Below are positions 1-64,000 of a stretch of 64,000 bases of DNA, one piece after another (the stretch's first letter is position 1; each line of letters begins with the position of its first letter). The stretch covers positions 411,804,001 through 411,868,000 of the forward strand of contig OZ024741.1 of NCBI GenBank assembly GCA_964016885.1, written 5' to 3'. The position numbers and the translations under genes are program-made. The notes below the pieces were generated by a model. It did no database searches, had not been told where the DNA came from, and saw only the letters and a program-made list of their open reading frames with translations. This DNA comes from Eledone cirrhosa. Its lineage: Eukaryota.

Positions 1-3000
1 GTCTGTTGTATGAAGGGGAGGGGAGACTGAGCTGGTATAGACATGTAATGTAGAGGGATGATGTCTGTTGTGTGAAGGGGAGGGGAGACTGTGCTGGTAT
101 AGACATGTAATGTAGAGGGATGATGTCTGTTGTGTGAAGGGGAGGGGAGACTGCTGGTATAGACATGTAATGTAGAGGGATGATGACTGTTGTGTGAAGG
201 GGAGGGGAGACTGTGCTGGTATAGACATGTAATGTAGAGGGATGATGACTGTTGTGTGAAGGGGAGGGGAGACTGTGCTGGTATAGACATGTAATGTAGA
301 GGGATGATGTCTGTTGTGTGAAGGGGAGGGGAGACTGCTGGTATAGACATGTAATGTAGAGGGATGATGTCTGTTGTGTGAAGGGGAGGGGAGACTGAGC
401 TGGTATAGACATGTAATGTAGAGGGATGATGTCTGTTGTGTGAAGGGGAGGGGAGACTGTGCTGGTATAGACATGTAATGTAGAGGGATGATGACTGTTG
501 TGTGAAGGGGAGGGGAGACTGTGCTGGTATAGACATGTAATGTAGAGGGATGATGTCTGTTGTGTGAAGGGGAGGGGAGACTGTGCTGGTATAGACATGT
601 AATGTAGAGGGATGATGACTGTTGTGTGAAGGGGAGGGGAGACTGTGCTGGTATAGACATGTAATGTAGAGGGATGATGTCTGTTGTATGAAGGGGAGTG
701 GAGACTGAGCTGGTATAGACATGTAATGTAGAGGGATGATGTCTGTTGTGTGAAGGGGAGGGGAGACTGTGCTGGTATAGACATGTAATGTAGAGGGATG
801 ATGACTGTTGTGTGAAGGGGAGGGGAGACTGTGCTGGTATAGACATGTAATGTAGAGGGATGATGTCTGTTGTGTGAAGGGGAGGGGAGACTGTGCTGGT
901 ATAGACATGTAATGTAGAGGGATGATGTCTGTTGTGTGAAGGGGAGGGGAGACTGAGCTGGTATAGACATGTAATGTAGAGGGATGATGACTGTTGTGTG
1001 AAGGGGAGGGGAGACTGTGCTGGTATAGACATGTAATGTAGAGGGATGATGTCTGTTGTGTGAAGGGGAGGGGAGACTGAGCTGGTATAGACATGTAATG
1101 TAGAGGGATGATGTCTGTTGTATGAAGGGGAGGGGAGACTGTGCTGGTATAGACATGTAATGTAGAGGGATGATGTCTGTTGTGTGAAGGGGAGGGGAGA
1201 CTGAGCTGGTATAGACATGTAATGTAGAGGGATGATGTCTGTTGTATGAAGGGGAGGGGAGACTGTGCTGGTATAGACATGTAATGTAGAGGGATGATGT
1301 CTGTTGTGTGAAGGGGAGGGGAGACTGAGCTGGTATAGACATGTAATGTAGAGGGATGATGTCTGTTGTGTGAAGGGGGGGGGAGACTGAGCTGGTATAG
1401 ACATGTAATGTAGAGGGATGATGTCTGTTGTGTGAAGGGGAGGGGAGACTGAGCTGGTATAGACATGTAATGTAGAGGGATGATGTCTGTTGTGTGAAGG
1501 GGAGGGGAGACTGTGCTGGTATAGACATGTAATGTAGAGGGATGATGTCTGTTGTGTGAAGGGGAGGGGAGACTGAGCTGGTATAGACATGTAATGTAGA
1601 GGGATGATGTCTGTTGTGTGAAGGGGAGGGGAGACTGAGCTGGTATAGACATGTAATGTAGAGGGATGATGTCTGTTGTGTGAAGGGGAGGGGAGACTGA
1701 GCTGGTATAGACATGTAATGTAGAGGGATGATGTCTGTTGTATGAAGGGGAGGGGAGACTGAGCTGGTATAGACATGTAATGTAGAGGGATGATGTCTGT
1801 TGTGTGAAGGGGAGGGGAGACTGAGCTGGTATAGACATGTAATGTAGAGGGATGATGTCTGTTGTATGAAGGGGAGGGGAGACTGTGCTGGTATAGACAT
1901 GTAATGTAGAGGGATGATGTCTGTTGTGTGAAGGGGAGGGGAGACTGAGCTGGTATAGACATGTAATGTAGAGGGATGATGTCTGTTGTGTGAAGGGGGG
2001 GGGGAGACTGAGCTGGTATAGACATGTAATGTAGAGGGATGATGTCTGTTGTGTGAAGGGGAGGGGAGACTGAGCTGGTATAGACATGTAATGTAGAGGG
2101 ATGATGTCTGTTGTGTGAAGGGGAGGGGAGACTGTGCTGGTATAGACATGTAATGTAGAGGGATGATGTCTGTTGTGTGAAGGGGAGGGGAGACTGAGCT
2201 GGTATAGACATGTAATGTAGAGGGATGATGTCTGTTGTGTGAAGGGGAGGGGAGACTGAGCTGGTATAGACATGTAATGTAGAGGGATGATGTCTGTTGT
2301 GTGAAGGGGAGGGGAGACTGTGCTGGTATAGACATGTAATGTAGAGGGATGATGACTGTTGTGTGAAGGGGAGGGGAGACTGTGCTGGTATAGACATGTA
2401 ATGTAGAGGGATGATGTCTGTTGTGTGAAGGGGAGGGGAGACTGAGCTGGTATAGACATGTAATGTAGAGGGATGATGTCTGTTGTGTGAAGGGGAGGGG
2501 AGACTGAGCTGGTATAGACATGTAATGTAGAGGGATGATGTCTGTTGTGTGAAGGGGAGGGGAGACTGAGCTGGTATAGACATGTAATGTAGAGGGATGA
2601 TGTCTGTTGTGTGAAGGGGAGGGGAGACTGTGCTGGTATAGACATGTAATGTAGAGGGATGATGACTGTTGTGTGAAGGGGAGGGGAGACTGTGCTGGTA
2701 TAGACATGTAATGTAGAGGGATGATGTCTGTTGTATGAAGGGGAGTGGAGACTGAGCTGGTATAGACATGTAATGTAGAGGGATGATGTCTGTTGTGTGA
2801 AGGGGAGGGGAGACTGTGCTGGTATAGACATGTAATGTAGAGGGATGATGACTGTTGTGTGAAGGGGAGGGGAGACTGTGCTGGTATAGACATGTAATGT
2901 AGAGGGATGATGTCTGTTGTATGAAGGGGAGGGGAGACTGTGCTGGTATAGACATGTAATGTAGAGGGATGATGTCTGTTGTGTGAAGGGGAGGGGAGAC

Positions 3001-6000
3001 TGAGCTGGTATAGACATGTAATGTAGAGGGATGATGTCTGTTGTGTGAAGGGGGGGGGAGACTGAGCTGGTATAGACATGTAATGTAGAGGGATGATGTC
3101 TGTTGTGTGAAGGGGAGGGGAGACTGAGCTGGTATAGACATGTAATGTAGAGGGATGATGTCTGTTGTGTGAAGGGGAGGGGGAGACTGTGCTGGTATAG
3201 ACATGTAATGTAGAGGGATGATGTCTGTTGTGTGAAGGGGAGGGGAGACTGAGCTGGTATAGACATGTAATGTAGAGGGATGATGTCTGTTGTGTGAAGG
3301 GGAGGGGAGACTGAGCTGGTATAGACATGTAATGTAGAGGGATGATGTCTGTTGTGTGAAGGGGAGGGGAGACTGAGCTGGTATAGACATGTAATGTAGA
3401 GGGATGATGTCCTGTTGTATGAAGGGGAGGGGAGACTGAGCTGGTATAGACATGTAATGTAGAGGGATGATGTCTGTTGTGTGAAGGGGAGGGGAGACTG
3501 AGCTGGTATAGACATGTAATGTAGAGGGATGATGTCTGTTGTATGAAGGGGAGGGGAGACTGTGCTGGTATAGACATGTAATGTAGAGGGATGATGTCTG
3601 TTGTGTGAAGGGGAGGGGAGACTGAGCTGGTATAGACATGTAATGTAGAGGGATGATGTCTGTTGTGTGAAGGGGGGGGGGAGACTGAGCTGGTATAGAC
3701 ATGTAATGTAGAGGGATGATGTCTGTTGTGTGAAGGGGAGGGGAGACTGAGCTGGTATAGACATGTAATGTAGAGGGATGATGTCTGTTGTGTGAAGGGG
3801 AGGGGAGACTGTGCTGGTATAGACATGTAATGTAGAGGGATGATGTCTGTTGTGTGAAGGGGAGGGGAGACTGAGCTGGTATAGACATGTAATGTAGAGG
3901 GATGATGTCTGTTGTGTGAAGGGGAGGGGGAGACTGAGCTGGTATAGACATGTAATGTAGAGGGATGATGTCTGTTGTGTGAAGGGGAGGGGAGACTGAG
4001 CTGGTATAGACATGTAATGTAGAGGGATGATGTCTGTTGTATGAAGGGGAGGGGAGACTGTGCTGGTATAGACATGTAATGTAGAGGGATGATGTCTGTT
4101 GTGTGAAGGGGAGGGGAGACTGAGCTGGTATAGACATGTAATGTAGAGGGATGATGTCTGTTGTATGAAGGGGAGGGGAGACTGTGCTGGTATAGACATG
4201 TAATGTAGAGGGATGATGTCTGTTGTGTGAAGGGGAGGGGAGACTGAGCTGGTATAGACATGTAATGTAGAGGGATGATGTCTGTTGTGTGAAGGGGGGG
4301 GGAGACTGAGCTGGTATAGACATGTAATGTAGAGGGATGATGTCTGTTGTGTGAAGGGGAGGGGAGACTGAGCTGGTATAGACATGTAATGTAGAGGGAT
4401 GATGTCTGTTGTGTGAAGGGGAGGGGAGACTGTGCTGGTATAGACATGTAATGTAGAGGGATGATGTCTGTTGTGTGAAGGGGAGGGGAGACTGAGCTGG
4501 TATAGACATGTAATGTAGAGGGATGATGTCTGTTGTGTGAAGGGGAGGGGAGACTGAGCTGGTATAGACATGTAATGTAGAGGGATGATGTCTGTTGTGT
4601 GAAGGGGAGGGGAGACTGAGCTGGTATAGACATGTAATGTAGAGGGATGATGTCTGTTGTATGAAGGGGAGGGGAGACTGTGCTGGTATAGACATGTAAT
4701 GTAGAGGGATGATGACTGTTGTGTGAAGGGGAGGGGAGACTGTGCTGGTATAGACATGTAATGTAGAGGGATGATGTCTGTTGTGTGAAGGGGAGGGGAG
4801 ACTGTGCTGGTATAGACATGTAATGTAGAGGGATGATGTCTGTTGTATGAAGGGGAGGGGAGACTGTGCTGGTATAGACATGTAATGTAGAGGGATGATG
4901 TCTGTTGTGTGAAGGGGAGGGGAGACTGTGCTGGTATAGACATGTAATGTAGAGGGATGATGTCTGTTGTGTGAAGGGGAGGGGAGACTGTGCTGGTATA
5001 GACATGTAATGTAGAGGGATGATGTCTGTTGTGTGAAGGGGAGGGGAGACTGAGCTGGTATAGACATGTAATGTAGAGGGATGATGTCTGTTGTGTGAAG
5101 GGGAGGGGAGACTGAGCTGGTATAGACATGTAATGTAGAGGGATGATGTCTGTTGTGTGAAGGGGTGGGGAGACTGTGCTGGTATAGACATGTAATGTAG
5201 AGGGATGATGTCTGTTGTGTGAAGGGGAGGGGAGACTGAGCTGGTATAGACATGTAATGTAGAGGGATGATGTCTGTTGTGTGAAGGGGAGGGGAGACTG
5301 AGCTGGTATAGACATGTAATGTAGAGGGATGATGTCTGTTGTGTGAAGGGGAGGGGAGACTGAGCTGGTATAGACATGTAATGTAGAGGGATGATGTCTG
5401 TTGTGTGAAGGGGACGGGAGACTGTGCTGGTATAGACATGTAATGTAGAGGGATGATGTCTGTTGTGTGAAGGGGAGACTGAGCTGGTATAGACATGTAA
5501 TGTAGAGGGATGATGTCTGTTGTGTGAAGGGGACGGGAGACTGTGCTGGTATAGACATGTAATGTAGAGGGATGATGTCTGTTGTATGAAGGGGAGGGGA
5601 GACTGAGCTGGTATAGACATGTAATGTAGAGGGATGATGTCTGTTGTATGAAGGGGAGGGGAGACTGTGCTGGTATAGACATGTAATGTAGAGGGATGAT
5701 GTCTGTTGTGTGAAGGGGACGGGAGACTGTGCTGGTATAGACATGTAATGTAGAGGGATGATGTCTGTTGTGTGAAGGGGAGGGGAGACTGAGCTGGTAT
5801 AGACATGTAATGTAGAGGGATGATGACTGTTGTGTGAAGGGGTGGGGAGACTGTGCTGGTATAGACATGTAATGTAGAGGGATGATGACTGTTGTGTGAA
5901 GGGGAGGGGAGACTGAGCTGGTATAGACATGTAATGTAGAGGGATGATGTCTGTTGTATGAAGGGGAGGGGAGACTGTGCTGGTATAGACATGTAATGTA

Positions 6001-9000
6001 GAGGGATGATGTCTGTTGTGTGAAGGGGACGGGAGACTGTGCTGGTATAGACATGTAATGTAGAGGGATGATGTCTGTTGTATGAAGGGGAGGGGAGACT
6101 GAGCTGGTATAGACATGTAATGTAGAGGGATGATGTCTGTTGTGTGAAGGGGACGGGAGACTGTGCTGGTATAGACATGTAATGTAGAGGGATGATGTCT
6201 GTTGTGTGAAGGGGACGGGAGACTGTGCTGGTATAGACATGTAATGTAGAGGGATGATGTCTGTTGTGTGAAGGGGAGGGGAGACTGAGCTGGTATAGAC
6301 ATGTAATGTAGAGGGATGATGACTGTTGTGTGAAGGGGAGGGGAGACTGAGCTGGTATAGACATGTAATGTAGAGGGATGATGTCTGTTGTGTGAAGGGG
6401 AGGGGAGACTGCTGGTATAGACATGTAATGTAGAGGGATGATGCCTGTTGTGTGAAGGGGAGGGGAGACTGCTGGTATAGACATGTAATGTAGAGGGATG
6501 ATGACTGTTGTGTGAAGGGGAGGGGAGACTGTGCTGGTATAGACATGTAATGTAGAGGGATGATGTCTGTTGTGTGAAGGGGTGGGGAGACTGTGCTGGT
6601 ATAGACATGTAATGTAGAGGGATGATGACTGTTGTGTGAAGGGGAGGGGAGACTGAGCTGGTATAGACATGTAATGTAGAGGGATGATGTCTGTTGTATG
6701 AAGGGGAGGGGAGACTGAGCTGGTATAGACATGTAATGTAGAGGGATGATGTCTGTTGTATGAAGGGGAGGGGAGACTGTGCTGGTATAGACATGTAATG
6801 TAGAGGGATGATGTCTGTTGTGTGAAGGGGACGGGAGACTGTGCTGGTATAGACATGTAATGTAGAGGGATGATGTCTGTTGTGTGAAGGGGAGGGGAGA
6901 CTGAGCTGGTATAGACATGTAATGTAGAGGGATGATGACTGTTGTGTGAAGGGGAGGGGAGACTGAGCTGGTATAGACATGTAATGTAGAGGGATGATGT
7001 CTGTTGTGTGAAGGGGAGGGGAGACTGCTGGTATAGACATGTAATGTAGAGGGATGATGCCTGTTGTGTGAAGGGGAGGGGAGACTGCTGGTATAGACAT
7101 GTAATGTAGAGGGATGATGACTGTTGTGTGAAGGGGAGGGGAGACTGTGCTGGTATAGACATGTAATGTAGAGGGATGATGTCTGTTGTGTGAAGGGGTG
7201 GGGAGACTGTGCTGGTATAGACATGTAATGTAGAGGGATGATGACTGTTGTGTGAAGGGGAGGGGAGACTGAGCTGGTATAGACATGTAATGTAGAGGGA
7301 TGATGACTGTTGTGTGAAGGGGAGGGGAGACTGCTGGTATAGACATGTAATGTAGAGGGATGATGTCTGTTGTGTGAAGGGGTGGGGAGACTGTGCTGGT
7401 ATAGACATGTAATGTAGAGGGATGATGACTGTTGTGTGAAGGGGAGGGGAGACTGAGCTGGTATAGACATGTAATGTAGAGGGATGATGACTGTTGTGTG
7501 AAGGGGAGGGGAGACTGCTGGTATAGACATGTAATGTAGAGGGATGATGTCTGTTGTGTGAAGGGGTGGGGAGACTGTGCTGGTATAGACATGTAATGTA
7601 GAGGGATGATGACTGTTGTGTGAAGGGGAGGGGAGACTGAGCTGGTATAGACATGTAATGTAGAGGGATGATGTCTGTTGTGTGAAGGGGAGGGGAGACT
7701 GCTGGTATAGACATGTAATGTAGAGGGATGATGCCTGTTGTGTGAAGGGGAGGGGAGACTGCTGGTATAGACATGTAATGTAGAGGGATGATGACTGTTG
7801 TGTGAAGGGGAGGGGAGACTGTGCTGGTATAGACATGTAATGTAGAGGGATGATGTCTGTTGTGTGAAGGGGTGGGGAGACTGTGCTGGTATAGACATGT
7901 AATGTAGAGGGATGATGACTGTTGTGTGAAGGGGAGGGGAGACTGAGCTGGTATAGACATGTAATGTAGAGGGATGATGTCTGTTGTGTGAAGGGGAGGG
8001 GAGACTGAGCTGGTATAGACATGTAATGTAGAGGGATGATGTCTGTTGTGTGAAGGGGAGGGGAGACTGAGCTGGTATAGACATGTAATGTAGAGGGATG
8101 ATGTCTGTTGTGTGAAGGGGACGGGAGACTGTGCTGGTATAGACATGTAATGTAGAGGGATGATGTCTGTTGTGTGAAGGGGAGACTGAGCTGGTATAGA
8201 CATGTAATGTAGAGGGATGATGTCTGTTGTGTGAAGGGGACGGGAGACTGTGCTGGTATAGACATGTAATGTAGAGGGATGATGTCTGTTGTATGAAGGG
8301 GAGGGGAGACTGAGCTGGTATAGACATGTAATGTAGAGGGATGATGACTGTTGTGTGAAGGGGAGGGGAGACTGAGCTGGTATAGACATGTAATGTAGAG
8401 GGATGATGTCTGTTGTATGAAGGGGAGGGGAGACTGAGCTGGTATAGACATGTAATGTAGAGGGATGATGTCTGTTGTATGAAGGGGAGGGGAGACTGTG
8501 CTGGTATAGACATGTAATGTAGAGGGATGATGTCTGTTGTGTGAAGGGGACGGGAGACTGTGCTGGTATAGACATGTAATGTAGAGGGATGATGTCTGTT
8601 GTGTGAAGGGGAGGGGAGACTGAGCTGGTATAGACATGTAATGTAGAGGGATGATGACTGTTGTGTGAAGGGGAGGGGAGACTGCTGGTATAGACATGTA
8701 ATGTAGAGGGATGATGACTGTTGTGTGAAGGGGAGGGGAGACTGTGCTGGTATAGACATGTAATGTAGAGGGATGATGACTGTTGTGTGAAGGGGAGGGG
8801 AGACTGTGCTGGTATAGACATGTAATGTAGAGGGATGATGTCTGTTGTGTGAAGGGGAGGGGAGACTGCTGGTATAGACATGTAATGTAGAGGGATGATG
8901 TCTGTTGTGTGAAGGGGAGGGGAGACTGAGCTGGTATAGACATGTAATGTAGAGGGATGATGTCTGTTGTGTGAAGGGGAGGGGAGACTGTGCTGGTATA

Positions 9001-12000
9001 GACATGTAATGTAGAGGGATGATGACTGTTGTGTGAAGGGGAGGGGAGACTGTGCTGGTATAGACATGTAATGTAGAGGGATGATGTCTGTTGTGTGAAG
9101 GGGAGGGGGAGACTGTGCTGGTATAGACATGTAATGTAGAGGGATGATGACTGTTGTGTGAAGGGGAGGGGAGACTGTGCTGGTATAGACATGTAATGTA
9201 GAGGGATGATGTCTGTTGTATGAAGGGGAGTGGAGACTGAGCTGGTATAGACATGTAATGTAGAGGGATGATGTCTGTTGTGTGAAGGGGAGGGGAGACT
9301 GTGCTGGTATAGACATGTAATGTAGAGGGATGATGACTGTTGTGTGAAGGGGAGGGGAGACTGTGCTGGTATAGACATGTAATGTAGAGGGATGATGTCT
9401 GTTGTATGAAGGGGAGGGGAGACTGTGCTGGTATAGACATGTAATGTAGAGGGATGATGTCTGTTGTGTGAAGGGGAGGGGAGACTGAGCTGGTATAGAC
9501 ATGTAATGTAGAGGGATGATGTCTGTTGTGTGAAGGGGGGGGGAGACTGAGCTGGTATAGACATGTAATGTAGAGGGATGATGTCTGTTGTGTGAAGGGG
9601 AGGGGAGACTGAGCTGGTATAGACATGTAATGTAGAGGGATGATGTCTGTTGTGTGAAGGGGAGGGGAGACTGTGCTGGTATAGACATGTAATGTAGAGG
9701 GATGATGTCTGTTGTGTGAAGGGGAGGGGAGACTGAGCTGGTATAGACATGTAATGTAGAGGGATGATGTCTGTTGTGTGAAGGGGAGGGGAGACTGAGC
9801 TGGTATAGACATGTAATGTAGAGGGATGATGTCTGTTGTGTGAAGGGGAGGGGAGACTGAGCTGGTATAGACATGTAATGTAGAGGGATGATGTCTGTTG
9901 TATGAAGGGGAGGGGAGACTGAGCTGGTATAGACATGTAATGTAGAGGGATGATGTCTGTTGTGTGAAGGGGAGGGGAGACTGAGCTGGTATAGACATGT
10001 AATGTAGAGGGATGATGTCTGTTGTATGAAGGGGAGGGGAGACTGTGCTGGTATAGACATGTAATGTAGAGGGATGATGTCTGTTGTGTGAAGGGGAGGG
10101 GAGACTGAGCTGGTATAGACATGTAATGTAGAGGGATGATGTCTGTTGTGTGAAGGGGGGGGGGAGACTGAGCTGGTATAGACATGTAATGTAGAGGGAT
10201 GATGTCTGTTGTGTGAAGGGGAGGGGAGACTGAGCTGGTATAGACATGTAATGTAGAGGGATGATGTCTGTTGTGTGAAGGGGAGGGGAGACTGTGCTGG
10301 TATAGACATGTAATGTAGAGGGATGATGTCTGTTGTGTGAAGGGGAGGGGAGACTGAGCTGGTATAGACATGTAATGTAGAGGGATGATGTCTGTTGTGT
10401 GAAGGGGAGGGGAGACTGAGCTGGTATAGACATGTAATGTAGAGGGATGATGTCTGTTGTGTGAAGGGGAGGGGAGACTGAGCTGGTATAGACATGTAAT
10501 GTAGAGGGATGATGTCTGTTGTATGAAGGGGAGGGGAGACTGTGCTGGTATAGACATGTAATGTAGAGGGATGATGTCTGTTGTGTGAAGGGGAGGGGAG
10601 ACTGAGCTGGTATAGACATGTAATGTAGAGGGATGATGTCTGTTGTATGAAGGGGAGGGGAGACTGTGCTGGTATAGACATGTAATGTAGAGGGATGATG
10701 TCTGTTGTGTGAAGGGGAGGGGAGACTGAGCTGGTATAGACATGTAATGTAGAGGGATGATGTCTGTTGTGTGAAGGGGGGGGGAGACTGAGCTGGTATA
10801 GACATGTAATGTAGAGGGATGATGTCTGTTGTGTGAAGGGGAGGGGAGACTGAGCTGGTATAGACATGTAATGTAGAGGGATGATGTCTGTTGTGTGAAG
10901 GGGAGGGGAGACTGTGCTGGTATAGACATGTAATGTAGAGGGATGATGTCTGTTGTGTGAAGGGGAGGGGAGACTGAGCTGGTATAGACATGTAATGTAG
11001 AGGGATGATGTCTGTTGTGTGAAGGGGAGGGGAGACTGAGCTGGTATAGACATGTAATGTAGAGGGATGATGTCTGTTGTGTGAAGGGGAGGGGAGACTG
11101 AGCTGGTATAGACATGTAATGTAGAGGGATGATGTCTGTTGTATGAAGGGGAGGGGAGACTGTGCTGGTATAGACATGTAATGTAGAGGGATGATGACTG
11201 TTGTGTGAAGGGGAGGGGAGACTGTGCTGGTATAGACATGTAATGTAGAGGGATGATGTCTGTTGTGTGAAGGGGAGGGGAGACTGTGCTGGTATAGACA
11301 TGTAATGTAGAGGGATGATGTCTGTTGTATGAAGGGGAGGGGAGACTGTGCTGGTATAGACATGTAATGTAGAGGGATGATGTCTGTTGTGTGAAGGGGA
11401 GGGGAGACTGTGCTGGTATAGACATGTAATGTAGAGGGATGATGTCTGTTGTGTGAAGGGGAGGGGAGACTGTGCTGGTATAGACATGTAATGTAGAGGG
11501 ATGATGTCTGTTGTGTGAAGGGGAGGGGAGACTGAGCTGGTATAGACATGTAATGTAGAGGGATGATGTCTGTTGTGTGAAGGGGAGGGGAGACTGAGCT
11601 GGTATAGACATGTAATGTAGAGGGATGATGTCTGTTGTGTGAAGGGGTGGGGAGACTGTGCTGGTATAGACATGTAATGTAGAGGGATGATGTCTGTTGT
11701 GTGAAGGGGAGGGGAGACTGAGCTGGTATAGACATGTAATGTAGAGGGATGATGTCTGTTGTGTGAAGGGGAGGGGAGACTGAGCTGGTATAGACATGTA
11801 ATGTAGAGGGATGATGTCTGTTGTGTGAAGGGGAGGGGAGACTGAGCTGGTATAGACATGTAATGTAGAGGGATGATGTCTGTTGTGTGAAGGGGACGGG
11901 AGACTGTGCTGGTATAGACATGTAATGTAGAGGGATGATGTCTGTTGTGTGAAGGGGAGACTGAGCTGGTATAGACATGTAATGTAGAGGGATGATGTCT

Positions 12001-15000
12001 GTTGTGTGAAGGGGACGGGAGACTGTGCTGGTATAGACATGTAATGTAGAGGGATGATGTCTGTTGTATGAAGGGGAGGGGAGACTGAGCTGGTATAGAC
12101 ATGTAATGTAGAGGGATGATGTCTGTTGTATGAAGGGGAGGGGAGACTGTGCTGGTATAGACATGTAATGTAGAGGGATGATGTCTGTTGTGTGAAGGGG
12201 ACGGGAGACTGTGCTGGTATAGACATGTAATGTAGAGGGATGATGTCTGTTGTGTGAAGGGGAGGGGAGACTGAGCTGGTATAGACATGTAATGTAGAGG
12301 GATGATGACTGTTGTGTGAAGGGGTGGGGAGACTGTGCTGGTATAGACATGTAATGTAGAGGGATGATGACTGTTGTGTGAAGGGGAGGGGAGACTGAGC
12401 TGGTATAGACATGTAATGTAGAGGGATGATGTCTGTTGTATGAAGGGGAGGGGAGACTGTGCTGGTATAGACATGTAATGTAGAGGGATGATGTCTGTTG
12501 TGTGAAGGGGACGGGAGACTGTGCTGGTATAGACATGTAATGTAGAGGGATGATGTCTGTTGTATGAAGGGGAGGGGAGACTGAGCTGGTATAGACATGT
12601 AATGTAGAGGGATGATGTCTGTTGTGTGAAGGGGACGGGAGACTGTGCTGGTATAGACATGTAATGTAGAGGGATGATGTCTGTTGTGTGAAGGGGACGG
12701 GAGACTGTGCTGGTATAGACATGTAATGTAGAGGGATGATGTCTGTTGTGTGAAGGGGAGGGGAGACTGAGCTGGTATAGACATGTAATGTAGAGGGATG
12801 ATGACTGTTGTGTGAAGGGGAGGGGAGACTGAGCTGGTATAGACATGTAATGTAGAGGGATGATGTCTGTTGTGTGAAGGGGAGGGGAGACTGCTGGTAT
12901 AGACATGTAATGTAGAGGGATGATGCCTGTTGTGTGAAGGGGAGGGGAGACTGCTGGTATAGACATGTAATGTAGAGGGATGATGACTGTTGTGTGAAGG
13001 GGAGGGGAGACTGTGCTGGTATAGACATGTAATGTAGAGGGATGATGTCTGTTGTGTGAAGGGGTGGGGAGACTGTGCTGGTATAGACATGTAATGTAGA
13101 GGGATGATGACTGTTGTGTGAAGGGGAGGGGAGACTGAGCTGGTATAGACATGTAATGTAGAGGGATGATGTCTGTTGTATGAAGGGGAGGGGAGACTGA
13201 GCTGGTATAGACATGTAATGTAGAGGGATGATGTCTGTTGTATGAAGGGGAGGGGAGACTGTGCTGGTATAGACATGTAATGTAGAGGGATGATGTCTGT
13301 TGTGTGAAGGGGACGGGAGACTGTGCTGGTATAGACATGTAATGTAGAGGGATGATGTCTGTTGTGTGAAGGGGAGGGGAGACTGAGCTGGTATAGACAT
13401 GTAATGTAGAGGGATGATGACTGTTGTGTGAAGGGGAGGGGAGACTGAGCTGGTATAGACATGTAATGTAGAGGGATGATGTCTGTTGTGTGAAGGGGAG
13501 GGGAGACTGCTGGTATAGACATGTAATGTAGAGGGATGATGCCTGTTGTGTGAAGGGGAGGGGAGACTGCTGGTATAGACATGTAATGTAGAGGGATGAT
13601 GACTGTTGTGTGAAGGGGAGGGGAGACTGTGCTGGTATAGACATGTAATGTAGAGGGATGATGTCTGTTGTGTGAAGGGGAGGGGAGACTGAGCTGGTAT
13701 AGACATGTAATGTAGAGGGATGATGTCTGTTGTATGAAGGGGAGGGGAGACTGTGCTGGTATAGACATGTAATGTAGAGGGATGATGTCTGTTGTGTGAA
13801 GGGGAGGGGAGACTGAGCTGGTATAGACATGTAATGTAGAGGGATGATGTCTGTTGTGTGAAGGGGGGGGGAGACTGAGCTGGTATAGACATGTAATGTA
13901 GAGGGATGATGTCTGTTGTGTGAAGGGGAGGGGAGACTGAGCTGGTATAGACATGTAATGTAGAGGGATGATGTCTGTTGTGTGAAGGGGAGGGGAGACT
14001 GTGCTGGTATAGACATGTAATGTAGAGGGATGATGTCTGTTGTGTGAAGGGGAGGGGAGACTGAGCTGGTATAGACATGTAATGTAGAGGGATGATGTCT
14101 GTTGTGTGAAGGGGAGGGGAGACTGAGCTGGTATAGACATGTAATGTAGAGGGATGATGTCTGTTGTGTGAAGGGGAGGGGAGACTGAGCTGGTATAGAC
14201 ATGTAATGTAGAGGGATGATGTCTGTTGTATGAAGGGGAGGGGAGACTGTGCTGGTATAGACATGTAATGTAGAGGGATGATGACTGTTGTGTGAAGGGG
14301 AGGGGAGACTGTGCTGGTATAGACATGTAATGTAGAGGGATGATGTCTGTTGTGTGAAGGGGAGGGGAGACTGTGCTGGTATAGACATGTAATGTAGAGG
14401 GATGATGTCTGTTGTATGAAGGGGAGGGGAGACTGTGCTGGTATAGACATGTAATGTAGAGGGATGATGTCTGTTGTGTGAAGGGGAGGGGAGACTGTGC
14501 TGGTATAGACATGTAATGTAGAGGGATGATGTCTGTTGTGTGAAGGGGAGGGGAGACTGTGCTGGTATAGACATGTAATGTAGAGGGATGATGTCTGTTG
14601 TGTGAAGGGGAGGGGAGACTGAGCTGGTATAGACATGTAATGTAGAGGGATGATGTCTGTTGTGTGAAGGGGAGGGGAGACTGAGCTGGTATAGACATGT
14701 AATGTAGAGGGATGATGTCTGTTGTGTGAAGGGGTGGGGAGACTGTGCTGGTATAGACATGTAATGTAGAGGGATGATGTCTGTTGTGTGAAGGGGAGGG
14801 GAGACTGAGCTGGTATAGACATGTAATGTAGAGGGATGATGTCTGTTGTGTGAAGGGGAGGGGAGACTGAGCTGGTATAGACATGTAATGTAGAGGGATG
14901 ATGTCTGTTGTGTGAAGGGGAGGGGAGACTGAGCTGGTATAGACATGTAATGTAGAGGGATGATGTCTGTTGTGTGAAGGGGACGGGAGACTGTGCTGGT

Positions 15001-18000
15001 ATAGACATGTAATGTAGAGGGATGATGTCTGTTGTGTGAAGGGGAGACTGAGCTGGTATAGACATGTAATGTAGAGGGATGATGTCTGTTGTGTGAAGGG
15101 GACGGGAGACTGTGCTGGTATAGACATGTAATGTAGAGGGATGATGTCTGTTGTATGAAGGGGAGGGGAGACTGAGCTGGTATAGACATGTAATGTAGAG
15201 GGATGATGTCTGTTGTATGAAGGGGAGGGGAGACTGTGCTGGTATAGACATGTAATGTAGAGGGATGATGTCTGTTGTGTGAAGGGGACGGGAGACTGTG
15301 CTGGTATAGACATGTAATGTAGAGGGATGATGTCTGTTGTGTGAAGGGGAGGGGAGACTGAGCTGGTATAGACATGTAATGTAGAGGGATGATGACTGTT
15401 GTGTGAAGGGGTGGGGAGACTGTGCTGGTATAGACATGTAATGTAGAGGGATGATGACTGTTGTGTGAAGGGGAGGGGAGACTGAGCTGGTATAGACATG
15501 TAATGTAGAGGGATGATGTCTGTTGTATGAAGGGGAGGGGAGACTGTGCTGGTATAGACATGTAATGTAGAGGGATGATGTCTGTTGTGTGAAGGGGACG
15601 GGAGACTGTGCTGGTATAGACATGTAATGTAGAGGGATGATGTCTGTTGTATGAAGGGGAGGGGAGACTGAGCTGGTATAGACATGTAATGTAGAGGGAT
15701 GATGTCTGTTGTGTGAAGGGGACGGGAGACTGTGCTGGTATAGACATGTAATGTAGAGGGATGATGTCTGTTGTGTGAAGGGGACGGGAGACTGTGCTGG
15801 TATAGACATGTAATGTAGAGGGATGATGTCTGTTGTGTGAAGGGGAGGGGAGACTGAGCTGGTATAGACATGTAATGTAGAGGGATGATGACTGTTGTGT
15901 GAAGGGGAGGGGAGACTGAGCTGGTATAGACATGTAATGTAGAGGGATGATGTCTGTTGTGTGAAGGGGAGGGGAGACTGCTGGTATAGACATGTAATGT
16001 AGAGGGATGATGCCTGTTGTGTGAAGGGGAGGGGAGACTGCTGGTATAGACATGTAATGTAGAGGGATGATGACTGTTGTGTGAAGGGGAGGGGAGACTG
16101 TGCTGGTATAGACATGTAATGTAGAGGGATGATGTCTGTTGTGTGAAGGGGTGGGGAGACTGTGCTGGTATAGACATGTAATGTAGAGGGATGATGACTG
16201 TTGTGTGAAGGGGAGGGGAGACTGAGCTGGTATAGACATGTAATGTAGAGGGATGATGTCTGTTGTATGAAGGGGAGGGGAGACTGAGCTGGTATAGACA
16301 TGTAATGTAGAGGGATGATGTCTGTTGTATGAAGGGGAGGGGAGACTGTGCTGGTATAGACATGTAATGTAGAGGGATGATGTCTGTTGTGTGAAGGGGA
16401 CGGGAGACTGTGCTGGTATAGACATGTAATGTAGAGGGATGATGTCTGTTGTGTGAAGGGGAGGGGAGACTGAGCTGGTATAGACATGTAATGTAGAGGG
16501 ATGATGACTGTTGTGTGAAGGGGAGGGGAGACTGAGCTGGTATAGACATGTAATGTAGAGGGATGATGTCTGTTGTGTGAAGGGGAGGGGAGACTGCTGG
16601 TATAGACATGTAATGTAGAGGGATGATGCCTGTTGTGTGAAGGGGAGGGGAGACTGCTGGTATAGACATGTAATGTAGAGGGATGATGACTGTTGTGTGA
16701 AGGGGAGGGGAGACTGTGCTGGTATAGACATGTAATGTAGAGGGATGATGTCTGTTGTGTGAAGGGGTGGGGAGACTGTGCTGGTATAGACATGTAATGT
16801 AGAGGGATGATGACTGTTGTGTGAAGGGGAGGGGAGACTGAGCTGGTATAGACATGTAATGTAGAGGGATGATGACTGTTGTGTGAAGGGGAGGGGAGAC
16901 TGCTGGTATAGACATGTAATGTAGAGGGATGATGTCTGTTGTGTGAAGGGGTGGGGAGACTGTGCTGGTATAGACATGTAATGTAGAGGGATGATGACTG
17001 TTGTGTGAAGGGGAGGGGAGACTGAGCTGGTATAGACATGTAATGTAGAGGGATGATGACTGTTGTGTGAAGGGGAGGGGAGACTGCTGGTATAGACATG
17101 TAATGTAGAGGGATGATGTCTGTTGTGTGAAGGGGTGGGGAGACTGTGCTGGTATAGACATGTAATGTAGAGGGATGATGACTGTTGTGTGAAGGGGAGG
17201 GGAGACTGAGCTGGTATAGACATGTAATGTAGAGGGATGATGTCTGTTGTGTGAAGGGGAGGGGAGACTGCTGGTATAGACATGTAATGTAGAGGGATGA
17301 TGCCTGTTGTGTGAAGGGGAGGGGAGACTGCTGGTATAGACATGTAATGTAGAGGGATGATGACTGTTGTGTGAAGGGGAGGGGAGACTGTGCTGGTATA
17401 GACATGTAATGTAGAGGGATGATGTCTGTTGTGTGAAGGGGTGGGGAGACTGTGCTGGTATAGACATGTAATGTAGAGGGATGATGACTGTTGTGTGAAG
17501 GGGAGGGGAGACTGAGCTGGTATAGACATGTAATGTAGAGGGATGATGTCTGTTGTGTGAAGGGGAGGGGAGACTGAGCTGGTATAGACATGTAATGTAG
17601 AGGGATGATGTCTGTTGTGTGAAGGGGAGGGGAGACTGAGCTGGTATAGACATGTAATGTAGAGGGATGATGTCTGTTGTGTGAAGGGGACGGGAGACTG
17701 TGCTGGTATAGACATGTAATGTAGAGGGATGATGTCTGTTGTGTGAAGGGGAGACTGAGCTGGTATAGACATGTAATGTAGAGGGATGATGTCTGTTGTG
17801 TGAAGGGGACGGGAGACTGTGCTGGTATAGACATGTAATGTAGAGGGATGATGTCTGTTGTATGAAGGGGAGGGGAGACTGAGCTGGTATAGACATGTAA
17901 TGTAGAGGGATGATGTCTGTTGTATGAAGGGGAGGGGAGACTGTGCTGGTATAGACATGTAATGTAGAGGGATGATGTCTGTTGTGTGAAGGGGACGGGA

Positions 18001-21000
18001 GACTGTGCTGGTATAGACATGTAATGTAGAGGGATGATGTCTGTTGTGTGAAGGGGAGGGGAGACTGAGCTGGTATAGACATGTAATGTAGAGGGATGAT
18101 GACTGTTGTGTGAAGGGGTGGGGAGACTGTGCTGGTATAGACATGTAATGTAGAGGGATGATGACTGTTGTGTGAAGGGGAGGGGAGACTGAGCTGGTAT
18201 AGACATGTAATGTAGAGGGATGATGTCTGTTGTATGAAGGGGAGGGGAGACTGTGCTGGTATAGACATGTAATGTAGAGGGATGATGTCTGTTGTGTGAA
18301 GGGGACGGGAGACTGTGCTGGTATAGACATGTAATGTAGAGGGATGATGTCTGTTGTATGAAGGGGAGGGGAGACTGAGCTGGTATAGACATGTAATGTA
18401 GAGGGATGATGTCTGTTGTGTGAAGGGGACGGGAGACTGTGCTGGTATAGACATGTAATGTAGAGGGATGATGTCTGTTGTGTGAAGGGGACGGGAGACT
18501 GTGCTGGTATAGACATGTAATGTAGAGGGATGATGTCTGTTGTGTGAAGGGGAGGGGAGACTGAGCTGGTATAGACATGTAATGTAGAGGGATGATGACT
18601 GTTGTGTGAAGGGGAGGGGAGACTGAGCTGGTATAGACATGTAATGTAGAGGGATGATGTCTGTTGTGTGAAGGGGAGGGGAGACTGCTGGTATAGACAT
18701 GTAATGTAGAGGGATGATGCCTGTTGTGTGAAGGGGAGGGGAGACTGCTGGTATAGACATGTAATGTAGAGGGATGATGACTGTTGTGTGAAGGGGAGGG
18801 GAGACTGTGCTGGTATAGACATGTAATGTAGAGGGATGATGTCTGTTGTGTGAAGGGGTGGGGAGACTGTGCTGGTATAGACATGTAATGTAGAGGGATG
18901 ATGACTGTTGTGTGAAGGGGAGGGGAGACTGAGCTGGTATAGACATGTAATGTAGAGGGATGATGTCTGTTGTATGAAGGGGAGGGGAGACTGAGCTGGT
19001 ATAGACATGTAATGTAGAGGGATGATGTCTGTTGTATGAAGGGGAGGGGAGACTGTGCTGGTATAGACATGTAATGTAGAGGGATGATGTCTGTTGTGTG
19101 AAGGGGACGGGAGACTGTGCTGGTATAGACATGTAATGTAGAGGGATGATGTCTGTTGTGTGAAGGGGAGGGGAGACTGAGCTGGTATAGACATGTAATG
19201 TAGAGGGATGATGACTGTTGTGTGAAGGGGAGGGGAGACTGAGCTGGTATAGACATGTAATGTAGAGGGATGATGTCTGTTGTGTGAAGGGGAGGGGAGA
19301 CTGCTGGTATAGACATGTAATGTAGAGGGATGATGCCTGTTGTGTGAAGGGGAGGGGAGACTGCTGGTATAGACATGTAATGTAGAGGGATGATGACTGT
19401 TGTGTGAAGGGGAGGGGAGACTGTGCTGGTATAGACATGTAATGTAGAGGGATGATGTCTGTTGTGTGAAGGGGTGGGGAGACTGTGCTGGTATAGACAT
19501 GTAATGTAGAGGGATGATGACTGTTGTGTGAAGGGGAGGGGAGACTGAGCTGGTATAGACATGTAATGTAGAGGGATGATGACTGTTGTGTGAAGGGGAG
19601 GGGAGACTGCTGGTATAGACATGTAATGTAGAGGGATGATGTCTGTTGTGTGAAGGGGTGGGGAGACTGTGCTGGTATAGACATGTAATGTAGAGGGATG
19701 ATGACTGTTGTGTGAAGGGGAGGGGAGACTGAGCTGGTATAGACATGTAATGTAGAGGGATGATGACTGTTGTGTGAAGGGGAGGGGAGACTGCTGGTAT
19801 AGACATGTAATGTAGAGGGATGATGTCTGTTGTGTGAAGGGGTGGGGAGACTGTGCTGGTATAGACATGTAATGTAGAGGGATGATGACTGTTGTGTGAA
19901 GGGGAGGGGAGACTGAGCTGGTATAGACATGTAATGTAGAGGGATGATGTCTGTTGTGTGAAGGGGAGGGGAGACTGCTGGTATAGACATGTAATGTAGA
20001 GGGATGATGCCTGTTGTGTGAAGGGGAGGGGAGACTGCTGGTATAGACATGTAATGTAGAGGGATGATGACTGTTGTGTGAAGGGGAGGGGAGACTGTGC
20101 TGGTATAGACATGTAATGTAGAGGGATGATGTCTGTTGTGTGAAGGGGTGGGGAGACTGTGCTGGTATAGACATGTAATGTAGAGGGATGATGACTGTTG
20201 TGTGAAGGGGAGGGGAGACTGAGCTGGTATAGACATGTAATGTAGAGGGATGATGTCTGTTGTGTGAAGGGGAGGGGAGACTGCTGGTATAGACATGTAA
20301 TGTAGAGGGATGATGACTGTTGTGTGAAGGGGAGGGGAGACTGTGCTGGTATAGACATGTAATGTAGAGGGATGATGACTGTTGTGTGAAGGGGAGGGGA
20401 GACTGTGCTGGTATAGACATGTAATGTAGAGGGATGATGTCTGTTGTGTGAAGGGGAGGGGAGACTGCTGGTATAGACATGTAATGTAGAGGGATGATGT
20501 CTGTTGTGTGAAGGGGTGGGGAGACTGTGCTGGTATAGACATGTAATGTAGAGGGATGATGTCTGTTGTGTGAAGGGGAGGGGAGACTGTGCTGGTATAG
20601 ACATGTAATGTAGAGGGATGATGTCTGTTGTGTGAAGGGGAGGGGAGACTGTGCTGGTATAGACATGTAATGTAGAGGGATGATGTCTGTTGTGTGAAGG
20701 GGAGGGGAGACTGTGCTGGTATAGACATGTAATGTAGAGGGATGATGTCTGTTGTGTGAAGGGGAGGGGAGACTGTGCTGGTATAGACATGTAATGTAGA
20801 GGGATGATGACTGTTGTGTGAAGGGGAGGGGAGACTGTGCTGGTATAGACATGTAATGTAGAGGGATGATGTCTGTTGTGTGAAGGGGAGGGGAGACTGC
20901 TGGTATAGACATGTAATGTAGAGGGATGATGTCTGTTGTGTGAAGGGGAGGGGAGACTGAGCTGGTATAGACATGTAATGTAGAGGGATGATGTCTGTTG

Positions 21001-21616
21001 TGTGAAGGGGAGGGGAGACTGTGCTGGTATAGACATGTAATGTAGAGGGATGATGTCTGTTGTGTGAAGGGGAGGGGAGACTGAGCTGGTATAGACATGT
21101 AATGTAGAGGGATGATGTCTGTTGTGTGAAGGGGAGGGGAGACTGTGCTGGTATAGACATGTAATGTAGAGGGATGATGTCTGTTGTGTGAAGGAGAGGG
21201 GAGACTGTGCTGGTATAGACATGTAATGTAGAGGGATGATGTCTGTTGTGTGAAGGGGAGGGGAGACTGTGCTGGTATAGACATGTAATGTAGAGGGATG
21301 ATGTCTGTTGTGTGAAGGAGAGGGGAGACTGTGCTGGTATAGACATGTAATGTAGAGGGATGATGTCTGTAGTGTGAAGGGGAGGGGAGACTGTGCTGGT
21401 ATAGACATGTAATGTAGAGGGATGATGTCTGTTGTGTGAAGGGGAGGGGAGACTGTGCTGGTATAGACATGTAATGTAGAGGGATGATGACTGTTGTGTG
21501 AAGGGGAGGGGAGACTGTGCTGGTATAGACATGTAATGTAGAGGGATGATGTCTGTTGTGTGAAGGGGAGGGGAGACTGCTGGTATAGACATGTAATGTA
21601 GAGGGATGATGTCTGT
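1..21616 (+). repeat. 62-bp tandem satellite (about 349 monomers; continues past the window start), derived from RTE LINE coding sequence
   Basis: Monomer GTCTGTTGTGTGAAGGGGAGGGGAGACTGTGCTGGTATAGACATGTAATGTAGAGGGATGAT repeats uninterrupted with a few recurrent variants (57- and 60-bp deletion monomers, SNVs). Confidence 0.98.
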
Positions 21617-21750
21617 GAGGCAAAGACGTACAAGGTGTTCCTAGTGGAAGGAAGCTGTGGAAGAGGAAGACCAAGAAAGACATGGGCAGAGGTGGTAAAA
21701 GTTGATGTCAGGAGGCTGAACCTCACAAAGATGACTACACAGGAAAGAGA
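21617..21750 (+). mobile_element. Single-copy RTE LINE C-terminal remnant linking the two satellites
   Basis: Translates as VEGSCGRGRPRKTWAEVVKVDVRRLNL, the GRP-KTW motif also present in the RTE copies at 25122-25889, 35980-36423 and 49150-49240. Confidence 0.88.
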
Positions 21751-24218
21751 TGGTGTACCAGTGAGGGCCTGTCTAACCCATGGAGAGGTGGTGTACCAGT
21801 GAGGGCCTGTCTAACCCATGGAGAGGTGGTGTACCAGTGAGGACCTGTCTAACCCATGGAGAGGTGGTGTACCAGTGAGGACCTGTCTAACGCATGCAGA
21901 GATGGTGATGGTGTTCCAGTGAGGGCCTGTCAAACCCATGGAGAGGTGGTGATGGTGTACCTGTGAGGGCCTGTCTAACCTATGGAGAGGTGGTGTACCA
22001 GTGAGGATCTGTCTAACCCATGGAGAGGTGGTGTACCAGTGAGGACCTGTCTAACCCATGGAGAGGTGGTGTACCAGTGAGGACCTGTCTAACCCATGTA
22101 GAGGTGGTGTATCAGTGAAGGCCTGTGTAACCCATGTAGAGGTGGTGTACCAGTGAAGGCCTGTCTAACCCATGCAGAGATGGTGATGGTGTACCAGTGA
22201 GAGCCTGTCTAACCCATGGAGAGGTGGTGTACCTGTGAGGGCCTGTCTAACCCATGGAGAGGTGGTGTATCAGTGAAGGCCTGTGTAACCCATGTAGAGG
22301 TGGTGTACCAGTGAAGGCCTGTCTAACCCATGCAGAGATGGTGATGGTGTACCAGTGAGAGCCTGTCTAACCCATGGAGAGGTGGTGTACCTGTGAGGGC
22401 CTGTCTAACCCATGTAGAGGTGGTGTATCAGTGAAGGCCTGTGTAACCCATGTAGAGGTGGTGTACCAGTGAAGGCCTGTCTAACCCATGCAGAGATGGT
22501 GATGGTGTACCAGTGAGAGCCTGTCTAACCCATGGAGAGGTGGTGTACCTGTGAGGGCCTGTCTAACCCATGGAGAGGTGGTGTATCAGTGAAGGCCTGT
22601 GTAACCCATGTAGGGGTGGTGTACCAGTGAGGACCTGTCTAACCCATGTAGAGGTGGTGTACCAGTGAGGGCCTATCTAACCCATGTAGAGGTGGTGATG
22701 GTGTACAAGTGAGGGCCTGTCTAACCCATGTAGAGGTGGTGTACCAGTGAGGGCCTGTCTAACCCATGGAGAGGTGGTGTACCATTGAGGACCTGTCTAA
22801 CCCATTTAGAGGTGGTGTACCAGTGAGGGCTTGTCTAACCCATGGAGAGGTGGTGTACCAGTGAGGAAATTTCTAACCCATGTAGAGGTGGTGTACCAGT
22901 GAGGGCCTGTCTAACCCATGTAGAGGTGGTGTACCAGTGAGGACCTGTCTAACCTATATAGAGGTGCTGTATTAGTGAGGACCTGTCTAACCCATGGAGA
23001 TATGGTGTACCAGTGAGGACCTGTCTAACCCATGTAGAGGTGGTGTACCAGTGAGGACCTGTCTAACCCATGGAGAGGTGGTGATGGTGTACCAGTGAGG
23101 GCCTGTCTAACCCATGTAGGGGTGGTGTACCAGTGAGGGCCTGTCTAACCCATGTAGGGGTGGTGTACCAGTGAGGACCTGTCTAACCCATGTAGAGGTG
23201 GTGTATCAATGAGGATCTGTCTAACCCATGGAGAGGTGGTGATGGTGTACCAGTGAGGGCCTGTGTAACCCATGGAGAGGTGGTGATGGTGTACCAGTGA
23301 GGGCCTGTGTAACCCATGTAGGGGTGGTGTACCAGTGAGGGCCTGTCTAACCCATGGAGAGGTGGTGATGGTGTACCAGTGAGGGCCTGTGTAACCCATG
23401 TAGGGGTGGTGTACCAGTGAGGACCTGTCTAACCCATGGAGAGGTGGTGATGGTGTACCAGTGAGGGCCTGTCTAACCCATGTAGGGGTGGTGTACCAGT
23501 GAGGGCCTGTCTAACCCATGTAGGGGTGGTGTACCAGTGAGGACCTGTCTAACCCATGTAGAGGTGGTGTATCAATGAGGATCTGTCTAACCCATGGAGA
23601 GGTGGTGATGGTGTACCAGTGAGGGCCTGTGTAACCCATGGAGAGGTGGTGATGGTGTACCAGTGAGGGCCTGTGTAACCCATGTAGGGGTGGTGTACCA
23701 GTGAGGGCCTGTCTAACCCATGGAGAGGTGGTGATGGTGTACCAGTGAGGGCCTGTGTAACCCATGTAGGGGTGGTGTACCAGTGAGGGCCTGTCTAACC
23801 CATGGAGAGGTGGTGATGGTGTACCAGTGAGGGCCTGTGTAACCCATGTAGGGGTGGTGTACCAGTGAGGACCTGTCTAACCCATGGAGAGGTGGTGATG
23901 GTGTACCAGTGAGGGCCTGTGTAACCCATGTAGGGGTGGTGTACCAGTGAGGGCCTGTCTAACCCATGTAGAGGTGGTGTACCAATGAGGATCTGTCTAA
24001 CCCATGGAGAGGTGGTGATGGTGTACCAGTGAGGACCTGTCTAACCCATGTAGAGGTGGTGTACCAGTGAGGAGCTGTCTAACCCATGGAGAGGTGGTGA
24101 TGGTGTACCAGTGAGGGCCTGTCTAACCCATGGAGAGATGGTGTACCAGTGAGGACCTGTCTAACCGATGGAGAGGTGGTGTACCAGTGAGAGCCTGTCT
24201 AACCCATAGAGAGGTGGT
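21745..24218 (+). repeat. 38/44-bp minisatellite derived from the RTE 3' end
   Basis: Unit TGGAGAGGTGGTGTACCAGTGAGGGCCTGTCTAACCCA, with or without a GTGATG insert. The core AGGACCTGTCTAACCCATG matches AGGACCTGTCCAACCCATG of the RTE copy at ~49288. Internal 158-bp and 366-bp higher-order duplications are visible. Confidence 0.95.
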
Positions 24219-24703
24219 GAAAGAAAGCACACCTCATAAAGGAGATGACACAGGAATGAGACAATGGAGAGAGATTTTGAACTGGGGAGGACTTGGGGTA
24301 ATCCATGTAAAACTATAATGGTGATGATGAATGAATCACGATTCACTCATCATCACCATTATAGTTTCATGTGAATATGTTTTTCCCTATTTTGGTAGAA
24401 TTTTACAGATTTGGCTGTGAATTCTTGCAAGTTGAGTGATAACATAGCAGATAGCTTGTTGGGCTAATTGTGAGTTGGGAGAGGGACACATCTCCCAGAA
24501 ACCATGTTGATTCTCTTGAGAATATTTTACTTCTCTATTTTGTGTATATACTCAGTTATCTCCCTTCGTATTTCTCTCAGTCAGGTAAATCTAATGAGAA
24601 TTATATTTAAATTAAACCATTCCATCGTTATTTTATGTAAACACCTTTTCAATCCTATTTTAACACTTTTCATGAAAAGCTGTTGGTTTTAAAGTATTTA
24701 TAT

Positions 24704-24704
<1 letters not shown>

Positions 24705-24739
<35 letters not shown>

Positions 24740-27715
24740 TTCTTCGTTTAACGTCCATTTTCCACGCTAGCATGGGTTAGACGGGAGTTGTCCCACTTGA
24801 GGCAAGGTTGGTCGGGTGACCATGTCTCGCTCATGTAGGACTATCTGGCAGGTTTTCTATGGCTGGATGCCCTTCCTAACACCAACCACGTTTACAGTGT
24901 GGACTGGGAGGTTTTTACCGTGCTACCTACACGGCCACATTACAGCGTGGACTGTGTGTTTTTTCTCGTGACACCTACATGATCTCGATCTCGATCTCAT
25001 TATCTCATTTATTTGGACTGGATGTTGTGGTACCAACTTTATAGAGAGGAGGTGCTGTTTGTGGGAGTGGGAGGATAGGGTAGGGATAGTGGATTGGGGT
25101 GTATATTTGGTTAAGAGGTGCCTACTGACTGTAGGTTTCGCTTTGTACATAGGCAAGGCGGGTCTTCTGTATTACTGCGTAGCACCAAAGATCTCGGTCC
25201 AGTGACATTGTCTTTGAGAGGTGCAAGTGTGTAAGGTCGGAATTTATCAGATCGTCCCAGGTGTTTCTGGGTCTACCTACTCCGTAACTACCATCAATTT
25301 TCATTGCCCTGCACTTTTTTATACAGCTGTCATCTTTCATGTGCATCACGTGACCATACCAACGTAGTCTTCTCTCGAGTAAACAGCATCTGATTCCTCT
25401 TATTCCTAATTTCTCACTTAGTTCATTTATGCTTTGCCGTTCACGTCTATTACTATTACACATCCAACGGAGCATGCATGCTTCGTTCCTTTCCAGTCTA
25501 TGCAGGTCCTCTGCACGTAATGCCCATGTCTCACTGCCATGTAGCATTGCTGTTCGTATACAAGCATCATACAATCTGCCTTTCATTTTTAGAGAGAAAC
25601 CTTTTGTGGCCAACAGTGGTATAAGCTCTCTGAACTTTTTCCATCCCATTCTGACTCTGGCTACTGTACTTTCAGAACACCCTCCACCACTGCTGATTTT
25701 GTCACCCAGGTAACGGAAAGTGTCTACTATTTCTATAGAACCATCTGGGCAATAGAAGGGGCTTATATCCTGTGGAGACTTGCTACTTATTACACCTGAG
25801 CATCGGCCACATATAAAGTCTACGTTCTTAGATAGTTTACCTGTGATCCCACTACATCTTTTATGTACCCTAGTTTGCATTTGGGACATAAAATTGAATT
25901 TCTGCCTACTCCTTTCCTACACACTGAGCAAGGCCATTTCCCTGACGGTACCTGTGCCTTATTTTCCTTTCTACAAACTAGACTTTAGTCTTAGACAAGT
26001 TAACTTTAAGGCCTTTTGATTCTAGGCCATGCTTCCATGTTTGGAATTTCTTTTCTAGTTCAGCCATTGATTCAGCTATGAGCGTTAGATCATCTGCGTA
26101 TAGGAGTTCCCATAGGCAGCCGGTCTTGAACTCCTCTGTTATAGCCTGAAGGGCAATAATAAATAGGAGGAGCCTTGGTGAACATCAACTTTTACACTAA
26201 ATTCTTCACAATATTCATTGTTAATTCTAACCTGGCTGACTGTTTCATTATACATAGCTTGTATAGCTCTCACAAGCCATTCATCTACACCTAGTTTTCT
26301 AAGAGCCCACCAGATAATGGAGCGGGGGACTCTGTCAAAGGCTTTTTCCAGGTCTACAAAAGCTAAGTAGAGGGGTTTACTTTTAGCTATGTACTTCTCT
26401 TGTAGTTGTCGTACAAGGAAAGGAGCGTCTGTGGTACTTTTACCTGACACAAACCCAAACTGCATTTCATCTAGATCAATTCGCTCTCTGATTAGTTGTG
26501 CTATAACTCTTCCTGTGACCTTCATGACCTGGTCAACTAACTTAATGCCTCTATAGTTTCCTCTATCTAGAGCATCTCCTTTACCCTTGTAGCAGTTAAT
26601 GATGATGCTGCTACGCCAGTCTTTTGGTATGACCCCATTCTGTATTACTTGGTTTACTATACGGGTGACCATAGTATGTCCTACCATTCCAGATGCCTTC
26701 AACATCTCAGCAACTATCTCCGAAGGCCCAGCTGCTTTGCCTGTCTTCATATCTTTGATTGCCTTACTTATTATACTACCTTTAACTTGCACCACTGGTC
26801 CTTCTATTGGATCGATGTGGGGGAGACTGTCTTTCGCTCATTTATTCTCCTCATTTAATAGTCTCTAGTAGTGACACCTCCAGGCTATCTTCTTATCAGC
26901 ATCAGTGAGGGCAAGTACACCGTTATCATTATGGACACACTTCTCCCCGACAATATCATGGTTTTCCTTGACACATTGTCTAGCAATCCTGAACACCTCG
27001 CGTTTTTGGTCTTCATGTTGTAGAGCATGCTTGAACTTTCTTTCCTCTGCTTCTCTTTTTGCAAGGTACACTTGTCTCCTAGCTTTGCTCCTGGCCACTT
27101 GATAGTGCTCTCTACTTCCCCCATCCTGCCATATTTTCCAAGCCTGCTTTTTGGCCTCAATTGTCTCTTCTACCTTACTGTTCCACCACCAAGTTACTCT
27201 CCCCCTGCCAATAGGTCTGCTCCAGCCACAGATTTCATCCGTTGCTTTCAGCAGGTTAACTTTCAAGAATTGCCACTGTTCCTCTCTATTGCACGTCTTT
27301 AATTGCTCTTCCTTATTGTCAAAGGCATCAAGTAATAAACTTTTAAATTTCTCACTGGCTATGGGGTCCTTCAACTTCCATATTCTTCTCCTCAAGGTAG
27401 GCCTCCTCTGTCATCGAGTACGTCTATTTCTGACTATGAGGTCACTAACTACTAGGCTATGTTGGGAGATGCATTCTTCACGGGGGAGGGATTTAGTGTT
27501 TACAACAGACACTTTGTCCCGTCTTCTAGTAAGGATATAATCTATCTGGCTGGCGTGTTCCCCTGATCTATAGGTGATCAAGTGGTTTTCACGTTTTTTG
27601 AAGTTTGTGTTACAGATAGTTAGGTTATTGGCGTCACAGAATTCCAGGATTCAAGCCTTCCTCATTTCTATTTCCAACCCCATAGCCTCCATGGATTTCA
27701 TCATAGCCATCACTA
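24705..27715 (-). mobile_element. RTE-clade LINE, 5'-truncated and degenerate (end of AP endonuclease, RT, Cys-rich finger, C-terminus, (GAT)n tail)
   Basis: ORF fragments contain NYRGIKL, QFGF, FVDLEKAFDRVPR, LLYADDL, YLGD, HGSETW and RLRWYGHV, with endonuclease-type SQIDYIL at ~27530; many stops and frameshifts; (CAT)n at 24705-24740. Confidence 0.95.
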
Positions 27716-27892
27716 TATATATATATATTAAAATCTTTCATCATAGCTTTATATAAGAACGTTTGTTAAGTTATGCCCCAAGCACTTAGAAATATTAGAT
27801 TATTTTCAAAATTACTTGAAAATTTTAGGCGTTATTTTCCGTTAGAAATATGGTGACAAAACAGCTAATTTCTGGCATTGACACAAGGTCCA

Positions 27893-28818
27893 CAATAGGT
27901 ACACTGTATCCCTGTGTATCAGGTTTACAATAGGTACACTGTATCCCTGTGTATATCTGGTTTACAATAGGTACACTGTATCCCTGTGTATATCTGGTTT
28001 ACAATAGGTACACTGTATCCCTGTGTATCAGGTTTACAATAGGTACACTATCCCTGTGTATATCTGGTTTACAATAGGTACACTGTATCCCTGTGTATAT
28101 CTGGTTTACAATAGGTACACTGTATCCCTGTATATCTGGTTTACAATAGGTACACTGTATCCCTGTGTATATCTGGTTTACAATAGGTACACTGTATCCC
28201 TGTGTATATCAGGTTTACGATAGGTACACTGTATCCCTGTGTATATCTGGTTTACAATAGGTACACTGTATCCCTGTGTATATCTGGTTTACAATAGGTA
28301 CACTGTATCCCTGTGTATATCTGGTTTACAATAGGTACACTGTATCCCTGTGTATATCTGGTTTACAATAGGTACACTGTATCCCTGTGTATATCTGGTT
28401 TACAATAGGTACACTGTATCCCTGTGTATCAGGTTTACAATAGGTACACTATCCCTGTGTATATCTGGTTTACAATAGGTACACTGTATCCCTGTGTATA
28501 TCTAGTATACAATAGGTACACTGTGTCCCTGTATATACCTGGTTTACAATAGGTACACTGTATTCCTGTATATACCTGGTTTACAATAGGTATACTGTAT
28601 CCCTGTATATACCTGGTTTACAATAGGTACACTGTATCCCTGTATATACCTGGTTTACAATAGGTACACTGTATCCCTGTATATACCTGGTTTACAATAG
28701 GTATACTGTATCCCTGTATATACCTGGTTTACAATAGGTACACTGTATCCCTGTATATACCTGGTTTACAATAGGTATACTGTATCCCTGTATATACCTG
28801 GTTTACAATAGGTACACT
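27893..28818. repeat. 35-37-bp minisatellite
   Basis: Unit CAATAGGTACACTGTATCCCTGTGTATATCTGGTTTA; a degenerate related copy sits at ~28950-28985. Confidence 0.95.
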
Positions 28819-29225
28819 GACACCAGCATGTTGTAAGAAGGTATTAAAAGGTTGATATCAAGGAGGATATCGAACTGTAAAACATTGCCTTTTTTCCTTT
28901 ATTTTTCTGTGACCCAGTTTGGAATAGGTAAACCACATCCCTTGGTATACTATACCCAGTTTAGAGTATGTACACTGTATCCCTGCAAATTCTCAGAAGT
29001 AATTAAATGGGCTGGAACCATGCAGGACATCCAGCTGTAAAAGATTGCTCCCAAAAGGATCCCATCATAGTTATGAAGCCTACAATAGGGCTCACAAAAC
29101 TAACCCCTGATTTATCATGGAAAATGGCTTTAAAACAGTTTTTGTTTTCATGGTTGATTCTTGTTTTGTTTTTTTTTTAGTTTTTCGGAGGGTTTTTCTG
29201 ATATTTTCTTTCTATTTTTCCCTAG

Positions 29226-29446
29226 GGTTTGTAAAAAAGACACATTTTGATGCCCTACCTGAGAATGACTATGAAGGTTTTAGTGATATCTCTTATACCT
29301 TGAAAGGACCCAACAACGCCATTGAATCAACCAAATCTGATTTAATATTAAAAGCTCAGAAAGCCCAGAAACTTGATAAAATAAAGTCTGACATTGAGCA
29401 GAGCCGGTGGCTTTATGACACACCTGGAGTTATGAATCACGAACAG
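29226..29446 (+). CDS. NOA1: NOA1 (nitric oxide-associated protein 1 / YqeH-like GTPase) internal exon
   Basis: Polypyrimidine tract, then CTAG|GG ... CAG|GTGAGT. Encodes ...SRWLYDTPGVMNHEQ, containing the DTPG (G3) motif of YqeH/NOA1 GTPases. Phase 1 start, phase 0 end. Confidence 0.88.
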
Positions 29447-29635
29447 GTGAGTTTTTGTCAGAACAATTTAATATAGAACAGGGTCAGATTTAGAGGTAGG
29501 TGGCGGGGGGGGGGGGGAGCAATTGCCTCAACCACTTTACAGAGTGTACTGGGTGCATTTTATCATGACACCAACACTAATTCTGGAGTGGTCATTGCCA
29601 CATTGACAGGATAGAAATATATATATACACATGTG

Positions 29636-30030
29636 GAGGCACATGGCTTAATGGTTAGAGCATTGACCTTGCAATCGAAAGGTTGTGAGTTCAATTCTCA
29701 GACCGGGTGATGTGTTGTTTCCTTGAGCAAGACACTTTATTTCACATTGCTCCAGTTTACTCAGCTGTAGAAATGAGATGATAGGGACTGGGGTCCATAT
29801 CATTCCACTGTAGAGTGGTCGTGGAGGTGCCACGGCAAAATAGCACCCAGCCCACACTGTAAAGTGGACGTGTAGGCGCCACAGAAAAAAAAGCACCCAG
29901 CACTCACTGTAAATGAGGTTGGTGTTAGGAAGGGCATCCAGCTGTAGAAATCAAGCCAGAATCAGTTCCCGTCCCACCCTTGCAAGCAGGGAAAAGCGGA
30001 CGTAAAATGAAATGTTGATGATGTTGAATG
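29636..30030 (+). mobile_element. tRNA-derived SINE with an RTE-like 3' tail
   Basis: A box TGGCTTAATGG, B box GAGTTCAATTC, CCTTGAGCAAGACAC central domain, then the GGTTGGTGTTAGGAAGGGCATCCAGCTGTAGAAA block shared with RTE 3' ends, and a GAT-rich tail. Confidence 0.75.
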
Positions 30031-30034
30031 ACAC

Positions 30035-32030
30035 ATCATCATCATCATCATCACCGTTTTACATCCGTTCTTCCACGCTAGCATGGGTTAGACGGGTTGT
30101 CCTGTTGTGGGCAGTGTCTGGTCGGCTGACCTTGTCTTGCTCATACAAGAACTGATTTTGGCTTGATTTCTACAGCTGGATGCCCTTCCTAACACCAACC
30201 TCATTTACAGTGTGGGCTGGGTGCTTTTTTGCCGGGGCACCTCCACGACCACTTTGCAGTGGGAGGGTGTGGGGGCATATTGTCTATATGCTTCAGCTTC
30301 GGCTTGTACCCATGGGAGGTCGGGTACTCTGTATTACTGTGTGACGCCAGAGGTGTAATTGGGTAAGGTCGGCTTTTATCACCTCATCCCAGGTCTTCTT
30401 GGGTCTCCCCACTCCACGGTTTCCATTGACTTCTAGTTCTCTGCACCTTTTTATGCAGCTGTCATCCTTCATACGCATCCGCCTCTCCTGCACACAGCAT
30501 TTGATTCCTCTTATGCTCAGTCTCTCTCTCAATTCATTTATGCTTTGCCGTTTGCGTATATTACTATTACACATCCATCGGAGCATGCAGGGTTCGTTTC
30601 TTTCTAATCTATGTAAGTCTTCTACCTTCAGCGCCTCGGTCTCACTACCATGTAACATTGCTGTTCGTATACAGGCATCATACAGTCTGCCTTTCATTTT
30701 GAGGGAGAAGCCTTTTGCAGCTCGCAGTGGCAGTAGTTCCCTGAACTTCTTCCACCCGTTCTTACCCTACTTATTGTACTTTTTGCCCCGGCAAAAAAAC
30801 ACCCACCTCCACTGCTAATTCGGTCACCTAGGTAGCAGAAGCTGTCTCCTGTCTCTACAGAGCCCTCCCAGAGATTGGTGGTACTTGTTTCGTGTGGCTG
30901 TTTTCTGCTTGCTGTCCCATCACAGCTGCTGCATGTGAAGCCTACATTCTTAATTAAGCTTCCTGAGATCCCGCTACATCTCTTGTGTACCCATTGTTTG
31001 CATTTGGGGCAGAGAATGGAGTTCCTACCTACACCTTTCCTACATACTGAGCAAGGCCATTTCCCTGAGGGGATCTGGGTTCTGTTTTCTAGTTTACTCA
31101 CAAGGACCCTAGACTTTGAGATCCTTTCTTTCTAGTCCCTACTTCCAAGTTTGGAATTTCTTCTCTAGTTCTACCATAGATTCAGCTATAAGTGCGAGGT
31201 CATCTGCATACAGGAGTTCCCATGGGCATCCGGTCTTAAACTCCTCCGTTATTGCCTGCAGGACTATGACGAACAGGAGAGGGCTAAGAACAGAGCCCTG
31301 GTGGACACCAACCTGTACGCTAAATCCTCGCTATACTCATTGCTAATCCTAATTTTGCTGACTGCTCCCCTATACATGGCTTGTACAGCTTTCACAAGCC
31401 ATTCATCTACTCCTAGTTTTCTAAGAGCCCACCAGATTATAGCACGTGGAACTCTGTCAAAAGCTTTCTCGAGATCGAAGAATGCCAGGTAGAGTGGATT
31501 ACTTTTAGCTAGGTACTTTTCCTGTAACTGCCTCACAAGGAAGAGGGCATCAGGGGTGCCTCTTCCTGGTACAAACCCAAATTACATCTCATCTAGTTTC
31601 ACTCGGTCCCTAATCAACTGTGCTATAACTCTTTCTGTTACTTTCATGACCTGGTCCATCAGCTTTATACCTCTATAGCAAAGGTTCTCAACGGGGGGCA
31701 TATGCACCCCCGGGGGGCGTTTGGGAGCAAGGTCGCGTTAGGGGGGCGTTTGGAGCTGAGGGAGGGGGTTAGGGGGGGCGCTGGGTTTTTCCATTTTTAG
31801 GATCTCAATTACCGGTTAACGTCTCAATTATCGGACATGCCTGCACACCTGCTCACAGCTGCGGTCAGACTATAGTTAACCGGTAAATTCGTGATTTTGA
31901 GGGACAAAAGGGGGCGTTTGGCCTAAATGGGTTGAGAACCTGTGCTCTATAGTTTCCTCTATCTAGTGCATCACCTTTACCTTTGTAGCAGTTGACAATG
32001 ATGCTACTGCACCAATTCTTTGGTATGACA
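30035..32030 (-). mobile_element. RTE-clade LINE, 5'-truncated and degenerate, interrupted by a hAT MITE
   Basis: Motifs NCYKGKGDALDRGNYR, DLEKAFDRVPR, WPCSVCRKGVG and HGSET; (CAT)n tail at 30035-30055. Confidence 0.95.
31679..31944. mobile_element. hAT-type MITE (266 bp)
   Basis: TIRs CAAAGGTTCTCAAC / GTTGAGAACCTGTG (13/14 match); exact 8-bp TSD CTCTATAG at 31671-31678 and 31945-31952; splits an RTE reading frame. Confidence 0.92.
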
Positions 32031-32251
32031 CACATATAATTCATATATACACACGCACACATACATATATATATATACACACGCACACAACGTTATGTCT
32101 TCCAGTTTTCTTTTGGTTGTAATGTTTTTTGAAATATTTACTTCTGTGTCTACAGGTTGATTTTTCTTAGTTTCAGAAGATCCCATAATAGGGTGAAAAC
32201 AGAAATTCTTTGCTTAAACTCTAATCTGTTCTAATAATATATATATATAAC

Positions 32252-32785
32252 AAATGTCATCTGAGATTTCGAATATTAATAATATTAATAATAATATTTG
32301 ATTCGTTTGCAATTATGCAAACAGCCTCATTTTTAAAGCTGTGTCAGTAGAATGAGCCCCTCATTTTCTTGTGTTGGCATGTAAACAGAACTGCAGATAC
32401 TAATGTGGCCATTCATCGTTCGTATACAGGAAACTGACTGGCCAGTCTGCTGATATGCAAAACTGGCTGATCAGTGGATCTGTTAATATGCAGATCTGAT
32501 TGATCAGCCAGTCTACTAATATGCAAATCAGGCCGATCAGTCACTGTATACTTTAGAAAATAACATATATTTTCACTAGCTCTGACAGTTGGTAGGTGAA
32601 CAGTGAGCTGTACTGATGAAGGGTGATACCCAGAAACATTAGTGTCTGCAGTTCTGTTCACATGCCAACACAAGAGAAAGGATGAAGGGTTCATTCTACT
32701 GACATGGCTTTAAAAGTAAGGCTGTTTGCATAATTGCAAACGAATTGAATATTATTATTAATATTCAAAAAACTCAGATTACATT
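32252..32785. mobile_element. Fold-back MITE with ~150-bp imperfect terminal inverted repeats
   Basis: 32252-32407 is the reverse complement of ~32636-32785 (e.g. TTCGTTTGCAATTATGCAAACAGCC / GGCTGTTTGCATAATTGCAAACGAA); the interior has ~30-bp degenerate repeats. Confidence 0.8.
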
Positions 32786-33354
32786 TATTGTATTCAGCCA
32801 TGTAGAGCGATAATTTTTTAAATATATATATATATATATACCCTTGCAAGCGGACGTAAAATGATGATGATGATGATGATGATATATATATATATATATA
32901 TATAAAGAGTGAGAGAGAGTGTCTGCGGTGCTAAGACTGGGGAGACCACTAATCATGGGAGTACTCAATGCATGGGAAGATGCAGAGTGGGTATAGAAAT
33001 ATGTAAAATCCCAACTGCGGTGCTAAGTGGTGTGTTCAGCCTTTTCAAAGGTGTAGTAATATTTGTAGGGTGTGTAAAAGTAGGTTGTTAGTCTTGGTAG
33101 TGCTTTGGTTCAATTTATCATAGTAGTAAACTGGTCTGATGGAGAAAGGGAGGGCAGAGAATGGTAAGTATATCTGGAAAGAGTCAGGAGAAGGAAGTGT
33201 TGTGGGTAGGAGTGAAGTAGGATGAGAAAGGGTATAATGGTAATAGGGGATGAGGGGTGAGACTATGTACAGATAGGGCTTACAGGTTTTTTCAGAAAAG
33301 GATAAAATAAAAAGTGGGTTATATAGAAGTGAGAAAATGGAGAAAATGGAAAAA

Positions 33355-33612
33355 AACTACAATTGCTGACATCGAGAAGAGTGCCCTCTGGAACCCAAAT
33401 ACCGAACTACCAATATAGTATACAAATGCAAGGACACCACCAGCACGCTGAGAAAAGCATACATAGGTATGACCTTCAAATCCCGATTCACGCAGCACAA
33501 ATATTCCTTCTGACACCCTGAGCATACAACAAGCCTCTCCAGCCACCTCTGCTGATTATATGAAAATGGAATACCCTCCAACTACGCTGGACGATCATCA
33601 CCAGAATCCCTA
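33355..33612 (+). mobile_element. Penelope-like element GIY-YIG endonuclease fragment (decayed)
   Basis: Reads NC*HREECPL...TNIVYKC...AYIGMTFKSRFTQHKYSF, the VY-x-YIG-x-R-x-H pattern with the upstream Cys motif of PLE endonucleases; contains stops. Confidence 0.75.
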
Positions 33613-33789
33613 CACAGGAGGACCTTGTAATATTTGGTCGTAATTTCTTTGAAATATCTATATCAGTGTCCACTGATTGGTATATCTTAGTTTCAGTAGA
33701 TCCCTACTATATCAAGCGTTAAACCTATATATTTTTCCATTGTACTGTGTTGTTTGCTTTGTTGTATCCATTTACTTTTGCATATATTC

Positions 33790-34235
33790 GTCATCATATT
33801 TACTACTTAAAGCCCATTTATCCACGCTAGCATGAGTTAGATGAGTTGTCCCACTGTGAGCAATGCCAGGTCAGGTGACCATGTCTTGTTCATACAGAAT
33901 TGTCTCTGACTTGGTTTCTACAGCTGGTGCCCTTCCTAACTCCAACCACATTTACAGTGAGTGCTGGGTGCTTTTTGTCATGTCACCTACACGATCACTT
34001 TACAATGTGGGCTGGATGCCCTTCCTAACTCCAACCACATTTACAGTGGGCTTTCACAGTTTCCTCTCTATGAAAATTTACACACAAGACATTGGTGAAG
34101 CTGAGGCTATAGTAGAAGTAGAAGACACTTGGACAGGGTGCCACCATGCCGTGGTTGTGAACTTGAAACCTAATACCAGGCGGCAGTTGTGAAGCTGTGA
34201 AGTGACTTCCCTAACAACACAGCCATGTTCGTTAC
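33790..34235. mobile_element. SINE / RTE-tail fragments
   Basis: Contains TCCACGCTAGCATG and TTTCTACAGCTGG..CCCTTCCTAAC blocks identical in kind to the RTE tails, followed by a reverse-oriented SINE-like GAAGACACTT..G segment. Confidence 0.6.
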
Positions 34236-35123
34236 ATCGGCAGATTCAATAAATTATATCAAGACAAGTGACCGATGTCCTAATCATCTTAAACTACACA
34301 AAGCAAATATTGATAAAATGGTGGCCAGGGATAAACGGGAATATAGAGATGTTTTATTTGAATCTAAACTACTTAAGTCTGGGGTTTTGACCAGAAAGTG
34401 AGCCATGTTTGTTGATATTTCTTATCAATAACATTAATCCAATGAATTGTGTTTGTATAAAGGGTTTGCTATTGAGATAAGCCTGGAAGGAAGGACATCC
34501 ACACGAATGTGGGGGGATGAAGGTGGGGTTGGGGTTACTACAGGGAAGTAAATATATACTTAGTAGAAGGGTGGTGGAGGGGCATCTAGTAGAGACTGAG
34601 AAGTGGGAGGGGAATAAAGAGAAAGGTAGATAGATGGAGAGAGAATCAGAGAAATAGAGGTGTGTGTGTATACATATATATGTATGTGTATGTGTGTGTG
34701 TATTATGTCCAACCCTTGCTAGCAGGGAAAGCAGCCATTAAACCAATGATGATGATGATGATATGTGTATGTATGTAGGGAGAGAAAGAGAGATTGGTAG
34801 AAGTAGAGAGAGGGAGAGAAAAAGAGTAGTAAACAACTTCTCCAAAACATCTCATTATTTAACTGAACAATCATGACCCGGTGGCTGAGCTCTTGCTTGT
34901 TCAATTGCTAGTTACAGACATTTTTGGAACTAGTTGTTGAAATTGCAAGAGCTCAACTGTCGGGTCATAACTCTTTATAAAATATTGCTAGCATTGGAAA
35001 TAGACGTTAAATGATATGTATATGTGAATCCCGGGTTTAATTGGGAGTAACCACAGTTAGTAAGGTACTCAGTGAAACAGTTCTAGTCCTGTAGAAGCCA
35101 TTTCTAAATTAAACTTTATATAT

Positions 35124-35248
35124 ATAGGAAAAGAGTCAGGATCCCGACGGCTGAGCTCCGGCCATTTCGACAGCTAGATCCAAACAGTTCGGATCTAGCT
35201 GTCGAAATGGCCGGAGCTCAGCCGTCGGGGTCCTGACTCTTTTCCTAT
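35124..35248. repeat. Near-perfect palindrome (58-bp arms, 9-nt loop), probably MITE-derived
   Basis: 35124-35181 pairs with 35191-35248 with one mismatch. Confidence 0.95.
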
Positions 35249-35506
35249 TACCCACTCTACTACCCTAAGTATTGAGTACTCTGGTGCATTATGGTCCACC
35301 TGGTATCTTACCACACCCTCTTTGTTATATATATGTGTGTGTGTATATCTATATAGCAAATTCAGGGGAGCAGAGGCCATCATAGTAGTAGTGTTAGAAT
35401 ATGTAGAGTGACATAGCAGTGTATCATAGGTTTATAGTGTATTGCTGTTGATAAATATATAATTATATGTCATTTTCTTTACATATGTATTTATGTATAT
35501 TTGCAG

Positions 35507-35638
35507 ATTACATCTTTTCTGAAACCTGAGGAACTTCAGCTGCTCCTGTCCTGTACAATGTTTAGACCCCGGACATTTCTCTTGAAACCAAACCAAGTTA
35601 TGTTTGTTACTGGGCTTGGTCGTATTGATTATGTTGAA
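35507..35638 (+). CDS. NOA1: NOA1 internal exon
   Basis: TTGCAG|ATT ... GAA|GTAAGA; 132 bp, phase 0/0; ITSFLKPEELQLLLSCTMFRPRTFLLKPNQVMFVTGLGRIDYVE (PRTF-LKP and GLGRID are typical of NOA1/YqeH). Confidence 0.92.
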
Positions 35639-35686
35639 GTAAGAATCAATATAAAAATATTCTTGTTTATATATGTGTATATATCA

Positions 35687-36732
35687 ACATCATCATCATC
35701 ATCACCGTTTTATGTTCGTTCTTCCACGCTAGCATGGGTTAGATGGGTTGTCCTCTTGGGGTCAGTGTCCGATCGGCTGACCTTGTCTTGCTCAGACGGG
35801 AACTGATTCTGGCTTGATTTCTACAGCTGGATGCCCTTCCTAACACCAATCTAATTTACAATGAGTGCTAGGTGCTTTTTTTCCGTGGCGCCTACACGTC
35901 CACTTTACAGTGGGAGGGTGTGGGGGCATATTGTCTATATGCTTCAGCTTCTACCCGTGGGGGGGTCGGGTATTCTGTATTACTGCGTGACGCCAGAGGT
36001 ACGGCCGTGTGTCATCACCATTGAGAGGTGTAATTGGGTAAGGTCAGCTTTTATCACCTCATCCCAGGTCATCTTGGGTCTCCCCACTCTGCGGTTTCCA
36101 TTGACTTCTAGTGCTCTGCACCTTTTTATGCAGCTGTCATCCTTCATAAGCATCACATGTCCATACCAACGCAACTGCCTCTCCTTCACACAGCATTTGA
36201 TTCCTCTTATGCTCAGTTTCTCTCTCAATTCATTTATGCTTTGTCGTTCGCGTATATTACTATTACACATCCATCGGAGCATGCAGGCTTCGTTTCTCTC
36301 TAATCTACGCAAGTCTTCCACATTCAGCGCCCAGGTCTCACTACCATGTAACATTGCTGTTCGTATACACGCATTATACAGTCTGCCTTTCATTTTGAGG
36401 GAGAAGCCTTTTGCAGCTAGCATACCGTTCTTACCCTAGTTATTGTACTTTCTGAACACCCACCTCTGCTGCTAATTCGGTCAGCTAGGTAGCAGAAGTT
36501 GTCTACTGTTTCTACAGGGCCCTCCCAGAGATTGGTGGTACTTGTTTCCTGTGGCTGTTTGCTGCTTGCTGTCCCAGCACAGCTGCTACATGTGAAGCCT
36601 ACATTCTTAGTTAAGCTTCCTGAGATCCCGCTACATCTCTTGTGTGCCCATTGTTTGCATTTGGGGAAGAGAATGGAGTTCCTGCCTACACCTTTCCTAC
36701 ATACTGAGCAAGGCCATTTCCCTGAGGGGATT
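35687..36732 (-). mobile_element. RTE LINE 3' fragment
   Basis: ORF 35980-36423 (HGSETW, LRWYGHV, GRPKMTW); (CAT)n tail. Confidence 0.95.
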
Positions 36733-36869
36733 TTAATCTGTTATTTTAATAAATATTTGCTCTAGGATTCTTATATATTTGATATATATTTATTCTTATT
36801 GTGCCCTCTTTGGATTTTAGTCTTCACATTTATTATTATTAGTATATATATATATATATACACAGACCA

Positions 36870-37067
36870 CGCTATAATGTGGCCATGTAGGTAACATGGT
36901 AAAAATCTCCTAGTCCACACTGTAAACGTGGTTGGTATTAGGAAGGGCATCCAGCCGTAGAAAACCTGTCAGACAGTCCTATACGAGCAAGACAACCAAT
37001 CTTGCCTCAAGTGGGACAATTCCCATCTAAACCCATGCTAGAGTGGAAGATAGACGTTAAACGATGA

Positions 37068-37070
<3 letters not shown>
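36870..37070 (+). mobile_element. Short SINE/RTE tail fragment
   Basis: GGTTGGTATTAGGAAGGGCATCCAGCCGTAGAAA ... CCCATGCTAG ... GACGTTAAACGATGATGAT. Confidence 0.7.
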
Positions 37071-37111
<41 letters not shown>

Positions 37112-37649
37112 TTTATTATGGCTAAGCGATGAGCCTTGTTACTCTGGTGTTTCACCTGTTTACTCACAACATCATCACACATCAAATCACATGACAGATC
37201 ATAACACCACACGACCCTCTCCACTACTTTGGATATTACCTCAACATTGTTACACAGCAAAGTTGTTTTATGATTATTTGTTGATCAGAGGAAATTATTT
37301 TATATTTAAGTTAATTATACAAATATGTATAAAACTGTGATCCTTTAAGCTTCAGTACTATACCCTATGTGGTTTAAGGCCCTAGGTGGCCACCTGGTTG
37401 TCCTTAATGGTTGCACCAACTCTATATAAAACTGATCCTTTAAGTAATGTACCTCTCTGGTGTCTGTGCGCTAGTTGGCTGCTTTAGTTGCCCTTAATGG
37501 TAGCACCAACCCTGTAGATAGCAGTTTTCTAAATTCTAGTTTTTAATTTTGTCTTAACCCAAATTTTTGGTTTTGTTTGTTTTATAACATCTATTGATAT
37601 TTTGTTGTTTTGTAATATTTGAAAAGTATTTTTTGTTTTTTAAATTCAG

Positions 37650-37766
37650 GGTGAAGAAAATGTTTTGCTTACTTTAATAAATAATATCAAAATTAATGTT
37701 CATATCATGAACATAGAAGAGGCAGAAGATTTTTACAGAGAAAATATTGGAAAAGATTTACTTCAG
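37650..37766 (+). CDS. NOA1: NOA1 internal exon (not in the ORF track)
   Basis: TTCAG|GGT ... CAG|GTAAAT; 117 bp, phase 0/0, open: GEENVLLTLINNIKINVHIMNIEEAEDFYRENIGKDLLQ; joins the flanking exons in frame. Confidence 0.88.
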
Positions 37767-38234
37767 GTAAATAAATAAATCCTCTTTATATGAAATCAGC
37801 TGAAGTTTTATGGTATTAAATTGTCCATTTTAAAATCTTATTTAACCCTTTAACGTTCAAACCAGCCATATCCGGCCATAATTCTCTAACCTCTTTCTTT
37901 TCAAACCAGCTGTAACTGATCACTAATACTGACATTAAGTTATTGTTCTCAAAATAAATAATATCAAAATTTCATAGATTCGATATTATGTGAGATAATT
38001 ATGTGCAATAAAGCCGTTATCATGAAAATATAATAGTAAATAAACTATAATTTTCTAGCATAATTTGATATGAGAACTATATATTAAAAGGAAAGGAGCT
38101 GATTGTTAGATCAGACAAATAAAATAATGTTTCTATTGGTTTTACCATTGTTGATACTGTCAGTGACAACTCCTGGCAGAAGAAAGAAACTGATCATCAG
38201 ATCAGACCAAGAAAACAATGATTCTATTGGTCAT

Positions 38235-39957
38235 ACAACATTATATAGTGTATTTAATGGTGTATATAACATATAGTGTATTTAATGGTGTATATAACAT
38301 TATATAGAGTATTTAATGCTATATATAACACTATATAGTGTATTTAATGGTGTATATAACACTATATAGTGTATTTAATGGTGTATATAACATTATATAG
38401 TGTATTTAATGGTGTATATAACACTATATAGTGTATTTAATGGTGTATATAATATTATATAGTGTATTTAATGGTGTATATAACACTATATAGTGTATTT
38501 AATGGTGTATATAACATATAGTATATTTAATGGTGTATAAAATATATAGTGAATTTAATGGTGTATATAACATATAATGAATTTAATAGTGTATATAACA
38601 TATAGTGTATTTAATGGTGTATATAACATATAGTGTATCTAATGGTATATATAACACTATATAGTGTATTTAATGGTGTATATAACATAGTCTATTTAAT
38701 GGTGTGTACAACATTATACAGTGTATTTAGTGGTGTATATAACATTATATAGATTATTTAATGGTATATATAACATATAGTGTATTTAATGGTCTATATC
38801 ACATTATACAGTGTATTTAATGGTGTATATAACATATAGTGAATTTAATGGTGTATACAACATTATATAGAGTATTTAATTTTATATATAACACTATATA
38901 GTGTATTTAATGGTGTATTATATAGTGTATTTAATGGTGCATATAACATATAGTGTATTTAATGGTATATATAACATTATATAGCATATTTAATGGTGTA
39001 TATAACACTATACAGTGTATTTAATGGTGTATATAACATTATATAGTGTATTTAATGGCGTATATAATATATAGTGTATTTAATGGTGTATATAACACTA
39101 TATAGTGTATTTAATGGTGTATAAAACATATAGTGAATTTAATGGTGTATATAACATATAATGAATTTAATGGTGTATATAACATCATACAGTGTATTTA
39201 ATGGTATATATAAAATTATACAGTGTATTTAATGGTGTATATAACATGTAGTGTATTTAATGGTGTATATAACATATAGTGTATTTAATGGTATATATAT
39301 AACATTATATAGTGTATTTAATGGTGTATATAACACTATACAGTGTATTTAATGGTGCATATAACATTATACAGTGTATTTAATGGTGTATATAACATAT
39401 AGTGTATTTAATGGTGTATATAACACAATATAGTGTATTTAATGGTGTATATAACATATAGTGTATTTAATGGTGTATATAATATATAGTGTATTTAATG
39501 ATGTATATAACATATAGTGTATTTAATGGTGTATATAATATATAGTGTATTTAATGGTATATATAATATTATACAGTGTATTTAATGGTGTATATAACAT
39601 TATATAGTGTATTTAATGGTGTATATAACATTACATAGTGAATTTAATGGTGTATATAACATAGTGTATTTATTGGTGTATAAAACATAGTGTATTTAAT
39701 GGTATATATAACATTTTACAGTGTATTTAATGGTGTATATAACATTATATAGTGTATTTAATGGCATATATAACATATAGTTTATTTAATGGTGTATATA
39801 CCATATAGTTTATTTAATGATATATATATAACATTATACAGTGTATATAACATGTAGTGTATTTAATGGTGTTTATAACATTGTATAGTATATTTAATGG
39901 TGTTTATAATACTATATAGTGTATTTAATGGTGTATATAACATTATATAGTGTATTT
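38235..39957. repeat. AT-rich 28-31-bp minisatellite
   Basis: Unit TATATAGTGTATTTAATGGTGTATATAACA(C/T), degenerate copies. Confidence 0.95.
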
Positions 39958-39973
39958 ATATTTTTCCTTGAAG

Positions 39974-40091
39974 ATTCCTTTAGGAGATGAAGACAGACTG
40001 AAGCAGTTACCTCCCTTAGTTCCGAAAACCTTCCACTTAACTGGGATTGGATTTAAAAAGACTATGTGTGATATTGTTTTATCATCTATTG
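39974..40091 (+). CDS. NOA1: NOA1 internal exon
   Basis: TTTTTCCTTGAAG|ATT ... G|GTAAAT; 118 bp, phase 0/1; IPLGDEDRLKQLPPLVPKTFHLTGIGFKKTMCDIVLSSIG. Confidence 0.9.
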
Positions 40092-40136
40092 GTAAATACT
40101 TTAATGTTCTTTTTCCAATAGATTTATATATATATA

Positions 40137-41457
40137 CTAGCAGTGTATCCCGGCGTTGCACGGATAAGAACATTGGTAATAGCACCTCCAATGAGAAACG
40201 TTTATTTGTGAGTGCCTGTTAAAAAGTCATGAAAATATACCGACAGGAAACTTGTTTTATTTGGAGAAAATTAAGAAGTTGAAAGTACAGTTTAGCTGTC
40301 TACGTGCATTGTTCATAGAAATATTGTTGAGCCCCTTCTTTTCATACTCCTCTGTTTTGGCCTATTGGAGTAAATATGAAAGAGAAAGTCACAGGTTAAG
40401 TTGGCAGAAGGTCCCAGTGTCATAGCAGTAAGGCGTAGGCTACTTACCTCAAAAGTTCATTCGCACTTTTTCCACTAAGTTACTCTTTCTCTCTATCTCT
40501 CTCGGTGCAGTCCCTTGCGATTTTCTCGCGTAGGCCTGGTGTAGATTTGCGCCCAATCCATCTGCCCGATGCACATGTCTGCTTTTAGAGGAAGGAGTGA
40601 CCAGCAGTACGTTGTTCAGTATTATTACGAAAAAGGGCAGTGGATAAGCAGTATTGGTAGAGGGTCGGCCGCCATGCTTTGCAGCAAAGAGTTACAGCCC
40701 TTTATAGTCTGAGTTCAAATCCCGCCGAGGTTAACTTTGCCTTTCATCCTTACGGGGTCGATAAAATAAAGTACCAGTAATACAATGGGATAATTGCTGG
40801 CCTTGTGCCAAAAGTAGAAACAATTATTATGAAAAGGTGTAGCAGAGAATCCCACGTGAACTAACAGCTCCGGAGGAAACTGCTTACCTCGAAGATTCAT
40901 TCGCCATCGTTCTTGTCAATGCTCCGTTTAGTTGGTATTTGTTGGTCTACAGTTAGATGAATGGTGCACAAAGGGTTAATATTTATTGGCAAGAAGTGGC
41001 AACTGGGCTCGCTTGCCTCACTTATATTATATACTAAAATAACAGATTAAAGTTTAAGCAAAGAATCGCTGCTTTCACCCTTAACGGGATCTTCTGAAAC
41101 TAAAAAAAATTAATCTGTGAACGTAGAAGTAAATATTTTGAAAAACGTTGCAACTCAAGGAAAACAGGAAGACGATATTTTGGTTCGTGAAGACATTCCC
41201 TGGCAATGAACGGAAAATAGCGAACATAATACGTCATCAATGTTTGTCATATGCTGTAATGCAAACAGCCAGACAAACTGACAGATATTATAAGGGCGCG
41301 ACGGAGATCGATAACCGGTGCCTAACACCCCTTTAACAACAGAAAATTGAAGAATAAAAGTTGCAGTTAATATCTTTAGACCGCTAGGAATATATAAATG
41401 CAAGTTTGAAGTCAATCGGAGTAGAAATGTGGATTTGTATAGACTTTGCAAAAATGA

Positions 41458-41523
<66 letters not shown>

Positions 41524-41545
41524 CAGTTTTATATTTATGTATAGA
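40137..41545 (-). mobile_element. Non-autonomous Helitron
   Basis: On the minus strand it starts A|TC at 41545, carries (TG)n near the 5' end, and ends with a GC-rich hairpin (CCGTGCAACGCCGG) followed by CTAG|T at 40137; no TSD. Confidence 0.8.
40632..40830 (+). mobile_element. tRNA-derived SINE with a Deu/Nin-like domain, nested in the Helitron
   Basis: GAGTTCAAATCC B box followed by GCCTTTCATCCTTACGGGGTCGATAAAATAAAGTACCAG and GCTGGCCTTGTGCC...AGTAGAAAC; a sister copy lies at 62420-62609. Confidence 0.75.
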
Positions 41546-41796
41546 TGAGAAAGGTTTAGATTAATGTGTGTATCTCCTTACAATGGTTTCTACTTTAGGC
41601 ACAAGGCCAACAATTTAGGGCGAGAGGAAAGTCGATTGAATTGACTCCAGTGCATTACTGGTACTTTATTTTATTGACCCAGTAATTGTTTCTGATTTAG
41701 GCAGAAAGCCAGCAATATGGTGGGTGAGGAAAGTCCACTCTGTATGCTGATCCAGTGCCACAACAACAAAAGTACCCAGTTCACCCAGTAAGGGTC

Positions 41797-43806
41797 AGAA
41801 AGAGACATAACAGGAAGGGAGAAAGAGACATAACAGGAAGGGAGAAAGAGACATAACTAGAAGGGAGAAAGAGACATAACAAGAAGGGAGAAAGAGACAT
41901 AACTGGAAGGGAGAAAGAGACATAACAGGAAGGGAGAAAGAGACATAACAGGAAGGGAGAAAGAGACATAACTAGAAGGGAGAAAGAGACATAACAGGAA
42001 GGGAGAAAGAGACATAACAGGAAGCGAGAAAGAGACATAACAGGAAGCGAGAAAGAGACATAACAGGAAGGGAGAAAGAGACATAACTGGAAGGGAGAAA
42101 GAGACATAACTGGAAGGGAGAAAGAGACATAACAGGAAGGGAGAAAGAGACATAACAGGAAGGGAGAAAGAGACATAACTGGAAGGGAGAAAGAGACATA
42201 ACAGGAAGGGAGAAAGAGACATAACAGGAAGGGAGAAAGAGACATAACTGGAAGAGAGAAAGAGACATAACTGGAAGGGAGAAAGAGACATAACAGGAAG
42301 GGAAAAAGAGACATAACTGGAAGAGAGAAAGAGACATAACTGGAAGAGAGAAAGAGACATAACTGGAAGGGAGAAAGAGACATAACAGGAAGGGAGAAAG
42401 AGACATAACTGGAAGAGAGAAAGAGACGTAACTGGAAGGGAGAAAGAGACATAGCTGGAAGGGAGAAAGAGACATAACTGGAAGGGAGAAAGAGACATAA
42501 CTGGAAGGGAGAAAGAGACATAACTGGAAGGGAGAAAGAGACATAACAGGAAGGGAGAAAGAGACATAACTGGAAGGGAGAAAGAGACATAACAGGAAGG
42601 GAGAAAGAGACATAACTGGAAGGGAGAAAGAGACATAACAGGAAGGGAGAAAGAGACATAACTGGAAGGGAGAAAAGACATAACAGGAAGGGAGAAAGAG
42701 ACATAACTGGAAGGGAGAAAGAGACATAACTGGAAGGGAGAAAGAGACATAACTGGAAGGGAGAAAGAGACATAACTGGAAGGGAGAAAGAGACATAACT
42801 GGAAGGGAGAAAGAGACATAACTGGAAGGGAGAAAGAGACATAACAGGAAGGGAGAAAGAGACATAACTGGAAGGGAGAAAGAGACATAACTGGAAGGGA
42901 GAAAGAGACATAACAGGAAGGGAGAAAGAGACATAACTGGAAGGGAGAAAGAGACATAACTGGAAGGGAGAAAGAGACATAACTGGAAGGGAGAAAGAGA
43001 CATAACTGGAAGGGAGAAAGAGACATAACAGGAAGGGAGAAAGAGACATAACTGGAAGGGAGAAAGAGACATAACAGGAAGGGAGAAAGAGACATAACTG
43101 GAAGGGAGAAAGAGACATAACAGGAAGGGAGAAAGAGACATAACTGGAAGGGAGAAAAGATATAACAGGAAGGGAGAAAGAGACATAACTGGAAGGGAGA
43201 AAGAGACATAACAGGAAGGGAGAAAGAGACATAACTGGAAGGGAGAAAGAGACATAACAGGAAGCGAGAAAGAGACATAACAGGAAGCGAGAAAGAGACA
43301 TAACAGGAAGGGAGAAGGAGACATAACTGGAAGGGAGAAAGAGACATAACTGGAAGGGAGAAAGAGACATAACTGGAAGGGAGAAAGAGACATAACAGGA
43401 AGCGAGAAAGAGACATAACTGGAAGGGAGAAAGAGACATAACTGGAAGGGAGAAAGAGACATAACAGGAAGCGAGAAAGAGACATAACTGGAAGGGAGAA
43501 AGAGACATAACAGGAAGGGAGAAAGAGACATAACAGGAAGTTAGAAAGAGACATAACAGGAAGCGAGAAAGAGACATAACTGGAAGGGAGAAAGAGACAT
43601 AACAGGAAGGGAGAAAGAGACATAACTGGAAGGGAGAAAGAGACATAACAGGAAGGGAGAAAGAGACATAACTGGAAGGGAGAAAGAGACATAACTGGAA
43701 GGGAGAAAGAGACATAACTGGAAGGGAGAAAGAGACATAACTGGAAGGGAGAAAGAGACATAACAGGAAGGGAGAAAGAGACGTAACAGGAAGCAAGAAA
43801 GAGACA
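41797..43806. repeat. 23-bp purine-rich minisatellite, left part
   Basis: Unit GAGACATAAC(A/T)GGAAG(G/C)GAGAAA. Confidence 0.97.
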
Positions 43807-45744
43807 TATAGCGAAGATACTCGTGTGTATGAATGTAACAAGGAGACATGGTTTGTGTGTATAATATTTAATTAACAATTTAACAGTATAGTTGACATGT
43901 CAATGAATAAACGAAAGAATGAAGCAAAGTTAGTAGTTACCGTTTTGATTGCCAGGCAAACGCAGGCTGGCAGAAGACGCCTGGCGAAGGCCAGGCACCG
44001 GAAGGGCTAATGAGAGGTTGAGAACTTAAAGTTGTTAGTTTTATAGGGTTCTGACCGGATGTTAGAGAAAGGGTTCTACTTCCCGTCTAGATGTTGTTAA
44101 TCTATTGGGGTTGTGAGTCACAACAAGGGAGGCCACTGCTACATAACCTCCCGCCAGAATTTTAGAATATAAAAATCGAATGAAATATGTAGCAAGTTGG
44201 CGAGAATGTTGTAACAGGCATGAAAATTACGACAAAAGAATGTTTGCAAAAATCAATGATAGATGTCAAGGTAGCTAACCGCTCTTGGCCAGAGAACGAC
44301 TGGACCTCTATCTATCCATCACCCAAAGATACAATGTAATAAAGTAAGAGAAGAGCTCAAAGTTCAAATGTACAAAATATAGTTCACAGGTGTGCAATCA
44401 CATGACAGCAGGAAAGAAAGTGTGTTCCAGAGAATGTATGCAGGTGGTTTCTGTTCTGTGGTAGATCGTGAAATTTCCAACCTCCGAATGGATTTTCTCA
44501 CAGGAAGAGTGCTGCAAAAATAAATTCTCTGGCTTGTTCTGCTGGTGAAGCTGTGTTGCTGCCTCGCGGAGTGAGCGTATTCGGTGTTTAAATTCACAGT
44601 AAAAAAAATTTTTTCAGAAAAAATGAGTTGCGCAAAGTGCTAGAAATAACAGCCGAAGTTGATGGTCGATGTTGAGAATGCGTTGACCTGGAATGGTCAA
44701 GAGGCCAGCGACCAAAGAAATAAGCATTCTGAATAAATGCGCAGTTTTCAACGGCAAATTTACGTGGTAAATTTTTAAAGCAGCAAATAGGAGAATATAG
44801 CTTAAGGCTGAAGAATCCTTGGCGAGAAACGTTATCTCTGGCGTGCGGCTATCTCTGTGAGTCGAGAATTTGTGCTGCCTACACGTGCCAATACAAGGTT
44901 AAGTTAGGTTTAAAAAAATAATATTTCTAACGCGCGAGAAAATGATAGTGCAAGTGTGAAAGTGACAATGATGAAAAAGAAAGGCTTCACTTAGCATAAT
45001 TATTGGTGTGAACTTTGAAAAAAAACTTGAACGATGAAGAAAACGATGAAAAAAAAAAGGGGGCAATGGTTCATCGAAAATAAATGTTCCTGTTGAAATG
45101 TTTTTAAAAAAAAAAATATCAAATTTCTTTTTTTTTTTTTTTTTTTTTGAAAGTGTTCGTTGTAAGAAACGAGAAACATATATATATATCGTGAAATGCG
45201 ACGGTTAGTTGATGCGTGAGAGAAAAAGTCTGTCTGAACGCGAATTTCACATGTGCGTGTGTGCGTTTCTTTGAGTATTTTCATAGTTTGTCAATAAATT
45301 TGCTGTGTATTCGTAATGTTACTCACACAACACAAGATTCTGCTATTTTTTTTTTTTCGGGGTGACCACTTATAACAATGAACGGCTGCGTGTTCGTATC
45401 ACGTCAGGGTTACCAATATAGCGAAGATACTGAGTTGTATGAATGTAACAAGGAGACATGGTTTGTGTGTATAATATTTAATCAACAATTTAACAGTATA
45501 GTTGACATGTCAAAGAAGAATGAAGCAAAGTTAGTAGTTACCGTTTTGATTGCCAGGCAAACGCAGGCTGGCAGAAGACACCTGGCGAAGGCCAGGCGCC
45601 GGAAGGGCTAATGAGAGGTTGAGAACTTAAAGTTGTTAGTTTTATAGGGTTCTGGCCGGATGTTACAGAAAGGGTTCTACTTCCCGTCTAGATGTTGTTA
45701 ATCTATTGGGGTTGTGAGTCACAACAAGGGAGGCCACTGCTACA
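43807..45744 (-). mobile_element. Non-autonomous LTR retroelement (1938 bp, non-coding interior) inserted in the 23-bp array
   Basis: Direct repeats 43807-44143 and 45417-45744. On the minus strand the LTR reads TGTAG...CTATA; PBS TGGTAACCCTGACGTGAT begins 1 nt after the 5' LTR; PPT-like GGCGGGAGG precedes the 3' LTR; 4-bp TSD GACA at 43803-43806 and 45745-45748. Confidence 0.9.
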
Positions 45745-46380
45745 GACATAACAGGAAGGGAGAAAGAGACATAACTGGAAGGGAGAAAGAGACATAACAG
45801 GAAGCGAGAAAGAGACATAACTGGAAGGGAGAAAGAGACATAACTGGAAGGGAGAAAGAGACATAACAGGAAGCGAGAAAGAGACATAACTGGAAGGGAG
45901 AAAGAGATATAACAGGAAGGGAGAAAGAGACATAACAGGAAGCGAGAAAGAGACATAACAGGAAGGGAGAAAGAGACATAACAGGAAGGGAGAAAGAGAC
46001 ATAACAGGAAGCGAGAAAGAGACATAACAGGAAGGGAGAAAGAGACATAACAGGAAGCGAGAAAGAGACATAACTGGAAGGGAGAAAGAGACATAACAGG
46101 AAGCGAGAAAGAGACATAACAGGAAGCGAGAAAGAGACATAACAGGAAGGGAGAAAGAGACATAACTGGAAGGGAGAAAGAGATATAACAGGAAGGGAGA
46201 AAGAGACATAACAGGAAGCGAGAAAGAGACATAACAGGAAGGGAGAAAGAGACATAACTGGAAGGGAGAAAGAGACATAACAGGAAGCGAGAAAGAGACA
46301 ACAGGAAGTGAGAAAGAGACATAACAGGAAGCGAGAAAGAGACAACAGGAAGTGAGAAAGAGACATAACAGGAAGGGAAC
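45745..46380. repeat. 23-bp minisatellite, right part
   Basis: Same unit as 41797-43806, resuming after the LTR element. Confidence 0.97.
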
Positions 46381-46451
46381 TCTTTAACCATCCAACCATC
46401 TCCAATGTTTTATTTTCAGGTTGATAATATCTTGTTTCTTTGTCTTTCTAG

Positions 46452-46657
46452 GTTGGGTTGGTGTAAGTACCAAAAATGACCATCACATCACATTGACAGC
46501 TTATACCCCAGGTGGGTACGGCTGCTTCAAACGACCCGCTTTGTTACCCAATGCTGTTAACCTGAAGAATAAACGTATTCGTGGCCAGCCGTATTATAGA
46601 ATGTCAAAGTGCCTTTCTCTTGTAAAACTACCTCCAATAAAACATTCACATCTGTAG
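46452..46657 (+). CDS. NOA1: NOA1 terminal coding exon
   Basis: TTTCTAG|GT, phase 1, completing the Gly codon from the previous exon; GWVGVS...LTAYTPGGYGCFKRPALLPNAVNLKNKRIRGQPYY...HL then TAG. SSxGWV and R-P-LLP--VN---KR match the NOA1 C-terminus. Confidence 0.9.
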
Positions 46658-46710
46658 TTGGTCTCTTGTAAAATATTTATATATTCAACCTTTTAACACC
46701 AAACCCAGAC

Positions 46711-48890
46711 TAATGAAAGGGTTAAACAACATAGACCAGTGTCTTACATTAGAAATATGGTAATGAAAGGGTTAAACAACATAGACAGTGTCTTACATTA
46801 GAAATATGGTAATGAAAGGGTTAAACAACATAGACAGTGTCTTACATTAGAAATATGGTAATGAAAGGGTTAAACAACATAGACAGTGTCTTACATTAGA
46901 AATATGGTAATGAAAAGGGTTAAACAACATAGACAGTGTCTTACATTAGAAATATGGTAATGAATGGGTTAAACAACATAGACAGTGTCTTATATTAGAA
47001 ATATGGTAATGAAACGGTTAAACAACAAAGACAGTGTCTTACATTAGAAATATGGTAATGAAAGGGTTAAACAACATAGACAGTGTCTTTCATTAGAAAT
47101 ATGGTAATGGAAGGGTTAAACAACATAGACAGTGTCTTTCATTAGAAATATGGTAATCAAAGGGTTAAACAAAATAGACAGTGTCTTACATTAGAAATAT
47201 GGTAATGAAAGGGTTAAACAACATAGACAGTGTCTTACATTAGAAATATGGTAATGAAAGGGTTAAACAACATAGACAGTGTCTTACATTAGAAATATGG
47301 TAATGACAGGGTTAAACAACAGACAGTGTCTTTCATTAGAAATATGGTAATGAAAGAGTTAAACAACATAGACAGTGTCTTACATTAGAAATATGGCAAT
47401 GAAAGGGTTAAACAACATAGACAGTGTCTTACATTAGAAATCATCATCATCATCACCGTTTTACGTCCGTTCTTCCATGCTAGCATGGGTTAGACGGGTT
47501 GTCCTGTTGTGGGCAGTGTCTAGTCGGCTGACCATGCCTTGCTCATACAGGAGCTGATTTGGCTTCATTTCTATAGCTGGATGCCCTTCCTAACACCAAC
47601 CTCATTTACAGTGAGTGCTTTTTCGTGGCGCCTACACGTCCACTTTACAGTGTGGGCTTGGTGCTTTTTTGCCGTGGCACCTCCACGATCACCTTGCGGG
47701 GTGGGGGGGGGGGGGCATATTGTCTATATGCTTCAGCTTGTACCCATGGGAGGTCGGGTACTCTGTATTACTGCGTGACACCAGAGGTCACGGTCGTGTG
47801 TCATTGCCTTTGAGAGGTGTAATTGGGTAAAGTCGGCTTTTATCACCTCATCCCAGCTCATCTTGGGTCTCCCCACTCCGCGGTTTCCATCGACTTCTAG
47901 TGCTCTGCACCTTTTTATGCAGCTGTCATCCTTCATACGCATCACATGTCCATACCAGCGCAACCGCCTCTCCTGCACATAGCAGTCTCTCTCTCAATTC
48001 ATTTATGCTTTGTCGTTCGCGTATATTACTATTACACATCCATCGGAGCATGCAGGCTTCGTTTCTCTCTAATCTACGTAAGTCTTCCACCTTCAGCGCC
48101 CAGGTCTCACTACCATGCAACATCGCTGTTCGGATACACGCATCATACAGTCTGCCTTTCATTCTGAGGGAGAAGCCTTTTGCAGCTAGCAGTGGTAGTA
48201 GTTCCCTAAACTTCTTCCATCCCGTTCTTACCCTAGTTATTGTACTTTCTGAACACCCACCTCCGCTGCTAATTCGGTCACCTAGGTAGCAGAAGCTGTC
48301 TACTGTTTTTACAGAGCCCTCCCAGAGATTGGTGGTACTTGTTTCCTGTGGCTGTTTGCTGCTTGCTATCCAAGCACAGTTGCTGCATGTGAAGCCTACA
48401 TTCTTAATTAAGCTTCCTGAGATCCCGCTACATCTCTTGTGTACCCACTGTTTGCATTTGGGGCAGAGAATGGAGTTCCTACCTACACCTTTCCTACATA
48501 CTGAGCAAGGCCATTTCCCTGAGGGGATCTGGGTTCTGTTTTCTAAATATGGTAATGAAAGAGTTAAACAACATAGACAGTGTCTTTCATTAGAAATATG
48601 GTAATGAAAGGGTTAAACAACATAGACAGTGTCTTACATTAGAAATATGGTAATGAAAGGGGTAAACAACATAGACAGTCTTTCATTAGAAATATGGTAA
48701 TGGAAGGGTTAAACAACATAGACAGTGTCTTACATTAGAAATATGGTAATGAAAAGGGTTAAACAACATAGACAGTGTCTTACATTAGAAATATGGTAAT
48801 GGAAGGCTTAAACAACATAGACAGTGTCTTACATTAGAAATATGGTAATGGAAGGGTTAAAGACAACATAGATAATGTCTCATTAGAAAT
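46711..48890. repeat. 49-bp minisatellite just downstream of the NOA1 stop, split by an RTE insertion
   Basis: Unit TAATGAAAGGGTTAAACAACATAGACAGTGTCTTACATTAGAAATATGG at 46711-47440 and 48545-48890. Confidence 0.95.
47441..48545 (-). mobile_element. RTE LINE 3' fragment
   Basis: KGRLYDACIRTAMLHGSETW, RLRWYGHVMRM; (CAT)n tail at 47441; inserted within the 49-bp array. Confidence 0.95.
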
Positions 48891-48892
48891 AA

Positions 48893-49318
48893 GGTAACGA
48901 AAGGTATATGTATAATGCCTGTGTGCAATGCTGCATGGTTGTGAAACATGGGCTGTGACTGCAGAGGACATGTGTAGACTGGAAAGAAATGAAGCAACCA
49001 TGTTTCTTTGGATGTGTAAATGTGAAAGAAAAGCAAAGCTCTGACAAGCTTAGAGAGAAGCTGGGTTGCTGGGGAATCCGAGATGGTGTGCAGGATAGAA
49101 AACTGCATTGGGGTGGACATGTAGTGCGCATGAAAAATGACTGATGGGTGAAGAAATGCCAGGAAATCCCAGTGGAAGGAAGCAGCAGTAGAACACAACC
49201 AAGAAAGACCTGGGCAGAGGTTGTCAGAGTGGACTTCAAATTGCTGAGACTGGCATGCGGCAAGAGTGAAGAGATGTTGTGCTGAGAAGGACCTGTCCAA
49301 CCCATGCAAGCATGATGA
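48893..49318 (+). mobile_element. Old, diverged RTE 3' fragment
   Basis: Degenerate LHGCETWAV, LERNEA and PRKTWAEVV, ending ...GGACCTGTCCAACCCATGCAAGCATGATG. Confidence 0.85.
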
Positions 49319-49692
49319 TATATACATACACACACACATATATCATCATCATCACTGTTTTCTGTCCATTTTTCCATGCTTGCATGAGTTAGATGGGTCA
49401 TCCATGTTGGGAAACAACAATTGTCAATTATAGATTGTTTTCTCTCAGCCCCTGCTGGAACAAAACGATGACGTCATCGACCATGCGCTGTTTTATGTGG
49501 CTGTTTACTTGTAAACAAACCAATTATTGATAATGTTAAGATATTAGCATAATATTATTGTTATTCACTCATGAAAACAGGTATCCACGTTAAGAGCGAA
49601 AGCAAATATATATACATATATATAAAGGTGGTAGACTGGTAACTATACCCATTTTCTCCTCTTTTCCTTTTTTTACCCTTTTTTGGCCACAT

Positions 49693-49726
49693 CTTCTGAT
49701 GAAGGACCAGTATCCGAAACGTTGAG
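49693..49726 (+). ncRNA. Minimal type I hammerhead ribozyme motif (Penelope pLTR-type remnant)
   Basis: CTT-CTGATGA-AGGA-CCAGTA-TCC-GAAA-CG-TT-GAG: intact CUGAUGA and GAAA cores, stem II GGA/TCC, stem I CTT/GAG, palindromic AACGTT in place of stem III. Confidence 0.65.
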
Positions 49727-49829
49727 GCTTTTTTCCAACTCTGCTAAACATTATACTAATATAGCTTAATTGTATCGTGTTGTTCTCTTGTTCTTATTTC
49801 AACAACACCACGTCTGTTAGTCCTACTGC

Positions 49830-49960
49830 CCATGTGGTAGAACAGGTGGTAGATCATATGGTAGAACATGTGATAGATCATGTGGTAGATCATGTGATAG
49901 ATCATGTGGTAGATTATGTGATAGATCATGGTAGAACATGTGATAGATCATGTGGTAGAA
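49830..49960. repeat. 12-bp short tandem repeat
   Basis: GATCATGTG(A/G)TA repeats. Confidence 0.85.
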
Positions 49961-50071
49961 CACAAACGTATGTCCAGCTTTATATGTGATAACTCCACAA
50001 AATGTCCATCAACAGCCTAGGTGACATAACACAGCCACACCTGCCAGTCTACCTGACACACCACACCTGTC

Positions 50072-53000
50072 TGTAGTGAGCCCGAGCGGTGGAACCCAGA
50101 ACTCATTAGAGTTATGTCCCTTTGGGACAGTAGTGACCCCTAGTGTCACCTACAAGAAGTAATCGGAGTTACGTCCCCTTTGGGACTATATATTGAGACC
50201 ACCAGGGCATTCTACCTCTCTTTTTCGCTCCTTCACTCTGATTAGCGATGTAACAGCCCTGGAGATCGGAGCCGATTTCTCCCACAACTCGTGTGGAGGC
50301 AAATACCAAAATACTCCAGTGAACACGTTAAGAGTCTCTCTCTCCAAGAACAAACTCCAGCACATACTTTGGTCTCAATCCATTCAGCTACTTGAAACAT
50401 CAACAAACTCTGTATCTCTGGTAATTTATATATTGTTCTCTTTTGATTTCCACGAAGTAAACCTATCTACAAACAAAGTATGTTATTTCTAAAACAGTAA
50501 TAAATATATGTATAATACTAATCTTCTAAAGTGGTGACCCCGAAAAAAATAGTAGGAAAGGGTGTTACATGTATATAAAAAAAACATTTAATACATAACA
50601 ACACGTTTTTTTTTGCTGATATGGCTGCATTTATTAATATCAACAACTTTTGCTGTAATATTTAATTACCAAGCTCCTCATCTGTGTTGTACGAAGCTCT
50701 CAAATTATTTACACAAAAACGGAAAAAAATGCTGCTAGCTTCCTAGCAAAAAGAACAATTGCATAAATTTATTTTCTTTCTTCTTTCCATGCAATAATAT
50801 TTGAAGATGTCAAGATGGCGGCTTTCTTCTTCATAAAAAGTTTTTTTGGCGCGAAATTGTCCGCCATATTGGTTTTCTTTTTAGGTGTGCCGCAAATGTA
50901 TTATTAATGCTATTGCTCGATTAGTCGCTCCCTTACATGTTATCTCGGATGCATTCTTTTTCCTGTCCGGTTGTTTGACAGAGAAAAACAAGTGGTTTTA
51001 TTTTTTTTTTCCCTTGTGTCCGAGATATTTCTCTATACGGAGACACATTTTGGCCGCTTGCTGATATTGTACCAATCGCATCTGATACTTCTAAGGCCCT
51101 TTCCGATGTTCCCCGCCCAGCTCAGACCACACCTGGCCATTCCACCTGCGTGGCTACTCATACTCACAGCACAGCTATAATGGCTATGCAGAAAGCCATT
51201 CAAGAACTCCACCTGGAGCTACAGAAGCTGAAGGCCTCTAGTGGTGCTCGTTCGCGCATCCGCCCCAGGTCACCAGCTTCATCTTTATTAGACACCGCCC
51301 CAGGTCACCAGCTTCATCTTTATGCTGGTACCACGACCGTTTTGCCGAGAACGCGAACCACTGTGTGCAGCCGTGTTCGTTTGTGAAGTCGGGAAACGCC
51401 AGTCGTTCGCCGTCATTTCTTCATCAAGGATCTTATGTCTGAGAGAGGCTTCCTCGTGGATTACAGGAGCCTCCTGTAGTATTTGGCCTAAAAGATACCC
51501 TTGTGGAGTCATCCATTACTCTGCAGGCCGTTAACCACTCGCCTATAAAGACGTACGGACAAATCTCGCTTCCTCTCAAATTATTAAATCTTCGTAGGGA
51601 TTTTAAATGGATTATTACGGTCGCTGACTTGCCACACCCTATCTTAGGAGCGGATTTCCTCCACAATTTCTCTTTGACTGTGGATGTCCGTGGCCAACAT
51701 CTGGTGGATGACATCACCGGTTTTTCAATTCGTGGCCGGAAAGCCAATGCTCCAACGGCCAGCCCAATATTCTTCATCGCTGCCGCTGGAGACGCCTACC
51801 ATTCGTTATTAGGTTCTTGCTGGAGTTCACCGATGGAAATTTTCGAGTTACTGAGCCAACTCACTCAACCGAACATTTTATTTCCACCACTGGTGCTCCA
51901 GTATTTTCACGTCCACGCCGTTTACCGGTGGACAAATTAAAGGCAGCACGGTCCGAGTTCGACCATCTACGAGTCCTTGGGCTTCACCGTTACATATGGT
52001 GCCCAAGACTTCTGGCGACTGGAGACCCACTGGGGATTATAGTAGGTTAAACGCTATGATCGTCCCAGACAGATATCCGATTCCCCATCTCCAGGATTGT
52101 AAGATTTTCATTGCAGGGTTGTAAGATTTTCTCCAAACTCGATTTAGTGCGAGCTTACCACCAAATTCCGGTCAGGAAGGAAGACATTCCGAAAACAGCT
52201 ATTACGACTCCTTTCGGATCCTTCGAATTTTTTACCATGCCTTTCAGACTCATGAATGCCGCTAGCACTTTTCAGTAGTTCATAGATGAGGTCACTTGTG
52301 GTCTGGACTTCGGTTATGCATATATAGATGATCTCGTCGCTAGTTCCTCTCCAGAAGAGCATATGCGTCACCTGAACCTTTTATTTCGCCGTCTCCAGGA
52401 TTACCGCGTTCGAGTGAATCCCGCAAAGTGTGTTTTTGGATCCGCATCACTGAATTTTTTAGGCCACCTCATCGACGCCGAGGGTATACGCCCCCTTCCA
52501 CAGCAAGTTACAGCTATACAGGATCTACCTCCACCTACTTCACTTCACCAGTTGCGTAACTTCTTAGGCCTAATCAATTTTTATAGACGTTTCGTTCCTC
52601 ATTGTGCAAAATTACTGTCTTCCCTTACCGGAATTTTGAAAAATCGTCGGAAGAAGAATGAGGATATTTCCTTGACACAAGGACAACTCGAAGATTTCCA
52701 GACTGCCAAGACAGCACTTGCTAATTCATCTTTGCTAGCCCACCCAGTACCAGAGGCCAAGCATTCGCTTTGTGTTGATGCATCTGATACCGTTGTAGGA
52801 GCAGTTTTACAACAGTATAACGCTGGAAACCAACAACCTTTGGCATTTTTCTCCAGGAAGCTGAAACCAGCAGAAACCCGTTACAGCACGTTTGGCCGGG
52901 AGTTATTAGCCATATATCTGTCGTTGAAACATTTTTCTCATATTCTTGAGAGAAGAACTTTTATGGTTTTCACTTACCACAAACCTCTGACCTTCGCTTT

Positions 53001-55076
53001 GAGGGCTAAAGCCGACAAATATTCATCCAGAGAGGCAAGGCACCTTGATTACATTTCGCAGTTTACTAACGACATACAGCACATTTCTGGCTCACTAAAC
53101 ACAGCTGCAGACGCTTTGTCACGTTTGCCAATCAGCTCGATTTCGTCATCTCGGTAGATAGATTTAACTCGTTTGGCAGCAGACCAGCCTGCACTCGAAT
53201 CGTTGGACACTTCATCACCCGGGCTTGCGACTTGCAACTTGAAATATATGCCCTTGTCGACCACCGACAGGCAGATCCTATGCGACGTATCGACGGATTC
53301 ACCACGACCTTGTGTTCCCGAGACTCACCGTCGAATTCTGTTCCTTGCTTTGCACAGCATTTCTGACCCAGGAATTTCATCCACAGTAAAACCTATAACG
53401 GCTAGATTTTTCTGGCCAAATATAAGGCGAGAAATTACTGCCTGGTGCCGTTCCTGCACACAGTGTCAAAAGTCTAAAGTCCACAGACACACCCGGACTC
53501 CACTTGGTACTTTCAGTACTCCAGCTGCTCGTTTTCAACACATCCGCATCGATATCGTTGGACCTTGGCCATTCAGTAGTGGATATTCTTACCTTTTGGC
53601 CTGCATTGATCGTTTTTCGCGAAGGCCTGAAGCCACCCCCTTGACGGACATTAGCTGAGACTATAGCGCGTGTCCTGGTATCAGGGTTGATTGCCTGCTA
53701 TGGTGTGCCTACCACAATTACCACAGACCGTGGTAGGCAATTTGAATCTCATCTCTTCTCAGAGCTGACAAAAATCATTGGTGCTCAACGAATCCGGACC
53801 ACAGCTTATCATCCTGCTTCGAACGGAATGGTGGAACGTTTTCACCGACAATTAAAGGCCGCTTTTCGCGCCTACCCAGACTCTCTACGTTGGAGCGAGT
53901 ACCTTCCTATTGTGTTATTAGGAATTCGGTCATCAATAAAGCAGGACCTTGGGTTCTCCCCGGCCGAATTACTGTATGGTGCTCCTCTAGCGTTGCCTGG
54001 GCAAATGCTTGCCCCTGTTGATTCTGCTTTTCAGGATCCTCTCTCCTATGTATCTCGTTTACGCTCCTATTTTCAGGACCTACCGCCTATGAATACCAGG
54101 AAAAAAACTATTAAAACTGCAGTCCCGAGGGATATTGCCTCGTGGACACATGTCTTACTCCACTCCTCACACAGCCGTACTCTGGACCCTACCGTGTGTT
54201 ATCACGCACTGACAAACATTTCACAGTATACATTAAGGGATCCAGAGAGACAATTTCTGTGGATAGAGTAAAAAGGGCATACACTGACGCTCATACACCT
54301 GAGCCACAAATACCCCAATCTTTCTCTATTGAGCATACACCTGCTCCTTCTGCCCCACCTTCACCTACATACAGGACCACGACCCGTTTCGGTCGAAGTC
54401 CACTGGCCCAAAAAACTCTGTCAGACATTTTTTATATGAACTGGCCACTGGAGCCTTTTGTTTTCTTTTTCATTGTATTAGGTATGCATGTACTTTTTGA
54501 TTTTTTTGTTACTGTTTCATGCCTATGCTTGGAACCCACCCTTGGGGGTTCGCTGCAATTATCTTCAGGCTTTTCGCCTATCGTCTAGAGGAGGGTATTG
54601 TAGTGACCCCTCGCGGTGGAACCCAGAACTCATTAGAGTTACGCCCCTTTTGGACGGCAGTGACCCCTAGTGTTACCTACAAGAAGTAATCGGAGTTACG
54701 TCTCCTTTGGGACTAAATATTGAGACCACCAGGGCATTCTACCTCTCTTTTTCGCTCCTTCACTCTGATTAGCGATGTAGCAGCCCTGGAGATCGGAGCC
54801 GATTTCTCCCACGACCCGTGTGGAGGCAAATACAAAATTACTCCAGTGAACACGTTAAGAGTCTCTCTCTCTCTCTCCAAGAACAAACTCCAGCACATAC
54901 TTTGGTCTCAATCCATTCAGCTACTTGAAACATCAACAAACTCTGTATCTCTGGTAATTTATATATTGTTCTCTTTTGATTTCCACGAAGTAAACTTATC
55001 TACAAACAAAGTAAATCAGCCTTGCATGTTATTTCTAAAACAGTAATAAATATATGTATAATACTAATCTTCTAAA
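50072..55076 (+). mobile_element. Ty3/Gypsy LTR retrotransposon, both LTRs present, coding region decayed
   Basis: LTRs 50072-50530 and 54599-55076; PBS TGGTGACCCCGA (tRNA-Trp complement) at 50532-50543; PPT AGAGGAGGG before the 3' LTR; TSD TGTC at 50068-50071 and 55077-55080; domain order PR-RT-RH-IN. Confidence 0.96.
51050..54290 (+). pseudogene. Gypsy gag-tail/pol pseudogene
   Basis: Gag tail CWYHDRF..A..C..PC (~51325); protease ILGADFL; RT YIDD (52321) and FLGLINFYRRF; RNase H VDASD and YSTFGRELLAIY; integrase TDRGRQF and NGMVERFHR; multiple stops and frameshifts. Confidence 0.93.
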
Positions 55077-55109
55077 TGTCTATCTACCCGAGTCACCACA
55101 CCTGTCAGT

Positions 55110-56458
55110 AGTCTATATTGATCCCAATATTAATTAAGTTAATATAAAAGTACTATAAATGAAAATTACTTGCCACAAAAATCTATAAAAAACGGGCTCT
55201 GATGTTGGGTTTGAACAGTTTTTAGGATTCGCCAGTTCAGCAGCCAGTACGTTAAAGAAAATTGATAGTTACAACAATAAAGGCAGAACAGAGAACACAT
55301 TTTTTAACAAACAATAATTTGTACAACCATAATGGAAATTCCAAGTATCAGAAAATATTTAAATTACATTGTTAGAGCCTCATAGTATACAATATATTTT
55401 GTTCGGCCCTCCGGAGCAAAGATGAAGAGATTGTTTGGCGAGCTCACCCTAGAGCATCCTACATACAATTGACCATGGGAGAATCACTGATCTCATAGCT
55501 CGTCTCACGGAGAAGCTCTGTAGACGTTGACCTCTGGACACTCCTGTCAGGAGCAGGTAAGCTGTAGTGACTTAGAGACCTACCACTAATCTCCAGGAAA
55601 CTGTTTTCAAGACAAATGAGCACTTCATTGAAAACTACATCGTATGTTACGTTCGGATTGTGTCTGCGTGTGCGGTGGAGGATGTCCTCAGCTAGACTTT
55701 CACGGTGGTTGTTCCACATTGCGAGAGGGTCGGCGAGATCACAGTTGTGCAGCATAATAGCAAAAGGTTTTCGCAGCTGAGAAGGGACTTTAGCAGTTGC
55801 TGCTTCTTGCAGGGTGAGTTGTCAATGGCTATCATTGTGTAACATACCACGCATCTAGCAAGCCAAATGGTAAGTGGAACATTGATGGCCATTGATGGTT
55901 CTCAGATCTTGGAAAGACTGTGGTCCCCTAACTTCGAACAGTAACAATGACGATAAGCCGTCTGTGCTTTCGTGAAATAAATAGGTTTTAGTTTTTGTGT
56001 TTGCAAAAATATCTGTACACGAATATATATATTAAAATAACAGATTAAAGTTTAAGCAAAGAATCGCTGATTTCACCCTTAACTAAAAAAATCAGTCTGT
56101 GGACGCAGAAGTAAATATTTCGAAAAACGTTATCTAATGCAGACAGTCAAACATACAGAGACATATTATAAGGGCGCTACGTTATAGCTATGTATCTATC
56201 TAAAGAGACAGACTAAGAAAATGAGGGGAATGTTGTGCGACGTCATAAGAAAAAGTGAGGAATGACGTATAACCGGAAGTGTTGACATTTGAAATTTTAA
56301 AGAAGTGAATATTTAAATAACATCTTTAATCTTTTAACAAAATTCAGTAGACAAAAATACCCTCACTTTTTTACTTGGAAAAAGTTATATCTATGGTGCT
56401 ATTTGGTCCAGCCGTTTGGCAGAAAGTTTGTTACCTACATACGGCCGTCAGCTTTATA

Positions 56459-56460
<2 letters not shown>
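55110..56460 (-). mobile_element. Internally deleted Helitron with Rep/helicase remnants
   Basis: The minus strand reads VRGPQSFQDLRTING...PLAMWNNHRESLAED (Rep-helicase linker), joined to HGQLYVGCSRV...TKYIVY (PIF1 helicase end). 56020-56180 matches 41020-41300 of the other Helitron. Boundaries are approximate. Confidence 0.8.
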
Positions 56461-56502
<42 letters not shown>

Positions 56503-56508
<6 letters not shown>

Positions 56509-59500
56509 TTAAGTCGTTTGGAAGCCTCGACAATGCAAATGGGTAAATCTCCGGGTAACAAGGTCCGGTGGTGGAGAGAGAGATGTAAATGGGTGTACGT
56601 TGAGATGCGTGGTGTGTATAAGATGTGTGAGATGTGTAGAATGAAGGGAAGAGTATAAAGGATAAAATTAAAATAACAACACAAGAGAGAGTTACCTTGG
56701 GAGAGATTTAATAGTCCCTATATATTTCGGATTCACATCCATCAACTGGGGTTTTTTTCCGGGGTGGGGGAAAAGGTTGTCTGTCGGACAAGTCCGGAAC
56801 GCGTCCTTCGTTGTTTGTTGTTTTGAATATCTGAGGTATTCGGCAGAGCGCACGTGCGCGTGAAATGGGGTCGGTCGTACAGAGGTCAGCGGCCGAATGA
56901 GGGAGTGGGATAGCGCTAGCTGTCAGTCCATTTTCTGCCTGTTTGTTAAATGTTACTCTGTGTGTGTGTGCGTGTGTTGTCTCGCTTGAGTGTGTGTGTG
57001 TGCGTGCGTGTGTTGTTGCCTTGTTCCTCTGTATTGGCAGTGAGTATGTTCGTATGGTGGAATGCTACTGTGTGTGTGTGTGTGTGTGCGTGTGTTGTCT
57101 CGTTTGCGTGTGTTGTGTGTTGTTGCATCGCTTGTTAACTTAAACCAGCCATCTCATTTCGCTTCTCTCTGATCGGTTGTTTATTTGCGGTTGCAGTCGT
57201 TTGATAAAAAGCGCTTCCTTGATACGTAACGTGCCGACGTTTCTTTCAGTCGCTAGAATTGTGACAATGGGCCTTCCGTCTTTGTTTCCGCATTTGTGTG
57301 TTTGTGAAGTATATCCGAGATGGAGTGTTTTAGCCTGATGAGTTTAGTGTCGAGTTCGTGGTTGGTGGGTGGGGGGTGGAGTGGGTTGTCGGGGTGGTAA
57401 GTGGGGAACTAGGGGTGGGTTGCGTCGGCGCTGTTATTTTCTGTGGCGCTGTTGATGGCGGTCACCCATTTAAGTTGGTAAGCGGCCCGACAAAAGTTGG
57501 CCCCACCCTCCAACCACGAACTCGACACTACACTCATCAGGCTAAAACACTCCATCTCGGATATACTTCACAAACACACACACACACGCACAACACATAA
57601 CCTCACCAAATCTCAACTCACCACTCTCTCCAACCTAAAATCGAAGAACCTCATCTATCTCCCCTCCGACTAGGGAAAAGAATTCTGCGTCATCAGCAGA
57701 GAGGCCTACAACACCCTGGCCCTCCAACACCTTGACGATGACAACCTCTACTCCAAGGTCACGGGAATCACTCCCGCGCAGATAGAAGAACACATCAACG
57801 CCGCCTGGACCAACATCTGCGACCGGCGGAAGCTCCCGAAGAAGCTGAGATACAACCTCCTCACGAGGAACAGCAGACTACCCGCCTTCTACCACCTCGT
57901 GAAAACACACAAACGGGACCCGACCTGAAAATCAGGCGCATCGTATCGAGCGTGGAGGGACCACTCTACAAAATTTCATGGCTCCTAGCCAGAATACTCA
58001 AACCCATCTTAGACACCTTGCCGGGACACGTTAACAGCTCCGAGGAGGTGTTGAAGCGCCTGCATCAAATGGATCCCGACACCAGAAGGAATAACAGATA
58101 TGCCTTCAGCCTTGATGTAGTCGCTCTCTACACCTCGGTCCCGGCACTCCCGGCCGTCAATATACTAATGGAACGCGTCCAATCCACCGACCTACACTGC
58201 TTCGGGCTCACCACCACTGACATCCACCAACTCCTATCCATCGTCGTCGACAACACCTACTTCGGATTCCTTGACCAAATATACCAACAAACCTCGGGAT
58301 TGCCCATGGGATCAAGCCTATCAGGTGTGCTAGCGATCTCTTACATGGACAACCTCGAACGCAAGACACTCAACGCTTGCCACTCCAACGCCGTAGCCTT
58401 TTTCTCAAGGTACGTGGACGATATCCTCATCCTCGCATCTTCCCAAGACACGGCGAACAGAATCTATGAGACGTTCAACAACACGGACGAGAAAATTGAC
58501 TTCAGTGTTGAATACCCCAACGAAGACGGGTCACTTGCCCTCCTCGACTTCCGAATCAACATCACGGAACAGGGAAGGATCCACTGCAACTTCTACCGAA
58601 AGGCAGCCTGCAGGGACCTATTCGTTCACTACAAGTCCGCCCTCCCTAACAGTGCCAAAAGAGGATACATCACGAACGAGATCGCGCGAATCAAAAACAG
58701 ATGCAGCGATCCCGCGAGTGGTGTCACTCATACCAAGCGATTCCTCAAGGTGCTGGAGACGAACGGGTACCCTACCTCGATCACAGACAGAATAGGAGAC
58801 ACCAGACGCAAGAGACAGAGAAGCACCCAAGGCAAGTGCTTCCTTAAAATGCCACACCTGGGCGAGAAAACCACCAACGCTGTCCGCAAGGCTATACGGA
58901 GGGAGGGCCTCGACATCCACCTGGCCCACTCGGGCCCCTCCCTGCGAAGATGCCTCTCCAGGAAACCCGAAAAATCTACTGACGCATGCTCCCTCAGAGA
59001 CTGCCTGATACGCCATGCGAACTGTTGCCTACGCACATACGTCGTGTATAAGATAGAATGTGATAGGTGCAACCAATACTACATAGGTAGCACAATTCGA
59101 CCTTTGCACATCCGGATCAAGGAACACACTAAAACCAGGGCCTCGTCTTTCCGGAAACACATAGACAAATGCGGAAACAAAGACGGAAGGCCCATTGTCA
59201 CAATTCTAGCGACTGAAAGAAACGTCGGCACGTTACGTATCAAGGAAGCGCTTTTTATCAAACGACTGCAACCGCAAATAAACAACCGATCAGAGAGAAG
59301 CGAAATGAGATGGCTGGTTTAAGTTAACAAGCGATGCAACAACACACAACACACGCACACACACACGCAAACGAGACAACTACACACACACACGCACACA
59401 CACACAGTAGCATTTCACCATACGAACATACTACACTGCCAATACAGAGGAACAAGGCAACAACACACGCACGCACACACACACACACTCAAGCGAGAGA

Positions 59501-60020
59501 ACAACACACGCACACACACACAGAGTAACATTTAACAAACAGGCAGAGAATGGACTGACAGCTAGCGCCATCCCCCTCCCTCATTCGGCCGCTGACCTCT
59601 GTACGACCGGCCCCATTTCACGCGCACGCGCGCTCTGCCGAATAGCTCAGATATTCAAAACAACAAACAGTGAAGGACGCGTTCCGGATTTGTCCGATAG
59701 ACAACCTTTTCCCCCACCCCGGAAAAAAACCCCAGTTGATGGATGTGAATCCGAAATATATAGGGACTATTAAATCTCTCCCACGGTACTCTCTCTTGTG
59801 TTGTTATTTTAATTTTATCCTTTATACTCTTCCCTTCATTCTACACATCTCACACATCTTATACACACCACGCATCTCAACGTACACCCACTTACATCTC
59901 TCTCTCCACCACCGGACCTTGTTACCCGGGAATTTACCCATTTGCATTGTCGAGGCTTCCAAACGACTTAAAGATATTTACTTATTGTTCCACAATGCTT
60001 CAAGCAAACTTCAATACTCT

Positions 60021-60022
<2 letters not shown>
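56503..60022 (+). mobile_element. Penelope-like element (RT + C-terminal GIY-YIG) with a long inverted 5' arm, flanked by (TA)n
   Basis: 56503-57297 is the reverse complement of 59165-59977; ~57296-57374 is the reverse complement of 57501-57579; (TA)n tracts abut both ends. Confidence 0.93.
57502..59322 (+). pseudogene. Penelope-like RT/GIY-YIG ORF, 5'-truncated, with one stop and one frameshift
   Basis: PSD*G (DKG motif, TAG at 57671), FYHLVKTHK, frameshift at ~57920, then an open 456 aa with SLDVVALYTSVP, GLPMGSSLS, RYVDD, FYRK, CSLRDC..C and VVYKIECDRCNQYYIGST.R. Confidence 0.93.
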
Positions 60023-60058
<36 letters not shown>

Positions 60059-60551
60059 AGTATGTATGTATACGTACATACATATATGTATACAGACGTA
60101 CAGTAGTATGTATATATATACATACATGCACACATATATATATGCACGTATCGGTTTACCGAACATTTATTATAATGCCCGGTTTGTTTGTTTGTAAACA
60201 AACAAACAGCCCGAATTACGCCGTACAGTGTCTAGGCAACCACGTCACCTTTTTGTTCAACACTGACACAGGAACGATGTACTAGTTTCAAGCTTATTAG
60301 CTATCGTCAGCATCGTATACCTTCCTGCCAGATGGTTGACGTCTGAAAGTATATACTTTCCTTATGCATATTAACGGCTGAGCAGCCTAATTTGAATATC
60401 GAGTGAGTTTAGTCGGCTGGGCGCACCGAAAACGATAAATGGAATAGAATGAAACGAAATTTCATTTCTCACTCTTAGTACGGCACTTACTTAAATGTAA
60501 GTATGCATGTATGTATACGTACATACATATATGTATACAGACGTACAGTAG

Positions 60552-60594
<43 letters not shown>

Positions 60595-60760
60595 TGTAAG
60601 TATGTATGTATGCGTACATACATATATGTATACAGACGTACAGTAGTATGTATATATATACATACATGCACACATATATATATATGCACGTATCGGTTTA
60701 CTGAACATTTATTATAATGCCCGGTTTGTAAACAAACATCCCGGATTACGCGTACGTTTC
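60023..60760. repeat. Locally duplicated TA-rich low-complexity block
   Basis: ATGTAAGTATG..TACGTACATACATATATGTATACAGACGTACAGTAGTATG occurs at ~60054, ~60495 and ~60594; the ~60054-60215 block recurs at ~60594-60755. Confidence 0.8.
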
Positions 60761-60879
60761 ATTCTACTCCATTTATTCTGGCAGAGGCAGAAACATTAAC
60801 TTTTTTTAGAAATAAAGCAGGTCTATTCACGTCGCCATCTCTAGCAATTTATATGTATATATAATATATATTATAAGTG

Positions 60880-61335
<456 letters not shown>

Positions 61336-61583
61336 TGCCTGGAATTGCGACCGACAGTATTAGCAATTTGACAAGCTCTACCTCACTTGTTAAGCAAATG
61401 ACGTCTGGGCTCTTTTATATATATATATAATATGCGTGTGTGTATGTGTTTATATTAGCACCATTTTAGGACTATTTTCCATGCTTCAATGGATTGTTAC
61501 ATTTTGAAGCTAGTCAGTTCAAAGGACTGTAACTTGTTCATATGTTATATTCTACCAAGTTTTCTACAGCTGGATTCCCTTCC

Positions 61584-62263
61584 TTTACAGAGTGTACTGG
61601 GTGTATTTTATCATGACACCAACACTACCACTTTCCAGAGTGTACTGGGTGTATTTTATCATGGTACCAACACTACCACTTTCCAGAGTGTACTGGGTGT
61701 ATTTTATCATGGTACCAACACTACCACTTTACAGAGTGTACTGGGTGTATTTTATCATGATACCAACACTTCCACTTTACAGAGTGTACTGGGTGTATGT
61801 TATCATGACACCAATACTACCGCTTTACAGAGTGTACTGGGTGTATTTTTATCATGGTACCAACACTACCACTTTACAGAGTGTACTGGGTGTATTTTAT
61901 CATGGTACCAACACTACCACTTTACAGAGTGTACTGGGTGTATTTTATCATGGTACCAACACTACCACTTTACAGAGTGTACTGGGTGTATTTTATCATG
62001 GTACCAACACTACCACTTTACAGAGTGTACTGGGTGTATTTTATCATGGTACCAACACTACCACTTTACAGAGTGTACTGGGTGTATTTTATCATGGTAC
62101 CAACACTACCACTTTACAGAGTGTACTGGGTGTATTTTATCATGGTACCAACACTACCACTTTACAGAGTGTACTGGGTGTATTTTATCATGGTACCAAC
62201 ACTACCACTTTACAGAGTGTACTGGGTGTATTTTATCATGGTACCAACACTACCACTTTACAG
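61584..62263. repeat. 48-bp minisatellite derived from the SINE/RTE tail
   Basis: Unit TTACAGAGTGTACTGGGTGTATTTTATCATGGTACCAACACTACCACT; preceded by TTTCTACAGCTGGATTCCCTTCCT; a single-copy equivalent sits at ~29532-29579. Confidence 0.93.
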
Positions 62264-62419
62264 CTCTGGGACACTCATTGTGTCCTCAGCCAGGTTGGGA
62301 AGGCAGAAATGGGAGTGTGTGTGTGGAGAGACTAGAGAGTTGGGGGGGGGGGGGTAGCAAAAGTTGGGTTGTGGATGGGGTTTTGAAGAGAGATAGTGGA
62401 CAACCTTTTGCAGTATATA

Positions 62420-62609
62420 ATAATAATAATTGTTTCTACTTTAGGCACAAGGCCAGCAATTAGCCAGTGCATTACTGGTACTTTATTTTATCGACCCCGT
62501 AAGGATGAAAGGCAATGTCAACCTCGGCGAGATTTGAACTCAGATCGTAAAGGGACGTAACTATGCTGGAAAGCATGGCGTCCGACCCTCTACCGATACT
62601 GCCAATCCA
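62420..62609 (-). mobile_element. tRNA-derived SINE (same family as 40632-40830), head cut by a Tx1/L1 element
   Basis: Reverse complement of GAGTTCAAATCTCGCCGAGG...GCCTTTCATCCTTACGGGGTCGATAAAATAAAGTACCAG. Confidence 0.8.
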
Positions 62610-64000
62610 AATGGTTTCATTTATTGGCCACAAGGGCCGACATATAGGGGACAATACAAAAGACAGGGACAGTGGGGTTTTACAGAAAAATCGAGTAAAC
62701 AATATGAATAAACAAAGTAACAATAACAAAGTAACAGTAAAGTAACAATAAAATTACAACAAGAAAAAAAATTCCCCAATAGGGGGGATGACCACCCAGG
62801 GTTCGCTCAGGTACCCCACCAATCCTGAACGACTCGACGCTTCGAGAGCACCCTGGAAGGGCACCTCTCTCCACTTCAAATTTACCTACCTACAGCCGCA
62901 TGACCAGAGTAGGCCCACTCACACGGGCCATTCTCACCACATTGACCCACCTTTCAGTAAATCTACTGGGGGACAGCACTTCTCTCTCCACCCTCACCTT
63001 CCTTTCCAAGTGAAACTTGAAAAAGTTGATGAGGGATTGGCCGCAGAGAAAAGTGTCTGTATTCAGTCCTTTCAACCTCGTCCACCATATAACCTCTTTC
63101 GCTACTGCCACCAGACAGAGGAAAATTGCCTGCCCTTCCTGGCCAAAAGAAGGCGGCGGGTCGATCTTCACTATGGACTCGGCCGATAGCCGGATCCGTT
63201 CTACACGCGACAACAGCTGTTCAACATAACTCCACAAGTCAGTAATGCACGGACACTGGACGAGTGCGTGCAGAACGGTTTCGTCGATCTGCGCGCATCT
63301 CGGGCAGGTCCGTCTGACAGCACTTCCGTGCCTGTAGAGTTTATCTCGAACCGGCAGTGCCCCCCGGTAGCACTGCCAAGCGAAGGATTTTTGGAAATTA
63401 TCCATCGTCCCCGGCTCGAAAGTCCTCCGGTACAGACTGGTTAGTTCGACTTCGTTGACTCCCAGAGCCTCTCCTAGTGCGTCGTCGCACTTGCCCACCA
63501 CTAATCCTCTATAGAATTCGAGAGTGGAAGTCCCACTGATCGCATTGCCCGCCTGGTAGAGGGCAGTGAGTGCCTGGCAACATTCCAGATGCCAGTCACC
63601 CAGTCTCGGTCTCTTCTTGACCCAGGACTGCAACTCATTCAAAGAAACGTGCTGCGGAAAGACCCGTCTGACAAACGGCGACCACACCTGTTCACCGTTT
63701 AGGCAGAATATCTAGAGATGCCGCAGCCTCAGCGCGTGCCTGCGCATCATTAGCCACGGCTTGCCCAGCCCTCCACGTAGAGGGTGCTGGCAGCAGATGG
63801 ACCGCCTCACCAGCGGAACCTGACCCCTCCACAAGAATTTGAAGAGGAGCCGCTCCAAGATGGCGAGGCGCGAACGGGGGCAAGGGACGACAGTCAGACG
63901 GTAGTAGATGACGGACGCGATGTACGCGTTCGCCACCTCCGCCCGACCTTTCAGTGATAGCTTCATCCCAGCCCATTTCTGGGTGTGACTGACTAACCTG
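62610..64000 (-). mobile_element. L1/Tx1-clade LINE 3' end (ORF2 C-terminus and 3' UTR), runs off the window
   Basis: LSLKGR, FLWRG, GGLG-P and zf-RVT-type FAWQCYRGALPVRDKL...CPRC...ETVLHALVQC; frameshift at ~63700; AATAAA at 62620-62625 (minus). Confidence 0.9.

What the first reader, a model, noticed from the sequence alone, without database searches (positions are those of the whole stretch)
1..24218. Two adjacent satellites born from consecutive segments of a single RTE LINE 3' end
Seen: the 62-mer TGTTGTGTGAAGGGGAGGGGAGACTGTGCTGGTATAGACATGTAATG aligns to the RTE segment TGCTGTGTGAAGGAGAGGCAGTTGCGTTGGTATGGACATGTGATG (CCVKERQLRWYGHVM, minus strand ~36150-36195). Directly after the array, the single-copy sequence continues collinearly as RTE (GRGRPRKTWAEVV). 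The next RTE segment (GGACCTGTCTAACCCATG) is then itself amplified as a 38/44-mer. Monomers near the array edge (~21191, ~21316) keep the RTE-like AAGGAGAGG state. Inference: ~250 bp of one decayed LINE was inflated to over 24 kb by two separate tandem amplifications, with the birth site still readable.
Basis: partly seen in the sequence, partly recalled or inferred. Interest (0 to 1): 0.72.

Follow-up and report, generated by a model that had tools for sequence, protein, structure and literature searches.

The report
Two satellites grown inside dead LINE
Two tandem repeats (22.7 kb and 2.5 kb) sit back to back inside one decayed jumping-gene (LINE) end in a gene intron and match consecutive pieces of it, so both likely grew there from small duplications, a known process that is common near chromosome ends in this genome.

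Summary
A 62-bp array (367 units, starting 1,047 bp left of the window), a 129-bp spacer and a 38/44-bp array (62 units) collapse to one collinear 3' end of an old RTE-like LINE family. Both monomers beat all 2,000 shuffles, and both arrays are single-locus. Corrections: the parent is the old short-tailed family, not the young one at 36 kb. A second, overlooked ~100-bp LINE segment follows the 38-mer, and the 38-mer likely arose at that older duplication junction. The same junction occurs at three other C2 sites, one of which grew a 66-mer array. Both arrays lie in one 31-kb intron of a NOA1-like gene. The case is ordinary here: arrays cover 33-49% of sampled distal DNA versus 6% of interior DNA. 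About half of the sampled units match dispersed repeats, the same LINE segment is arrayed at nine other places with other breakpoints, and closely adjacent arrays recur 60-70 kb upstream. A segment hotspot was not shown (1 of 40 versus 0 of 120). TE-derived arrays are published, and this scan noted LINE-born satellites before on other DNA of this genome.

The parts
1..21616 (+). 62-bp satellite; continues 1,047 bp left of the window (367 units, 22,664 bp); unit maps to LINE consensus about 222-286; 25 variants, 2.5% mean pairwise divergence; exact internal block duplications up to 4,305 bp
21192..21325 (+). two monomers with the LINE-like AAGGAGAGG state (2 of 367)
21617..21745 (+). unamplified LINE ORF end (GRGRPRKTWAEVV), with a 12-bp deletion just before the 38-mer
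21746..24209 (+). 38/44-bp minisatellite, 62 units (44 of 38 bp, 18 of 44 bp), 8.8% mean pairwise divergence; unit maps to consensus about 413-452
24210..24345 (+). second, older duplicate of the LINE 3' segment (profile from 348) plus decayed tail; its first 10 bases match the first 38-mer's first 10 bases at 9 of 10
29226..29446 (+). NOA1-like exon (DTPG motif) closing the about 31.3-kb host intron, which opens at window -2030; weak match alone (E 0.97) but in order between two better-matching exons
35507..35638 (+). next NOA1-like exon (E 1e-4 to human NOA1 508-548)
48893..49318 (+). dispersed, unamplified copy of the old parent family (reference)
35690..36460 (-). 5'-truncated copy of the young, long-UTR relative; related to but not the parent family

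Best explanation
Both arrays match consecutive segments of one decayed RTE-like LINE 3' end in an intron 4.5 Mb from the end of C2, and both likely grew there by misalignment at short imperfect direct repeats followed by unequal exchange, with no sign of function. Step 1 (shown): the old LINE end carries a ~100-bp tandem duplication of its last segment. Step 2 (inferred): that junction placed a 9-of-10 direct repeat 38 bp apart; misalignment there made the first 38-mer dimer, which grew to 62 units and gained a 6-bp variant. Step 3 (inferred, weaker): an 8-of-9 repeat 60 bp apart seeded the other unit, which became 62 bp through a 2-bp gain in a purine run. Step 4 (shown): the 62-mer array contains exact multi-kb block copies, so its latest growth was by large steps. 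It has been homogenised more recently than the 38-mer (2.5% versus 8.8%). The driver is inferred to be regional: distal DNA in this genome amplifies many kinds of local sequence.
For: Collinear flanks, spacer and both units. Single-locus units and junctions: 364 of 364, 32 of 32 and 22 of 22 exact matches lie here; the one hit to an ancestral 62-mer junction pattern is an unduplicated copy. 9-of-10 repeat between the first 38-mer and the second segment; the family consensus holds only 3 such pairs in 25,086 position-lag pairs, none at lag 38. The same duplication junction occurs at C2:214.4, 217.7 and 265.5 Mb, and at 217.7 Mb a 66-mer array follows it. Native 8-of-9 repeats at lags 38 and 90 in the consensus lie near two sister arrays of 40 and 90 bp. 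Exact blocks of 4,305, 3,272 and 2,796 bp. Array cover 49% and 33% distal versus 6% interior. 33 of 69 sampled array rows match dispersed repeats, against 0 of 69 shuffled.
Against: The 62-mer seed repeat is seen only when this copy's left edge is paired with the family consensus; the present right flank differs at 4 of those 9 bases, and consensus against consensus gives 5 of 10. My general microhomology test was uninformative. The A-type start of the 38-mer is in 6 of 62 units, including unit 61, so there is no clean polarity. The second segment groups with the other C2 tandem units rather than with the first segment (89/90 support, not starred, 108 columns, bootstrap unsettled), which would also fit import. 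Short-read contigs show both monomers but do not bridge the junctions. No orthologous pre-expansion locus was available.
Confidence: 0.72

Rival explanations
1. Same birth in place, but the second LINE segment and its junction were brought in later from another copy on C2 (ectopic conversion or a second insertion), so the 38-mer straddles two elements.
For: Same junction at 4 loci, all on C2 (14% of the genome); the two off-C2 pattern hits are not duplications. The second segment groups with those units; the two local segments are only 75% alike. Flank matches among the four loci are short and patchy, none a continuous block around the junction.
Against: AU test does not reject local sisterhood (p 0.24). 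The first segment shares 3 of 7 scorable diagnostic bases with the tandem group, which fits one insertion from a small sub-lineage with a tandem tail. n is 4, the chromosome bias is post hoc, and exact patterns miss decayed junctions.
Confidence: 0.18
2. One reading: both units were cut from one unduplicated 250-bp end, and the sequence after the 38-mer is unrelated.
For: Collinearity from left flank to first 38-mer.
Against: The sequence after the array is a second LINE segment (E 6e-15), and 56 of 62 units lack the A-type start of the first unit, most starting with the G-type 10-mer that runs into the second segment.
Confidence: 0.04
3. The arrays are kept for a role (G-quadruplex, chromatin or splicing effect on the NOA1 intron).
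For: Strong G skew (0.73); purine run richer in G than the parent; sense-strand intronic position.
Against: No canonical or relaxed (loops up to 12) four-tract G4 motif in either array; stops in all three sense frames; single-locus; equally long arrays of unrelated, G-poor sequence are common nearby.
Confidence: 0.03
4. Satellites born elsewhere and inserted here, or an assembly artefact.
For: Junctions not bridged by short-read contigs; perfect multi-kb blocks could include assembly duplication.
Against: Exact register with LINE flanks on both sides; no other locus; the 62-mer has high word depth in three runs of one sample, which may be the source sample and so is not independent.
Confidence: 0.03

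Closest known systems
SINE-derived satellites (sSat1-3) of squamates, PMC10702118 (parts 1-4 of 5 of the text read)
   Same: Unit is part of a retroposon; terminal units run on into the parent element; longer arrays are more homogeneous; subtelomeric bias; many independent origins with locus-specific limits; single loci with over 1,000 units.
   Different: Parent here is a LINE ORF end, not a SINE; two separate arrays lie in one element with the middle left single; these units did not spread to other loci.
TE-derived minisatellites in human, PMC3389668 (passages read); Jurka and Gentles 2006 (seen only as cited there)
   Same: Arrays arise inside TE copies, short direct repeats at the seeds, some TE regions overrepresented (AluS, LTR12).
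   Different: The 62-mer array is 22.7 kb and has multi-kb block duplications; a preferred region was tested here and not shown.
LINE-ORF2-derived satellites: chicken HinfI (CR1), Phodopus PROsat, seal Pvc20, cetacean common satellite, as reviewed in PMC9659126 (passages read)
   Same: Satellite unit derives from LINE ORF2 or 3' end.
   Different: Here both flanks of the parent copy survive and the array is single-locus.
Ogre-derived satellites of Lathyrus sativus, PMC7004042 (abstract and outline read)
   Same: Short tandem arrays inside retrotransposons expand in favourable chromosome regions.
   Different: LTR element with native arrays and pericentromeric expansion; here a dead LINE, new junctions, distal expansion.

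Membership tests
TE-derived satellite/minisatellite born in situ | Unit homologous to part of a dispersed TE beyond chance | tested here: met
   0 of 2,000 shuffles reach either score
TE-derived satellite/minisatellite born in situ | Flanks continue the parent element in register | tested here: met
   left flank only about 24 bp
TE-derived satellite/minisatellite born in situ | Unamplified state at the orthologous site in a relative | not testable with these tools
   no relative genome held; holders of the stretch are one sample
TE-derived satellite/minisatellite born in situ | Short direct repeats at the seed | tested here: inconclusive
   9 of 10 for the 38-mer; 8 of 9 for the 62-mer only via consensus; general test failed
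Multi-locus satellite DNA family | Same unit at several loci | tested here: not met
RTE-clade LINE (parent; criteria recalled) | Single ORF with APE endonuclease and RT | tested here: met
   young relative: 1,075-aa frame, Pfam Exo_endo_phos and RVT_1; old family 68% identical to its ORF end; no full-length old copy examined
RTE-clade LINE (parent; criteria recalled) | 3' end in a short tandem tail | tested here: met
   (GAT)n tail in consensus and copies
RTE-clade LINE (parent; criteria recalled) | No RNase H or C-terminal zinc knuckle | tested here: inconclusive
   none found by Pfam, but a PHD finger follows the RT; RTE-2_OV is described with a zinc finger (PMC9115989, passages)
RTE-clade LINE (parent; criteria recalled) | RT phylogeny within the RTE clade | not tested
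   PDB holds only L1, R2 and group II relatives; the RTE label is recalled from motifs
TE-internal duplication hotspot (AluS/LTR12 type) | One segment arrayed more often than its neighbours | tested here: inconclusive
   1 of 40 versus 0 of 40, 0 of 40, 0 of 40; neighbouring segments are arrayed too

The most novel reading that the evidence does not exclude
A ready-made duplication junction in a LINE tail spreads between dead copies on one chromosome at the DNA level and acts as a reusable seed: it created new direct repeats that nucleated two different satellites (the 38-mer here, a 66-mer at C2:217.7 Mb). Satellite birth would then be a staged, heritable property of a junction, traceable across loci.
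Probability: 0.25. Interest if true: 0.55.

Novelty: new member of a known kind. Interest (0 to 1): 0.3.

Why it matters
It is a clean, readable example of satellite birth: parent, both flanks, an unamplified middle, two arrays of different homogeneity and sister arrays with other breakpoints all survive. With an orthologous site it would time the steps from first duplication to 22-kb array. The wider point, that a third to a half of sampled distal DNA here consists of locally born arrays that inflate introns, is more useful than the single locus. The principle itself is published.

Tried and rejected
Segment hotspot: single-monomer queries gave arrays in 1 of 40 (62-mer segment) and 0 of 40 for each of three neighbours; underpowered and not significant. 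The nine sister places came from a dimer query that favours arrays. Copied junction for the 62-mer: no second locus. General microhomology test: control overlap averaged 49 bases under lenient scoring, uninformative. 5'-truncation hotspot at consensus 190: 3 of 74 dispersed copies start at 188-195, no peak. G-quadruplex and coding potential: rejected. Segmental duplication of the four junction loci: no continuous shared flank. Two off-C2 junction hits were not duplications. Runs: no RNA holder listed; three RAD runs of other samples gave 0-2 reads on the monomers at 90% and none at 98% for the one retested, so no conclusion. No Atlas result for the LINE protein. Literature searches listed no paper on LINE-derived satellites in octopods; the O. 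vulgaris repeat paper PMC13282606 has 0 occurrences of 'satellite' in its main text. The library is incomplete and no supplements were read, so this does not show absence from print.
Full report
Setting. The window is G000:C2:411804001-411868000, about 4.5 Mb from the end of a 416-Mb contig in a 3.0-Gb genome. That the animal is octopus-like is my recall from its repeats and the wording of an earlier scan note; no call names it.

Observation. TRF finds the 62-mer at 1-21616 and the 38-mer at 21746-24219. The 62-mer starts at window -1047 and has 367 units. The 129-bp spacer is a dispersed repeat: 40 of 1,491 candidates were scored, at 77-91% identity. I built a profile from 29 of those loci plus window 48881-49330. 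Its reading frame ends ...IRGIRCSVQERRLCWYGHVM...GRGRPRKTWAEVV...LTHASMEK. Left flank, one 62-mer, spacer and one 38-mer align to positions 193-466 in order (E 5e-59). Because the spacer chose the copies, I tested each monomer against consensus parts it had not chosen: 74 versus a shuffle maximum of 50, and 44 versus 29, in 2,000 shuffles each. The left flank continues the element for about 24 bp only.

Parent. The genome has a young family (108,870 candidates, best 150 at 96-100% protein identity) with one 1,075-aa frame holding endonuclease, RT and a PHD finger. The old family is 68% identical to its ORF end and lacks its long 3' UTR. The 62-mer is 81% identical to the old consensus and 77% to the young element. 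The RTE label is recalled from motifs and layout; no tree against named clades was run.

Single-locus birth. A 31-base 62-mer pattern has 364 exact matches in the genome and 364 in this array. Two 38-mer patterns have 32 of 32 and 22 of 22 here. A pattern for the likely ancestral 62-mer junction hit one unduplicated copy.

The overlooked segment. After the 38-mer comes a second LINE 3' segment (profile 348-510, E 6e-15), 75% identical to the first over 84 columns. Its first ten bases match the first 38-mer's first ten at nine, so the duplication created a direct repeat 38 bp apart that the plain consensus lacks. The same junction occurs at C2:214.4, 217.7 and 265.5 Mb; two further pattern hits on C4 and C5 are not duplications. 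At 217.7 Mb a 66-mer array of 49 units grew beside it. In a 79-row tree the second segment groups with those tandem units (89/90, unstarred, bootstrap unsettled), the first does not, yet holding the two together is not rejected (p 0.24). One insertion with a tandem tail and later import both remain open.

The 62-mer seed. The unit maps best to consensus 222-286. This copy's left edge and the consensus downstream share 8 of 9 bases 60 bp apart; a 2-bp gain in the purine run gives 62. The present right flank differs at 4 of these 9 bases, so this step is inference.

Growth. Among 366 monomers there are 25 variants (318 of 62 bp, 36 of 60, 7 of 63, 5 of 57), and mean pairwise divergence of the 62-bp ones is 2.5%. 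Exact blocks of 4,305 bp (lag 9,569), 3,272 bp (lag 6,482) and 2,796 bp (lag 2,707) show large recent duplications, or in part assembly. The 38-mer is 8.8% diverged with 36 variants in 62 units.

Host gene. Exons at window -2199 to -2031, 29226-29446 and 35507-35638 match human NOA1 383-416, 467-501 and 508-548 in order (E 2e-4, 0.97, 1e-4), with GT-AG ends. The two arrays fill about 25.1 of the 31.3 kb of one intron.

How ordinary. Arrays with units of 20 bp or more and 4 or more copies cover 49% of 200 kb from distal C2, 33% of 200 kb from distal parts of small chromosomes and 6% of 160 kb of interior DNA. These were hand-picked round coordinates; 50 kb adjoin the window and most small chromosomes were ones where sister arrays lay. 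Of 69 array rows with units of 30 bp or more, 33 match dispersed sequence in two or more other loci, against 0 shuffled. Eleven of the 33 are the LINE's native 48-51-bp UTR repeat (22 of 58 without them), and some arrays are counted in two chunks. The 62-mer's segment is arrayed at nine other places with units of 40-139 bp and different breakpoints; 7 of 9 chromosome-placed loci, this one included, lie within 4.6 Mb of an end. Another LINE copy 31 kb upstream holds a 19/42-bp array with both flanks intact, and three unrelated arrays 58-70 kb upstream are 155 and 62 bp apart. Gaps of 160 bp or less between unrelated arrays number 3 against 0.63 expected (P 0.02; at least one, P 0.48), so arrays cluster mildly.

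Hotspot test. Equal-length single-copy queries found arrays in 1 of 40 scored candidates for the 62-mer segment and 0 of 40 for each of three neighbours. Tail segments are arrayed elsewhere too. A hotspot is neither shown nor excluded; PMC9659126 (passages) likewise finds no conclusive evidence for preferred TE portions, while PMC3389668 (passages) reports such regions in AluS and LTR12.

Reads. Contigs of three runs from one sample, possibly the source, hold both monomers but bridge neither junction.

Comparison and verdict. Closest is the squamate SINE-derived satellite system (PMC10702118, parts 1-4 of 5 read), then human TE-derived minisatellites and LINE-ORF2 satellites. Earlier notes of this scan report LINE-born arrays elsewhere in this genome (none near this window); one suggested junction copying, which I tested: not found for the 62-mer or 38-mer junctions, possible for the older duplication junction. 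This is a real, well-preserved new member of a known kind; interest 0.3.

Noticed in passing
G000:C2 distal 409-415.5 Mb and distal small chromosomes (L096-L135): 33-49% of sampled distal DNA is tandem arrays of 20-105-bp units, several filling whole 10-kb samples, versus 6% interior.
   Followed up: partly
L081, L085, L089, L092 (C19, C17, C26, C1156/C27): 4 of 11 mapped units from the same LINE segment re-enter the consensus at 189-192 but leave at 252, 258, 285 and 330; not explained by a truncation hotspot.
   Followed up: partly
L086-L088, L093-L095 (C291, C955): 90-bp satellite from the same LINE segment fills most of six stretches of 7-10 kb on two unplaced contigs, interrupted by insertions.
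   Followed up: partly
L136:1641-5600 (C2:217.69 Mb): 108-bp tail triplication followed by a 66-mer array of 49 units; same older junction as this locus.
   Followed up: partly
window -24495 to -2243, 46711-47441, 48545-48904: 49-bp array of about 22 kb just upstream, with sister blocks 70 kb away split by a young LINE insertion; unit matches a dispersed repeat in 12 loci.
   Followed up: no
window -70074 to -57836 (L037-L036): Three unrelated arrays (37, 41, 30 bp) separated by 155 and 62 bp, with no repeat match found.
   Followed up: partly
L111-L112 (C2:411.0 Mb) and L154 (C21:17.0 Mb): Same 61-bp unit arrayed at two loci and matching a dispersed repeat in 8 loci; looks like another LINE ORF end (recalled, not tested).
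   Followed up: no
L120, L126, L128, L130, L155: 72-bp (and 85-bp) unit arrayed at several loci on C19, C20, C26, C27, matching a dispersed repeat.
   Followed up: no
L162:1320-4547: Very abundant young LINE with a PHD finger directly after the RT domain in a single 1,075-aa frame.
   Followed up: partly
window 29806-29913, 61583-62263: Native 48-50-bp tandem repeat in the young LINE 3' UTR varies from 2 to 38 copies among sampled insertions.
   Followed up: no

Follow-up and report, generated by a model that had tools for sequence, protein, structure and literature searches.

The stop of reverse transcriptase (RT) at m1A58 of the primer tRNA is held to be necessary if LTR elements are to complete their DNA and insert it into the genome. 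A locus in the genome of Eledone cirrhosa raises the question whether DNA that ran past this stop can be integrated and inherited. In the window analyzed here, a stretch of 64,000 nucleotides, the minus strand carries a 1,938-bp non-coding LTR retrotransposon in which a complement of tRNA-Trp continues past the 18-nt primer binding site (PBS), with 13 of the 14 further bases matching, and in which a second PBS lies further inside. A preliminary description of the locus had read this as strong-stop DNA that ran through m1A58 and was transferred onto another template, giving a chimeric element with new LTRs.

Structure and insertion site of the element

The element is inserted into a 23-nt minisatellite, the array of which is split into 41797-43808 and 45744-46378, and it is flanked by the same 4 bp at both ends (target-site duplications at 45745..45748 on the 5' side, inside the minisatellite, and 43803..43806 on the 3' side). 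The 5' LTR (328 nt, 45417..45744) and the 3' LTR (337 nt, 43807..44143, without the tRNA copy) are identical at 320 of 327 aligned bases. Read along the minus strand, the 5' LTR is followed by a 1-nt spacer (45416) and by the first PBS (PBS1, 45398..45415), the 18-nt complement of the tRNA-Trp 3' end with its CCA, which has family-wide mismatches at tRNA positions 72 and 67. Next come tRNA position 58 (45397, T on the plus strand, where the host genes have A) and 13 bases over-copied from the T-arm and part of the variable loop (tRNA positions 57 to 45; 45384..45396), all 13 of which match. They are followed by 15 bases that appear to be a re-copied LTR tip (13 nt) with the 2-nt spacer of a parent form (45369..45383), and by the second PBS (PBS2, 12 nt, 45357..45368), after which an A run follows. 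The internal region (44156..45356) is non-coding, with a longest stop-to-stop frame of 101 codons, and a polypurine tract (44147..44155) lies 3 nt upstream of the 3' LTR.

A 4-bp target duplication was also present in 17 of the 19 sister copies with both ends located. A tblastn search of 65 family sequences with five protein pieces of a coding tRNA-Trp family, described below, gave no Gag or Pol match. With its LTRs, PBS, polypurine tract and target duplication, and with no Gag/Pol, the window element belongs to the non-autonomous LTR retrotransposons, and at 1,938 bp it exceeds the TRIM size limit (<1000 bp) given in the available text of PMC10886601. ARAGORN on the window and an Rfam scan of 40000-50000 called no tRNA, which is uninformative for a copy of such short length. 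Compared with the LTR body, its last 25 nt (45417-45440 and 43807-43830) are far more variable, both between copies and within LTR pairs, and this variable end could bias LTR dating.

The remainder of the window contains other repeats. Positions 1-23000 hold a long array of a 62-nt satellite, in which the GC skew is strong. An inverted repeat at 56495-59985, the arms of which are 96-98% complementary, flanks an open frame of 526 codons (57742-59322) and is likely a DNA transposon. A minus-strand frame (47926-48612) that adjoins a short interspersed repeat looks, by eye, like the 3' end of a LINE.

The tRNA-Trp copy and its distribution in the host genome

The host genome (3.0 Gb) was searched for relatives of the element; the first search yielded 1,666 candidates; scores were computed for 40 of these, and the best 30 were retrieved. 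Aligned to the 3' end of L038, a tRNA-Trp(CCA) gene of the host called by ARAGORN, with CCA added, positions 45384-45415 were identical at 29 of 32 bases, the mismatches being 45397 (tRNA position 58, A>T), 45406 (position 67, G>A) and 45411 (position 72, C>T). The match stops after tRNA position 45. PBS2 matched the tRNA-Trp end at 11 of 12 bases. The host's own genes thus match beyond 18 nt, and the resemblance to the 3' 32 nt of tRNA-Trp including the CCA, the T at position 58 and the second PBS, all noticed in the preliminary description, are borne out.

Host tRNA-Trp genes do not encode the CCA. ARAGORN called tRNA-Trp(CCA) in 26 of 30 retrieved tRNA-Trp-like loci, the other four being 5'-truncated copies. 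A pattern with the Trp anticodon and position 58 left open matched 68 places (63 A58, three T58, two C58), and four of the five non-A58 matches were CCA-type retrocopies; A is therefore the usual genomic base at this position. Reversed control patterns of the pattern searches gave 0 matches. Most tRNA-Trp gene copies are contained in two tandem clusters (G000:C4:353.39-353.49 Mb and 277.40-277.44 Mb), the larger of which consists almost entirely of a variant with A57.

All 30 of the best-matching loci had the 32-nt copy with T58 and a second PBS 47 nt further in, and the exact junction pattern was found at no fewer than 534 places, at least, in the genome. The long copy, T58 and the double PBS are therefore propagated in a family and are not peculiar to this insertion. 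Among the first 100 listed of the 534 junctions, 97 had T58, three C58 and none A58; matches with both PBS mismatches of the window element comprised 380 T58, three C58 and, again, no A58 (0 of 383). The two mismatches at 67 and 72, which had been put down to later decay of the window copy, are common to 380 copies and so belong to the family. For comparison, PBS variants of mouse ERVs are reported, in the available text, not to coincide with those positions of the PBS that are modified in the tRNA (PMC7472051). Thirteen family junctions are spaced at about 5.7 kb at G000:C14:21.37-21.46 Mb, likely as a result of tandem amplification.

Single-PBS parent form and origin of the double PBS

A search for an LTR tip directly followed by a short PBS and an A run found a single-PBS form at 83 places, 82 of them with a perfect 12-nt PBS in the same context as PBS2 of the window element. 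The double form equals this parent plus 47 nt, namely 32 nt of tRNA and 15 nt resembling the family's own LTR tip and spacer. Compared with the tip and spacer of 20 retrieved single-PBS copies, the 15 nt before PBS2 showed a mean identity of 11.6/15, and the mismatches fall in a patch that is variable among copies. Only 10 of the 13 duplicated tip bases agree with the commonest single-PBS tip, and no identical tip was present among the 83 single-PBS tips listed.

Double copies of an early kind were also recovered: in L062, L077 and L108 both PBS are perfect and T58 is already present, and the LTRs of L062 and L077 are homologous to those of the window element. In a tree of 56 internal sequences (eight of 64 rows with long branches or rearrangements, L015, L030, L073, L074, L076, L133, L139 and L150, were dropped), the 37 double copies with an altered PBS2 formed one group (SH-aLRT 100) apart from the 17 single-PBS rows. 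L062 and L077 were placed between the two, grouping with the single-PBS copies, and the 64-row tree agrees. The trees are unrooted and have no outgroup, so that the order from single to double is inferred. LTR-pair divergence had a median of 3.5% in single-PBS copies (n=14 of 20, at least 100 aligned bases being required) and of 1.5% in window-type copies (n=27 of 30; p=0.013). A separate insert on the same backbone was found in L102, with 26 nt of tRNA, A58 and a repeat of its own tip.

From these comparisons PBS2 is identified as the original PBS of the family, and the double PBS is best described as a self-duplication. A jump of strong-stop DNA onto a different element, as proposed at first, would be conceivable in that the 15-nt spacer is not identical to the present LTR tip of the window element and the present tip has a 1-nt spacer, the parent 2; a transfer between two sister RNAs of one family may have taken place. 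Yet the window family has both its LTR and its internal sequence in common with single-PBS and early double copies, the LTR tip of the single-PBS parent is of the same kind, and the spacer fits the parent's own tip. A chimera with new LTRs is not needed, because the double form is the parent plus 47 nt of tRNA and own LTR tip, and we regard that origin as extremely improbable.

A young group with perfect PBS1 and T58 nests among mismatched copies, as repair of PBS1 from the tRNA might produce, but an AU test did not reject a tree with the mismatched copies together (p=0.15).

Position 58 in independent over-copies

Since T58 in the window family represents one historical event, independent junctions are required to judge it. 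The over-copies sought were CCA-ended tRNA-Trp complements running past 18 nt. Exact matches numbered 141 (53 without and 88 with T58, all but four of the 88 belonging to the window family), and a longer pattern with one mismatch allowed gave 32 further dispersed matches. Merging of shared junctions resulted in 43 independent junctions; left out were gene-cluster fragments without CCA (L037, L050, L055), a sub-lineage of the window family (L063), the coding family (L064) and repeat members of shared junctions (L106; L156, L159, L173 and L174; L175; one arm of L119). An LTR upstream was shown for part of the 43 junctions, and many share LTR-like upstream sequence.

Position 58 was A in 30 of the 43 junctions, C in six, T in five and G in two. 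Changes at 58 (13/43) exceeded a background of 21/509 (4%) at copy positions 27-50 (p=1.8e-7), which was taken from 42 junctions and includes differences between tRNA gene variants. Regarding the exact-pattern subset, 8/33 were changed (p=1.4e-4), and after exclusion of the most error-rich LTR family 7/36 (p=1.3e-3). Transversions accounted for 11 of the 13 changes at 58 versus seven of 24 elsewhere (p=0.002). Under an equal-treatment search, 11 of 32 dispersed copies but two of 68 gene-type matches differed at 58 (p=4e-5), the gene-type matches being classed mostly by gene-cluster position, with some of them retrieved. Position 58 lies outside CpG. At other positions, junctions changed at 58 had slightly more mismatches, 2.9%, than unchanged ones, 1.7% (p=0.21), and age does not clearly confound the excess. 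The changes are unevenly spread, with six of seven junctions changed in one LTR family and none of five in a group with near-identical LTRs (L091, L099, L101, L117, L155); four of the five T58 junctions, shared-junction members aside, belong to the window family or to one other LTR family.

RT is reported to read through m1A with substantial misincorporation (PMC4787781). It is very likely that the copy originated by read-through past position 58 of the primer tRNA, and the excess at this position in independent junctions suggests that T58 is likely a misincorporation opposite m1A58, as the preliminary description had supposed. The over-copy could also be real and its T58 an ordinary point mutation of the founder, like the changes at 67 and 72: two other changes did become fixed in the same 32 nt, and 30 of 43 over-copies are faithful at 58. 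The copies with perfect PBS (L062, L077, L108) show instead that T58 predates the changes at 67 and 72, and its occurrence in five of 43 junctions stands against seven background transversions in about 500 positions, which makes an ordinary mutation improbable.

Two shared-junction groups are mixed at position 58, namely L107, L156, L159, L173 and L174 (three A58, two T58) and L110 with L175 (G58, T58). In such groups the long complements may let over-extended DNA be reused, by which position 58 would be rewritten. The window family shows no such refreshing of position 58, which argues against routine use of over-extended strong-stop DNA.

Ends of the tRNA copies and jumps to the LTR tip

The copies in the 43 junctions end at 26-35 nt (12), 36-42 nt (22), 47-50 nt (eight) and 68 nt (one), with none at 43-46 nt. 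Within the exact-pattern subset, 18 of 33 ends lie in a single span of 7 nt (p=0.0005 compared with stops at a constant rate). The end groups fall around G37 and just before G26, and we take tRNA-Trp to carry m1G37 and a methylated G26. Both sites are named for tRNAs in general in the main text of PMC8062790, which does not mention Trp there. Cleavage in the anticodon loop would equally account for the first end group, and the end of the window family at position 45 is unexplained by the G37 and G26 sites.

These ends bear on the idea that the primer was a variant or unmodified tRNA-Trp, for example one derived from a gene copy with T58 or the 3' half of a tRNA, in which case no methyl block existed and the ends mark cleavage instead of modification. 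Two host gene copies do have T58 (L120, L176), and 22 of the 43 ends, at 36-42 nt, extend across the anticodon loop and its 3' side as those of tRNA halves would. Neither gene matches the copy of the family, since L120 carries A57 and L176 deviates both in the anticodon loop and at position 49. Moreover, C58 is as common as T58 among over-copies with no C58 gene among the 68 gene-type matches, and the second end group (47-50 nt, 8/43) lies beyond the anticodon. Such a primer is accordingly rated highly improbable, and read-through of a modified tRNA is preferred.

Jumps back to the element's own tip recur in other LTR families. In L087, L092 and L170 the element's own LTR tip is repeated exactly over 12-24 nt behind the tRNA copy (with 2-3 bases of overlap), and flanking DNA comes next. 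Counting the window family, such a jump (exact repeat of at least 8 nt) was present in four of 43 junctions versus 1.8% of mixed pairs (p=0.007), and its occurrence in three other LTR families means that the window family fits a recurring accident. Jumps into the LTR interior were found in L093 and L099. L032 and L119 (400-520) are fold-backs, in which LTR tip and tRNA copy are fused with the same LTR's reverse strand. L171 carries a 68-nt CCA-ended copy, nearly a whole tRNA-Trp, with C58 after an LTR-like tip; copies of this kind could be miscalled as tRNA genes.

Probable use of the two priming sites

In normal copies the 3' LTR ends without the insert, i.e., before PBS1 (17 of the 19 copies tested for target duplication), from which it follows that the usual primer is placed at PBS1, by inference the main priming site. 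A pattern requiring the duplicated tip and, after it, a base other than A matched 13 places: at seven another PBS1-type unit comes next, one has a shorter spacer and five continue into flanking DNA. The latter five are insertions ending at the duplicated tip (two solo LTRs and three 3' LTRs). Four of them have a 4-bp target duplication around the longer LTR; the 5' end of the fifth was not located. All five carry family PBS mismatches (both in four, one in the fifth), which indicates that this stretch was copied from the element and not from the tRNA. Occasional priming at PBS2 would be the simplest cause of the five insertions. PBS2-type ends make up about 1% of junction copies, a lower bound because the pattern misses flanks beginning with A.

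Tandem units of PBS1 and LTR tip (46-47 nt each), two to four in number, were seen in L073, L076, L128, L177-L179, L182 and L188, and likely come from misaligned strand transfer between both tips.

A coding tRNA-Trp family with a long complement

One coding family has a 27-29-nt tRNA-Trp complement, with A58 in 18 of 18 copies. Its LTR pairs measure 483-487 nt, and it encodes a DUF7041 Gag, protease, RT, RNase H and integrase in gypsy domain order. A CHCC Gag motif was found in this family (L124), while the window element has no Gag. CHCC, a tRNA-Trp PBS and a 4-bp target duplication are given for the CsRn1 clade in the available parts of PMC2582038. At the DNA level the window element matches the coding family only over about 40 nt around the PBS (tip and PBS), and there is no protein match; the coding family shows the type of enzyme, not the partner itself.

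Long complements in several families could mean that they are kept by selection, whatever their origin, as an extended primer-pairing site like the primer over-extension sequence of lentiviruses. There are at least four multi-copy groups of this kind, namely the window family, the coding family (27-29 nt, 18 copies), one with 40 nt (five copies) and one with 33 nt (two copies), and the double form outnumbers the single one by 534 to 83 (exact-pattern counts obtained with different patterns). The commonest subfamily, by contrast, has two PBS mismatches and T58 fixed, so that exact pairing has not been kept, and RNA of the double-PBS region folds no better than shuffles (z 0.12). Selection for longer pairing is therefore judged unlikely as the explanation of the long copy.

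Proposed mechanism and implications

The window element is one of a family in which, with good confidence, the 47-nt insert likely arose a single time through read-through of m1A58, copying of 32 tRNA bases and a jump to the element's own tip. The RT of a coding partner, likely a CsRn1-like Ty3/gypsy element, would have copied the tRNA while this was attached to the minus strand, placed dA opposite m1A58 and continued to position 45. The strand would then have returned to the template, some 15 nt before the junction with the primer, copied LTR tip and PBS a second time, and been completed and integrated. The new first PBS would have become the usual priming site. Since the PBS, as in Ty1/Ty3, is not as a rule renewed from the tRNA, T58 and the two later PBS changes would have passed to hundreds of copies. 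The old PBS would prime now and then, producing longer LTRs that contain the tRNA copy.

More broadly, we lean towards the view that animal genome assemblies record primer-tRNA modification in vivo, as wrong bases at m1A58 and as ends at G37 and G26, that over-extended products need not be dead ends, one of them having founded a family of more than 500 copies with two working priming sites, and that the tRNA copy becomes part of the LTR when the inner site primes. If true, inner-site priming is a route to LTRs containing tRNA sequence. Products past m1A58 appear to have been integrated dozens of times in this genome, one of them giving rise to a large family. Should this reading hold, DNA alone could serve to trace, one family at a time, tRNA modifications and past error habits of RT in animals without tRNA data. 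Over-copying would explain annotations of over-long or double PBS, and it would be one way in which LTR ends and the position of the PBS change.

Comparison with known systems

Over-extension itself is known biochemically, and the element family is best explained as such a reverse-transcription by-product, preserved and propagated. In a literature search that covered older and subscription papers thinly, integrated over-copies with a position-58 signature were not found described.

The closest likeness is to HIV-1 and other lentiviruses. Retroviral RT is stopped by m1A58 (PMC8599865), and it can copy the primer tRNA past this base in minor over-extended products that stop at later modified bases (55, 54, 37); in lentiviruses a primer over-extension sequence, complementary to the tRNA and adjacent to the PBS, can make such products usable (PMC13191261, PMC8599865). 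In the available text these products are transient, and those that run beyond position 54 are said to be incapable of integration (PMC8599865), whereas in the window family a copy to position 45, with a wrong base at 58, was integrated and is present in hundreds of copies.

The yeast elements Ty1 and Ty3 share with the Eledone elements a short PBS, a plus strand that enters the tRNA, and a PBS that descends from the element instead of the tRNA (PMC5371799; for the last point also PMC7472051). According to the available parts of PMC5371799, 12 nt are copied there and the strong-stop DNA is a dead end, whereas the Eledone over-copies comprise 26-68 nt and are integrated.

The CsRn1 clade (Ty3/gypsy) resembles the window element in its tRNA-Trp PBS and 4-bp target duplication, and no over-long or double PBS is described for it in the available text (PMC2582038). 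The window element differs in being non-coding, so that only its ends suggest clade membership.

Helenus TRIMs are likewise non-autonomous LTR elements with tRNA-derived sequence, and the animal families have 4-bp target duplications; their tRNA-like promoter, with A and B boxes, is situated inside the LTRs and is, in the text available, unrelated to the PBS (PMC10886601). In the window element, of 1.9 kb, the copy is the primer's own 3' end (positions 76-45), without an A box, and it follows the 5' LTR and is missing from the 3' one.

Finally, Drosophila Gypsy also has two sites for the same primer (tRNA-Lys,2). They lie at opposite ends of its genome and, as far as the available text goes, only the 5' site is needed (PMC1635307), whereas the two sites of the window element are separated by 47 nt, and LTR ends appear to be set by both.
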